A stretch of DNA of 64,000 bases, from the NCBI GenBank assembly GCA_032718475.1, contig JAUCBJ010008410.1, positions 1 to 64,000 of the forward strand, given 5' to 3'. The notes under the pieces are model-generated. The model saw only the letters and a program-made list of their open reading frames with translations. It ran no database searches and was not told the DNA's origin. Both the position numbers and the translations under genes were made by a program. Below are positions 1 to 64,000 of this stretch, in pieces (within the stretch, counting starts at the first letter, position 1; each line of letters begins with the position of its first letter). The DNA is from Nemertoderma westbladi (Eukaryota; Animalia; Xenacoelomorpha).

Positions 1-1
1 T

Positions 2-604
2 GATGATATAAATAAACTGTTTAATTCTGAAGCGAAATATAGAGATTTCGAATTCATTTTTAATACAAATAATTCTAGAATTAAATTTAAATTTCCTAAA
101 AAGTTGAAAAAAATACAATTAAGTCTACGTGGTGATTTAATACAAATTCTAGGCTTAAAACCGTTATTGGATCGGAATCATCCGGATATTCCGAATTGGG
201 ATATATACAGTACCACTACAGTAGATGAATTAAGCAATATAGAACAGCCAATATTAATTTTAAATTATAGCGGGCCAAAAATTTCGGAAATTGGCATTTT
301 AGATTTTCCAGCTCCCACGAATATAACTCGTAATAAAGACACTATCTTTATATACACAGATATTATTAAGAGCTCATTTGTTGGCGACGCTTTAGCACCG
401 CTCTTAAGAACCTGTCCTTTAACGCAATTAAATCGAAAATATATTAATCACGAATACGAGAGCATTTGCTATTACCCGTTGTTGAATAAAAAACTAAAAA
501 CAATCTTAATTACTTTACGTGACGGCCAAGGCCAATTAATTAACTTCAGCGGAGGTCGCACTGTTATAACACTTAAGTTAATACGGGGTGGCGGTGATGG
601 ATGA
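2..604 (+). CDS. Polinton minor capsid (penton-like) protein, paralogue 1, 5' partial
   Basis: Frame is open from position 2. The C-terminal motifs IFIYTDII..SFVGDALAPLLR, YYPL and ITLRDGQGQLINFSGGRTVITLKL match Polinton minor capsid proteins. Confidence 0.8.
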   Translation, partial: DDINKLFNSEAKYRDFEFIFNTNNSRIKFKFPKKLKKIQLSLRGDLIQILGLKPLLDRNHPDIPNWDIYSTTTVDELSNIEQPILILNYSGPKISEIGILDFPAPTNITRNKDTIFIYTDIIKSSFVGDALAPLLRTCPLTQLNRKYINHEYESICYYPLLNKKLKTILITLRDGQGQLINFSGGRTVITLKLIRGGGDG

Positions 605-1442
605 GTTCTACGTTAGACTACCAAGTAATTCCTGTCCAATTGATTTTCCCCGCAATAGCGCTAGTAATTATCAGATAAATTTCCACGGCGCCTTACCTAT
701 AAATCCAAACGAAAACTGGGTGGTAGGTATAAAAAGTATATTTTACTTAGCAACGTTACCGTCCATGTATAACAATGTAGAGAATGTTATTTTATTAAAA
801 AAAGGAAAAAAAAATTTTGAGGATACACTTCCATCCGGTTTGTTCTACAGTATCAATGACATTATAGATTATTTTAACACGGGGGCATTGAAAGATAAAT
901 TACAAATAGTTGAAAATACTCAGCAAAATAGGTTGCAATTTATTTTAGGGAAAACTGTGCGAGAGTTATTTATAGGTCAACAATTAGCCTATTATTTTGG
1001 AATTACTGAAAATAATCTCGGCGCGAATTTAAATCCAAATTTTAAAATTATTTTGAAGACGAAAAATAATATAAAGGGTTATTTAATAAAGGTTATCGGA
1101 AATGGAGAAAAAGCTTACCAGATGGTATTTTTATGCCCTCAACCACCCAATTCTATTCCAGAACCTAAGTCGAACATGTACGTGACTACTAATATAATTG
1201 AAAATCAATATATTAATGACTTTGGTTTAGCTTTACTTCGTCGTGTTGCGATACCTGATGACGTGAAATATGGTAGCGTAATAAATAAAGAATTTGTCAA
1301 GGATACAATTCATTATATCCCTGTAAAAAAATCATATAAGATAACATACATTCATATTGAAATAACAGACAAAGAAGGAAAAGATTTGAATTTTGAATAC
1401 GGGACAACATCTATTACATTACACTTTAAACGTATAAATTAA
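597..1442 (+). CDS. Polinton minor capsid (penton-like) protein, paralogue 2
   Basis: N-terminal FYVRLPSNS..FPRN...WVVGI and C-terminal YIPV...IHIEITDKEG.DLNFEYGTTSITLHFKR motifs. ATG at 597 (the ORF track starts at GTG 588). Confidence 0.82.
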   Translation: MDEFYVRLPSNSCPIDFPRNSASNYQINFHGALPINPNENWVVGIKSIFYLATLPSMYNNVENVILLKKGKKNFEDTLPSGLFYSINDIIDYFNTGALKDKLQIVENTQQNRLQFILGKTVRELFIGQQLAYYFGITENNLGANLNPNFKIILKTKNNIKGYLIKVIGNGEKAYQMVFLCPQPPNSIPEPKSNMYVTTNIIENQYINDFGLALLRRVAIPDDVKYGSVINKEFVKDTIHYIPVKKSYKITYIHIEITDKEGKDLNFEYGTTSITLHFKRIN

Positions 1443-1443
1443 A

Positions 1444-2004
1444 ATGGATTCTGATTTATTTCAAAGATACAGTAAACCTCAATATGGGGGTTCAGACTCG
1501 AATCTTGCTGTTTTTAAAGGTGGTAGAAGTACCAGAGGTTCGACGCAAGTTCCTGTTTTTCGAGGTGGTTCATATATTGACCCTTACGGTCAACAAATTG
1601 GCACATTTGGTCCAAACTTAAAACAACGTCGTTTTCAGCGTTATCGTAGAGGTATGCAGGCAAATCAACACGGAGAAGGTATATTTACAGACGCCTTATC
1701 GACATTGAAAAAATTTGGTAAGCCATTAGCTAAAAAAGTTTTACAGAAAGCTTTACCATTTACCACAAAATTTATGAGACAACACGTAATACCAAAAGGT
1801 AAGCGGGTCTTACATCAGCAGGCTAATACGGTTATTAATAAAGCGTTAAATAAAATGAAACCGTCAACAAGATCGGTTGTAGAAAAAGTTTATAGAGATT
1901 TAAAGCGACCCGCTAGACCAATGTCTATGAACATACATCATCGACATAGTAAAAAGAGAAATATAAAGGGCAAACTGAAACACTGCGAAAAAAGTATTTT
2001 TTAA
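1444..2004 (+). CDS. Basic Lys/Arg-rich virion core (pVII-like) precursor protein
   Basis: Very basic protein between the minor and major capsid genes, with Gly-Gly/GxG sites (QYGG, FKGG, FRGG, QHGEG) resembling adenain cleavage sites. Confidence 0.6.
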   Translation: MDSDLFQRYSKPQYGGSDSNLAVFKGGRSTRGSTQVPVFRGGSYIDPYGQQIGTFGPNLKQRRFQRYRRGMQANQHGEGIFTDALSTLKKFGKPLAKKVLQKALPFTTKFMRQHVIPKGKRVLHQQANTVINKALNKMKPSTRSVVEKVYRDLKRPARPMSMNIHHRHSKKRNIKGKLKHCEKSIF

Positions 2005-2006
2005 TA

Positions 2007-3266
2007 ATGTCAATTATTAAGGAATTAGATTTATTTTCTACACAACCAATACAGACTGAATTTAAAGCAAAGCATTATGAAACAATTTACCCCGTATCTA
2101 ATCTCAGAAGTGAATCTAGGGAGGTCACCTTCCTTGTACCCAGATCCAATGAATTCTATACGAAACTGCAAGATGCTTTATTAATTACAAAATGTACAGT
2201 ACGCTGGGATAGGCGACTTGAAAACTCTCATATATATATGCTGAATTACCCCGCTGAAACTATGTGGAGTGATATTAAAATAGACCTTAATGAGAAGCAG
2301 GTTGAAAATAGCAATAACCATTATTTCTACAAGTCGTACTTATCCAATTTATTATTTACAACTTACGAGGATAAAAATGGGCTACTGGGTGCGGGTGGCT
2401 TTCATCAACCTTTATCTGAACACGGAAATGAAATTGACTCAGACGTGCATCCTATTGACGATGCCTTTAGTAAACAAATGCAATTTGTAAGTGGATTGAC
2501 GATTGATTTTGATACTGAAACTAAAATAATACAACCCGGGTATGATTTAAGAATGCATTTTAGAAAAGTATCAAATTCGTTTATTTTTAAAATCACTCCA
2601 AACGCAAACGCCGTGACAAATCTTCGGCTAGAATTAGATGAAATAAAGATTCTAATCCCTAGAATGGAGGTTAATCCAGTAATAGAAAGCAGTCACCTAA
2701 AAGGTTTAGAGAGCTACGATATTGAATATCAATTTCAAAAGAAAGAGGTGACAACATTTACTATTCCCGCACAAACCACAAATTACACCCAAACAAACAT
2801 ATTTGATGGTAAAAAACCCAAATTAGTTATTATCGGCTTCATAACAAATAACTCTTATTCGGGAGAATTAATTAGCAATCCCTTGAAATTTGAACATTTT
2901 AACCTTAGACGTGCGGAACTGATTGTAGACGGTCTTCCAGTAGGGGGTGTAATATACGAGCCTAATTTTACAGATGGAACATATATTTTTGAGTATACTC
3001 AATTAATGAAAAACATTAATACATATATTAACGGTTATGGAGGTAATAATATAGACCATGAAACCTACTTAGGTAATTGCCCCCTCCTATCCTGGGACCT
3101 AACCGCCGACGGGTATGTTAGAGATCCGCAACCGTCGATATATACTAACGGCAAATTAAAATTAAGATTTGCCGAACCGTTGGTTGAAACCATAAATGTA
3201 ATCGTTTTTAATATTTATGATCAATCATTAAGTTTAAATAGCAGGAAAGAAATACATATCGATTAA
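2007..3266 (+). CDS. Polinton major capsid protein (double jelly-roll)
   Basis: 419 aa. N-terminus ELDLFSTQPIQT...IYPV...VTFLVP and later NPLKFEHFNL, WDLT.D and LKLRFAEPL motifs are typical of Polinton MCP. Confidence 0.9.
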   Translation: MSIIKELDLFSTQPIQTEFKAKHYETIYPVSNLRSESREVTFLVPRSNEFYTKLQDALLITKCTVRWDRRLENSHIYMLNYPAETMWSDIKIDLNEKQVENSNNHYFYKSYLSNLLFTTYEDKNGLLGAGGFHQPLSEHGNEIDSDVHPIDDAFSKQMQFVSGLTIDFDTETKIIQPGYDLRMHFRKVSNSFIFKITPNANAVTNLRLELDEIKILIPRMEVNPVIESSHLKGLESYDIEYQFQKKEVTTFTIPAQTTNYTQTNIFDGKKPKLVIIGFITNNSYSGELISNPLKFEHFNLRRAELIVDGLPVGGVIYEPNFTDGTYIFEYTQLMKNINTYINGYGGNNIDHETYLGNCPLLSWDLTADGYVRDPQPSIYTNGKLKLRFAEPLVETINVIVFNIYDQSLSLNSRKEIHID

Positions 3267-3268
3267 GT

Positions 3269-3724
3269 ATGTTATCTACAGAGGACCTTGATATGTTTCC
3301 AGTGGGCGGTCACTATTTGGGAGCGTTTCCAGCTAACAAATTACCTAAATTAGATAATAATAATAAGCGGCGGGATTATGGGTTAATAGTAAATACCGAT
3401 AAAGAGCATCTGCCCGGGATTCATTGGATCGGGATATATATACGAGATAATGAGGCCGAAGTATTTGACTCGTTTGGACCAAAATATCCAAACAGATGCA
3501 TCGAAAAATGGCTTGAGAAAAATTCCGCGAGGTGGCGTACTACACGCAAACAATTTCAAGACCCCCGGAGGACCACATGCGGTCTGTACTGTCTTTATTA
3601 TTTGGTAAATCGTATTCACACAATCTATCCAATGAGTGCGTTTACAAATAATGTGGAAATAAATGAAATTATATTATATAAATGGCTTGTTAATTATTAT
3701 AAATTAAACCAACAAACTTTGTAA
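3269..3724 (+). CDS. Adenain/Ulp1-like cysteine maturation protease
   Basis: IVNTD...PGIHW, FDSFG and Q.....TCGLYCLYYL supply the catalytic His/Asp/Gln/Cys. Confidence 0.92.
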   Translation: MLSTEDLDMFPVGGHYLGAFPANKLPKLDNNNKRRDYGLIVNTDKEHLPGIHWIGIYIRDNEAEVFDSFGPKYPNRCIEKWLEKNSARWRTTRKQFQDPRRTTCGLYCLYYLVNRIHTIYPMSAFTNNVEINEIILYKWLVNYYKLNQQTL

Positions 3725-3755
3725 TTAATTATTTAACTTTTGTTTATCAGATAAA

Positions 3756-4355
3756 ATGGATAATATTACTTTTGTTGATTTTCAATATTATAAGATAGAC
3801 AATAAAGAGTATCCGGTAGTATTTAAAGAATTTGCTATTTTCGATTCTAATTACACCAAAACTAATATAAAGACGTTTTTAATTAAAGGCCCTCCTAATA
3901 TTAAATTATCAGCATTAGATGCAGCCCACGTAAACAATTTACGGGATATGGCTTCTCACTTGCCCTGGAACTATGGAGACATTTCGCAAGACGACTTTAA
4001 AAAATATATGAAGAGATATTTAAAATATAAAAAAAATATTCATGTATTTGGGTTGATGAAGCGGGCAATATTAGTTTCCCAACTCGATGTTCTCGAGCCA
4101 AATTCGGTGGAGAAATTGGGAATATATAAGCAATATCATGATTATTTAACCCCTTGTCGATTTCACGACCGATTCACTACAGTGGAAAGTAAATGCACGT
4201 TCCACTTAAACATAAGGGATAACTGTCTGCGATACTGCTCAGCAAAACGCGTTGGGGGGTTTGAGGCTCTACACTTTTTCATGAGAAAGCGTTTAACTGC
4301 GACTGATGATGATGATAAACAGAAAGAAATAACTGCGGTGGAAGATGTACTGTAG
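3756..4355 (+). CDS. DEDD-type (Maelstrom-like) RNase H-fold nuclease-like protein
   Basis: FVDFQ...FKEFAI, LPWNYGDI and IHVFGLMKR motifs with a C-terminal C..H......C cluster. Confidence 0.55.
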   Translation: MDNITFVDFQYYKIDNKEYPVVFKEFAIFDSNYTKTNIKTFLIKGPPNIKLSALDAAHVNNLRDMASHLPWNYGDISQDDFKKYMKRYLKYKKNIHVFGLMKRAILVSQLDVLEPNSVEKLGIYKQYHDYLTPCRFHDRFTTVESKCTFHLNIRDNCLRYCSAKRVGGFEALHFFMRKRLTATDDDDKQKEITAVEDVL

Positions 4356-4682
4356 GTTTACTCTAAGCATGTAATGTGATGGGATAATATAATTTTATTT
4401 TGGTGATGATCTTGATGTTAATATAAAAATATAATAAAATATAATTTTTTTTACAACAAGTTCTCTAAAAGAGTCAATCGCGGTAGGTTAACCATGCACA
4501 TTTAACAATATGACGTAGACGTAACATGTACAGTAAGTATTCTCGATATCGTTCTAATATAGATATACTGGTATTGCGAAACATCCTATACATCGCAAAC
4601 TAATAACACATACAGTAGTTGACTAGTAATATTAGTCAGAAATGCAACATAAATTGTATAGGATGTAGTGTTAACCTGTTGG

Positions 4683-5670
4683 TACCGGTACTGATAAATT
4701 CAATAATTTATTATAAGCCTAACCACAACTGTCATCCGCTTTATCAGTACCGGTAGTGTTTTACTCTTCCAACACTGTAGTCACAGTCTACTGGTATCAG
4801 TACAGCAGTAATCTGAAGCAATAGCATACTGCTGTCATGATCTGGATTACACGCAGGAGTCTCTCATATAGGGATTAGATCACCTATCCAAACAATACAG
4901 TACTGCAGTACTGTCGTTGTTCTTGATGTAACAGCATAATCAGATAGAGCATACTGATTTCCTTTGATTAGCATTGTACCGCAGTACCAGTACTACAGTA
5001 TTAATGTAACAGTACCCGCAGTAACAAACTAGGCTAATGTATACAATATCGTGAGTCAGTTACAATCAGATGTGTACGCAGTCAGCCACTCCTATCCACA
5101 ACTGTCATCCATTTTATCAGTACAGCAGTAATCTGATGTAATAACATTTGTTTTTTTTTTCAACTATAAGGATACTGCTGTCTACCCGAACCTTGATTAG
5201 CATACTGCTGTCATAACCTAGAAGGGACGCGTAGCTCTCACATATAGGGATTAGATCACCTACCCAAACAATACAGTACTGCAGTACTGTCGCTGTTCTT
5301 GATGTAACAGTATAGTCAGATAGAGCATGCTGATTTCCTTTAATTAGCATTGTACTGCAGTACGGTACCGGTACCACAGTATTAATGTAACAGTACCCGT
5401 AGTAACAAACTGAGTCAATGTATACTTTATCGTGAGCCAGTTACAATCGGATGTGCGCGCAGTCAGCCATACTGCTGGGAAACGGTCCACCTTGCAGCCG
5501 TCTAGCCACCCTCACAGTCAGCCTCGCGGCACGCAGTCAGCCTCGCAGTCAGCCTCGCGGCATGCAGTCAGCCTCGCAACCAGCCTCGCAGCACGCAGTC
5601 AGCCTCGTGGTCGGTCATGTAGTCAGCCTCGCGGCACGCAGCCAGCCATGCAGCTAGACACGCAGTCAAC
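4683..5670. repeat. Non-coding palindrome/direct-repeat block between convergent gene modules
   Basis: 16-bp perfect inverted repeat at 4683-4698/4740-4755. Two diverged ~300-350 bp direct repeats (about 4795-5088 and 5115-5469), each with the 18-bp palindrome ACAGTACTGCAGTACTGT. About 7 copies of CAGTCAGCCTCG at 5515-5631. Confidence 0.85.
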
Positions 5671-5763
5671 CCGTGAGAGTCATGCTTATTCAAACGAGGT
5701 TAGTTTTCCCTAACTACCGATTGATTGATTGATTGAAAAATAATAATGTTTAATTTTCACCTT

Positions 5764-6309
5764 CTAATCACCAACACCTAAAGTCACAACACCAAACATT
5801 AATAAATAATTAACAAGTTTACTAAATATAGGGTAATAAATGTGAAATTTGCTAGGTGAACACATTAAAGTACATTTACCGGTATGAAAGCAGCAAATGA
5901 CTACAGTATTATTTATTCTTATTTTGCAATTATTAAAAATTTCAGGTTCATATATAACTTGAAGTTGCACATTATCAAAGACAACATAAAACCCTGTATT
6001 GTTTATCAATAACCTATAGACTACAGACTTAATACTAAAAATATAAGTACATAAATTAACAGATTTTAAAATCAAATTAATACTAGTTTTATCAAATATA
6101 TGTTTTTTTACTTTTTGGAAATTATACTTACTGCCTAATAATGTAATACGACCATTTTTAAATATTAATAATGTGGCACCAAATATCTTATATATAAACT
6201 GATTTGGTTTGAGTATGTGTTTACCAGATAATTGATTTTTTAATTCTTTCAAATTAATTGCTGACACTTGCTGGCAACTTACATTCTTATTGACTATCTG
6301 ATAGTTCAT
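5764..6309 (-). CDS. TATA-box-binding-protein (TBP)-like protein, copy 1
   Basis: Two TBP repeats, ATLLIFKNGRITLLGSK and YEPEIF...VVICCFHTGKCTL, compare well with TBP TALIFSSGKMVCTGAK and YEPELF...VLLIFVSGKVVL. At 181 aa it is the size of the TBP core. Confidence 0.82.
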   Translation of the reverse strand: MNYQIVNKNVSCQQVSAINLKELKNQLSGKHILKPNQFIYKIFGATLLIFKNGRITLLGSKYNFQKVKKHIFDKTSINLILKSVNLCTYIFSIKSVVYRLLINNTGFYVVFDNVQLQVIYEPEIFNNCKIRINNTVVICCFHTGKCTLMCSPSKFHIYYPIFSKLVNYLLMFGVVTLGVGD

Positions 6310-9300
6310 TGTTTGGTTCCTGATAAATTGGTATATTGTTTTTTTTCATAGGTTTTTCGACCTTTGTTTGATAGTGACCCCAGGGAAGCGAATGATTTTT
6401 ATTAACCCAATAAAGTTTATCATCAAATGCGCTGAGAGCAAACTTATCTCGTGCTATAGTATACACTTTGTGTAATTTACTTTGAAATTGATGTGTTTCC
6501 TTGGAAATTTCTTCGTTATCGTAATATGCCCTCAAATAATCTTCGTGACAAATATTTTTATCCACGACAGCTCTTGTTATTCCTTTTGCCCGTCGTATAT
6601 TGGAATCATTCCATTCTAAAATTGAATATAATTTTGGTCTTAAAAATACCGCTTGTTTAATCTCTCGTGAGGCTAGTTCGTCTTTACAGTAATAGAGCCT
6701 GGATTTATTTTTATCGCTGTAGAGAGGGTGATCCTTGGGGTAATTGGATGTATCTAGAATATTATTTTTAATTAAGGCTTTTAAAAAATTATTCTGCGAT
6801 GTATTATAGTAACAACCTATTAAAGAGTCCGTGTCTGATGCTACAATTTCAATTCGGCAGTTTAATTCTTTCTCAATAGGTAGCAATTTATCGTAATACA
6901 GCTGATACATATCCAATTTAGCCAAGTCCAAGACAGTACTACCTATATAGACCGGCTTATCGAGAGTTACAGAGTCTTTTACTAATAAATGTCCCGATAA
7001 GGAATCGTTATAAATCATGAAATTTTCATGATTTATTCGTTTGACTAATTGGTCACATTTTTCTTTACTATTAGCGATACGAAAGTTGCATCGGTCCCTT
7101 ATCTTCTCTATCGTTTTTCCAAATAAAGAATTGTTCAGCAATTTCGCGACAGCTGTTTAAATATAACTTTTTGCTAGCCGCCTTTGATTAATATTAAAAT
7201 CTATATAGGGTTTAAATACAAAGTCTTGATGGAAAGAATATAATTTATGGAGCTTAGTAACAATTAAACCTTGTTTTATATAAAATTTTAACAGTTTTAA
7301 ATTTACATGATAGAATTCTTTATCGAATTGTGTCAACATAAGTTTCGGTGCACACATCTTATACTTGCTATTAGTGCCTCTTTGTTTACAAACATTGTTA
7401 AATTGTTCCCTCATATAAGGTGAAAGCATTGTCTCATTTATACTTAAATGTTCTGGAGCTAAGGGTAGTTCTAATGTACGATCGTGAATATCTTTGGGAT
7501 ATTTCAAATCGCAAATTAAGAAAAACCCAATATCACCTTCAGTATCAAGATTTGTTAAATATTTTATCAGTTCTTCTGGAGCAGCATTCTCTAAATATGT
7601 AACGTTGACTTGTTCAAAACCTGAAACAGGTAGCTTTTTACTTAAATTACCAGAATACAAGGAATTAAAATCTATATTGAAAATATGACACTCTTCCTTG
7701 CTTGGATCATAATTATCAGTATCTGGTATATTTGATTCTATGTAATGCTTTCGACAGAATGAAACCCCTCCTCTAATAGATGCTTCAAAATCTCTATATG
7801 TTTGGTAATCTTTTATTAATGTTAACTTACATTTATTGTATTTCAGGGCGCAATCATAAGTGAAAGCTGCGATACTGCAATAATAAACTACTTCTAATTC
7901 GTAGTTTTGTCTACACACTCTCCTAAAGTTCTCAAATATATCAGCGAGGAGACAAACATCGAGTTTTAAGTATGCTAAAAGATAATCCTTGAGATTCACA
8001 CAGTCAAACTGACTCCATGATGCGTTGGCAAAACTATATTCCTCGGGTGTACAGGTATTTTGTGTTAATTTACTATAAAATTTGTCTATTGATGGTAATT
8101 TCGAATCATTGAATTTATTTAAATCTGTCAGATACTCGTAGGGAAATATACCTTTTCGTTTAATTGTTGCATTATTTAAATTTGGATAAAAATATTTCAT
8201 TTGCTGTTCAGTAATTGGTAGAACTGATGTTATATCCTCGCTGTCTATATCCTTTGTTGAACAATCAACTAAAGTACTTAGGGAAAAGGATAAAAATTGA
8301 TATGTGTCTAAGACACGTAGCTCGATCTTAGTTTTTTCATCTTTCACTGGTATATGCATGCTTAGTGAAATATACCTTTCAGAATTTTTAGGGATTACCT
8401 TTATATCCCAATCGGAATATTTATTATTGCTAAAACCAACTTGCAAAAGAAAATGCAAATCGTAGAGATTGCAGTTGTGTGCAGCGAGTATATACATGTG
8501 TCATTTCAACGATAAAGAGCGGTTACATGCGTTACAAGCGGCCGCTATATAGTTACCAGTAATATGTGAGTGATGTTTGTTTTTCTCAGACTTATCCTTA
8601 AATAAAACATTGCAATAAAAGCAAGTTTTAGCTTTCCAAAAACTTAACTTATCTGCATCATTAAGTATCATTCTCTCTCTTGTGTGGTCTTCCGACCACT
8701 TATATAATTGGGTGATGTCATTATATACAGAGTCTAAAAAGTCTTGAATACAGTTGTTGTCGATTGTTTTTGTAAAGGTCTTCAAATAAAATTTTGGTGG
8801 ATTGATTAATTCGGCACTAGGAACAATTAAATAACTTACAGCGCATGGAATATGATTCTGAATAAATTTACTGTTGGTGGCTGGCTCCAAAATAGATTCT
8901 ATGTCAAAATATATTACAAACAATGCTGGTAATGTTCTGTCTAAATTTCTAAAGCTAATGTGAGTTCTTTTTTCAGATGGTAGCTTCTCAACTTGACTTT
9001 TTCCTCGATAACAAACAAGACGGTGACGTTCTAGAACATCATTGGTGTAGAAAGGCGCCAAACACCGTTCACAATATTTCCTACCACGAGTATGAAGAGC
9101 TCTCGTATTCATCAAACGATTCAAGTTAGTTATGCAAACATAATGTGATTGTTTACTCGTATTCTTATTTTTTACAAGTAATATATTCAATAACTCTTTA
9201 TCTGGAGTGATTTTACTAAATGGTGCCTGTCTTAATATAGATACTCGATTGTTGTTGTAGAGTAATAAATTAATTATATATGCTGAATTCTGTTTTTCAA

Positions 9301-10309
9301 AAAGTTTAATTGCAAGCTGCCATTCTGTTGGATAATCTTTGTTCCCGTTGTCAAAAATAAAATGACACATATAATTTTTGTACTGCGAAGTACAATATTT
9401 GTTGTTCTTCACTTTGCTACTAAATTTTGTAGCTATAATTGCCCATTTAAAACAATCATTATCAGCCGTTTGTATATTTATAACACATTTTTTAACTGAT
9501 AGAGCCTTAGGTAACTCCATATAACCGTGTCCCTTATATAGTAACGACCTACACTTGGATTCAGCTACTTTAATTTCAACCCTTAATAAAGATTTAACAC
9601 GCCACCCTGAGCCACGAGTGTTAAACATGGCTATTTTTTGCATTAATTTTTCTAATACATACTCAAACCATGTGTCAAAACTTTCATGTGAATCTACGGT
9701 ATTAACTGCACCACCTGAAGAACTAAAATAGAAAGCTTCTTCTTGATCACCCTCTGAAAAATGTGATCGATACATGAGTATATTCACACCTAGCCAGGGT
9801 CTAAGTACATTCATTTCGCTAAGTTTTCCTAATAATAAAGTTTGGATGTGAGGTAGAATTTTAATTAATGATGAATGAATATCAGGAAAATCTTCATCAT
9901 TTGGAAGATTGTAAACATAGATTTCTAAACGGTTATCGTGTGCGGCTTGTTCGATGTTAAAAATTGATGAACCTTGACCAGATTTCAGTCTTTTTCTAGA
10001 TACGATAGTATTGTTTTGGTTCCGTTGTGGTGGTGGTCTAACATGATAATAACGTTGGTGACAGTCGTGACGTAAGTAATTCTCATATAAATACTCTTTA
10101 TTACAAGTAGGGCAAGTTTTTTCATACACGCAAAACTTCATTTCTTTACATCCTGTAGTTGTTTCATGTCGTTTACATATTTCTTCACGTGAACATTTCA
10201 CTCGACAATTAAAACAATTGTATTCTTCAAAATGAGATTTCACATGTGTTAAATAATTTCGTTTAGAAATTTGATGAGGACAAAATGGACATTTCAATTG
10301 TTTATCCAT
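6287..10309 (-). pseudogene. Protein-primed family B DNA polymerase (pPolB), copy 1; 1340 codons with two in-frame stops
   Basis: The three ORFs are in one frame, joined by LK*HMY (TGA 8501-8503) and SYI*TAVAKLLNNSLFGK (TAA 7157-7159). Motifs: GSGW, DNDCFKWA, FDIES, HN...YDLHF, KGIFPYEY, DFNSLY, SDTDS. Confidence 0.93.
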
Positions 10310-10865
10310 CTCTTTATTATCCTAAAAACAATTTAAAATTAATATGAATATTGTTATATATATAATCAAAAAAATTCATAAGCTACTCAACACAAATAAA
10401 ATATAATATCTAAACTTTAATTAATTTAATATTTTCAGAATGAGCTCGAATGAATCAGTTGAGCTCTTTATATATATATATATTTCAAGTTTCTACTTAT
10501 ACCAACCAATCATAAATAACAGTTACATTGGAAACTAATATCATAAATAAAGTTGCTTTTACAACTGAATTCTTTATAATAAAATCAAGTCTAAACCAAG
10601 ATGTGTATAATGCGTTTTTAATTTTCATTGATAAAGTAGGTTTTACATGCAAATGTTTTATTATGGTGGTGTAAACTCATGCATTTACATGCGAATGTTT
10701 TATACCTAATCCCGTGCTCACATTAAATATAAACTATCACCAATATTTACTCAATAAAGTCACCTTTACATGCAAATACTTTATAATAATCACACTTTGT
10801 GATAAAAAGTTACCTTTACAAGTCAGTGTGAAACTGAAAAAGAAAAGTCTCTAGTTAATAATAAA

Positions 10866-11255
10866 TCAATCTGATACTGTTTTTATATGTTCCTTATTGT
10901 AATCTGCTACCTCTTCACTTGCTTTTGTAACTTTTATTTTCTTTGTAGGTATAGAATCATTGTTGGGAATGGAAGATGTTTGAGATGTAGATCTGCGCTT
11001 TCTATCACTCGAGGTCTCTTCGATGTATGTCTTTGGATTAAATGTGGATGAAACTACTTCTGGAAATGACTTATTAACCTTAAACTTCCAAGTTGGTGGA
11101 TATAGAATCGTGAAACCGTCTGCTATATCAGTTGATGAAACATTTAACATCATATCGTAGAGAAACTCTATATATGGTATGTCTTTATCGTAATGTAACT
11201 GTAAATATTTGCTTTCCTTGTCTGTAATAATTACTTTTTTTTCTTGTACATTTAT
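10866..11255 (-). pseudogene. 5'-truncated duplicate of the 347-aa PC4-like gene
   Basis: Matches the 3' part of 17059-18102 and is cut at the duplication junction. Confidence 0.9.
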
Positions 11256-11952
11256 GAGATGTGTACGCAGTCAGCCACTCCTATCCACAACTGTCATCCA
11301 TTTTATCAGTACAGCAGTAATCTGATGTAATAACATTTGTTTTTTTTTTCAACTATAAGGATACTGCTGTCTACCCGAACCTTGATTAGCATACTGCTGT
11401 CATAACCTAGAAGGGACGCGTAGCTCTCACATATAGGGATTAGATCACCTACCCAAACAATACAGTACTGCAGTACTGTCGCTGTTCTTGATGTAACAGT
11501 ATAGTCAGATAGAGCATGCTGATTTCCTTTAATTAGCATTGTACTGCAGTACGGTACCGGTACCACAGTATTAATGTAACAGTACCCGTAGTAACAAACT
11601 GAGTCAATGTATACTTTATCGTGAGCCAGTTACAATCGGATGTGCGCGCAGTCAGCCATACTGCTGGGAAACGGTCCACCTTGCAGCCGTCTAGCCACCC
11701 TCACAGTCAGCCTCGCGGCACGCAGTCAGCCTCGCAGTCAGCCTCGCGGCATGCAGTCAGCCTCGCAACCAGCCTCGCAGCACGCAGTCAGCCTCGTGGT
11801 CGGTCATGTAGTCAGCCTCGCGGCACGCAGCCAGCCATGCAGCTAGACACGCAGTCAACCCGTGAGAGTCATGCTTATTCAAACGAGGTTAGTTTTCCCT
11901 AACTACCGATTGATTGATTGATTGAAAAATAATAATGTTTAATTTTCACCTT

Positions 11953-12498
11953 CTAATCACCAACACCTAAAGTCACAACACCAAACATTAATAAATAATT
12001 AACAAGTTTACTAAATATAGGGTAATAAATGTGAAATTTGCTAGGTGAACACATTAAAGTACATTTACCGGTATGAAAGCAGCAAATGACTACAGTATTA
12101 TTTATTCTTATTTTGCAATTATTAAAAATTTCAGGTTCATATATAACTTGAAGTTGCACATTATCAAAGACAACATAAAACCCTGTATTGTTTATCAATA
12201 ACCTATAGACTACAGACTTAATACTAAAAATATAAGTACATAAATTAACAGATTTTAAAATCAAATTAATACTAGTTTTATCAAATATATGTTTTTTTAC
12301 TTTTTGGAAATTATACTTACTGCCTAATAATGTAATACGACCATTTTTAAATATTAATAATGTGGCACCAAATATCTTATATATAAACTGATTTGGTTTG
12401 AGTATGTGTTTACCAGATAATTGATTTTTTAATTCTTTCAAATTAATTGCTGACACTTGCTGGCAACTTACATTCTTATTGACTATCTGATAGTTCAT
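11953..12498 (-). CDS. TBP-like protein, copy 2
   Basis: Translation identical to 5764-6309. Confidence 0.82.
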   Translation of the reverse strand: MNYQIVNKNVSCQQVSAINLKELKNQLSGKHILKPNQFIYKIFGATLLIFKNGRITLLGSKYNFQKVKKHIFDKTSINLILKSVNLCTYIFSIKSVVYRLLINNTGFYVVFDNVQLQVIYEPEIFNNCKIRINNTVVICCFHTGKCTLMCSPSKFHIYYPIFSKLVNYLLMFGVVTLGVGD

Positions 12499-15400
12499 TG
12501 TTTGGTTCCTGATAAATTGGTATATTGTTTTTTTTCATAGGTTTTTCGACCTTTGTTTGATAGTGACCCCAGGGAAGCGAATGATTTTTATTAACCCAAT
12601 AAAGTTTATCATCAAATGCGCTGAGAGCAAACTTATCTCGTGCTATAGTATACACTTTGTGTAATTTACTTTGAAATTGATGTGTTTCCTTGGAAATTTC
12701 TTCGTTATCGTAATATGCCCTCAAATAATCTTCGTGACAAATATTTTTATCCACGACAGCTCTTGTTATTCCTTTTGCCCGTCGTATATTGGAATCATTC
12801 CATTCTAAAATTGAATATAATTTTGGTCTTAAAAATACCGCTTGTTTAATCTCTCGTGAGGCTAGTTCGTCTTTACAGTAATAGAGCCTGGATTTATTTT
12901 TATCGCTGTAGAGAGGGTGATCCTTGGGGTAATTGGATGTATCTAGAATATTATTTTTAATTAAGGCTTTTAAAAAATTATTCTGCGATGTATTATAGTA
13001 ACAACCTATTAAAGAGTCCGTGTCTGATGCTACAATTTCAATTCGGCAGTTTAATTCTTTCTCAATAGGTAGCAATTTATCGTAATACAGCTGATACATA
13101 TCCAATTTAGCCAAGTCCAAGACAGTACTACCTATATAGACCGGCTTATCGAGAGTTACAGAGTCTTTTACTAATAAATGTCCCGATAAGGAATCGTTAT
13201 AAATCATGAAATTTTCATGATTTATTCGTTTGACTAATTGGTCACATTTTTCTTTACTATTAGCGATACGAAAGTTGCATCGGTCCCTTATCTTCTCTAT
13301 CGTTTTTCCAAATAAAGAATTGTTCAGCAATTTCGCGACAGCTGTTTAAATATAACTTTTTGCTAGCCGCCTTTGATTAATATTAAAATCTATATAGGGT
13401 TTAAATACAAAGTCTTGATGGAAAGAATATAATTTATGGAGCTTAGTAACAATTAAACCTTGTTTTATATAAAATTTTAACAGTTTTAAATTTACATGAT
13501 AGAATTCTTTATCGAATTGTGTCAACATAAGTTTCGGTGCACACATCTTATACTTGCTATTAGTGCCTCTTTGTTTACAAACATTGTTAAATTGTTCCCT
13601 CATATAAGGTGAAAGCATTGTCTCATTTATACTTAAATGTTCTGGAGCTAAGGGTAGTTCTAATGTACGATCGTGAATATCTTTGGGATATTTCAAATCG
13701 CAAATTAAGAAAAACCCAATATCACCTTCAGTATCAAGATTTGTTAAATATTTTATCAGTTCTTCTGGAGCAGCATTCTCTAAATATGTAACGTTGACTT
13801 GTTCAAAACCTGAAACAGGTAGCTTTTTACTTAAATTACCAGAATACAAGGAATTAAAATCTATATTGAAAATATGACACTCTTCCTTGCTTGGATCATA
13901 ATTATCAGTATCTGGTATATTTGATTCTATGTAATGCTTTCGACAGAATGAAACCCCTCCTCTAATAGATGCTTCAAAATCTCTATATGTTTGGTAATCT
14001 TTTATTAATGTTAACTTACATTTATTGTATTTCAGGGTGCAATCATAAGTGAAAGCTGCGATATTGCAATAATAAACTACTTCTAATTCGTAGTTTTGTC
14101 TACACACTCTCCTAAAGTTCTCAAATATATCAGCGAGGAGACAAACATCGAGTTTTAAGTATGCTAAAAGATAATCCTTGAGATTCACACAGTCAAACTG
14201 ACTCCATGATGCGTTGGCAAAACTATATTCCTCGGGTGTACAGGTATTTTGTGTTAATTTACTATAAAATTTGTCTATTGATGGTAATTTCGAATCATTG
14301 AATTTATTTAAATCTGTCAGATACTCGTAGGGAAATATACCTTTTCGTTTAATTGTTGCATTATTTAAATTTGGATAAAAATATTTCATTTGCTGTTCAG
14401 TAATTGGTAGAACTGATGTTATATCCTCGCTGTCTATATCCTTTGTTGAAAAATCAACTAAAGTACTTAGGGAAAAGGATAAAAATTGATATGTGTCTAA
14501 GACACGTAGCTCGATCTTAGTTTTTTCATCTTTCACTGGTATATGCATGCTTAGTGAAATATACCTTTCAGAATTTTTAGGGATTACCTTTATATCCCAA
14601 TCGGAATATTTATTATTGCTAAAACCAACTTGCAAAAGAAAATGCAAATCGTAGAGATTGCAGTTGTGTGCAGCGAGTATATACATGTGTCATTTCAACG
14701 ATAAAGAGTGGTTACATGCGTTACAAGCGGCCGCTATATAGTTACCAGTAATATGTGAGTGATGTTTGTTTTTCTCAGACTTATCCTTAAATAAAACATT
14801 GCAATAAAAGCAAGTTTTAGCTTTCCAAAAACTTAACTTATCTGCATCATTAAGTATCATTCTCTCTCTTGTGTGGTCTTCCGACCACTTATATAATTGG
14901 GTGATGTCATTATATACAGAGTCTAAAAAGTCTTGAATACAGTTGTTGTCGATTGTTTTTGTAAAGGTCTTCAAATAAAATTTTGGTGGATTGATTAATT
15001 CGGCACTAGGAACAATTAAATAACTTACAGCGCATGGAATATGATTCTGAATAAATTTACTGTTGGTGGCTGGCTCCAAAATAGATTCTATGTCAAAATA
15101 TATTACAAACAATGCTGGTAATGTTCTGTCTAAATTTCTAAAGCTAATGTGAGTTCTTTTTTCAGATGGTAGCTTCTCAACTTGACTTTTTCCTCGATAA
15201 CAAACAAGACGGTGATGTTCTAGAACATCATTGGTGTAGAAAGGCGCCAAACACCGTTCACAATATTTCCTACCACGAGTATGAAGAGCTCTCGTATTCA
15301 TCAAACGATTCAAGTTAGTTATGCAAACATAATGTGATTGTTTACTCGTATTCTTATTTTTTACAAGTAATATATTCAATAACTCTTTATCTGGAGTGAT

Positions 15401-16498
15401 TTTACTAAATGGTGCCTGTCTTAATATAGATACTCGATTGTTGTTGTAGAGTAATAAATTAATTATATATGCTGAATTCTGTTTTTCAAAAAGTTTAATT
15501 GCAAGCTGCCATTCTGTTGGATAATCTTTGTTCCCGTTGTCAAAAATAAAATGACACATATAATTTTTGTACTGCGAAGTACGATATTTGTTGTTCTTCA
15601 CTTTGCTACTAAATTTTGTAGCTATAATTGCCCATTTAAAACAATCATTATCAGCCGTTTGTATATTTATAACACATTTTTTAACTGATAGAGCCTTAGG
15701 TAACTCCATATAACCGTGTCCCTTATATAGTAACGACCTACACTTGGATTCAGCTACTTTAATTTCAACCCTTAATAAAGATTTAACACGCCACCCTGAG
15801 CCACGAGTGTTAAACATGGCTATTTTTTGCATTAATTTTTCTAATACATACTCAAACCATGTGTCAAAACTTTCATGTGAATCTACGGTATTAACTGCAC
15901 CACCTGAAGAACTAAAATAGAAAGCTTCTTCTTGATCACCCTCTGAAAAATGTGATCGATACATGAGTATATTCACACCTAGCCAGGGTCTAAGTACATT
16001 CATTTCGCTAAGTTTTCCTAATAATAAAGTTTGGATGTGAGGTAGAATTTTAATTAATGATGAATGAATATCAGGAAAATCTTCATCATTTGGAAGATTG
16101 TAAACATAGATTTCTAAACGGTTATCGTGTGCGGCTTGTTCGATGTTAAAAATTGATGAACCTTGACCAGATTTCAGTCTTTTTCTAGATACGATAGTAT
16201 TGTTTTGGTTCCGTTGTGGTGGTGGTCTAACATGATAATAACGTTGGTGACAGTCGTGACGTAAGTAATTCTCATATAAATACTCTTTATTACAAGTAGG
16301 GCAAGTTTTTTCATACACGCAAAACTTCATTTCTTTACATCCTGTAGTTGTTTCATGTCGTTTACATATTTCTTCACGTGAACATTTCACTCGACAATTA
16401 AAACAATTGTATTCTTCAAAATGAGATTTCACATGTGTTAAATAATTTCGTTTAGAAATTTGATGAGGACAAAATGGACATTTCAATTGTTTATCCAT
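12476..16498 (-). pseudogene. pPolB, copy 2 (same two in-frame stops)
   Basis: Same frame structure as copy 1, with 6 amino-acid differences. Confidence 0.93.
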
Positions 16499-17058
16499 CT
16501 CTTTATTATCCTAAAAACAATTTAAAATTAATATGAATATTGTTATATATATAATCAAAAAAATTCATAAGCTACTCAACACAAATAAAATATAATATCT
16601 AAACTTTAATTAATTTAATATTTTCAGAATGAGCTCGAATGAATCAGTTGAGCTCTTTATATATATATATATTTCAAGTTTCTACTTATACCAACCAATC
16701 ATAAATAACAGTTACATTGGAAACTAATATCATAAATAAAGTTGCTTTTACAACTGAATTCTTTATAATAAAATCAAGTCTAAACCAAGATGTGTATAAT
16801 GCGTTTTTAATTTTCATTGATAAAGTAGGTTTTACATGCAAATGTTTTATTATGGTGGTGTAAACTCATGCATTTACATGCGAATGTTTTATACCTAATC
16901 CCGTGCTCACATTAAATATAAACTATCACCAATATTTACTCAATAAAGTCACCTTTACATGCAAATACTTTATAATAATCACACTTTGTGATAAAAAGTT
17001 ACCTTTACAAGTCAGTGTGAAACTGAAAAAGAAAAGTCTCTATCTAGTTAATAATAAA

Positions 17059-18102
17059 TCAATCTGATACTGTTTTTATATGTTCCTTATTGTAATCTGC
17101 TACCTCTTCACTTGCTTTTGTAACTTTTATTTTCTTTGTAGGTATAGAATCATTGTTGGGAATGGAAGATGTTTGAGATGTAGATCTGCGCTTTCTATCA
17201 CTCGAGGTCTCTTCGATGTATGTCTTTGGATTAAATGTGGATGAAACTACTTCTGGAAATGACTTATTAACCTTAAACTTCCAAGTTGGTGGATATAGAA
17301 TCGTGAAACCGTCTGCTATATCAGTTGATGAAACATTTAACATCATATCGTAGAGAAACTCTATATATGGTATGTCTTTATCGTAATGTAACTGTAAATA
17401 TTTGCTTTCCTTGTCTGTAATAATTACTTTTTTTTCTTGTACATTTATTTTTACTTTAAGTCGGTCAGATAAAGCTTTATCGCCCGTATCTAGCTCTGAA
17501 AAGACACCTTCGTTACTAATTTCATAATTCCATTCATACCACAATGAATTTACTTCCGATGCTGTTAAGTTAAACCCATTATAATACCTAAGACCAATAG
17601 CATCAGAATATCTAGCTGAAATCTCCCATAGTCCCATATAAGTCGCTCCTTTATATTTGCTTACAAAACCGACAAAAGATGGGTTGGTTAAATTAACAAC
17701 AGAACACTGATTTATTATTTCGAGTGGTGGTGATAACAATTCTAATATTTCTGTCTTACTCTGAAGCAATAAATTAATGAGTGATTTGTTTAGAATTTGA
17801 CATTTGCCTTGCTTCTGAATATATACGTTTTCAGTAATAACACAGGTGGAAATATTTAACTTTCCTCTTGTAAATTCTATATTAGGATAAATATTACCTC
17901 TTGAAACTGGTGATTCCTTTTGTCGGTTGATTAATATTTCTAAGACGTCTAGAAGGTAGAGTGTATCCTGGTAAGAGAAGCACGTTGTTACATTGCTATC
18001 GCTTGAGAGTAATATAAAGTACTTGCCATAAACAATACTACAGGTATATTTATTAAATGTAAATTTCCAAGTATTGCTTGAAGTTTTTTTAAATAAATCC
18101 AT
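17059..18102 (-). CDS. Polinton protein with PC4/Sub1-like ssDNA-binding segment and basic C-terminus
   Basis: Intact 347-aa ORF. FVSKYKGATYMGLWE...GFNLTASEVNSL resembles PC4 VSVRDFKGKVLIDIREY...GISLNPEQWSQL. RKRR and KKIK look like NLS patches. Confidence 0.5.
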   Translation of the reverse strand: MDLFKKTSSNTWKFTFNKYTCSIVYGKYFILLSSDSNVTTCFSYQDTLYLLDVLEILINRQKESPVSRGNIYPNIEFTRGKLNISTCVITENVYIQKQGKCQILNKSLINLLLQSKTEILELLSPPLEIINQCSVVNLTNPSFVGFVSKYKGATYMGLWEISARYSDAIGLRYYNGFNLTASEVNSLWYEWNYEISNEGVFSELDTGDKALSDRLKVKINVQEKKVIITDKESKYLQLHYDKDIPYIEFLYDMMLNVSSTDIADGFTILYPPTWKFKVNKSFPEVVSSTFNPKTYIEETSSDRKRRSTSQTSSIPNNDSIPTKKIKVTKASEEVADYNKEHIKTVSD

Positions 18103-18541
18103 AATTAGAATGAAAACTATTTTGAAAAATAAAAACTAAATAAATGATTATTAGAATGTAAAACTTCGGTTTATATGCTTGCTTTAATAAAACAGAGTGA
18201 CTTACAGTGAGGAATATAGTTGCTTCGTGTAACAGATGCAACGTGTACAGCTAAATTTATTACATTAGCGTGAGTTAGAGAGTGAAATAGCAGTAACGTG
18301 TAACAGATGCAACGTGATCAATGCTAGCCCTGTCATTCTAACTTATATTCAACTTAGTTGATCGACCAGTTACATCGATAAAAGAAATTGATTATTATTA
18401 ATAGTCGAATTAATGTATTCTACGCTATAGTAATTATGTTAAGGAACTAGAAGCTATTTATAAACATCTGCTACCAGTGATGAAGATGAAGAATTCAATG
18501 ACTATGGTATAACTCAGATATTTATCGCCTTTTTCTCTCGA

Positions 18542-18615
18542 GGTTGGATGGAAGAGTGATTGGTGAGTTGTGAGGAGTTATATCGGTCCCGGGTTCGAAC
18601 CCTGTTGAATATTTT
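18542..18615 (+). promoter_or_regulatory. tRNA-like RNA polymerase III A-box/B-box element
   Basis: A-box-like TGGAAGAGTGA (18549) and B-box GGTTCGAACCC (18592) at tRNA spacing, a T-arm-like stem and a TTTT after it. No acceptor stem. Confidence 0.4.
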
Positions 18616-18616
18616 G

Positions 18617-18930
18617 TTATCTGAAAAATTGCAAAATTAAATTTAGTTACTAGTGAAAAATAGCGATTTGAAAAATAATAGAAGTTACCTGATGCTAAGT
18701 GTAGACACCCGAACACCTGTAAAATAAAGGTTGGTGATTGGATGCAGTACTAGCATTGGGTGACTAATAACGCTTATCTGAAAAATTGCAAAATTAAATT
18801 TAGTTACTAGTGAAAAATAGCGATTTGAAAAATAATAGAAGTTACCTGATGCTAAGTGTAGACACCCGAACACCTGTAAAATAAAGGTTGGTGATTGGAT
18901 GCAGTACTAGCGTTGGGTGACTAATAATGC
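18617..18930. repeat. 2 x 157-bp tandem repeat in the Polinton subterminal/TIR region
   Basis: 18617-18773 and 18774-18930 are almost identical. Confidence 0.95.
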
Positions 18931-19299
18931 CTCTAGCGGAATAAGCGGGAACTTGAGAAGTTACCATGGTTACGGATGAAATGCTGACATCTGATTGGTT
19001 GAAATAATAACGACCACTGCAAAAGGTTGAAATGGTGGCTTCTGATTGGCTGCAGTACCAGAAATGGATGGTAATGATGGACTACGGGTGACCTTGGATG
19101 AGGGGCCATGTAATGTATACTACTACTGTCTATATGGGATTCTGCTCTATAATAGTTATGTAACCTTATCCAGAAGACTACTACGTTCAGCATGAAGTCG
19201 CTCCTAGAAGTTGTGACCAGAAGCGGTTTACTGCCACAACTGAAAGATTTGAGAATGAGAACCATCCTGAAGAAATACCCTCTCAGACATTGCCTGTGT

Positions 19300-22210
19300 C
19301 AACAAGGACCGCAGTGCAACAGTAAGATGTTACTACAGTCCAACCAATGCATCAGATCCTGAACAAGAAAGATATATAGGTAGAGGTAAAATGCTGGAAA
19401 TCATAAGAGCTTATGGAATATCAGACGTAATCGTTGCTGACCATTGGATTGTTATATTCTGACACAAAAGCTCAGGTACTCTCACCAGATAGTAGTGAAA
19501 CTAAGTTCTTATCAATCCTGGCTGGTGTACTGCAAGGTGATGCAATGATGATTGTAAAAAGTTCAACTTTTGCTAACACTTTTTTCACTTAACTCTTGTC
19601 CTTCGGCTGTTGTGATAGGATTTTTGCGCAGCCTATCACTGCTAGAACTTTTCACAGTAAAAACCTTTTCGGGATCTAGAACGTGATTATCTATACAGTC
19701 CTATATTGATTACAGACGAGTAGGTCTTGTTAAATTATGTTATTAAGTAAATATTCCAATATTCCAACATTTGTACATATATACATACATATCTAATACA
19801 TACATAACATATATATATATATAACATATATATAACATATACATACGTAATCTCATCGAACAAAAATTGAACAAAAAATGGACAAACCAATGGACCGGTA
19901 AAAGCATTAAAACCTCTGTATTTAAATATTGGAATCCAGGGAGGAGTACTTTATTATCTGGGAGTATAAAAAGTACTTATTTTACTGATTTTGAGAAAAA
20001 TTACAACATAAAATAACCTATAACCAACCAAACCCCGTTTCAAATAACCAAAATATACATGACCAACCATTAAAGATTGGTGCATAACTAACTATTGAAA
20101 AAATGTTGGCACTGCAAACACTATCGTTTCTTTCTTGTCTGGACAGGGTTGGTACAGTGCAGACAAGCAAGACAGTTCTATGCTAAGGAATACTAGTACT
20201 TGTACTCCAACCGAGGTATTGGATCAAATAAAAAAGGTCGAAATAAGTGGGTCCCTTTTATACAAAAATATCTGATAAGACTAGGAAAACTGTCAGTCAA
20301 TACATAATTGAGGCCAGGATTGGCCGAAACCAAAGCAATGTTACCTGTGAATGGCTGAAGAAAATATTTATCCAACATAATTAATTATCACCTGATCACC
20401 TCTGCCTCCTCGACACTTTGCCTGCGCCTCCTCAACGAGAATTCGTTTGTAGAGGACCTCGCCGTTAAGTTCCCAGGAGCGTTTAACGTGGAGACTCTCT
20501 CTGCATACAGAGAGTTTCGCGCCGAGAGAGATGCAAACTTTGTCGCCAAACAATACTCTGACGGCCCAGCTTTCTCCTCGGCAACGTGGAAGAAGCCTGG
20601 TCAGAAGAATCCGGCACCTGGTCGCGCGAGTGACAGCCCACGGATTTCACCACAAGCTGTGTCTGAACAACCGGGGGTTCCATGAACTCTCCTCTAGCTG
20701 CATCTGCAGATTCTGTATGGAATCGTCCCAGTCGCGTTACCATGCGCTTCATTGCCCTCAATGTCCTCCTCTCTCGGTGCTGTCACTCTCATAAATTCGT
20801 TTCCTTCACAACACGGCTCGGCCCACAAACAGACAATACTTAACTGGTATTATCTTTTATCATGCGTTTACTAATAATTCATGCATAAATCATGCATTTA
20901 CTAATAACCTATTTAATCAAATTTTACAATTTATTACCCCGGCTGGGGGTGTATCTTTAAATATATATTATCACCTGATCAAAGGCGGCATTTTGGAAAA
21001 TTCCGGTAGGGCCCATGAAAAATACTGTGCAAACGGTTTAACTACAAAGGCCTCTAGCGAAAATTCCCGTTGGGCCTATGTAAATTACTTTCATGTGCAA
21101 ACGGTTTACCACAAAGGCCTCTACCGCAATCAGATTTCACCTTCAACCCAAAAGCTACCATGTGCCACCACCGGCCCCCACTCTCCCTCCCTATTAAGAC
21201 TGTATCCTTACTTGGTAAGGAGATTTCTAATTAAATTACAGAGGGATACCAGCAGGGTATTTATTTCCCTGCTGCTGAGCCTTATGGCTTATTGGTTAAA
21301 CCTATTTAATGCAGCCTGGAGAGTGGAAGTGGAAATGCCCACTACCCAATAACATTATGACTCAATAATAATATTAATTAACATATCAGTAAACCATGAA
21401 TTTACCTACTGAGTAAATGAATATCTTGGAAGTATATTGGTTTTTTTTCCACGGTGCTTCAAACTCAGCCAGGTACAATGATGGCCATAAAGGGAGAAGA
21501 GTTTGGATTCATACATCAAGTAGCAGATATTTCCGGCAACTACAGTCACATACACATAACTTTGCAGATGACATGGTCCTGCTTTCTAATATGCTAGCAG
21601 ATGCACTGGTTCTACTGAATAAATAAATTCCAATAAAATGGTAGAAAGGAGGTTGGATGGCATATAAATTATATTAAGGCATTTAATCAATGACATTTAA
21701 TTGTAATAGAAACTTAACCTCAACTGATAATAATTGACTAAGGAAGGTTGCTGACCAGTACCTTGTTTCATGAATAGAAAGCAGCAAAAAAGTCATAGAA
21801 AATAGGAAAGTAAATGTAAAGATAGTTCTATTAAAAATTGATACCATCTGGAAATCAGACCTCTCCAGGCCATGAAAACAAGTTCGTTCTTTCGAGCCGT
21901 AGTGGAAACTGTACTTCTATAAGGGGTGAGACCTGGACACCGACGATATCAATTGCACAATGAATTGATGGTTGTTACACAAGACCACTAAGGGAAACCC
22001 TAAACAGCAGCTGGATACAACACATGACAAACGTCGAGCTTTATGGTACATTACCACCTGAATCAACCACTCATCATGAATGCAGGTTAATATACAGTGG
22101 GCACTGCTGGAAAAGAAAACATGAGGTCATACCAGATCTACATTTCTGTCAACCCAACTTTTCTAGACTCATGGAAAGGTTGATGGTCGATGTAGACTGT
22201 CAATAAAAAT
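19300..22210 (+). mobile_element. Degenerate RTE-clade LINE remnant, interrupted by a ~1.9-kb insert
   Basis: Fragments YYSPTNAS, MLEIIRAYG...ILAGVLQGD, NFADD.VLLSN and MTNVELYG.LP. The insert 19551-21475 is flanked by a CAATGATG direct repeat. Confidence 0.75.
20399..20966 (+). mobile_element. 5'-truncated non-LTR retrotransposon copy with 15-bp TSD
   Basis: TSD ATTATCACCTGATCA at 20384-20398 and 20967-20981. Cys/His-rich C-terminus (HGFHHKLC...CICRFC...YHALHC), 3' stem-loop ACCCC-GGCT-GGGGGT and a TA-rich tail. Confidence 0.65.
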
Positions 22211-22416
22211 GCATAGTAACCTTACAAATTACCAATCAAATATATGTAAGAATAAATAGAAGGCATTTGATATCCATAAACATACATTTGATACAAAAAC
22301 ATACAATATACAATTATTCTGTTTGGCTAATTAAGAAATTCAATACTGAGTGATTAATTTTACTGAATCACCCATTGTTTAGTGCTCCGAACTTCATGTT
22401 ATCATATTATAAATAG

Positions 22417-22589
22417 GCGTTTAGATGGTTATGATGGAGGTGCTAATAGTCCCAGTGTCTGTGGTGGAGCCGGTGGTATGGACACAGCAACTATTGTGAT
22501 TGGCGATTTGGGAGATTCTACAAAAACTGGAGCACTCCTGGCGCATGAGATTGGACATCTTCTCTTATTCCTTCATGATGAGGATATGG
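22417..22589 (+). CDS. Host ADAM/reprolysin (M12B) metalloprotease exon with zinc-binding motif
   Basis: AG/GT-bounded exon encoding ...ALLAHEIGHLLLFLHDEDM and ending in phase 1. Confidence 0.85.
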
Positions 22590-22751
22590 GTAAATATAAC
22601 ATTATATTAGTTTTTATAAGTTACAACATAAATTAATATATAAAGATAAAATATATGTCAAATACATGCCTTTCTCTCTAATTCTCTCTGGGAGGGACTG
22701 TGTTGACATAAAATCATAAATGACTTTATAATAAGACTTTATGCATAAAAT

Positions 22752-25175
22752 GATTATCATTATTATTATTATTATTGTTTATTTCAGGCTATACGGCCCA
22801 TAGTAAAATATATATATATATACACGAACACAACTGATACAAGACTTATTAGTATTATAATTAAATAGCACATATTATTATCCTAACTAAATATTCTACT
22901 GTATTGGTGACAGAAATTAAATGTAGTACTTAAAATATCGTTATTGGATTTAGATACTCTTCTCTCGAGACTACCCAGAGACGCATGATGAATGTGTACG
23001 AACATTGGTAGGTTAAGCCTACCAAATGTCAATGACATGCTCGTCGGTTCATCATTAGTCATTCTAGGGACATTAAATAATAAACGAACAGCATTGTTAT
23101 ATGCAACCGATAGCTTATTAAACACTGCACCAGTATAATTACGCCGTGCCCACAATGCATTACAATACACTGGTGTTATGTAAGCTTTAAATAAGCACTT
23201 TTTAACATTATCTGAGCATCTTCCAAATTTTCTAACGAGCATATTCGCCCTAGCGTATATCGAGCATGTCTGTGATTTAATATCAAAGTCATCATCCGTA
23301 CTACAATGCAACCAGTGTCCTAGGTACTAGAATTTTTCTAGTATGTCGATTGGTCTGTTATATAGATAGACCCTACCTACTTCCAAACCTTTGCAACGTT
23401 GAGGCACATAATATAAACATTTAGTCTTTACTGTATTAAACAAAATTGAATTTGCATTTGCAAAAGATACTGCCTTATTAATTAGTATTTGCAGGCCAAT
23501 CATTGAGTTTGACAATAAGCACAAATCATCTGCGTACATGATATGGTTTATACGTAAACCTCCTAAACAACAACCTACACCCGTGTCAGTGAGTTGTTTA
23601 CTTAAGGGGGGGGTATACCCCCCCTCAGGTAAAATTTTCAAATTGTTGTTTCCTTATTTCATCTAGTGCAGAATTTAATGAGGATTACAAATCTGAAAAC
23701 CGCTTAGTGAGACCTCTTTCGGTTCTCGAGTTATCACTGTTTTTCCATATGACGGTCTGTCCGTCAAATTGTAAGAAAGACAGAAGACCGACAGTCAGAC
23801 AGATAGACTAGATTCGACCAAAAATTAAAACTGACATCGGAAATGAAATCAGCGACCCCGAAAACCCCCGTAATGAACATTTTAGCTCGTTGGTATGCAT
23901 CCTTCGTGCCAGAAATAATTAACCAACCAGAACGCAGACAGCCAATTTTGGCGGGACGGTTTAAACTTTGAAGGGCATTTTCTCGGAATGACATTTTTCA
24001 TTTTCAAATTACTACTCCTCCGTCATTTTTTAACCAATTTTCTTCGTTTATGGCTCATTCGAACGAGCTTTGGAAGCTCTTTAAAAGTTATCTTATGGAA
24101 TTTTGATAAATATTACCATTTTTTCTAATTAGCCAATTTTAATTAAAAATATGATAATTAATTAATTAATTTAATTAATTAAAATAAAAATAGCTAATTA
24201 AAAATTCTATAAGATAACTTTTGTAGAGTCGATCACGCTGAGTCCAAAAAAGTTGGTTTCAAGAAATTTGGACCAAAATTGACGGACTAGTAGCAATTTT
24301 AGTGAAATCTTTAATTCCGCCGCCCGCCGCTAGGGGGAGGCTATAAATTTTCAAATTTTACTATAAAGGCTATTTGGCATTCCATACAGTGGTTGACCAT
24401 GACAAAATAGCAATATTATCATTTAACACTAATTGACAGCCATTTTAAAAAAAGGTTCATGGGGGGGTATACCCCCCCCTTAAACTGTCAACGTATACAA
24501 TAAATAATGTCGGGCTTAATAAACCACCCTGGCGGGTACCATTAGATACCGTAAACGTTGAGGATTTATTTCCATCCCAATTGACACACATTTGCTGCGT
24601 CCTATACCAAAAAGCTAACAACTGTACAATATATACCGGGAAACCTAACGCCAATAATTTCTTAAAAAGTTTAAAGTGGTTTACTCTATCGAAGGCTTTG
24701 GAAGCATCTAACATACACACAAAAACCGGTGTGTCATTGGCAAGATAATAGTTGATTAATTCCTTCAGTGTATATACACATGTTTCTGTACCTAGTCCCG
24801 GTTTAAACCCGAACTGATTACCTCTAGTCGCAATATAATTATGACACCTACTAAGTAAAATAATTTCTAGAATTTTACTGAGCACCGTTGACAATGCGAT
24901 ACCTCGATAATTGTCCTTAGACGTTACATCACCAGTACGATCCTTTAATAAAGGTATAATAATACTTAGCATTAAACTTTCAGGCATGTATCCATGTATA
25001 AGAATTGAATTTACTAAGATACGTAATTTAGTTAATAAAGAATAACACAAACCATAATATAAATGCTCACTTACTAACAAATCAGGGCCATATGATTTTC
25101 CTAAATTTAGGTTATTTATCGCGTCAAATAACTCTTCTAGAGATACTAGCTTAATATCGGAGACACACATTATAT
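22752..25175 (-). mobile_element. 5'-truncated non-LTR retrotransposon (RT domain), interrupted by a Kolobok MITE
   Basis: LDASKAFDRVNH, GTRQGGLLSPTLF and NHIMYADD motifs, with a (TAA)n tail near 22755-22777. Confidence 0.88.
23606..24479. mobile_element. Non-autonomous Kolobok-type DNA transposon (MITE)
   Basis: TTAA TSD at 23602-23605 and 24480-24483, GG..CC termini, and self-palindromic TIRs GGGGGGG(G)TATACCCCCCC(C). Removing it restores the RT frame (VDSLSKQL). Confidence 0.88.
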
Positions 25176-25559
25176 GTTTATAATAATATATACATATAAT
25201 TAACATTAGCTAAGCAACCGACATGTGTATTATGAAGCTCAGGCAATTACAAAATCTTTTTTTAGTGTTTTCACAAATGGTGCCTTACGCAGTTTCCTAT
25301 AGCAGCAATCCTACTTACTATAGCAATGGGTTTGCCATTCAATTATACAGTATTAATTATATCATGAATTTTAATTTTTTAGGCCCTTTTACATACTGTA
25401 AGGTGACTGACAAGATTAGATGTTAAGGTTATCTCTATTACAACACTGATATTATAATATATTCATCGTCAGACAATACAATATTGAAAAAGTACCGGTA
25501 TGCATATATAAAACCAAACACCAAGCGAACTGTAACAACAGGTAGGCCTACACGTCAAC

Positions 25560-27575
25560 CATCAGACAAAACACACTCAGCCTATCACCAGAGTCCTTGC
25601 ACACCCCCATCTAAAGAATGAGTGATAGCCTTGCAGCCTCTTATATTATCTGACCGACCATCTTCTAGTAAGACAACTTGATCAAAAGGAAGATCATTTA
25701 CTATGCTAGGGTTGATAAAACGTGGGGCAAGTCTTTTCTTTATTCCAGGTTCCCTAACAAGAAAAACTTTGTCTCTTACTTTCGGCCCAATCATTGGTAC
25801 TGCTAGTTTTGTTTCTGGCCAATCAGAAACCGGATGGAAATTAGAAACACCAGTAATTGCTCCCAGAGGTGATGTGCCTAGTACAGTATATCATGGACAG
25901 TTATATTGATATTATACACTGCTTCTTGAAGATTATCAATCCATGAACCTCCCATGCATCGAAGTCTATCATTTAATGTTCTGTAAACACGTTTACATAT
26001 TCATTCCATTGCCCTGCGGCTGATTGGCAGTAGTTTTCTGCTGGGTTACTGAAGTTACCCCTGTGATCTGGAAGCAATGTTTGGGGAGGGCCCCAGAGAA
26101 ATGCCCAGTTTTCCACAAACGCCTTCCATGTTGCTCATCATTAGAGGAACAGCGACATGAAAACGAGTTGCATGGTGATAATGGATAAATCAGAGTTTGT
26201 AACCTGACCATATTGTACTGGGATCGGCCAAACCAAATCAATTGCCACAAACTCAAATGGTGAAACTTCTGGTGCAGTTGGCATGTTTGTTTGTATGCTT
26301 TTTGTGCTGCACATGTATTGCAATTCTCCAATATTTGTCCTATACGTCCTATTAAATCTCAACACTACAATCCTGATGACAGAATATTCAAACTCGTATT
26401 TTTTGCTCCGAAGTGATCTGATGAATGATATTGAGATACTAGTTCATTAACGTCTCCTTCAGGTATAACTATTCGTCCATCATAATAGCACATCATCCAA
26501 TCTATATCAGTCCAGTATAATATCACAGTTCTCCTGGTCGCTTTTTGAACTGGATCCAACCCGAAAACAACCCATTTTCAGAGATTAAATTCTCTGGAAA
26601 TGGACTGAATTTCAGTTGACACTATCGCTGTAGACTCATAGTGATGATGAGTATCAATGCAAACTGTCTTAAACGGCGCCCAGTGAACATATTAAATAGT
26701 GGCAGAAAGTTTCCAGCTCTTATATATTATTAGTATAGATTGTAAATTGTAGATTATTATAAAGCAGGTTATAATGCGGAATGGCAGGCTTTTCAAACCA
26801 AATCAACAAATTATCTCATCAACCATTTAGAGAATGGAGCAGCAAAAAAAGACAGGTTCATTTACATTTTGAATTCAAATAATTCAATTAAAATACTTTG
26901 CAATGACAGTGTTGTTGCAAACATGTACAGTCAACTTCTTATAATCTTTGGTGTATTGAAGGTCTCTACGTACATGTCCGCATCCTCTATTGTGGTTGAA
27001 GTTTGACCAGATGCAGCGTCTATAAAATCCACATCTTTAACTAAATCCATTGGACTCCCCTCCATGGCGAACGAGTCCAAATTGGACCAATCGTCATAGG
27101 ACATTGGAACAGTTTCGGCTCAAATACAGTTCAGAATGGATTCGCAGGGACGTTTTCGGGTTTCTGTCTTGTAAGACCATTGCTGCACCAGCTGCACTAT
27201 CTTGAACAGATCAGATAAACTGGATCATAGGCAAGCAATGGTTCTCTAAACATGGTCTGCTGTATTATGATCTTTTATATAAGGATTGGTTGACTCCCGG
27301 GTGTTATTAGTTGATGGGTGTACAGCAGCGAATCCCTTGTACCACGTTGGAGTCCACGTCAAGTTTCTTCAAAGTTTTTCTAGGGAATTAGCTGGGGCAG
27401 TTTCTGATTTCCACGAGGGGCCAATTGAGAGATGGGGGGGAGAGATTTTATGGAGAAGAATATTGAATTTTACTGAGTAAAATATTATTTTACTTCAATT
27501 CAATTCATTTTATTTTACTTTCAACAATTTCCAAGATTAATTAAGGAGGAATTCTCGCACTCTCGTCACCATGGT
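25560..27575 (-). mobile_element. Degenerate Gypsy-like LTR retrotransposon remnant
   Basis: Integrase-like fragments (H....HFG, PFEFVAIDL, QPQGNG, LAPRF) and a PBS-like TGGTGACGAG near 27570 on the minus strand. Confidence 0.65.
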
Positions 27576-28098
27576 AATCATATTGATACAGTTCGGGTAG
27601 GGTAGGTTGACCTCAGGTGACTAGTAAAATCAGCTGACAGAAAACTCACAGAACGTGTACTTATTAACCACCTCACACCAGCTATAAACGTACAATACGC
27701 AAACGAGTTCGATACTGGATGGTGAATTCTACACGGCTTTCCCGTCTGAAATTTATTTTGGTGCACTATTCAACTGTCATCTTCCGTATATTTTATTTTT
27801 TGGGTGTACTATATTTTTGTGTACTATTGCTAACCAATCAATGTATTTACTCAATTTCAAACCACACGCCTTTAACAATTAAATCTTGGTGCAATCATGG
27901 AATGCTTAATATAGACGGAACCACATTAGTGTTATTTGCCATTGTGCATAGAGGGGTTAAGTCAGGTACAGTGTGTTCGCTGGATTATGCCACAGTCCTC
28001 TGGAAATATGAATTAAAACACCAAGTATAGTATATACCGGTATTTAACTTCTCAATTAAGTAACTAACACAACACTATAAAATATTACTATCTCAGAC

Positions 28099-30160
28099 TC
28101 AATTTTTTTTACGTTTTAAGGATTTGAACCTGGTCACATTAGAACTTCCGATTTCAGTTCTCACAATATCATCTTTGCTTTTTTTAGTTTCAGCGCTCAA
28201 AAACAAGTTCACAATCTTTGATATGTACTTCCAATGATGCGATTTATGTAAAGTACATAAAAACGTGCAGTCCAGCTCATCTTTCAAAGATTCGAGGCAA
28301 AACCGCTTTAGAATTTCAGCCGAATTTCTGAGCATAGATACTGTTAGATATGGAAACACTGATGACAGAATTGCGAAGGTTTTAGCGCAAAAAGAAACAA
28401 ACTCCTCATGAGCAATACATAAACCACCCTTGTTTATTTTTTCCATATACGACTGAGATCCTGGTAGATCTTGAACGAGATGAGACTGTTCACATTTATC
28501 CGGAGACAAACTCTCAACAATCCAACCAGCAAGATATTCAATGACATCAAGACTCTCACTGGTAACATCCAAATCATTAAATACAAGTTCTTCTCTAAGA
28601 CAGATTTCCTCCAACTGATGGAAGGCTGTCTCATATTCTGGTCTGGCGATGTAATCCGTAATATCCAATGCTTCTTTTAATAAACACTTAATCTGGAGGA
28701 TATTTTCCGAAGTACGAGCCTGGCGCAATCCAATTAGAAACATTCCACCGGAGATCTGGCGGTAGGCCAAAAATCGCAACTCGATCTTCTCATCTCCTAG
28801 TACGGATAAGTTGAAATGTTTATAACCCCAATTATTAAAAGCAAGATCTAGAATTTTTGCGACATTAGTTGTTGTGTAAATGAAGGCCCTGATCGTGTAA
28901 GTAGTGAAGCATTGATGTGGAACGCCCAAATCACGCCATCTACAAAAAAAATCCGCAAACTTTCCGAAGAATATAATTCGTTCATCGCCAACTGAGAATG
29001 TTCTCGAGTATGGCGAAGAAGTTGCTGTCTTCGTATTCATAAACAACCAGAATATACGAAACAACTTTAGAAAATTAGCTGTAGCATTGCTCTTAAGATA
29101 AAACTCCATTGCTTCAATTGTTCGCCGATCATATATATTCAAAACCAGTTGAGTGTTCTGTTTGTTGTTACTGAAGTTGAGAGTTTGATAAGATAACCGA
29201 GGAGCACGACGTAAATTCATTTGTTCTTGGACTGTGTCCAATTTGTAGAGCATTTTCAGGTCATCGCAGTTTGCTTGACTTTCCCCTCTTATAATAAAGT
29301 TCATCACACTTGTCAATAAGGCTGGCTGATTGCTTTTTCATTGTTTCGAGCGTTATCAGCAACAAATATTCGAGGAATAAATCCCGCATCACGTAGCAAA
29401 TTGTACAATTAATATAGTTGAGCAAATATTTCTTCTCCAGAAAGGCTGGCGGGGCACGGAGTTTGTTTAACAACAATTGCTTCGCCATAAGTTAGTCCTC
29501 GAACCATGAAACAAAATAAAATTTTGTCACGAGAATCAACAATCCCTCCCTGGCAAAAGGAAGCGCCACGTTTCAAATAAATTTCGTCCCCATAAATGGC
29601 AACCTGTCTGTCAATATCCATTCCCTGTATAGCATATAGTATAGTATATAGTATAGTATAGTATAGTATAGCGTTAATAAAGGCAGGCCCGGACGATGTC
29701 AGCAGGAAAAATGGGAAACTTCTTACAATACCGATACCAAAGAAATCCAGAAATTCCCTCGGTAATTCGTTTTCATCCGAAATATGAGTGAACAATGTGA
29801 CTTCGTTGATCAACCGCACCAATTTAGACTTTAAATTAACTTTACTAAACCCAGAGTTGTTACGATGTAGCCAACTGAAATTATACAGCGGAATTTCGCT
29901 TCCTTGTTACTTCACTATAAAACTATCAAGTCCGACTGAAATCGAAAAAGAGAGGAAACAAGCCGTCTCATCCAGTTCAAATATATCTACAAATCCTTCC
30001 CGTCGACGAACTCAACTATCTCGCCCAGCTAGTGAAGGTTCTGCAGACAAGAACCCAAAGGAATCACTAGCCAATCCAGACTGTCCAAATCCTTAAGTTT
30101 CTTCATCTCCGACGCTTCACATTCGATCTCGGTCTGGTAGCGGACTTTGTTGGTTATTTC
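28099..30160 (-). pseudogene. P-element/THAP9-like transposase, frameshifted
   Basis: GDEIYLK, APRLSYQTLNFSNNKQNTQLVLNI, DEKIELRFLAYRQISGG, YLAGW and KGGL motifs. TIRs not identified. Confidence 0.75.
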
Positions 30161-30525
30161 CTATAGTTAGCAATATCCAAAGCCTGTTGAGATTTTTACT
30201 TGATACACAGCAATTGATAAAGTTAAGGATGTGTCATACAGCAGCACTTGGCTGTGAACACAGAAGTGTTTATTTGATGGATGTGGGTTTGTTATGCTTT
30301 GGTTACGGATCTTGTTAAGCAAATAAAATGAAAAATGCAGGTATTTAACAAGGAAAATGAAATCTTGTAATAAACACAAATAGTGAATCATCAATGCAAT
30401 TACAATATTAAATGTTCATTCAGATAAAGCCAATATGTATGTATGTATACAACAGTTTACCATGCCATATCTGATATGACTTACACTACATGCAGATCAA
30501 CATACATTGTCTTTTATTTTTTCAG

Positions 30526-30648
30526 ATAAACCACTATGTAGAGATTATCATGAATCGTGTGCTGGCTGGGAGAATATTGGTGAATGTGTAAACAACCCAG
30601 TGTGGATGACTTATAACTGCATGGTGTCATGCGATACATGTCCTGATG
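30526..30648 (+). CDS. ShKT domain exon 1 of the host metalloprotease gene (GC donor, or terminal exon with stop at 30651-30653)
   Basis: After a TTTTCAG acceptor it encodes CRDYHESCAGWENIGECVNNPVWMTYNCMVSCDTC, the 6-Cys ShKT pattern. Phase 1-1, 123 bp. Confidence 0.85.
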
Positions 30649-30982
30649 GCTAGTATTTGTGCATAATAATATAATAAAAATAAATTTTTAGATTCAGTTA
30701 ATCTCTAATAATTATAATATGCGAATTTATGCACCGAGTCTAGCTTTGGGTCGTTTTTACTCCATTGACTAAATAGTCTGTTTTCCTTGCTGGTAGCAGC
30801 TGATATCAACGGCGCTATTTATATCTTTACAATATCATTGTTTTTTTTGTCGGTTGTTTTATACTAAATATATTAATGATGTATGATAGACCTAGGTATG
30901 AGGTAAGTCAGTTTTTCAGTTTTGTTCTTAAATAAAGTATGTTAACAGTGCGACGAACATGACGGGAATGCGGGGATCGCAA

Positions 30983-32046
30983 ATATTAGAGAATGAAGGT
31001 CAGCAGCACCCGCAAGCAAAATTAAGTTAAGGTATAAATGCCTGTCTATATTATAGTCCTTCTTCAGGCAAATAAAATAAGTACAATATAACCGTTAACA
31101 CGTTAGATATAACTGAAAGTTTTAAATTTCCCTCCAATTGTAAAGGTTATGCAATGCTTGATTATATGGTAAAGTAGGTGTGAGTTGGTAAATGTAAAGT
31201 ATAGTAGGTGTGAGGTACAGTAGGTGCACGCTGGTAAATATTACTACATTGAGTAGGTGCACGCTGGTAAATATTACTACATTGAAAAGAAGGTAACAAT
31301 GAAATATAATTATGCTAAAGAATGAATAACAATAATATGAATAAATCGTGGTAAGTATGTAGAGTAGGTGCACATTAATATTATGTACCGGCGGTAAATA
31401 TTAATACAACACATAAAATAGGAAACAAATAAACTAAGAGAGAAAACATAATTATGTTATGCATGAATATATTAATATTATGTAACGGTTGTAAATAAGG
31501 TGTGAGGTGCAGTAGGTGCACACTGGTAAATATTAATACATTGCAAAGGAGGTGACAATGAAATAATGAAAGAAATATAATTATGTTATGCAAGAATATT
31601 AATATTATAACAGTGGTAAATCATAGAATATGGTGGTAATGTAAAGTAGATGTAGGGATGGTAAGTGAAGTAGGTGTGAAGGGAATGAAATATAATTATG
31701 CTAAGCGTGAATATTAATAATGTGTATAAATCGTGGTAAGTATGTAGAGTAGGTGCAAATTAATATTATGTACCGGCAGTAAATTTAATATAGTATAGTA
31801 ATATAATAATATAGACCCCTAGATCCCTTCCTATACTGTAACTCACACCTACTTTACCATATAATCAAGCATTGCATAACCTTTACAATTGGCGGGAATT
31901 TTTTTAAAACTTTAAGTTATATCTAACGTGTTAACGGTTATATTGTACTTATTCTATTTGCCTGAAGAAGGACTATAATATAGTCAGGCATTTATACCTT
32001 AACTTAATTCTGCTTGCGGGTGCTGCTGACCTTCATTCTCTAATAT
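30983..32046. mobile_element. Foldback/MITE-like element with ~205-bp terminal inverted repeats and internal tandem repeats
   Basis: 30983-31186 is the reverse complement of 31840-32046 with few mismatches. Internal repeats of GTAGGTGCAC..GGTAAATATTA. Confidence 0.8.
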
Positions 32047-32443
32047 GTTAACATCTAATATTTTAACAGTGTTGAGTGATTATATAGTATATTATTATAG
32101 TAGAGTAGAAATGAGCCACAGTAAGTAAAGAAACACTCGGGGTGAAAGAATTTGTTATTTTAAGTAACAAGTCGGTTTAAAATAGACCAAAGAACGTTAT
32201 ATGTTTTTTTGTGTTAGATCGTGCATTTTAGTACATGTGCAATTTTGAAGAAATCTGTATTTAATTAATTTAGTATTATAATATTCTATTTTTAGAATTT
32301 ACTACATTTTTTGGTATGTTGGTAGTTCGTGTCATTTAAAAATACACCATAAATACTGGACCGTAAAATTGTACATTGTATGATGTTGTTTCTTCTTCTC
32401 TGAATCTGTTCGCGTAATATACTGTGTACATTGTTTATTTCAG

Positions 32444-32560
32444 GAACATGTACAGATTCCGCATCCTCATGTGTTTATTGGGAAAGTATTGGTGAATGTG
32501 TAAACAACCAAATTTGGATGCATCAGAACTGCAAGTTATCTTGTGGAACATGTACTGCTG
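32444..32560 (+). CDS. ShKT domain exon 2 of the host metalloprotease gene
   Basis: TTTCAG acceptor and GTTAGT donor. Encodes CTDSASSCVYWESIGECVNNQIWMHQNCKLSCGTC. Phase 1-1, 117 bp. Confidence 0.87.
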
Positions 32561-32656
32561 GTTAGTTTCTGCACATATATGTATATTATACATATGTAAT
32601 ATAATCAGATATACAATTTTAGTACACCTACAGTATATTCATACAGTTGGAAATGA

Positions 32657-32750
32657 ATAATTATTTTGGAATCTAATAATTATTATTTTGGAATCTAATA
32701 ATTATTATTTTGGAATCTAATAATTATTATTTTGGAATCTAATAATTATT
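32657..32750. repeat. 22-bp minisatellite (TTATTATTTTGGAATCTAATAA) x ~4
   Basis: Tandem copies seen directly. Confidence 0.9.
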
Positions 32751-33261
32751 GGGAAATCGTATGACAAAAACTTTTACTATGGCGGGTTAAGTGTCTAATT
32801 AAGTGCAGTCTTCGTATCTAATTGGTTTCCTTTCTTTGAAAGTCTCACCTCCGTGAATTTTTATCTCATCGGCAAAACAACAAAGGTAAATGTCAATTAT
32901 GGGAATGATGGTGTTTAGTGTAGTGTATATTCCTGTTTAGGAGATCTAACCAACCCCCCCCCCCCCCCCCCCCCCCCCCAGGAATAGTTTTTAATTTGAG
33001 CCCGAGTTAGGATGTAGGCGCCATGCATTTTTTTCATACTTACCAATTTTGGGCCCCCATAATTACTTATTTTGGGCAAGGCCAATAAAATCTAATTTAC
33101 GACAACGAGTTATTAAGTCGGGGTGCCATTACTTTGATTTTAGAACTTCTTTACTAGTGATTCTAGAATCTACCTCATTAAAAAGGTCGCCCTTGTTGAT
33201 TTTAAACTCCTATATTCTTCATCCAATTACAACATGAAATATTAATTCTACTCTATTTTAG

Positions 33262-33316
33262 ATCCATGTGGATGCATTAATCCACCCTGCGTGATGACAT
33301 CAACTCTAAGTGCTGA
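33262..33316 (+). CDS. Host ADAM exon with Met-turn (CxC...CVM)
   Basis: TTTTAG acceptor and GTTAGT donor. Encodes (D)PCGCINPPCVMTSTLSA(E). Phase 1-2, compatible with the flanking exons. Confidence 0.8.
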
Positions 33317-34889
33317 GTTAGTATTCTTAAAGATTACAACGTATGCGCAATCTCTAAAGTATTAGTTCCAATCCTGCAGATGATGCGACGCTATAGAGTT
33401 TTACAAAAAGTTGATTTATTTCAAAGGGTTACCCACAGCCTGCTGACCGCACTTAACAAACTTACAAATCGAACATATTATTTTGTCTGGAAGATTCACA
33501 TCGAAAAAAATTATGATATTTGATCACTCTTATTGTCACTTTTTTTACAATTAAAAACTGATGGTAGTATCCCAAAATTTAGAATATATTACATATCCTT
33601 TATTAGGGTTAATGAAAAGATAAACAAACAAGTAAAAACAACCTGCACCTGCACTCAACGAATATAAGATAACCAAAATATCAAATATGATAAGGCCTAT
33701 CAGACTATACTACTCGAGTTAGACAGATTAATAACGGAAATCAGAATACTGCTTGTCTACTAATAGAATAGCGCTAAAGAAAATAAAGATAGTAACAAAA
33801 TGTTGGGAATTGCAGTCTAGTAAAGCAGAAGAAAATACACAGTAGGGTGCATCAAATGCCCCACTTTTTTTAAGAAATGGAATGGATACTTTTTGTCCCT
33901 AGATTTATTTTGTTCAATTTGATGATAATAATGAAATTTTGAAAGTTTTGTATAACCTGTAATTTGTCTTCGGGGTCGGGGTCCTTAGAGCACTCAAGAT
34001 ATGACAGTCGGCGATTGATCCAGTTATCGTTATAGATCCAAATAAGCTTATGCATGGGTGTGGAAATGTTATTCAATCATCAAAATTTATGTATGATATG
34101 CAATTTGCTTTCAAATGGTATGCTACATGATACCTTTCCAAAAATATTTACAAGATTGATTATCCCCCATTGACAATGGCAGTGTGGTGATCTAATATTT
34201 TTTTTGTTTTTAATCTAATATCAATCCTTATGACTATAAAGGCCCTTGACTGAGTACCACCCCACCAGAAATGAAATAATTCCTAAACCAATCGATGATC
34301 TGATGAATTCAAAGATACAAAATACAAGGAGATTTATTATGCTTGAGTTTGAGTATGTTTTATATTTCCCCTTATTTTTATGAAATGATATTATTATATT
34401 TATTCAATAATATTCCCTTTGTAATAATTGTTTTACGAAACATATTATTATATACATACTCTTACTACAGTTACTGGTAAAGTTAATTAATATGATGGGA
34501 TTAATATTATGATGAGTTACTTAGGTTTATGCAAGTTCGGTGTTTTCTTCCTATCTGCTTCATAGACCTGAAGGACATTTTGGTGTTAGAAGTTGAAGTG
34601 TATATATCGAATATCATTATAATATAATAGGCCTACTAGCCAAACATGACTGCAGATATATAAACCTAGCGCAGTACAGCAGTACTTCTGACAGTCATTG
34701 TAGATGCTTAGTACCGGTTGCCGGTAGCACAATGATAAACTATAATGTAATACAACTAGAGTATTTAAATTTCCCGCCACACCCTTAAGATACTGATCAT
34801 CGCATAATATATTGTCATACAGTTTAAAGGTAAGTTACAGTTTCTAACACTCCCACTTGACTATAATAATTATGCGACATTGAATTTAA

Positions 34890-37800
34890 TTACTCTAATG
34901 AAATAAGACCAATTTTTGAGCAATGATACTCAAATATCGCTTTCGTGAGTCCCTTTGTAAACATATCAGCAGTCATTTCCTTCGAGCTGCAGTATTTAAC
35001 AGTAACAATATTGCGAGCAATTAGTTCTCGAATGAAATGAAACCTGACATCGATATGTTTAGTACGATTGTGGAAGACAGGGTTCTTCACTAGTGCAATA
35101 GCACTCTGGTTATCCTCAAACATCATTACTGGTTCAACCTTTGACAATAATACGTTTGCTATCAAGATGCGCAACCACTTTGCCTCTTGGGCAGCTGAAC
35201 TTAATGCAACATATTCTGCTTCTGTTGAAGATATTGCCACAATGTCCTGTCTCTTGCTTCTCCAGCTAACAGCACAATCTCCTACAAAGAATATATATCC
35301 AGATGTAGATTTACGAGTTTCAGAACATCCTGCATGATTAGCATCTGAGTATCCACTTGCAGAAATCACTGAAGTTTCTTTAGCATTATATTTTAAACCT
35401 ACATTCAATGTACCACGGATATAACGAAATACACGTTTTACCCCCTTCCAATGTGCCTCTGATGGATCTGACATGTATTTACTTAAAATACCAATAGATG
35501 TAGCTAAATCTGGTCGAGTTCCAGTCATTGCATATGTGAGACTACCAATCGCTGTTTGATAAAGAGTTTTGTCAGCTGGTTTCTCATCATCAGTTCTCTT
35601 CTCGAATTTCACATTTGGATCAATTGGGGTAGCAACTGGTTTGCAGTTTAGCATACCAAATCTCTCAAGTACATTTTCTAAGTACTTTGATTGATTTATA
35701 GTCATTGTCCGATTCTTACGATCCCTAGTAATCACCATTCCAAGAATATATTCTAATTCTCCTTTATCAACCATTTCAAATCGACTAGATAATGTACATT
35801 TCTCTTGCATTAATATTTCATCATCACTTGATGCTATGAGAATATCATCTACATAGAGAACAATGATTACTACAATATCATTGACATACTTGATATACAT
35901 GCACGGATCAGCTTCATTTTGTTTGAATCCATTCGAAGTTAGATGCTTATCAATTAATTTATTCCAGCATCTAGAAGATTGTTTTAAACCATAAATGGCC
36001 TTCTTTAGTTTGCAGACGAAATCAGGACGTTTGTCATCAACATAGCCCTCCGGTTGCTTCATATAGATTTCATTCTCAAGTTCCCCATTTAGAAAGGCTG
36101 TTTTAACATCCATTTGATGTATTGACCAATTCAGTTGATTTGCAATAGCTAATACTGTACGAATAGCACTGTATTTAGCAACAGGTGCAAACACTTCATC
36201 ATAGTCTATCCCATATTCTTGAGTAAAACCACGTGCCACTAGACGGGCTTTATAACGTTCAATGGAACCATCAGGTTGATATTTATATTTGAGAATCCAT
36301 TTGCAATCAACAATATTTGCATCTGCGGGTGCTTTTACCAAAGTCCATGTCTGATTCTTTATTAGAGATTCATATTCAGTATCCATTGCCTCTCGCCAAT
36401 AATCACCATCATTTCGTGACCATGCTTCTTTGAGTGTTTGAGGTTCAATACTCTCCTCCTCTACAATCATGGCCTTCGGCCATTCAATTGTACCCAATCG
36501 GTCTGGTGGCTTACGTTGACGTGTTGGATAATGACGAACACTTTTTGATGTTGATGATGAAGTCATTTCACCTTCATTGATTGTTTCCACTACAGGTTCA
36601 TCATCTAAATCAAACCCATGAAATACTTCACCATCAGATGAAGACACACTATCTCCTATAGTCTCAATCTCCATAGCCTCTTGATTATTTACAATGTTTG
36701 ATGTATGATCAACTATACTCGTCCTAGTCTGTTGAGCCTCTTGATTATTTACAATGTTCGATGTATGATCAACTATACTCTTCCTAGTCTGTTGAGCCTC
36801 TTTTACAACTAGCTCCCCTTGATCAACATCGGAACTTTCCTTCATATATGGAGGTTTTAATATTGGATTTGTGACACGATTTGACATCTTTGGAAAACTA
36901 TTTTCAAAGAACTGTACATCACGACTCTCATAAATCCGCTTACTCTCTGGCTCATATAATCTATAACCCTTAGACTTTCCACTATATCCAATAAAGATGC
37001 ACTTACGAGCCTTTGCATCGAGTTTCTTTCGTTTCTCTCGTGGTAGATGCATAAATGAATAACATCCAAAAATTCTCAAAGAACTTACATCTGGTTTATT
37101 GCCAAACCAAACTTCATAGGGAGTCGACCCTTGAACTGCATTTGTAGGACATCGGTTGCGAATATAAACAGCAGTGCTCACAGCTTCTGCCCAGAACTGT
37201 TTTGATAATCCTGCTGCATATAACATTGACAATGCAAGTTCCATAATTGTGCGATTCATGCGCTCTGCAACTCCATTTTGTTGTGGATTATATGGAACAG
37301 TGAATTCATGCATAATTCCTTTAGATAAACAATACTCTTTTAATGAGGTTGAGTTATATTCGCCACCATTATCTGAACGTAATATCTTTACAGTTCGACC
37401 AATTTGGTTTTCAACTTTTGCTACAAAATCCTTGAAGCATTGAAATAGTTCACTTTTATGCTTCAATATATAAACTGTTGTATATCGTGATTTATCATCA
37501 ATGATAGTAGCAAAATATTTAGAACCACCAATTGATTCAGTGTCCATAGGGCCACATATATCTGAGTGAACAATATCAACTAGATCATCTGCCCTACGAG
37601 AAGAATGTGTAGGAAATGGGACCTTGTGCGATTTCCCTAGTGCACAACCCTCACAATTCGTATTGAAGGTTTCTATATCACAATTAATTCCACTTACCAT
37701 TTCATTATCCAATAATTGCTTTAAGCTATCAATTCCTACATGACCAAATCGTTCATGCCATATTTGACCAGGTAAAGAAGTAGCAACCAATGCAGAATTA

Positions 37801-38225
37801 CCAGTATGTACTTCAAGTTTATACAAGTCACCATCCACTCTACCATTTGCAATTACTTGTTTTCCATAACCAATTTCACATTCTGACCTATAAAAATTTA
37901 TATAAGCCCCTTTCTTTGTCAATGCACGAACTGAAAGAAGATTCTTCCCTAGTTTTGGAACATACAAAACTTCAGAAATACAAAGTTTAGCTCCGCAAGT
38001 AGATTGAATATTAACAATTCCTTTACCTATAGCATTTACATAACGTTTATCACCAAGATAAACATATTTGCAATGGTCAAATTTTTCATAATTTATGAAA
38101 CAATCTGACACAAATGTCATATGTTCGGTAGCTCCTGAATCAATATACCAATTATCACACCCAGTATTCGAATTGCTAATATGCAAAGCAAACGAACAGT
38201 TTTCAAGATAATCCAGCTCATTCAT
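34890..38225 (-). CDS. Copia pol (protease-integrase-RT-RNase H)
   Basis: WYIDSGA, HERFGH..CEGC, HSDICGP, LRSDNGGEY, QMDVKTAFLNG, YVDD, YSDA and TKHIDVRFHFIRE motifs. Confidence 0.95.
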   Translation of the reverse strand: MNELDYLENCSFALHISNSNTGCDNWYIDSGATEHMTFVSDCFINYEKFDHCKYVYLGDKRYVNAIGKGIVNIQSTCGAKLCISEVLYVPKLGKNLLSVRALTKKGAYINFYRSECEIGYGKQVIANGRVDGDLYKLEVHTGNSALVATSLPGQIWHERFGHVGIDSLKQLLDNEMVSGINCDIETFNTNCEGCALGKSHKVPFPTHSSRRADDLVDIVHSDICGPMDTESIGGSKYFATIIDDKSRYTTVYILKHKSELFQCFKDFVAKVENQIGRTVKILRSDNGGEYNSTSLKEYCLSKGIMHEFTVPYNPQQNGVAERMNRTIMELALSMLYAAGLSKQFWAEAVSTAVYIRNRCPTNAVQGSTPYEVWFGNKPDVSSLRIFGCYSFMHLPREKRKKLDAKARKCIFIGYSGKSKGYRLYEPESKRIYESRDVQFFENSFPKMSNRVTNPILKPPYMKESSDVDQGELVVKEAQQTRKSIVDHTSNIVNNQEAQQTRTSIVDHTSNIVNNQEAMEIETIGDSVSSSDGEVFHGFDLDDEPVVETINEGEMTSSSTSKSVRHYPTRQRKPPDRLGTIEWPKAMIVEEESIEPQTLKEAWSRNDGDYWREAMDTEYESLIKNQTWTLVKAPADANIVDCKWILKYKYQPDGSIERYKARLVARGFTQEYGIDYDEVFAPVAKYSAIRTVLAIANQLNWSIHQMDVKTAFLNGELENEIYMKQPEGYVDDKRPDFVCKLKKAIYGLKQSSRCWNKLIDKHLTSNGFKQNEADPCMYIKYVNDIVVIIVLYVDDILIASSDDEILMQEKCTLSSRFEMVDKGELEYILGMVITRDRKNRTMTINQSKYLENVLERFGMLNCKPVATPIDPNVKFEKRTDDEKPADKTLYQTAIGSLTYAMTGTRPDLATSIGILSKYMSDPSEAHWKGVKRVFRYIRGTLNVGLKYNAKETSVISASGYSDANHAGCSETRKSTSGYIFFVGDCAVSWRSKRQDIVAISSTEAEYVALSSAAQEAKWLRILIANVLLSKVEPVMMFEDNQSAIALVKNPVFHNRTKHIDVRFHFIRELIARNIVTVKYCSSKEMTADMFTKGLTKAIFEYHCSKIGLISLE

Positions 38226-39091
38226 TCTGATTCTGATTCACTACCTTTAACAAGAAGTCCCTCTGACTTCTTTCGAGTTGGACACGCTGAAGCCCAATGT
38301 GAATTATCACTGCAAAGTTGACAACCTCTTTGAGTACATTTCCGAGCAAAATGTCCCCCAACACCACACTTGAAACATGGAGCCTTGCTCTTCCGGAATC
38401 CTGGTGAAGAAGTGAACTGCTGCGGCTTGCTACTCCCACTGTCTTGTTGTCCCTTCTTTGCATAACCCTTTTGTTTCACTGATAAAAGGGCATTCTCTGT
38501 TTCACTATTGTGTGTGTGCCGTGCACTTTCATTAAACAGTAAACCCTTTATATTGTCCCATGACATTTCATTGACAGCAACATCAATCGCTGACAGCATG
38601 GAATTATACGATGATGGAAGTGATCCTAAAACAGTAAGTGCGAATGCCTTGTCCGTAATATTCTCTTCTGGATCAAGTTCATTAATCTTTGTGTAAAGAT
38701 TCCTCATCTCCGTAACATGTTTCTCAACGTTGCCACCATTTGGCAACTGTTTATTGAAAAATTCGGTTCGAAGTCTAACAATCTTTAGCCATGATTTTCG
38801 ATCAAACTGTTCCTCTAATGCATCCCAAGTTTCCTTTGCAGTCGTTGCATCCTTTATATAGCAACGCAATTCCGGATCAATAGCTAGTGCAATAGTTGTG
38901 CGTGCGCGAGTTTTCCTTCGCATAAACGCAGCTCTACCAGCTCCTTCCGGTGGAGTAGGATCTCCAATGACAAACTCCCACAAATCGTGATGTTCCAATG
39001 TAAGCTGCATTGTGTAACGCCATTCACGATAGTTTTCGGACCGCAGTTTCTCGATTTTCTCTATCTTTAAACCGCCAATATCATCCGCCAT
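38222..39091 (-). CDS. Copia gag with zinc knuckles
   Basis: NYREWR, AKETWDAL and LGSLPSSY motifs, with CFKCGVGGHFARKC and CQLCSDNSHWASAC knuckles. Confidence 0.92.
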   Translation of the reverse strand: MADDIGGLKIEKIEKLRSENYREWRYTMQLTLEHHDLWEFVIGDPTPPEGAGRAAFMRRKTRARTTIALAIDPELRCYIKDATTAKETWDALEEQFDRKSWLKIVRLRTEFFNKQLPNGGNVEKHVTEMRNLYTKINELDPEENITDKAFALTVLGSLPSSYNSMLSAIDVAVNEMSWDNIKGLLFNESARHTHNSETENALLSVKQKGYAKKGQQDSGSSKPQQFTSSPGFRKSKAPCFKCGVGGHFARKCTQRGCQLCSDNSHWASACPTRKKSEGLLVKGSESESE

Positions 39092-42000
39092 TTCAGTAAA
39101 CTATCTGTGTGCAATTAATTATAACAGCAACAAAGGAGTAAACAATATCGATTTGTTAAATTTCAGTCACTGATCCTTTCCCACTACTGCTACCGCTTGC
39201 CGGTACCGGTAACCACGATAATTAGCGATTTTTGTATTTGCAAAGTTTCCTTGCATACCAGTACTCATTACAATTCATTACAATTAACAGTACCATAGCA
39301 TCTGACTGCCTGTTACCTGGGCCCATAACCTGTTAGAAGTTGAAGTGTATATATTGAATATCATTATAATATAATAGGCCTACTAGCCAAACATGACTGC
39401 AGATATATAAACCTAGCGCAGTACAGCAGTACTTCTGACAGTCATTGTAGATGCTTAGTACCGGTTGCCGGTAGCACAATGATAAACTATAATGTAATAC
39501 AACTAGAGTATTTAAATTTCCCGCCACACCCTTAAGATACTGATCATCGCATAATATATTGTCATACAGTTTAAAGGTAAGTTACAGTTTCTAACATTTG
39601 GTAATGCGTTTCAAGTTTGGTGGCCTTTAGGTAGTCTGCACTTTGCTTCACCCCTCGTTCTGCTCCATCATTGATATTTGTGATAGCAACTATGTTGGAT
39701 TAAGATGTCTTAAATGCTGCTGATAATTGCCACTTATCAACATCTTCTCTTAAAAATGAGGAATCTAACTCTAATAGAGAAAATATATACAAAGAATCCT
39801 CCATTACTAAGTCGTACAGTCGGGTTGATAATGATATATTAGCTGAAAACTTTGACTTACCAAAGCCAGTACCAAAACGGTTCCTTGGGGATATAACAAT
39901 GGTTGATGGTTTGACTCCTATCAGTTGATCGGCCAATAAACGTTTTTCCTTATCTGGAACATGGCTGCCAAATAGAGCTAAGGTTACCTACCGTCTTAGC
40001 CGTTAAATACCAAAGATGTGGATGAAATTCTACTCTGGCACTATTTGAAACACAACTGTTTACCTCATAATACTGCAGTAGAAGATGGAACAGCTCCAAA
40101 TCATTCCAAGGTGCATTAGCAACGAACAACATATCCACCAGCATGAGTATATATGTGAAGCAAATGTAACAAATTGACATATCTTCTCAATGTGGGAGGT
40201 TGAAGTTATTGTTCCCAATGGTAAATCCTTGATAGATTCCTGGAATAGAACAATTTTAATTGAATAGATTAATATAGACATCCACCTGGCTTTGTGTAAG
40301 GCACCAGGTCGGTTGAATTTAAAAGCTGCTTGATCACCAGAAGGTAAACCATTGACAAAGAGTAAACATAGCTCAGCAAAATTCTTGTAGTCATCTCTTG
40401 GCATATCTTTATACTGACCTACTGACTTCAGTAATTTGGATCTATCATTCAATAATGATTGAGCTTCTACACTATATTGAGATATATCCATTATAGACAG
40501 CTTCCCTTTATGGTCATTGTATGGCAGAAGTTCATATTTAGTGCGAAATCTAGCAAACAATTGAACTTCTTGAGTCTTTGAAGCTTCAATATGTAAATTT
40601 TCAAAGACATGATTTAGTATTAATTCCCTAATATGGTGGCAACATCCTGACCACAATAAGGCTCTACCAAGCCGTTGTTGAATTGATACACAAGCAGCAG
40701 TTATATATGTCCTGTATTAGTTGCTGTGGTATCGAATGTCATGTTGACAATATTGTCAGAAAAGTTCCCGGACTCTAAAAGATCAACTGTTAGATTAGCT
40801 ATAATAGAACCTGAGGATTGATCTGTGCCTGGTTGGTAAGAAGACATTCTTCCAACACATGGATTGTCAAGTTTGGGCAATAGTTTTGAATTCCAGTGTA
40901 GTGTTGCTAAATGTGGGGATAACCAATTTCTTTTCATTGCATCTGCAATTTCTTTACATATACTACGACGTGCACAGTCAAAGGATGCATATGAGGTGGA
41001 AACTTTGGATACACCTCCACCAGCTTCTTTGATTAGTGCTTTAGAATAGGCAGATTGTTGGGTTGGAGTCAGGTTGCAGCATCTTTGACATCTTTAATAT
41101 TAACATTACATGGCCACAGTTGAAATGTTGTTTTCAATCGATCATCCATTGCTTTTAATTTTGCTTTAGTTGCATCAGTAGTTCTTAAGTTTAATGGTAT
41201 ACTTCTTAGCTTAGCATTATCATCTAAAAGCTTCACCATTTTTTCATGACCTTTCCTCTCAGTTATCATAGGTATATTTCATTTATTATAAAATGTGACA
41301 AGTTGATCATTAACAATTTTCGTTGCTTCCCATTTTGTACGTTGAATAGATGTATGGTAAATAAGGCAAAATAGTTTACAATTTGGAAGTCGAGATCCAC
41401 AAATATCAGCATCATGGGAAGTTACTCCTCTTGGTAATCCAAACAGCATACTACTTTGACGAGTTTTTTGACTAGTCATATTATTTATCAATAATTATCT
41501 CTTTTGTAGACAATTAACAATACTAAGTATGTACTGGTACAGTGGTAAATAAACATATAACGATATAGGCCTAACAGAAGAACATTGCAATGGAAAGGGC
41601 AATGCATCACTTTCAACAAGATTTGTAGTTTTGGAACGGTTTTGTGGCCCATCCAGCCTAAAATAATAACAAAAGCAACAATATTATAATAATAATTGCA
41701 CTATTGCACTATCTATAACACACACAGTACAACTGAATTGTTAATATAGTAATTCAGATATAGTGAATGTATGAATGCAGAATATGGAAATGGGGTCTTT
41801 TTGAAATAGCCTTGTACTGTTTGAAAATCTAGCTGAAATTGGCAAAATTTTTAAATACAGCAGCCCACTGTCGTCAGAGGGACATGTAATGGATATCCAC
41901 ATGATCCTTAATATATAATTATAAGTATATCATGCAGCATATCATTTAAAATTCATTCAAAACCATTCAAATCATATAAAAATGTAAGGGGCGTTTGATG

Positions 42001-42199
42001 CACCCTAATACAGAATCAAGCAATTCTGCACTATGTTTCCATATTCATTAGGTAGGCAATAAGACATAAATAGACATAGACAAAACGCGCATTCAGATAT
42101 ATCAAGAAAGCAGTACAGTACAGAGTTCCGGTATAACTAAAAGAGATTTTCATCATAACATTGACGTAGTGAGTGTAGGGATTGGTCTGTTAAACCCAA

Positions 42200-42860
42200 A
42201 GTCAACAATTTATGATGATGTATCCATACAATTTTATTGTAATCTCCAAACCGTTCAACTATTGTTTTTAATGCCATTCCATAATTGGCATCTAAAGCGG
42301 TATAACCTTCTTTTATTTGTGCAGCTTCCCCTATAAGTAGAGGCTTTAAGTTGTTAAATTTTTGAGACTTTGTAAGGTCAGCCCTGGATCCAACCTCAGC
42401 ATGAAATTGGTCAATAAAACATGGCCATTTTGTAAGTGAGCTATCGTATTTTGTTAATTCAATTTTTGGTAATTTCGATGTAGTTACAGTAGATGAACTA
42501 GACCTTGATGACTGGTTTCTATCAGTGTTTGCTCTGTCTATAAGTGTTCTAAACTTATTAATCTGCCCTTTAACTACATCTGAACGAATGCCATCATCTC
42601 CTTCCCGCTCAGCTATTGCCTCAGATGCAACTTCATATTGGTCATCATCACTAAAAATTCCTTGAAATTTAAAATTAAAATTAAAATTTCTTGAAATGTA
42701 TTATCCATTCTTTCATGAAAAATACATAATGTCTCATATGTACCTTCATTGTCATTTTTCACATTAAATAATTTCTCTACATTTTGATATATTTTTGTGT
42801 AAGCCATGCATTTATTTTTTCTTTCTAACTTTACTTTAGCTATTAAGCTGTTTGGATCTA
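42200..42860 (-). mobile_element. BEL/Pao retrotransposon gag remnant
   Basis: The minus strand encodes KLPKIELTKYD...W..FIDQF...KFNNLK..L.GEA...NY..AL....ERFG (DUF1759-like). Confidence 0.7.
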
Positions 42861-44237
42861 TTCAACTTGTTTTAGAGGCATACTATTGCATAGGTTTTGT
42901 AGGCCTGTAGGCTCAGGTGATGTAATTAATAATAAACCTAATTAACCCAATATTTCATTTGGTTAGGCCGATTTACACTGTACATTATTATACCAAGCTG
43001 CCAAACAATTAATAATCATCATCAACAGTCAAGTCAACCAATCAAACAGTTAAATATAGCAGAAAGGAGATAATCATTAAATATAAGCAATCAAGAAGCG
43101 GAAACAGACAGTAGAAAGGAACATACATTGATTGTAGAATTCGACGAGTAATTATATAGAATAATTTCAGCAGTATGATAATATTTCATCATATACATTA
43201 ACACAATATTCACTGCAGTAGGATAGCAAACTAACCTCGGTCTTTATAAGTTAATTAACATTTCAACGTATATTCAAGTATTCAACATTTCATTATCTGT
43301 AGGAAGATGGCCTAGGACAGTAGCACTATTTCCTGTTTCCAAGGCATCCACAGATACAAAACATGTTAATCAATGCGGTCCGACATCCCCAGTCTGCAAT
43401 AGGATGTGCAATATAATGTAATTAGCTGTATTTACTGCTACACGCTGTACTTAACATTTCGGATTACATAAAAATACTGCAGTACTGAATGCTACTAAAT
43501 TAGCTTAATCAAAAATTTGATATTATTGCAATGCACCGGCTACCGTGTAGTACTGAAGATACCAATTGTAAAAATAAGGACTTGGACCTAAGACCTAAGA
43601 AGATATAATAATAAGTAATAATATGGCGTAATAATAATAATAAAAAATAAAATAAAATAAACGATAGGAGAGTACAAGAGTCAGGATGTAGGTACTTGGT
43701 GATGGCCAAATTTAGGATTACATTGTTCTGTTAATATAGTTATTGAGTTAATGAGTCTAGATAATCGGATATTATAGACTGACATATTATTCTGAAGGAA
43801 TTCTTCTTAGTTAAACTTACATCAATTACAAACCAAGTTGTTTGTTGTTGTAGTTGTTTATCTTTCCTTTAGCCCTGATATGTAATATATTCGCAAATTT
43901 TGGATACTATAATCAATTTTCAATCGTGAAGTTTATCCTCAGTGGCGAACTCATTTATTTATATTCATCTAGTTAGCAGGGTTGTCAATTTACTTCTTTC
44001 GGTCTGATTAATTTTCTTCATTTTTTGTTTTAAATAGGGTACAATGAGCAGAAATAGGAAGATCTGCATTATGTTAAATATTAAATTAATCAAACTAAAA
44101 ATTGAAATTGACCAGAATTTTATTTTATTGATTTTAAGTTATTACTCCTATATCCAAATAAAAATGTATTGAAATTTTCTGATTTTCTGAATTCAATTTT
44201 ATAGATTACTAAAATAAGTTATTTTGATATGTATTAG

Positions 44238-44394
44238 GGATGCTACTGCATGGTCTGATTGTTCAACCAGCACTTTAGATTTCTACAATGAGTACTATGG
44301 TTGCCTTGACAATGATTTTGGCTTTGGGTTAACTGGTCCAACTTGTGGTAACAGGGTTGTGGATGCTGGAGAACAGTGTGACTGTGGTAGTGTG
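44238..44394 (+). CDS. Host ADAM exon: end of metalloprotease domain and start of disintegrin domain
   Basis: Encodes DATAWSDCS...GCLDN...CGNRVVDAGEQCDCGSV. AG acceptor and GTAAGT donor; the phase-2 start matches the 33316 donor. Confidence 0.9.
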
Positions 44395-44562
44395 GTAAGT
44401 ACAAGTTAATACACTACATACTGTACTTATTGTATAAGGAGAACTTCAGATTGTCCGATGTCGTTTTCCCTACCTGAAGGTCAATCTAAGGAACTAGTTT
44501 CATACCACCCTGCCTTAAGAGGAATCTGGCAGAAAAAAAAAGAAAGAAAAGAGTTGGATAGT

Positions 44563-44893
44563 GACAGTATCGATTTCTGGAGTTAGTGTGGTGCCCTGCG
44601 ACAGTATCGATTTCGGGAGTTAGTGTGGTGCCCTCCCTGCATTAAAGATAGTGACAGTATCGATTTCGGGAGTTAGTGTGGTGCCCTCCCTGCGTAAGTT
44701 GGATAGCGACAGTATCGATTTCGGGAGTTAGTGTGGTGCCCTGCGACAGTATCGATTTCGGGAGTTAGTGTGGTGCCCTCCCTGCATTAAAGATAGTGAC
44801 AGTATCGATTTCGGGAGTTAGTGTGGTGCCCTGCGACAGTATCGATTTCGGGAGTTCGTGTGGTGCCATCCCTCCCTCCCTGCATTAAAGATA
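44563..44893. repeat. Minisatellite: 7 copies of a ~35-bp core GACAGTATCGATTTCGGGAGTTAGTGTGGTGCCCT with short variable linkers
   Basis: Copies start at about 44563, 44600, 44653, 44708, 44745, 44798 and 44835. Confidence 0.9.
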
Positions 44894-47558
44894 TGGGGAA
44901 GAATTATTATCATCTAGATAATGATATATTGACATATACACTGTATAATGATACAGTGCAGTGGCTTCTTGCCATCCACTGCAATCATATAATAAGATAA
45001 TCATATGACAAGATTGGTCTATAATTTAAGTTGCACGATTTTCTTTAATGACAACCGGAGGAGGGCAAGAGGCTGCTGGCCAGCCAATCAGAACATGATA
45101 CGTGTCTGCTAAAGGATAATCGGTCTTGATTATAAACGAAGATGAATTGGAGTTGAATTAACATGGTTGATAAACTGTGGTGTGTTGCGATGCTGAGGCG
45201 ACTAACGAAGCATCCTTTCGATTAATATATTTTGTTCATGGAAGTTGTTAGCAGTTCGATAACCTGCAGTCCGGAAGGATTGTTATAATTTCTAAATATG
45301 TTTAATGAATCAATGATATATCGATTTGTTATTGTAATAATATTATTGTATTATAATAGTCAATCAACTAAACTACATCTAATTCCAATCATACTCTTTA
45401 TATTTATTTTTCTTAGGACTATAATTTACTGGTTAACCATCCCTTTACTGTTATATACATACTATCACAGTATAATATATTTTTTATTATTAAAAGGATA
45501 TTTGCCAAGAGGAAGATAATCTATGCTGCAACCCACGAACCTGTCAGTTCTACTCCGATGGATATGAAGTTTACAAATACCATGACAACATTGGGGTTGA
45601 CTTGTGCTCGAAGTTCACATGCGAGGCCCAGGTTACTGCAATTTAAATTTAGTTTTTATATGAATTTGAGTGCTTTATGCAAACTGTTTATGTTTTATAT
45701 TATATTGTAAACCAAATTTGTTTGCAATTTGAAAAAAATTTGAGGGAAGGGATTCGTTGTTGTATTAAGGTGTATCATTTATAAATTCAGCCTCTATGTC
45801 TAATATCAATATTAAAATATTAAAAATTATATAAATATAATATAATAAAAATAATATTAAAAATACCTTGCTGAGGAGCAGAGATACAACATGGGTTTTT
45901 TTTAAGACCTTTTGGTCAATAAGATTTAAATAGTACAAACTTTACCCTGGTTTAATTTGTTATTATTAACCTCTAGTTAAAATAAACGAAGTGTTATTAT
46001 TATATATTATATCTTATTATTCTTATTATTATTCTTATATTATATCTTACTGTATGTTAAATTGACCATTAAACCCCTTTTTTAGCCTCTTTAAAAACTT
46101 TAATTAATTAAGTATACTAATTGATAGACTATTAAACTTTATAAAGTAACATATTTAGGCGCATACGTAAGCCTCTTAAGGGGGGGGGGGGGGGGGGGGG
46201 GCACCATTTTCGGACAACTTGCGCTTTTTTCACTCCCAGCTTGTCAAAAGTGGTTGGTTTGGCCTATAAATTTGATCATAAGTGCCTAAGATGTTGTTCT
46301 ACACGTGTGACTGAAAATTTTAAATTTTCACTTATTTAATATTAGTTAATATAAAAAAAGGTGGTTGCGCTTAAATCCCTAAGGCTTTTACAGTTTTAAA
46401 TTTAATTACATGAAAGTTTTTTTAAATGATAGAGCAAAGGTGGGGCAACATAACTATCAGGTGAATTTAAATGAAAATTAGTCTACGCCGCTAGGGAAAG
46501 TTGCAAAGATGTGCAATTTTTCAGATAATTTTTAATTAATATTAAATTTTATTAACTAAATATTTTAAAAATTTGTCTGATACTTTTATGCACAGTCACA
46601 TTCTAGACATTCAGTGAAATTTTCAGATAATTCGGAGAAAAATTGTAAAGTAGTAGGGTTTTAAAGTTACTGAAGTCGGGGAAAAAATATTCTGAGATAA
46701 TTGAGGTTAAACATTTTGCAAACAATTTTATTAAAATTATTGTTTACAAAATATGCTATGATTGCTATATTTGCTTAAAAAACGCCACATGGGGGTTTTC
46801 GGGCATTCTGAATACAATGGAAATGAAGAGTAGGTCGCGCAACGTATTTTGGTCCCCGCTAGGGGGCGCAGCATAATTCTAGAAAAAGCGCAAAAATCAC
46901 GAAATTTAAAAATATTGCAAAAACTGCTGCATTCGCTTTAAAAATGCCACGTGGGGGTTTTTTAGTGTCATAAATACAATGGAAATGGATAAAAGGTTGC
47001 CCAACGCAATTTAGTGCCCGCTAGGGGGCGTAATAAAATGCTACAATATTCACAAAATATATTTTATATTATATATTTTATTTTATATTTACATTATATT
47101 TTTAAAATGTTCATATTGGCTTTAAAATCTGCACGTGGTGGTTTTCAAGAGTTCTGAAACCAATGGAAATAAGTAGAGGGTCGCACATTGAAATCTATCG
47201 CCCGCTAGGGGGTGCTAAGTTTCTAGAAAGAGGCCCAAAATGAGTTTAAAAGTAAATGAGTATAAAAGACAAGGGATTTAATTTATCTACAGTTGAATTC
47301 TATGTGTTACCAAAACCTCCTGGGACATATGACTCGTCATCACGTTTACCATGATACTTATTTATAATGGTACTATGTTTGTCTTCAATCGAACGTTTGA
47401 GTCGAAACACGTCTTTTCGATAACTAAGACGATTGGCTTGTGAGTCTTCATCAACCTCACCATACAGATGGGAAATCACAGCATTCCTGGCAAATGATCC
47501 TTCGTTGTAGGCAAGCACAGCTGATGCGGCAGCCAAGGATACTCTGGTGCGTAAAAAC

Positions 47559-48239
47559 TGTGACGGGATCTAGGAGTTGTTTTCTAAACCCCGACCGGTG
47601 TGTTGTTTGGTACTATACGCGTCGGCGCGTCCGTAGGCTGCTGAAAGGCTGTAGTCTGAATGTTAAGGCCGAAGGCCGTTTGAATAACTGAGTTTTTAGT
47701 GCCAGTTGTTGTAATGTCAGAACGTAATAATACATTTATTATAGGAAGGGATATAGGGGTCTAATACTAAACGTCTAAACGTAATAATAGCACAGTCAGA
47801 ATATAATAGCACGGTAATGACGACGGTTAAAAACCGTTCCGGTCTCACAACTCTACAGATACCAACTGAATCATAGTCCACAAGTACAGTACAACGGTTA
47901 TATTGTTAATACATATTAGTTACTCCTACTGTACTGAGCGGCCTGGCCAATAGATGCGTTCCAATCACCTGTTTTCCCCTCCCATCATTGGCTAACCTAG
48001 TTAATTTCCATCTCGCCACTCACTCCCTGCTGCCACTATCCCCACGGCTAGCCCTGCTAGCCCCTTTGTCCCTCTGAGATGGTTTATGACCTCTCAACCT
48101 TGTGGCTGGCGATGTGTATCGCCTAAGTTGGTTATTAAGTGACATTATTATTGGTAATGTCACCTTCCCAACTATAATTGGTAAAATGCCACTTTGCCCA
48201 TTTTCCGCTGGGTAGTGCAGGGAATTGAATCCGCTTACA
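47559..48239. mobile_element. Solo LTR inserted in the Kolobok transposase
   Basis: TG..CA ends and a 5-bp TSD AAAAC (47554-47558/48240-48244). Excision restores KHKFLRTRVSLAAA. Confidence 0.85.
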
Positions 48240-48831
48240 AAAACTTGTGTTTTGGAACCCTCAACCAAACCAAGCTGAAGCTTTCGTTCATGTTTTGGGT
48301 GTATCCCAAAACACAACGTCAGAGTAAATTTTAGGTCCGACAAACATTGATATATTGGCAGTAACAAAAGTAGGAATACAGGGTCCAAGTGGTGGTCTTT
48401 AACAGCATTGACTCCAGTCTTCTGATAATCACACCAACTATCTGCGCCTGTAAGGCAATACATATATATGCCTTTGCCCAGGAGTGCCATGGATAACCCC
48501 ATGCCTGAAAGAAGCCAGTATGTTACGTTTCATATTATTTACACAGGCAGTGATTTCACATTCGGTATTAGCTGAACGGTTGATGGATACCTTTATGGCA
48601 TGTCCATAGTAGCGACTAAGATGATCTACAACAGCCACAGTAAGTCGGTGTTTAGCTCCACCAACGAATTTGCCATCTGGTAGTTTACCCTTTTAACCAT
48701 TTTTGAAATCGCGAAGGGCCTTTCCCAATATTTTTTTTACATGATTGACACAATCAATCTTCCGAACACGATTACATTCAAATTTAACTTCATGTTTCTT
48801 ATTTGATTCACCAATCACGTTCTAACCCATT

Positions 48832-49140
48832 TTATCACTGACTTTCTCACTCGTTTCAAAATCATTCTCACTCGTTTTATCATTCAGTTTCACATTCATT
48901 TCATCACTCAGATTCTCATTCATTTCATCAGTGACTTTCTCACTAGTTTCAAAATCATTCTCACTCGTTTTATCATTCGGTTTCACATTCATTTCATCAC
49001 TCAGATTCTCATTCATTTCATCAGTGACTTTCTCACTAGTTTCAAAATCATTCTCACTCGTTTTATCATTCAGTTTCACATTCATTTCATCACTCAGATT
49101 CTCACTCATTTCATCACTCACTTTCTCACTAGTTTCACCA
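48832..49140 (-). repeat. ~3.3 x 93-bp coding tandem repeat (31-aa acidic unit) inside the Kolobok transposase
   Basis: SEKVTDEMNENLSDEMNVKLNDKTSENDFET is repeated. Confidence 0.85.
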
Positions 49141-50484
49141 CTTTCTTTCTCATTTATACAATCTATTTTACATCCGTGTTTCTCGTGTAACCGCCACAGT
49201 TTACATCCTTCTGCACTTTCAATATATTCCAGCTTATCCTTGTTCGACATCGCACTATAATCTTACATCCTTGACAACTACCATATGCATTGGCAATGGC
49301 ATTATATGCAGTACTGTCACCATCACATATCATGCTTGAATATATAAGGCCATTGTTCACATTGCCGATCTGACTTTTCGATTTATTGAATAATTCCATA
49401 CAGATATATGTTTCCATTGACCCGCTAGAACCTGAATAGTTACCTGGGCATTGTGGCAAATGATGTTCCATAAAGTCTTTGTATTCCTTAGAATCTTTCT
49501 TATACCTAGTAAACGCACAGGTCGTACATAATTTATTCCGAGTTCCGAAGTCCAGGACCTTACCAGTTTTCATTGATATTATCACACCAACACCGCTGTT
49601 GGCGGAATTGTCTCCTTGTTCCCAAAGTTCCGTCATAACACACAGTTACCTAAAAAGTTATAGATATAAATATTTGAATAATAAGTTGTAATTTGATATT
49701 TAAATTTTATTTAACATTATATATTTCATTATCATAATAAATATTCTACCTAGCTATAATCCAAAATAATTTTATTACTAACTGAATAAATATAAATTAC
49801 TTACCTTCTGACCTTCAGTTTCCTTTAGAAACTTTTGGGACTCCATCATTGACTCTTCAGCCATCCTTCTTAATAAGTTCATCAATTTTATTTCTATTTC
49901 CACTTTCACATAAGCTGTAGATGATTCTTCCATTCAAATCTGCTGCGTTTTTTGTTGATAATTAGAACTGCTAGAGAATCTCGAACCGGTATCGCCGCCA
50001 GCGCACTGTAGTATTTCGGAATAAGTACACTACACTGAAAATACATAACAGAATCTATTCCTTTCGTTAGATGGTTCAATGGCTCAGAGCTAATAATTCC
50101 CAGGCACCCTCCACTATTATGGGCAGACTTAATAATGTTTATTATGTTATTCACATTTATTATACGATAACCACAGGAAAGGTTTGATTGTTCTATGGGA
50201 ACTTGAACATCAAGTTTCTCTTCCGATCGGGAAGGCATAAGCTGATTGAACTGTTCTTCTATGCATTTTCGGAATCTTGGAGGAGTTCATAAAGTTCAGT
50301 TGTTGGAACTCGTACTAAACTCCGACTGAACTGGATCCTTCCGTGGTAAAACTTCGCGTGTTGTGCACGTTTTCCAATACGTGGCATTGTTATTTAAAAC
50401 AACACTACAACTACGCTAAAATTGAATATTTATTTACCAGAAGCAACATCACTACAACCTGCACACCAGTATGTCAAAGAAAAT

Positions 50485-50586
50485 GAAACACAATAGCAGA
50501 ATTACCGGTACCAGTCTGCCAGTACATCAAACATAAGGAAACACAATAGCAGAATTACCGGTACCAGTCTGCCCGTACATCAAACA
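50485..50586. repeat. 2 x ~49-bp direct repeat (53-bp period) upstream of LINE ORF1
   Basis: GAAACACAATAGCAGAATTACCGGTACCAGTCTGCC occurs at 50485 and 50538. Confidence 0.85.
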
Positions 50587-52903
50587 GAATGATACAATAA
50601 TTAGACTACTGCCTAGACCTATATAAATATTGGAATACTTAAAAGCATCTTATTTACAATGACGCATCCACAGAATATTAATGTCGCAAATGATGAAAAC
50701 GATCACAGTATTATTGCTAGTATTATTTCATCAACCGATGACCCTGAAATAAAGAATTGTTTAAGCTGCTGGTCCCAGGAGGAGACAGGAACTGCAATCA
50801 CCAAAAAACTTAACAAATGTCCAACCAGCCAACTTCGCAAGACAGCCCTTTACATGGGATGTGAAAGGGCGAATGACAACCTCTATAAGGCGCAATTATT
50901 AGTTGAGGTTGTTAAATCAATTGAACGTTTCCTACCTGAGGAATGCGCGAACTGTGGGGCTGACTACTCATGCGAGTTCGGAGAGAAAACCGCTATTCAA
51001 TGTTTTATTTGTCAACAAGGTGTTCACAGTGGTTGTGTCACTGATCCAACGCAAACAGAAGAATATAAAGCACTAACGTCGGCCCGCGGATTTGTCTGGG
51101 TATGCCTCTATTGCCAACAACGGTCCATAGCTGGCAAAGCAATTATTCGCGATAAAGAAGGCAAATCCATTGCCGGTATTCGTAAGTGTCAAATTCTAGG
51201 CGCAGTGGCTACGACTGATGGAGTACCGGTACCGTTGTCGGAACAAATGAGGGTTAAGGAACTGCAAACAAGAAGTCCAACAGTCAATGGGCCAAGTCAG
51301 TTCGAGAGTGATAACTGCATTCTCACCATTACAAACACCGCTACTGGTAGAGACAACACTGATAGTGTTGTACAACAAATTCACCGTCAGTTCCAGTATA
51401 TGGATTCGACCAACCAAACTCAAGTTAGTCGACTACAAAACCGCTTTGATATACTGGACAATGAAGATGATGATGTTGTCGATTTAGGTTCTGTACATTA
51501 TGAAACAGAGGATGAATGGGTAAATCCCAACAGTACTGTTGGTAGAGAGACGTCACCGGTATCACACAACCACAATAAATCGGAACCTCATTCTACAAAC
51601 AGCAGCAATGAAAATAGACCTGTCTGTTGGTTCTTTCACAATGGGAACTGCCAGTTTGGCCGATCGGGATGAGGCTGTTCATATCGACATCCAAAACTTT
51701 GTCTTAAATTCTTAAACAAAGGAAAATCAAGCCAAGGTGGCTGCACTAAGGGGACGTCCTGTAGGTACTTTCACCCCACACTGTGCCGCAATTCTGTCAA
51801 CGAAAAACAATGCCTTAATGGCAAATGTAACTTCTACCATATCCGTGGCACTCAACGTGCCAAGAGGCTGCAGGAAAATCGCGTGGAAGACAGATATAAT
51901 ATCAGGGAACAAAGTGTTGGGCTACAAGGGAATAACATAGTCTCCCGGAGCTACACCAAGTCGAACCTCCCTCCTCATAGAGAAATCGACCAACCAAACA
52001 CCAATTGTCAAATCCAGCAGCGTAACGTGGAATGCTATCGCTATGGTGAAGCTCAGACTTTGCAGACCACGGATCAGAGTTCTTTTTTAGAGAACGCCAT
52101 GGCGGAAATGCAGAACTCGTTTACTATGCAAATGTCTCAGATGCAGGATCAAATATTGGGTATGCAGCGCCAGTTCTCTCACCAACTTCAGCAGTTGGTG
52201 CAGCTACAGTCCCAGGCAGCTGCATCCCCACCTCAAACCCAAACACAATACTATACTCAGCAACCGAGTGTCCAGAACAAACAACAAATGCAAGGTTTTG
52301 CCCAGTCGGGCCAGGTTCATATAGTACCGGTATCCAACCCAACCCAAATTATGGTGTAAACCATGGCTCTTACAGTTATGTAAATAATTTTGAGGATACC
52401 ATTTTTCATAGAGGAATGAGTGCCAATAATAATTTTCGCACTCATATTAATAACTTTGAATTGAATAAAACTAAAGCCAAAATGCAAAACGCTGTTGGTT
52501 CTTCCCCTAAGGAAAATATAAATGCAAATTTTACCAATTTACATAATATTAAGAGCCAGGGCTATACAAATAGTTTCAATTGTGCTCCAAGTAATACTAA
52601 TCTTACTACCGGTTCTACAAACACTAATATTAGTAGTAGTAATACTCATACTACTACTAATAGTAGTAACCAAAAATGGCTCAGTGATGGCAATTTTTCT
52701 AGCTACATGAATTGTTATCAAAATAATATTAATCAACATTTTATTGTACTAAATATCCAAGGGCTACATTTTCAAGGCCAGCCATCTAAAGTACCACATA
52801 TTCAGGACTTGGCTAGTTCTTCTCCCCAATTTATTGCCCTACCCGAAACCCATTTAAATAGTAAGTTTTTGGATGCTGAATTAAAAGTACCAGGCTATAC
52901 CTT

Positions 52904-53476
52904 TGTAACGGGATCGAGGGATCCCGACCGGGTCTAGTAAGTACTCGTCACAGCAGGCTGATATGTCGATGAAATATAAAAGGTTTGAGTTCGGTGTTCA
53001 ACTGGTAGACTGATAATATAATATGAACTATTGATAGCATACAGGCATAGGAGCAATAACCAGAAATAATATGTAGGCCTATAGCAGCACCGCAATGACA
53101 GTCGAACTATGTCGCCAGTCCACGGTAAACTGGTGACTACTGAGTAAACTGACTGGTAGTGGGGCATGCAACATGATATATAGGTTACTGCACTTGTGGC
53201 CTTGTTACTCAGTCGATGCTTGCCCCCCATTGGCCAATAACCTAATTCTCGCCCTCCTATCTCTCTGGGGGTGTTCTCCCCTTGCTACTGTCATTCTCTC
53301 TCTCGGAGGTATCTTGACCTCTAACCTCTATTGTGCGAGGCCCTTTGGGGTTTGTCGTCCCCGTTTATTGGGGTGATACGAGGTTGATTGGCAATCAACC
53401 TCGTGCTTCCCAATATTGCTTAAGGGTCTCGCTGGCCCAACTTTGTGGGGTGGTTAGCGGAATTGATTCGCTAACA
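52904..53476. mobile_element. Solo LTR inserted in the LINE endonuclease
   Basis: TGTAAC...TAACA ends and TSD ACCTT (52899-52903/53477-53481). Excision restores VPGYTLVRADR. Confidence 0.88.
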
Positions 53477-54303
53477 ACCTTAGTTAGGGCTGACAGGGAT
53501 TCTAGAGCCAAAGGAGGTGCCGGTATATATATAAATGATAATATTGTTTTCACAATAATCGAAAAATACTCAAATACTGTGTGAATTCTTGGCTGTTCAT
53601 TTTCAGTGTAGTGATGTGATACCCTAGTATTTGTAGTATATCGGCCTCCTTCCTATGAAATAAAATTATTTAAGGAGTGTTTAAATAGGGTTGAAAATAT
53701 TATTGAATGCGAAAATTTCAATAATAGTAGACTCCTAATCTCTGGGGACTTTAATTTTCCCAACATTTCTTGGGGCAGGGACACTTTTTCATCTCACTCT
53801 CCAATAGCCTCTATAAATTATCAGGGCAATGCATTGCTTGGATTAATGTGACGCTGGTTTATGACCCAGGTCGTTGACAAACCAACCCGCTTGAACAGTA
53901 CCATCGATCTACTTATTACCAACGATTTAGACTACATAGACAAAGTAAATGTATATGGTACCAATTATTCAGACCACAATGTTGTACAAATTTTGACGAG
54001 TAAAATAGAAGCAAACACACAACAAAATATAGAACGCAATAACGTACCGGTGCAAGGTTTTAAGAACCTGAACTTTATTTCTGAAAAAACTGATTGGGTA
54101 TCCGTGAAATCAGAAATTAAAGAAACAGATTGGTCAGAATTATTTCGAGATAAAACGTTGGACCAAAAAGTTGAAATTTTGTTACAAAATTTAGAATCTA
54201 TTTGCGAAAGTAACGTCCCACCGAGAAAACCAAATTCAAAAGCAAAAATTCCCTTAGAGAGACGGTCATTATTTAAAAAACAAACAAAGTTGTTGAAAAG
54301 AAT

Positions 54304-57300
54304 GCACTGTACTGATTACTGCTTACTGACTGCCAGACTGCTCGGCGCCAATATCCCGGAAGTACTCACACAATGTCAAACGATCGTGCCCGTGACGATA
54401 ATAGTGGTGCTTGCGATATGGTTCTACCGGAAACGCAACCACAAGACCTTTACTCCTGGCCAATTACAAACCTCAAGACAGAATTAGGGCGTCTAAATCT
54501 AAAAACTTGTGGATCAAAGACAGATCTGATAAAGAGATTGCAGAATACTAGAAGAAACTCGAACCCAAATGTAATAGGAATACCTGGCGAACCGAACACA
54601 AGTAGTGGCCCCCCCTCTACCGAAAGACCATTACTTTCCTGCCCCACATTATCAGAGAAAATCCTAACTGTCGATTTGGATATGAATGACGAGTATATCG
54701 ATCGTATTGGTAACACCAGTAGTATTTTAGATGATACCGTATCCTGGGATCGCAGCCGCTTGTTCCCAGCACCATCGAGTGGAAACCTATCCGTTCAATC
54801 GGGTGAATTTCGAGATATAATAACACGACTGACCTCCTTAGAGGATGAAGTACACGTACTTCGTTTACAACAAAAAAAACGATAAAACCCGAATATACAA
54901 ACTCGAACAAATTGTGGTAGATCTCAAAAAGCAACGCCTCTCTGAACAAGAATCTAAACACGATACGCAAAATAATTGTGATGACGAGGATGAAATTGTT
55001 TCAGTTGAAGTTGAGAATATCGGTGGAGAAGATAGATCAGCTACCACTACCAGTAACGCTAAAGTACAGGAAACTCTAATCAAGGTACCAATAATGGGTG
55101 AAAATATCGAAACAGGACCCAATATAGACGAGCCACCACAATCGCCACCATACCAGGTCAAAACAACCGGAGATGAATCAATTCCTTGTCTTCTTTTTAT
55201 GGATAGCAATCGAAAATATATATATCCCCGGAAGATACGTCGAGATGCAAAGATGGTTCCTTGTAGTACAGCAGAGGAGTTTGAATCTAAGGTAACCCGA
55301 TTAATTACAATACATAAGAATATAGACAACGTATTTGTACTTACAGGAACAAACGATTTAGACAAATCATCTGCACGATCTGTGAGTAAAAACTTACAGG
55401 CTGGTGTAAAAGTGATAAATAAAGCGTGGCCATCATGTTGTATATCAATTTCCGCTATACTGTGTCGAAAGGATAAGGAAATTTATTACGCTAACCAATT
55501 GATCGAGGACATGTGTAGGGACAACGACTGTAAGTTTATAAAACATTCTAATATAACGCATAGAAATCTGTATGATGATAAACACATCCATCATAAAGAT
55601 ATTGGATTATTGGTGAGAAACATAATTAATATCGTGAGACCTGTATCAGCAACCATTGCGGGACCTGGGCAACGTCCGGGCTACGGCCAACCTGGGCCTT
55701 GGAAACGGCCGCAATACGGTCTGTCGGGGCCCTGGCAACGCCCGAACTACGGCCAATCGGGGCCCTGGCAACGCCCACCTACAACACGTCCGCCAGTATC
55801 AGCTCCAGCTCCAAACTCTGAACCTACTGCGTCAGGATACTCTCCTCATCAACCAGCGGCTACCTCTCCCGCAATGAAGCGTGTGATACAGAACCATGAC
55901 TATAATACCGGCATCGGCATGGTTCCACCGCGCTATTGGGAAGGTTTCCACGAATCGTTCCATACTGCTCCCTCGTCTAGTAGTACCTACAAACATCCGG
56001 GTAACGTGAATACACCCTCCAGAGGCGTGATAGGCGCCCTTATCAGTTTTCTGAACGCGATAGATACTTAACTATGCCAACGCCATCCCCATATGGATCT
56101 ATCAAATTTTATCAAATTTTATTGTTTCTGAAACATATTGACTTTTAATGCACGTTCACATTGTATTCGTTTTTATCACACTTAAATTACTACTAGTACG
56201 TCAGATAATACGTGTCTGCACTTTAGTATTATATTTGTTGATATTATTGAAATTAACCACTTTATTATTCATATCGTATATATCAATGCCATATATCTTG
56301 GTGTTGATAAATATGGTACAAAAAGCTGAAAAATGCTATGAAAATACAGTTTTAAATAGGCCGAATATATTTAGGCTTAATATCCGAAATTTTAAACTTA
56401 ATATTAAACTAAAACATATAAAAAACTTATCATATTTTTTAATGTATTTTTTTGTGACTATATATTTTATTAATTTCCCGATAGCACATACATTTTCGCG
56501 ATGGTACATCGCAGGTTTATACAACATAGTTTCCCTATTACTTATTCTGCTTTACAAAAATTTATTTCGCAAGAGATACTGGGTTATGTTTTTTTTATAT
56601 ATCTTCATTACACCAGCTGGCAACAATAATTATGAAAGCTACACACCAATTAATGACATACGGACAACTAAAATTAGTATTAAAAATTTGGCTTCTGCTA
56701 CACAAAATTGTTATAAACTTCTTTATATAATTTCTTTTGTTAATTTCAAAATATTTAAGCTATTTACTCATTTTCTCTTAACTGGGGTTTTATGATAATA
56801 ATTATTATTAAACTTCTGTTACAAAAATCTGGGGATATCCATCCTAATCCGGGGCCTAATTCCGGCACCAATAAACGTAGAGTGACAAGGTCTAGTAAAT
56901 CAAAAAAGAAAGATAATACAGATCACAAAATTAATAAGCATCTACAAAATAGCGAATCAATATTAGATATAAAAAATATGCTTATAAATACAGCCGATGA
57001 CTTAACAATAATACATATTAATGCAAGAAGTTTAGTCAAACATGGAGACGAGTTGAAGGACATCCTGCTTGGGTCGAGAAACACCATCGTTTCTGTAACT
57101 GAAACTTGGTTGAAACGCCACCACCCTTCTCAAATAATACGTATACCTGGTTTTGATATTTATAGACATGATAGGAAAAAGAAAAAAGGCGGGGGCATTT
57201 TAATGTACATACCAGATACGTATAAATTCAAACAGCGCCCTGACATTCGAGACAATTCGAAATTAGAGACATTATGGGTACAAATAGACAACATATTAAT

Positions 57301-60191
57301 ATGTACTGTATATAAACCACCAAATTTTAATAGCCATGATTTCATAAATGAAATAGAAACAGAGCTAGAAAATGAACTTTTATTAGAACCACATTCGAAA
57401 ATATTAATTCAGGGGGATTGTAATATAAATATATTAAAGGACACACCCATAAATAAGTTGTTCACCAATATGCTAGTTGAAAATGATATACATATATTAA
57501 ACAAAACAAAACCGACCCGATACACTAAAAGATCACGCACATTAATTGACATTGCGGCTACTAATTTAAATTCAAACTTAATAAAATATCATGAAGTGTA
57601 TAACTGTGACTTTTCCGATCACGAGTTTATAGCTACAATTATTTCAAAAGAAGCAATTAAATTAGAACCGAAAGCGGTAGATAAAGAATATATTCAGTAT
57701 CGTGATTTTTCAAAATTTAACGAACAGCTATTTATAAATCTATTAATGGAAATTGACTGGTTTCCAATTTATACTATGGTAGACATCGAACATCAAATGA
57801 CTTACTTTGAACAAAGTATTGCATTTCATCTAAACAATGTGGCACCGCTTAAATACAAATTACACTCAACACAAAGAAAATTATTACAAAACTGCAAATG
57901 GTCAAACGAGTTGTTAGAAGTTCTTCGTAAAGAAAAATATATCTTATTTGCTAAATGGCGGGAAACTAACTTCGAAAACGATTTCAAGTTATTTAAAAAA
58001 GCCAGAAACAAGTTTAACAATCTAAATTAAAAATTAAAAAACCAATATGTCAATAACACATATGCAACATGCACTACAAGTAAGGGGCGGTGGAAAGTAA
58101 TAAATCAAATACTAAATAAATCAACTGAAAGAAATAATATATCAGAAATCAAATACAAGGGAATATTTTATACAGATCCAACAGAAATTGCGCAGGTATT
58201 TAATGAAGTCTACATAGATATAGGGGATTTTACAAAGGTAAACAACATATTTAGTGAAATCCAAAACCATCAAAAACCAATGCAATCATCGCCAAACAAT
58301 GGGCCCTCCTTTAGTTTCAATACTGTTACATCACTACAAATGTATGAAATAATTAATAAGCTAAATGTCTCAAAGTCATCTGGACCTTCTGATATTCCAA
58401 TTAAAATATTCAAATTAATGTCACCACACATATGTGAACCCCTCACAGCTATCTTTAATAATTGTATAACACAATCAAAATTTCCTAGCTCATTAAAAAT
58501 ATCACAAATAACACCAATATATAAAAAGGAGAACCATCTAGATCCAGCCAACTACAGACCTATAGCAGTTACTCAACCAATAGCAAAAATATTCGAACGT
58601 CATTTAGTTAATCAAATTAATACATATTTGTATCAAAATAACCTACTAAATCCATACCAGTTCGGCTTTCGAAAGAAATATTCTACAGTAGACGCCATTA
58701 CGTACGCTACGGAGCAGTGGAGAGCTGAACTCAACCAAGGTAAGTATGTTGCCGTGGCGTTCCTCGACCTCAGCAAGGCCTTTAACTCTCTCAGACACGA
58801 TACTTTACTAAAAGAGCTCGATTCATTAGGATTTAATTCAACGGCTTTAAAATTAATTAAAAATTACCTCTCAGACCGCAAACAGAAAGTTAAAATCGGA
58901 AACATTTCTTCGACATATTTGAACCGAAAAAAGGGGTGTCCCTCAAGGTACCCTAATGGGGCCTTTAATGTACACACTCTATACTAACACTATGCCATCT
59001 CTAGTAACTAAAAATACGTCCATGGTATAATACGCTGACGACACAGCCATATATATATCATAAAGATCCGGTCTACTTAGCAAGCGAATTAAAAAACATC
59101 ATACATAATATTTCAAACATTTTCCAGGCATACAGTCTTCAAGTTAATCCAGATAAAACAGAACTTTTACTTCTACATCCACATAAAAATATAGACAATA
59201 ATATTCCAAAAATAAAAATTAAATTAAACAAAGAATGTATAATAGAACAATCGACTAGCGTACGATATTTAGGTATAAAAATAGACAATAAACTAGAATG
59301 GAAAGAGCAGATTGATTCAGTTATTAGTAAAATGGGTATGGCAATTTCGGGTCTAAGAAAAATTAAAGGGCAATTACCACTAAAAACGAAAATTACTTTA
59401 TATAAAGCATTGGTTTTACCATACCATAATTATTGTTGCCAGCTGCTGTTATCTTTACACAACGAATATGGACACAAAAAATACTGTACCGTTTGGAAAA
59501 AATGCAGAACTTAGCACTACGTTGCATATTTAGCAAAAAACCAAAAGATTGTTCTGCTACCGAACTTCGCACAAAAGCTAAAATTCCAACTCTTTATGCA
59601 TCTCGCGAATACTACGGCATCACCTTTTTACACAAATATTTACTAGGAATAGCAGAACCATTCAAACATCTCGACCTACCATTCTTAAAAAATGAAAACA
59701 AACAAATAAACCCACGAACATTTAAAATTAAAATGCCAAAAACTAAAAATTATTACGGTCATACATCATTAACATATAAATTAATACAAATGTGGAATGA
59801 ACTACCACAGGCAGTAACTTCCCAATACCAACACTTGAAAGAATTTAATGCAACCCTAAAAAAAACATTACCTAACTCAGTACCACCGGGATGATACAAC
59901 ATAACGCAAAAAACAATTACCTTTTTTTCATAGCATCTCGTAAATTGTGTACACTCAGTGATTCATATATTATAATATAATTTGTGCAATATCTAGCTAG
60001 GGTTGTAGTAATTCATTAGGGATTAGAGTAAGTTTATATACATACTGTAGAACCCAACATTAAATGTCTGGGCGGGCCAGTCTGACGTATATTCATTATT
60101 ACCAGTTACCTTGTGTAACTGCCTGTTTTTGTGCATTTATTGCTAATGATTACACAATGCAGTTTGAATATGAAAGAAAGAAAGAAAAGTA
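54304..60191 (+). mobile_element. Full-length L2/Crack/CR1-group LINE nested in the CR1-like element
   Basis: TSD AAAAGAAT (54296-54303/60192-60199) and a (GAAA)n tail. ORF1 at 54373-56071 (frameshifted) has SAP-like and SGNH-esterase-like motifs (DSN, GTND, DDKH). ORF2 at 56792-59894 has APE and RT domains with several stops. Confidence 0.88.
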
Positions 60192-62475
60192 AAAAGAATA
60201 ATAAATTCAACGTCAAAAGTGAAAATAGCCAAATTAAATTCCGATTTGACTAAACTCGATTCAGAGTTATATCTATCTCGCCAGCATGAATCAAAAAGGA
60301 ACGAAATTAATGCCGTGAATAAGATCAAAGTAAATCCGAAATTCTTTTTTTCCTTTGCTAACACGAAATGTAAGGATAAAGTAAATGTTGGTCCTTTTGT
60401 TATTAACGGCAAAATAGTTTCTAATCCCGTTGATGTTTGTGAAACTTTACATGAACAATACCAATCAGTTTTTTCCAATCCAATTGCAGCTCTTAGGGTC
60501 TACTCACCCTCAGAGTTCTTTAAAGTCGATCAAGATACCAAACTAACTGATGTCCCGATTACATTAGAACTTATTATCATGGCTATTGATAAGCAATGTG
60601 CAGCCTCATCGGCAGGTCCTGATGGTATTCCAGCTCTTCTACTCAAATCATGTAAGAATGAGTTGGCCCATCCCCTCTCTATAATCTATCAGGAATCATT
60701 ATCATCTGGTATATTTCCATCTACTTTTAAATTTGGACATATTACCCCAATATTTAAGAAAGGATCCCGACTGGAGCCAATTAATTATCGACCAGTAAGT
60801 CTTACATCCAACTACTAGACCATTACACATACATTCTAGACTTGCTGGCAACGGCTGAAGGAGCCGATCTGATCTACCTTGACTTTGCCAAGGCATTTGA
60901 CAAGGTAGACCACGGCGTCTTACTTCACAAAATTATAAAACTTGGTATCAGCGGTAGTTTGGGAGTGTGGCTCGCAAACTTCCTAACAAATCGGTCCCAG
61001 AAAGTTGTAATAAACGGTGCCAGTTCCCATCCCCAACCCATCCTTAGCGGGGTTCCACAAGGAACGGTACTTGGACCCCTACTGTTCCTTATTATGGTTG
61101 GGGACATTAACACTAACACAAACAATAAATTATCATCATTTGCTGACGACACAAGAGTAACTGCTCCATCTCTTAACAATGATGACAATAATCTACAAAG
61201 AGATTTGAATACAATATATGATTGGGCTGTAAATAACAATATGCATCTGCATGGTGACAAATTTGAGCATCTGCACTACAGCAACAAACCCAAATCTCAT
61301 CCACACAATAGCTACACTTATATAAATTCTACTGGCGACCATTTGATAATAACTTCAGATCATGCAACTAAAGATCTAGGTGTGACCATGAGTGATAATG
61401 GGCGTTTTTCATTACATATCACAAACATTTGTAAAACCGGATCTCAGTTATGTGGCTGGATACTAAGGACATTTACAACCCGTAATGTAATCCCCATGGT
61501 AACCCTTTTTAATTCTCTCGTCCGTCCAAGACTCGAATATTGCTGCCAGTTGTGGAACCCAGCTACTGTAGCTGATATCCAAAAAATTGAAAATGTACAA
61601 CGGGCCTACACCCGCCGCATATTTGGAATGAAGGATATAAATTATTGGGAACGCTTGAAAATGTTACGGTTATATTCGCTCGAGCGGAGGAGAGAAAGGT
61701 ATATAATAATATATACATGGAAAATTATCGAATATAGAGTTCCAAATATTTCAGATTTAACCTATAAAATTTAATCTACAAAAAACATCCGCAGAGGTCG
61801 ACTTTGTACCATACCGTCCCTTGCAAGTAAGGCTACATGTCGCGTCTCCTCTCTTATAGACAACAGTTTTTGTGTTATTGGACCTAAATTATTTAACACC
61901 ATCCCAAAACATATAAGAGACTTGACAGGCTGCGCACTGGAGACTTTTAAAAAGCATCTTGATGCATATCTTTTCACCGTCCCAGATTGTCCCGGCTCGC
62001 CTGGATACACTGACTCTAGACCTATCCAGTCAAACTCCCTAACTAAGGTACAAACAAGTATTAAAATAAATTAAATGGACTACATTTCTTTCATTGCATC
62101 GTTCCATTTAAACAGAAGAATTAGCCAGTTTTTGCACAATTTGTATACAATGTATATTTTTACAATAATGTTTTTTTTTTTTTTTTTCTCATTATTAGTT
62201 ATGTGCATTTTGTGCCTTATTTGCGTAATTTTTACAACTGTAGGCCCGTACTTAATTATTTAATATACTGCAGTTTTTAGGTTTATGTACTTAATTTGGT
62301 GTGCTCTACGAGTTCTACCGTGTGAATTTTAAATCACTAAATATATATAGAAGAATACAAGAATAGACTAATGACAAAGCATTTGAATTTCCCACTATTT
62401 ATTATTTAATTTCAAAATCAGATAATATATACTGTCCACCCCTATATACACCTTAAACCTATACACATATACATA

Positions 62476-62700
62476 CCGACAGACAGGCAGACAGACAAAC
62501 AGACAGACAGGCATATAGAGAGTAACATAGATAGACGCATATGAATTAATTAAGACATGCACATAATAATGGAATATTATGCCTTGAGCAAAGATAAGAG
62601 GGGCAGACATATACATACATACAGACAGAATGACTGACAGACTGACAGACAGACTGACTGACAGACAGACAGACTGACGGACAGACAGAGAGACAGACAG
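62476..62700. repeat. (CAGA)n degenerate microsatellite
   Basis: Runs of ACAG/ACTG units seen directly. Confidence 0.85.
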
Positions 62701-62756
62701 AGGGAATGTAGATATACTTAAATGAATCAATGACATACAGGATTAATTTAGATAGT

Positions 62757-64000
62757 CTACTCATGCGAGTTCGGAGAGAAAACCGCTATTCAATGTTTTA
62801 TTTGTCAACGAGGTGTTCACAGTGGTTGTGTCACTGATCCAACGCAAACAGAAGAATATAAAGCACTAACGTCGGCCCGCGGATTTGTCTGGGTATGCCT
62901 CTATTGCCAACAACGGTCCATAGCTGGCAAAGCAATTATTCGCGATAAAGAAGGCGAATCCATTGCCGGTATTCGTAAGCGTCAAATTCTAGGCGCAGTG
63001 GCTACGACTGAAGGAGTACCGGTACCGTTGTCGGAACAAATGAGGGTTAAGGAACTGCAAACAAGAAGTCCAACAGTCAATGGGCCAAGTCAGTTCGAGA
63101 GTGATAACTGCATTCTCACCATTACAAACACCGCTACTGGTCAATTCACCGTCAGTTCCAGTATATGGATTCGACCAACCAAACTCAAGTTAGTCGACTA
63201 CAAAACCGCTTTGATATACTGGACGATGAAGATGATGATGTTGTCGATTTAGGTTCTGTACATTATGAAACAGAGGATGAATGGGTAAATCCCAACAGTA
63301 CTGTTGGTAGAGAGACGTCACCGGTATCACACAACCACAATAAATCGGAACCTCATTCTACAAACAGCAGCAATGAAAATAGACCTGTCTGTCGGTTCTT
63401 TCGCAATGGGAACTGCCAGTTTGGCCGATCGGGACGAGGCTGTTCATATCGACATCCAAAACTTTGTCTTAAATTCTTAAACAAAGGAAAATCAAGCCAA
63501 GGTGGCTGCACTAAGGGGACGTCCTGTAGGTACTTTCATCCCACACTGTGCCGCAATTCTGTCAACGAAAAACAATGCCTTAATGGCAAATGTAACTTCT
63601 ACCATATCCGTGGCACTCAACGTGCCAAGAGGCTGCAGGAAAATCGCGTGGAAGACAGATATAATATCAGGGAACAAAGTGTTGGGCTACAAGGGAATAA
63701 CATAGTCCCCCGGAGCTACACCAAGTCGAACCTCCCTCCTCATAGAGAAATCGACCAACCAAACACCAATGGTCAAATCCAGCAGCGTAACGTGGAATGC
63801 TATCGCTATGGTGAAGCTCAGACTTTGCAGACCACGGATCAGAGTTCTTTTTTAGAGAACGCCATGGCGGAAATGCAGAACTCGTTTACTATGCAAATGT
63901 CTCAGATGCAGGATCAAATATCGGGTATGCAGCGCCAGTTCTCTCACCAACTTCAGCAGTTGGTGCAGCTACAGCCCCAGGCAGCTGCATCCCCACCTCA
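62757..64000 (+). mobile_element. Second, 5'-truncated copy of the CR1-like LINE ORF1 region
   Basis: Near-identical to 50964-52234, with a ~28-bp deletion near 63140. Confidence 0.92.

Follow-up and report, generated by a model that had tools for sequence, protein, structure and literature searches.

The product encoded at 5764-6309 on the minus strand of the analysed window, a stretch of 64,000 nucleotides from Nemertoderma westbladi, is, according to our sequence analysis, a real two-lobed member of the TATA-binding protein (TBP) fold family and a maintained gene of the Polinton that carries it. The 181-aa reading frame is intact and contains both TBP repeats, as the sequence-only reading of this DNA had stated: Pfam TBP (PF00352) matches it in two stretches (E=3.5e-10, 40 bits against a cut-off of 22.9), and a profile of 120 TBPs, built without the 181-aa protein, covers its residues 2-167 (E=1.4e-13 in a single comparison). 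When 5691-6400 was shuffled 2000 times, an open stretch of at least 181 codons never arose. With a pI of 9.6 the protein is basic, and it contains all of the motifs LIFKNG, YEPEIF and CFHTG. TBP clusters make up 29 of its 30 ESM Atlas matches (score 0.95), with a recognition value of 1977 that lies below the tool's 2300 mark and is weak alone; a PDB search from the sequence alone returned no TBP among its matches.

The host Polinton and its copies

The TBP-like gene closes a block of genes that runs towards the capsid genes of the same element, and the features are as follows.

2-604 (open at the window edge) and 597-1442, plus strand: two ORFs, likely minor capsid (penton), named from their position
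1444-2004, plus strand: basic 186-aa ORF, likely a virion core protein by its Gly-Gly motifs
2007-3266, plus strand: major capsid protein, 419 aa, with 43 homologues
3269-3724, plus strand: adenain-like maturation protease (Pfam Peptidase_C5, 23.4 bits against a cut-off of 21.3)
3756-4355, plus strand: 199-aa ORF ending the capsid block, from the ORF list, no family assigned
4356-5763, no strand: non-coding spacer of about 1.4 kb, towards which the capsid block runs from one side and the PolB-TBP block from the other
5764-6309, minus strand: TBP-like gene, intact, two lobes, 181 aa (Pfam, profile, Atlas, AlphaFold and selection data)
6287-10309, minus strand: family-B DNA polymerase (PolB) in three ORFs, with in-frame stops at 8501-8503 and 7157-7159
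5065-17448, no strand: tandem duplication (5065-11255 and 11254-17448), 99.8% identical, unit of 6.19 kb
11953-12498, minus strand: second TBP copy, identical, within the tandem duplication and not independent evidence
12476-16498, minus strand: PolB in its second copy, likewise interrupted by both stops (ORFs, self-alignment)
17059-18102, minus strand: 347-aa ORF upstream of PolB, part of which, shortened, recurs at 10866-11153

Three Polinton hallmarks are present in the window, namely the family-B polymerase, the major capsid protein and the maturation protease; integrase, packaging ATPase and terminal inverted repeats were not found in it, and the element runs off its left edge. Two of the 43 capsid homologues are named as capsid or major capsid protein of the coral Porites lobata, and in loci that carry a capsid gene the PolB pieces align with single ORFs of about 1150 aa, with E down to 1e-65. 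Both the capsid relatives and the transposons around the element point to an animal host. Pfam gave no PolB match for the pieces at 6287-10309, where we take the polymerase motifs to be recognisable by eye. The Gly-Gly motifs of the 186-aa ORF are presumably akin to adenovirus-type cleavage motifs, and the start of the 199-aa ORF resembles, to our eye, a DEDD exonuclease motif. No family was found for the 347-aa ORF in Pfam, PDB, PHROGs or Atlas; by eye it seems to us to consist of repeated strand-strand-helix units and to resemble PC4/Sub1 at residues ~135-195, and PC4-like domains were rejected as a candidate, being without support in these same four resources. The spacer contains a direct repeat of ~375 nt, a short tandem array and an ATTAAA 10 nt past the TBP stop, and the 6.19-kb duplication is either recent or an artefact of assembly. 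Elsewhere in the window there is an apparently intact copia-type retrotransposon (34584-39596; 266-nt direct repeats, 99.6% identity; 1115-aa pol frame), a likely non-autonomous DNA transposon with inverted repeats of ~205 nt and 96% identity (30983-32046), and a 401-aa ORF on the plus strand (28099-29304), which by eye presumably resembles a P-element/THAP9-type transposase.

The TBP-like ORF and the last PolB piece share 23 nt, between the ATG of the former and the stop of the latter, exactly as had been reported. The further claim, that this amounts to coupling to the end of PolB, is not borne out: the gaps between the capsid-block genes are -8, 1, 2, 2 and 31 nt, and the junction differs in a subfamily diverged by ~16%. 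The overlap needs no special coupling because packing among the capsid genes is no looser. No RNA polymerase, as the earlier reading had correctly observed, and no TFIIB-like ORF is found among the ORFs of the ~18 kb in view (1-18200) of this incomplete element.

The TBP-PolB region was compared with four of seven listed sequencing runs, in a comparison from which stretches below 80% identity drop out. Region 5690-10900 matched 3602, 1499, 99 and 26 contigs in the four runs, all identity classes taken together, numbers that point to many variant copies of the element and give no copy number. At the two PolB stops nearly all contig depth reads otherwise in the runs covering both places; the copy in the window is dead, which need not be true of the whole family, because the other contigs are mostly without these stops. 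No indel is listed for the TBP stretch in any of the four runs. In the ~16% diverged subfamily (46 differences in 293 letters) TBP is joined to the PolB end, with a junction 18 letters longer. A total of 65 differences among copies fall into TBP, and the best-supported 40 were scored: 26 of them affect the third position of a codon, synonymous and non-synonymous changes number 20 each, and no stop arises from any. The pN/pS of ~0.24 from these 40 of 65 (P=1.4e-5; 0.0002-0.006 when transition bias is allowed for) is a rough figure that errs on the low side, with sites scored singly, stretches below 80% identity lost and only the best-supported rows used. Residues F38, F50, F125, F141, Y120, P122, E123, G53 and G144 are unreplaced in any listed difference, and E121 stays acidic in all of them. 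Since the other copies, diverged subfamily included, have no listed indel and a pN/pS of ~0.24, we conclude from their comparison that purifying selection acts on the TBP gene and that it is maintained as a viral gene. Loss or disruption of the ORF in all other copies, the outcome that the sequence-only reading had named against itself, was not seen, no indel or stop being listed. Pieces were also seen, at low depth, in a run (X5) that carries a different organism label, from which we draw no conclusion.

Predicted fold and residue anatomy

The AlphaFold model computed with an alignment of 80 sequences (pLDDT 75.6, pTM 0.66) has the two-lobe order of strands and helices and a saddle topology, with five strands plus helices per lobe and helix H1' barely formed. 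Every listed PDB match of this model at E<=0.001 is a TBP entry, and named giant-virus TBPs are among its matches in viral structures, a fold test that is partly circular, as the alignment behind the model consisted of TBPs. The model from the single sequence, without alignment, was uninformative (pLDDT 41). The absence of a predicted TBP fold, also named beforehand as fatal to the idea, was not what we found: the AlphaFold model is two-lobed and its PDB matches at E<=0.001 are all TBP.

According to the TBP alignment, F50, F125 and F141 occupy invariant columns, and F50 and F141, mapped by position, we take to be the near-universal L5.1 Phe of PMC7221094. The position of F38 is ambiguous. Sequence alignments place it on the fourth intercalating Phe, with a 3-residue deletion after it; both AlphaFold models have it inside strand 37-42, and in the alignment-based model a mere 2-residue turn precedes it. 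It may be a stand-in for the lost fourth Phe or a core-packed residue. The claim that Phe is kept at three of the four intercalating positions stands for F50, F125 and F141 and is ambiguous for the fourth, where the models favour "three of four". The YEPE stirrup was read correctly, Y120-E121-P122-E123-x-F125 being canonical in the C lobe, with E121 and E123 as the acidic pair. The loop between strands 2 and 3 has 2 residues in the N lobe versus 5 in the C lobe of the alignment-based model, and the N-lobe stirrup is predicted to be shrunken.

Of the 45 TBP positions at which at least 80% of the aligned sequences agree, 21 are kept and 24 changed. The N-lobe Arg-Asn and Glu-Tyr, conserved in TBPs, are replaced by S28-G29 and I32-L33, with an uncertain register of helix H2. 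An Asn pair at the dyad is a feature of TBP; N7 is kept here, and the second Asn aligns with S95, at a low posterior. The residues kept on the DNA face are the three Phe, N7, T46, L48, K41 and R131. According to the available part of PMC7221094, the acidic C-lobe pair is the contact for TFIIB/Brf, the acidic residue used by TFIIB also serves Brf1 and Brf2, and the N lobe of TBP is the contact for TFIIA, TAF1, Mot1 and NC2. Judged by its residues, the Polinton protein is lopsided, with the TFIIB-binding signature kept and the N-lobe regulator signature gone.

Relatives and known viral TBPs

With cellular TBP (PF00352; PDB 1mp9, 1cdw, 1ytb) the Polinton protein shares the two-lobe saddle, the three intercalating Phe and the YEPE stirrup. 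It differs in having at most 29% identity, no N-terminal extension, a shortened N-lobe stirrup and a replaced second dyad Asn, and the N-lobe regulator surface of eukaryotic TBP (TFIIA, TAF1, Mot1, NC2) is missing from it. In a 47-row tree, which has no animal TRF2-type sequence among its rows, the protein sits on an end branch of 6.24, is of odd composition and has at most 29% identity to any TBP examined; its origin is not placeable by the tree because of this branch and composition. A set of 5.8 billion sequences gave no close relative among 40 candidates, and 1.84 billion representatives yielded one match, named TBP by its source (E=8e-4). In viral contigs no locus was confirmed with the TBP query, a two-sequence alignment or the PolB end, and 16 viral TBP loci had no match to the capsid or PolB of this element.

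Through capsid relatives 20-29% identical we collected 81 Polinton loci, namely the best 80 of at least 464 confirmed in metagenomes and one viral contig. Within this selection, in which many contigs are partial, a TBP match occurs in none of the 81 loci (best E=0.57). The maturation protease is matched in 75 of them and the likely penton ORFs in 53 and 40, often to one gene; the 199-aa ORF is matched in none, and the PolB end is present in 15, usually followed by the ATPase. Because there is no match in these 81 related loci, TBP is, as judged from their sequences, lineage-restricted and not a Polinton core gene, in agreement with the earlier placement of it outside the core set. One Polinton locus (L085, 7406-11559) has the same converging layout of capsid, protease and opposite-strand PolB, with ~260 nt between protease and PolB and without TBP.

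The TBPs of Nucleocytoviricota are mostly accompanied by a viral RNA polymerase. That viruses encode TBPs is established for giant viruses and poxviruses (PMC7221094 and PMC12917281, in their available parts) as well as for herpesviruses, and it follows from PMC7221094, to the same extent, that viral TBPs usually lose both the TFIIB and the N-lobe regulator signatures and bring their own TFIIB, that the acidic pair is conserved in known ones at only ~40%, that almost all viruses carrying a TBP also encode a TFIIB, and that private TBP-TFIIB pairs tend to co-diverge. Nucleocytoviricota TBPs, such as the putative TBP of Heterosigma akashiwo virus (rank 2 in BFVD), resemble the Polinton protein in being divergent and in having lost the N-lobe regulator signature; they are often without the acidic pair and mostly with a viral TFIIB, whereas the Polinton TBP keeps the pair and has neither a viral TFIIB nor a polymerase gene in view.

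KSHV ORF24, the late TBP mimic of beta/gamma-herpesviruses, is similar in its TBP fold, in belonging to a nuclear virus without its own polymerase and in the proposed late-gene role. According to the available part of PMC12529657 it is without the acidic TFIIB residues, is predicted to clash with and exclude TFIIB, is multi-domain, and pre-assembles with Pol II and ORF34; the Polinton protein is, compared to it, a bare 181-aa core with an intact stirrup. The analogy to the herpesvirus vPIC that had been drawn for this gene is good for the role only and fails for the TFIIB contact, in which ORF24, lacking the acidic residues, is the opposite of the Polinton TBP.

A gene label "TBP" was given to MELD viruses with an adintovirus-like PolB in the legend of Fig. 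5 of Starrett et al. 2021 (PMC8502044, available in part; preprint 10.1101/697771). There, too, a Polinton-like virus with a PolB of this type carries something like a TBP gene; in that paper, in the part available, it is a label in a legend only, in a section on non-animal datasets, whereas here we have an animal endogenous family with an analysis of selection and residues. Beyond that legend we found no published study of a Polinton TBP, in a search outside of which most subscription papers lie; Polintons are unmentioned in the available parts of four supplements of PMC7221094, and TBP or TATA in PMC11161782, PMC10748475 and 10.64898/2026.06.19.733378. Known already is a TBP label in Polinton-like viruses, and new is a selected animal Polinton TBP variant with a host-type TFIIB loop.

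Proposed function and its alternatives

We lean slightly towards suggesting, from the sequence, that this TBP is a promoter factor that would recruit TFIIB and host Pol II, probably for the capsid genes, in line with the redirection of host Pol II proposed in the sequence-only reading. The protein would bind and bend AT-rich promoter DNA of the element, with an altered specificity (Ser95 for one dyad Asn and several changed residues of the concave face), would recruit host TFIIB through the kept YEPE stirrup and thereby host RNA polymerase II, and, its N-lobe regulator residues being gone, may escape control of the TFIIA/Mot1/NC2/TAF1 type. Host Pol II would then switch on the capsid genes late in the cycle, a timing that we infer because TBP belongs with the PolB-block genes, whose strand is not that of the capsid block. 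The DNA binding may be weak or non-specific, because only 21 of the 45 highly conserved TBP positions are kept. What may count against the promoter-factor reading is that no shared promoter word was detected for the five capsid-block starts, that the 81 related loci apparently do without TBP, and that a viral TFIIB may lie outside the window. Sequestration of TAFs, which the sequence-only reading had offered as a further option, is unlikely because the surfaces lost are those of the N lobe.

No promoter word shared upstream of the five capsid-block starts was significant, the best of 8 settings being matched by 12 of 150 random sets, in a search of low power. An acceptor-like YAG lies 5-14 nt before four of eight starts (6309, 3756, 16498 and 18102; P=0.06, with a threshold chosen after viewing the sites), and before the TBP start it lies at 10 nt. 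This suggests, without reaching significance, cis- or trans-splicing of element genes, TBP included. The TBP and 199-aa ORF starts are preceded by one common 8-mer at the acceptor-like sites. Upstream of PolB (16736-16976 and 10547-10787) there are three repeats of ~34 nt, two of them containing ATGCAAAT, which we take to be the octamer motif, and the repeats are a possible early enhancer.

It might be argued that the protein is rather a decoy or repressor that sequesters host TFIIB/Brf or occupies host TATA boxes unproductively, damping host or antiviral transcription, as its TFIIB stirrup is better preserved than its DNA face and the sequences ahead of the five capsid-block starts yielded no fitting promoter word. 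We regard this as quite unlikely: the kept DNA-face residues, from the three Phe and N7 to T46, L48, K41 and R131, are those that a protein acting on DNA should retain, good binding of TFIIB to TBP requires bent DNA, and a standing repressor of host genes would presumably be costly in an endogenous family of many copies. Also unlikely in our opinion is that TBP works, in the manner of giant viruses, with a TFIIB-like protein encoded outside the window and engages host Pol II only after that. The near-universal company of a TFIIB in viruses with a TBP (available part of PMC7221094) and the window edge that cuts the element speak for such a partner, but no TFIIB-like ORF lies in 1-18200, and a YEPE loop of canonical form is in keeping with a host partner that has not changed, where private pairs tend to co-diverge (same source).

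The kept YEPE loop would be left unexplained if the protein were used outside transcription, as a bender of AT-rich DNA aiding replication, packaging or integration at the element ends, and this we find very unlikely despite the adjacency of TBP and PolB in both subfamilies. The same stirrup could recruit Brf1/Brf2 for small element RNAs, through the acidic residue that both of them use; Brf1, however, also needs the N-lobe basic patch (both from the available part of PMC7221094), which is apparently eroded here (helix H2, at low confidence), and a Pol III route is highly improbable. Barely credible is that the gene is a host TBP captured not long ago, neutral and without any role: it is indeed absent from the 81 distant Polinton loci (the best 80 of at least 464 and one viral contig), but its identity to any TBP examined is at most 29%, its end branch is 6.2, and it is under purifying selection with no listed indel across the subfamilies.

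Returning to the promoter factor, we may suggest more tentatively a viral TBP reduced to a bare core, which would use host TFIIB and Pol II without a viral TFIIB, polymerase or helper complex, would have shed the surfaces of host restraint, and would serve as an early-to-late switch, a possibility that we consider real and yet doubtful. If true, it would directly support the view that Polintons go through a nuclear virus cycle autonomously, and the Polinton TBP would be a solution distinct from those of herpesviruses and giant viruses. A natural minimal variant of TBP would also show which surfaces are dispensable for Pol II initiation. An element-encoded, selected TBP with an intact TFIIB loop is a small (181 aa) and testable handle on the control of Polinton capsid genes, and it bears as well on whether animal Polintons are autonomous viruses.

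What the first reader, a model, noticed from the sequence alone, without database searches (positions are those of the whole stretch)
5764..18615. Candidate virus-encoded transcription module: TBP-like + PC4-like + Zn-finger PolB + Pol III-type element
Seen: the minus-strand block runs PC4-like gene, then PolB with N-terminal C2H2-like fingers, then the TBP-like gene. There is a TATA+Inr-like promoter before PolB (minus strand TATATAAAG...TCATTC, about 10437-10485) and an A/B-box element near the terminus. Established: cellular PC4 and TBP act together in Pol II and Pol III pre-initiation. Inference: these may form an early replication/transcription cassette that switches on the opposite-strand capsid block. 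This is the best candidate for an undescribed system in the window.
Basis: inference. Interest (0 to 1): 0.75.

Follow-up and report, generated by a model that had tools for sequence, protein, structure and literature searches.

The report
Broken Maverick carrying its own TBP
A disabled, partly duplicated copy of a virus-like Maverick transposon carries a real, inherited gene for its own TATA-binding protein, which likely helps start transcription of its own genes, but the proposed PC4 partner could not be confirmed and more likely serves DNA copying.

Summary
Window 1-19127 is the right part of an endogenous Maverick/Polinton. The finding spans a 6.2-kb tandem duplication (99.8%), and both PolB copies carry two in-frame stops. 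The TBP-like gene is real: Pfam E=3.5e-10, model pLDDT 80, TBP fold Z 11.9. It is also inherited: 3 of the 8 other members of the window's PolB clade carry one. The 347-aa protein has a PC4-like look by eye, but every profile test was blank. No homologue of it was found in 173 related loci. None of the 8 TBP loci has a clear PC4 gene, and none of the 4 clear PC4 loci has TBP; many of these loci are fragments. The TATA+Inr before PolB and an A/B-box unit are present. The A/B-box unit looks tRNA-derived and points away from the genes. No shared capsid-promoter motif was detected. The four-part module is therefore not supported. The best reading is an element-encoded TBP (role inferred) beside an unrelated probable replication helper. 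A TBP gene is already labelled in MELD virus maps, and this scan has reported TBP-bearing Mavericks on other DNA several times.

The parts
11953..12498 (-). TBP-like gene, 181 aa, intact; start overlaps the PolB 3' end by 23 nt
   Evidence: PF00352 E=3.5e-10 (identical left copy); Atlas 0.95 to TBP clusters; model pLDDT 80.5; Foldseek E 3e-8; VIA Z 11.9, rmsd 3.5, 163 aligned
5764..6309 (-). Duplicate TBP-like gene, identical protein
12476..16498 (-). Protein-primed-type PolB, 1340 codons, with N-terminal finger-like motifs; broken by in-frame stops at 14690-14692 and 13346-13348
   Evidence: read with X; 923 homologues at E<=1e-20, best 37% identity
6287..10309 (-). Duplicate PolB with the same two stops (8501-8503, 7157-7159)
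17059..18102 (-). 347-aa ORF; PC4-like by eye only (residues about 143-190); likely low-complexity basic tail
   Evidence: one homologue, P0001, E=5e-4 in 1.84 billion representatives; no Pfam or PDB match; model pLDDT 30.6
10866..11255 (-). 3' remnant of the 347-aa gene at the duplication junction
5065..17448 (.). Tandem duplication of a 6.19-kb unit (5065-11255 / 11254-17448), 99.8% identical
16627..16671 (-). TATA + Inr-like core promoter before PolB (duplicate at 10438-10482)
16690..16980 (-). Region upstream of the PolB TATA: three 34-nt repeats, three GCATGTAAA words, two octamer-type words, one CCAAT-type word
   Evidence: (family D14); 'octamer' and 'CCAAT' labels recalled
18549..18614 (+). 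A-box-like word, exact B box 43 nt later, TTTT: tRNA-spaced Pol III-type unit without a cloverleaf, pointing toward the terminus
   Evidence: no tRNA, no Rfam match there, fold z=+0.70
18617..19127 (.). Terminal region: 157-nt tandem pair, CCAAT-type words, end at ...ACTACT (about 19127)
   Evidence: low-depth flank contigs begin at 19125 in X2 and X3; terminal word recalled as typical of Mavericks
1..4355 (+). Convergent virion block: two penton-like ORFs (<1-604, 597-1442), 186-aa basic ORF, capsid-like ORF 2007-3266, cysteine protease 3269-3724, 199-aa ORF 3756-4355
   Evidence: PF00770 E=5e-5; homologues in related loci, capsid-like ORF E=5e-45; 'penton' and 'major capsid' labels recalled, not given by a call

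Best explanation
This is a polymerase-dead, internally duplicated copy of an animal Maverick whose lineage carries its own divergent TATA-binding protein, which likely marks the element's promoters for the host's RNA polymerase II, while the 347-aa protein is likely an unrelated single-stranded-DNA-binding helper for replication and the A/B-box unit is likely a tRNA-derived passenger. Shown: TBP fold, presence of TBP in PolB-clade relatives, gene order, stops, duplication. Inferred: host factors would start the replication block from the canonical TATA+Inr; the TBP, made from or inside the PolB transcription unit, would then serve other (probably virion) promoters, as herpesvirus TBP-like proteins do. 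Weakly inferred: the role of the 347-aa protein.
For: TBP identity. The C-terminal repeat keeps Y120-E-P-E-I-F125, F141 and G144; the N-terminal repeat keeps F50 and G59. F50, G59, F125, F141 and G144 are invariant in all 9 element TBPs, and the YEPE.F word matches archaeal TBP. The window PolB sits in a 9-row clade (SH-aLRT 99, quick tree). Three of the 8 other rows carry TBP (L031, L039, L040); the other five hold about 2 kb or less beyond PolB. In L039 and L040 TBP lies just downstream of PolB on the same strand, as here. In TBP-bearing relatives a shared upstream word is enriched: L125 TATAAAC 8 of 11 genes (0 of 40 permutations), L031 CATAAAC 6 of 13 (1 of 40), L040 GTTAAGC with one mismatch 9 of 15 (1 of 40). 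PC4 genes occur in related elements with no TBP detected (L016, L037, L127, L128). A phage PC4-fold protein is described as a replication factor (PMC7549692, passages). The clade relative L031 has a tRNA-Cys with the same B box, and L151 has a tRNA-Leu.
Against: No shared promoter word was detected in the window itself (27 of 40 and 14 of 40 permutations as good). TATAA precedes 4 of 5 virion genes, p=0.039 uncorrected among 7 patterns. Many TBP-less loci also show enriched A/T words upstream of genes, so the motif link is not specific. The window TBP is divergent: the conserved Gly after the last strand is C150, and the N-terminal stirrup is shortened. The 347-aa protein has no demonstrated fold. 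The left arm of the element (integrase, ATPase, first promoters) is outside the window. There are no expression or binding data.
Confidence: 0.5

Rival explanations
1. One reading: TBP-like and PC4-like proteins act together as a private pre-initiation module that switches on the capsid block, with the Pol III unit part of it.
For: Both genes flank PolB on one strand. L039 and L040 have two small genes between PolB and TBP, one with weak PC4 similarity (HHalign 50%, E=1.6e-4). Residues 143-190 of the 347-aa protein resemble the PC4 core printed by eye. The low-confidence model shows four beta-beta-beta-(beta)-alpha units, which is the PC4-like topology (PMC7549692). Earlier scan notes report TBP and PC4 together in other genomes (unchecked).
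Against: None of 8 TBP loci has a profile-detectable PC4, and none of 4 PC4 loci has TBP. L031 (19 kb) and L125 (12.7 kb) have TBP with no PC4-like candidate. No homologue of the 347-aa protein was found in 173 loci. It ranks 2676 of 4456 against the element PC4 profile. The A/B-box unit points away from the genes.
Confidence: 0.13
2. The TBP-like protein is not a late-gene activator. It is a decoy or repressor that binds host TFIIB or TATA DNA, or it has a role at the replication origin.
For: It keeps the C-terminal stirrup word YEPE (recalled as the TFIIB contact) while its N-terminal stirrup is shortened. No promoter word was found in the window. It is tightly coupled to the PolB 3' end. 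No TFIIB-like gene was found in 1-19127.
Against: Its position is not fixed: in L031 and L125 it lies among packaging and virion genes. Four other relatives pair TBP with a TFIIB-like gene, which fits initiation. Herpesvirus TBP-like proteins activate late genes (PMC4893493, passages).
Confidence: 0.22
3. The TBP-like gene here is a decaying passenger with no current role.
For: This insertion has a dead PolB. Its TBP has 14-25% identity to relatives and lacks some residues conserved in them.
Against: The ORF is intact and folds confidently. At the four PolB stop positions, the listed contigs from other copies all read otherwise wherever the table shows them (three of the four positions are listed), so the damage looks private to this insertion. 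TBP is kept across a deep clade.
Confidence: 0.15

Closest known systems
Mavericks/Polintons (adintoviruses, MELD viruses; Starrett et al. 2021, PMC8502044 and bioRxiv 10.1101/697771; passages and figure legends seen, one supplement searched with no TBP/PC4/TATA hit)
   Same: PolB, adenain-type protease, capsid-like genes, terminal repeat end. The Fig. [quoted passage not shown]
   Different: No analysis of that TBP appears in the passages seen, and I could not see which virus bears it. No PC4 is mentioned. Here the gene is tied to a PolB clade.
Beta/gamma-herpesvirus TBP-like late factors BcRF1/ORF24/UL87 (PMC4893493, passages)
   Same: A virus-encoded TBP-fold protein in a virus that uses host Pol II; a functional model for late-gene activation.
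   Different: Those act in a six-protein complex on a TATT box. This is a stand-alone 181-aa two-repeat TBP, and no dedicated box was detected in the window.
TBP/TFIIB-like factors of Nucleocytoviricota (poxvirus VITF-3, PMC12917281, abstract only; BFVD hits)
   Same: Divergent viral TBP fold (best BFVD match E=3.5e-9).
   Different: Those work with a viral RNA polymerase. No polymerase or TFIIB-like gene was seen in the part of this element in view.
PC4-like fold family (PF02229; human PC4, phage T5 factor, Pur-alpha, Whirly; PMC7549692, passages)
   Same: Short by-eye motif resemblance and a predicted repeat of strands followed by a helix.
   Different: No significant sequence, profile or structure match was obtained.

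Membership tests
TBP (PF00352) | Profile match above the curated cut-off, two repeats | tested here: met
   40 bits vs cut-off 22.9, 2 stretches
TBP (PF00352) | Saddle fold over the whole chain | tested here: met
   pLDDT 80.5; Z 11.9, rmsd 3.5, 163 aligned; the top 38 rows are all TBP, next fold Z 7.8
TBP (PF00352) | Four DNA-intercalating Phe and the acidic TFIIB stirrup (roles recalled) | tested here: inconclusive
   F50, F125, F141 and YEPE kept; the first Phe position appears lost with a shortened stirrup (read by eye)
TBP (PF00352) | Binds TATA-type DNA and supports initiation | not testable with these tools
   needs bench assays
PC4-like domain | Sequence-profile match to PF02229 or to element PC4 repeats | tested here: not met
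   Pfam blank for the whole protein, three pieces and P0001; HHalign E 0.23-0.48; shuffles z<=1.9. The family is defined by fold, so this lowers but does not exclude membership
PC4-like domain | beta-beta-beta-beta-alpha swapped-dimer fold | tested here: inconclusive
   model pLDDT 30.6 from a 2-sequence alignment
PC4-like domain | ssDNA binding | not testable with these tools
   bench
Maverick/Polinton | Protein-primed-type PolB, protease, capsid-like genes | tested here: met
Maverick/Polinton | Integrase, packaging ATPase, paired terminal inverted repeats, target-site duplication | not testable with these tools
   left arm lies outside the window; no genome held. Relatives L031, L040 and L125 carry integrase-like and ATPase-like ORFs (labels by eye)
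tRNA gene | Cloverleaf / covariance-model match | tested here: not met
Type 2 Pol III promoter | A box, B box at tRNA spacing, oligo-T end | tested here: inconclusive
   B box exact, A box imperfect, 43-nt spacing, TTTT; pattern drawn post hoc, 0 of 300 Markov resamples; it also matches the L031 tRNA and no other of 173 loci. Transcription not shown

The most novel reading that the evidence does not exclude
A small integrating DNA virus with no RNA polymerase runs its own cascade: host factors fire the canonical TATA+Inr replication block, whose TBP-like product, helped by a tandem four-repeat PC4-fold protein that melts or binds DNA, redirects host Pol II to virion promoters, while a tRNA-derived Pol III unit in the terminal region makes a short VA-like RNA or a TFIIIC boundary. 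This would be a minimal viral pre-initiation system.
Probability: 0.13. Interest if true: 0.75.

Novelty: new variant of a known kind. Interest (0 to 1): 0.42.

Why it matters
How Mavericks time their virion genes without a polymerase of their own is, to my knowledge, unresolved. A 181-aa stand-alone TBP inherited in one PolB clade, and TBP+TFIIB pairs in other relatives, make that question directly testable with reporters and DNA-binding assays. The gain is limited: a TBP label already exists in published MELD virus maps, viral TBPs are known from larger viruses, this scan has reported the trait repeatedly, and the distinctive claim here (a PC4 partnership) did not hold up.

Tried and rejected
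Word-indexed homologue searches found nothing for the TBP-like protein or the 347-aa protein (near lengths only). The Atlas gave no usable hit for the 347-aa protein. PHROGs was uninformative. Viral-contig scans with single window proteins or with an element PC4 found no loci; the capsid alignment scan returned only L016; the TBP alignment could not be scanned. The PF00352 search reached only 7 of 28 viral records, with 0 of 7 matches. The Foldseek search with the pLDDT-30 model of the 347-aa protein gave no match and is meaningless at that confidence. Co-folding TBP-like (1-175) with the 347-aa protein (1-262) gave 'no answer', score 0.00, alignments not used; this is not evidence either way. 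No RNA holder was listed among sequencing runs, which is no evidence on expression; X5 is only guessed to be RNA. My guess that L031/L125 carry an OB-fold SSB in place of PC4 got no PDB or Pfam support. My recalled reading of the 199-aa family as exonuclease-like got none either. The two small L039/L040 genes had no PDB match, and one of them none to element PC4. The idea that the B box is conserved as a unique element RNA was rejected: the matching site in L031 is an ordinary tRNA-Cys. Whether the duplication is real or an assembly artefact was not settled; the joint tables were cut. Literature: 8 answered searches showed no paper on Polinton TBP function or Polinton PC4 in their listings. 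Term look-ups in PMC8097293, PMC11131425, PMC11161782, PMC11071296 and bioRxiv 10.64898/2026.06.19.733378 found no TATA or PC4 mention. The library lacks most subscription papers, and preprint supplements were not seen.
Full report
Setting. Window 1-19127 is the right-hand part of an endogenous Maverick/Polinton. A + strand block (two penton-like ORFs, a 186-aa basic ORF, a 419-aa capsid-like ORF, a protease with PF00770 E=5e-5, a 199-aa ORF) faces a - strand block tail to tail ('penton' and 'capsid' are my recalled labels for families matched in related loci). The end is placed at about 19127: the sequence ends in ACTACT there (recalled as a typical terminus), and low-depth flank contigs in runs X2 and X3 begin at 19125. 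The contig over the 347-aa gene in X3 has depth 5288 against about 32 for flank contigs. This suggests a multi-copy family but is not a count. No genome is held for the window, so the left arm is unseen.

What the finding's text leaves out. Its span covers two copies of one unit: 5065-11255 repeats 11254-17448 at 99.8%, with 7 substitutions and one 4-nt indel. Only the right copy has the whole 347-aa gene. PolB is one 1340-codon frame broken by two in-frame stops (codons 603 and 1051), the same in both copies. Where one search lists those positions (7159, 13348, 14692), all laid depth reads otherwise. The stops therefore look private to this insertion and older than the duplication, or the duplication is an assembly artefact; I could not tell which.

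TBP-like gene: confirmed. It matches Pfam PF00352 at E=3.5e-10 with two stretches and scores 0.95 to TBP clusters in the Atlas. A 9-sequence alignment gave a model of pLDDT 80.5 that matches solved TBPs (Foldseek E 3e-8; Z 11.9, rmsd 3.5, 163 residues, next unrelated fold 7.8). It keeps F50, G59, YEPEIF (120-125), F141 and G144. The N-terminal stirrup is shorter and seems to lack the first Phe, and C150 replaces a Gly kept in the other eight (the roles of these residues are recalled). Its start overlaps the PolB end by 23 nt, so it has no intergenic promoter of its own.

Inheritance. Most are distant (24-39% identity) and many are fragments. An iterated profile found TBP-like genes in 8 of 173, all 8 confirmed by Pfam. 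A quick IQ-TREE tree used 67 of the 127 loci with at least 300 aligned residues (kept if 7 kb or longer, labelled, or above 250 bits) plus the window. L141, L151, L156 and L157 were absent for lack of such a match, and the careful search did not finish. The window falls on a long branch in a 9-row clade (SH-aLRT 99) with L031, L039 and L040, which carry TBP, and five short contigs. L125, also with TBP, falls elsewhere. The four loci left out of the tree each have TBP beside a TFIIB-like gene (PF00382 E 4e-6 to 1e-10). No TFIIB-like segment was found in window 1-19127 (best E 0.51).

347-aa protein: PC4 not confirmed. A full HMMER scan of 1.84 billion representatives gave one homologue, P0001 (E=5e-4, residues 95-190), and the 173 loci gave none (best E 0.85). 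Pfam, PDB profile search, HHalign against six element PC4 repeats and shuffle tests were all blank, and the model is unusable (pLDDT 30.6). Two weak hints remain in favour. Residues 143-190 resemble the human PC4 core printed by eye (aromatic-Lys-Gly turn; Gly-hydrophobic-x-Leu before a helix; similar spacing). The model's secondary structure shows four strand-strand-strand-helix units, the repeat described for PC4-like folds (PMC7549692, passages). I put the PC4-type fold at roughly even odds.

Co-occurrence. Clear PC4 genes lie in L016, L037, L127 and L128 (Pfam 1e-14 for L037, weaker for L016 and L128, L127 by the iterated profile; the pooled profile hits human PC4 at 6e-16). None of the four has TBP, but three are under 10 kb. 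None of the 8 TBP loci has a clear PC4. The exception in kind is L039/L040, where one of two small genes between PolB and TBP resembles PC4 weakly (50%, E=1.6e-4). These tests are insensitive, as their failure on that gene's neighbour and on the 347-aa protein may show, so absences are weak. Still, the pattern fits a PolB-side accessory rather than a TBP partner. A phage PC4-fold protein is described as a replication factor (PMC7549692), and protein-primed strand-displacement replication needs an ssDNA-binding protein (established knowledge). The gene most often found with this TBP type is instead the 199-aa family: window E=2.4e-8 to a profile of five relatives, directly downstream of TBP in L040 and L125, elsewhere in L031, but also in TBP-less L024 and L041.

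Zinc fingers. Three finger-like Cys/His motifs open the PolB. Pfam misses them, but 7 of 9 related N-termini hit PF00096 and the other two hit related finger families. They are a group trait, not a mark of this cassette.

Promoters. The TATA+Inr before PolB is there with canonical spacing, and its significance is modest. It is a canonical type that host TBP could read, with repeated upstream words. Earlier scan notes suggested a shared variant TATA before virion genes. In the window I found none (TATAA before 4 of 5 genes, uncorrected p=0.039), with only five genes in view. L125, L031 and L040 show such words (0, 1 and 1 of 40 permutations), the three TBP+TFIIB loci tested do not, and many TBP-less loci show A/T-rich words as well. 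Activation of the capsid block is therefore an analogy with herpesvirus late factors (PMC4893493, passages), not a result.

Pol III-type unit. On the + strand, 18549-18614 has an imperfect A box, an exact B box 43 nt later (0.17 expected) and TTTT. The post hoc pattern occurred in 0 of 300 resamples and, among 173 loci, only at the L031 tRNA-Cys. It is not a tRNA, has no Rfam match and has no unusual fold. Two of 14 loci scanned hold tRNAs. A tRNA-derived remnant, possibly still transcribed, is the simplest reading, and nothing links it to TBP or the 347-aa gene.

Novelty. Starrett et al. label a TBP-like gene in MELD virus maps, with no analysis in the passages seen. My searches found no paper on its function or on Polinton PC4 (listed under Tried and rejected). 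This scan has reported TBP-bearing and TBP+TFIIB-bearing Mavericks on other DNA several times (unchecked notes, not support). Verdict: a real element-encoded TBP in a disabled copy, a new variant of a known kind; the four-part module is not supported.

Noticed in passing
L141:3956-5166, L151:5125-6389, L156:5225-6618, L157:117-1279: Four related elements carry a TBP-like gene directly beside a TFIIB-like gene, a better candidate for a viral initiation module than the window's genes.
   Followed up: partly
L031:10156-10227 (+) and about 9995-10068 (-); L151:12202-12285 (-): tRNA-Cys and tRNA-Leu genes in related elements; L031 also has a short tRNA-like unit that seems to lack an anticodon arm (seen by eye).
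   Followed up: partly
window 16690-16980 (duplicate 10500-10790): Three 34-nt repeats with inverted ends, three GCATGTAAA words (none elsewhere in the window outside the duplicate) and two octamer-type words upstream of the PolB TATA; they could be sites for a host POU-type factor.
   Followed up: partly
window 18100-19050: Five CCAAT-type words on the minus strand, a twice-repeated 20-mer (18226-18245, 18297-18316), a TATA-like word at 18462 and what looks by eye like a 5'-UTR intron (about 18205-18117) before the 347-aa gene.
   Followed up: no
window 3756-4355: 199-aa gene of a family found beside TBP in L040 and L125; acidic N-terminal motif, no Pfam or PDB assignment.
   Followed up: partly
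window 4700-5650: Non-coding gap between the convergent blocks holds a 270-nt imperfect duplicate and GC-rich 12/19/31-nt tandem arrays; contigs of other copies skip parts of it.
   Followed up: no
window 1-4550 versus 17551-18200: Summed contig depth is about 6-9 times higher over the virion block than over the 347-aa gene in X1 and X3; this may mean the virion block is shared with subfamilies that have another replication arm, but depth is no copy number.
   Followed up: no
window 28099-29304 (-); 22883-25206: A 401-aa transposase-like ORF (weak PF21788, E=0.006) and reverse-transcriptase-like fragments (by eye) in the host flank.
   Followed up: no
L037:4778-5221, L157:1508-1933, L031:11783-12640: Bcl-2, BIR and KilA-N genes in related elements.
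   Followed up: no
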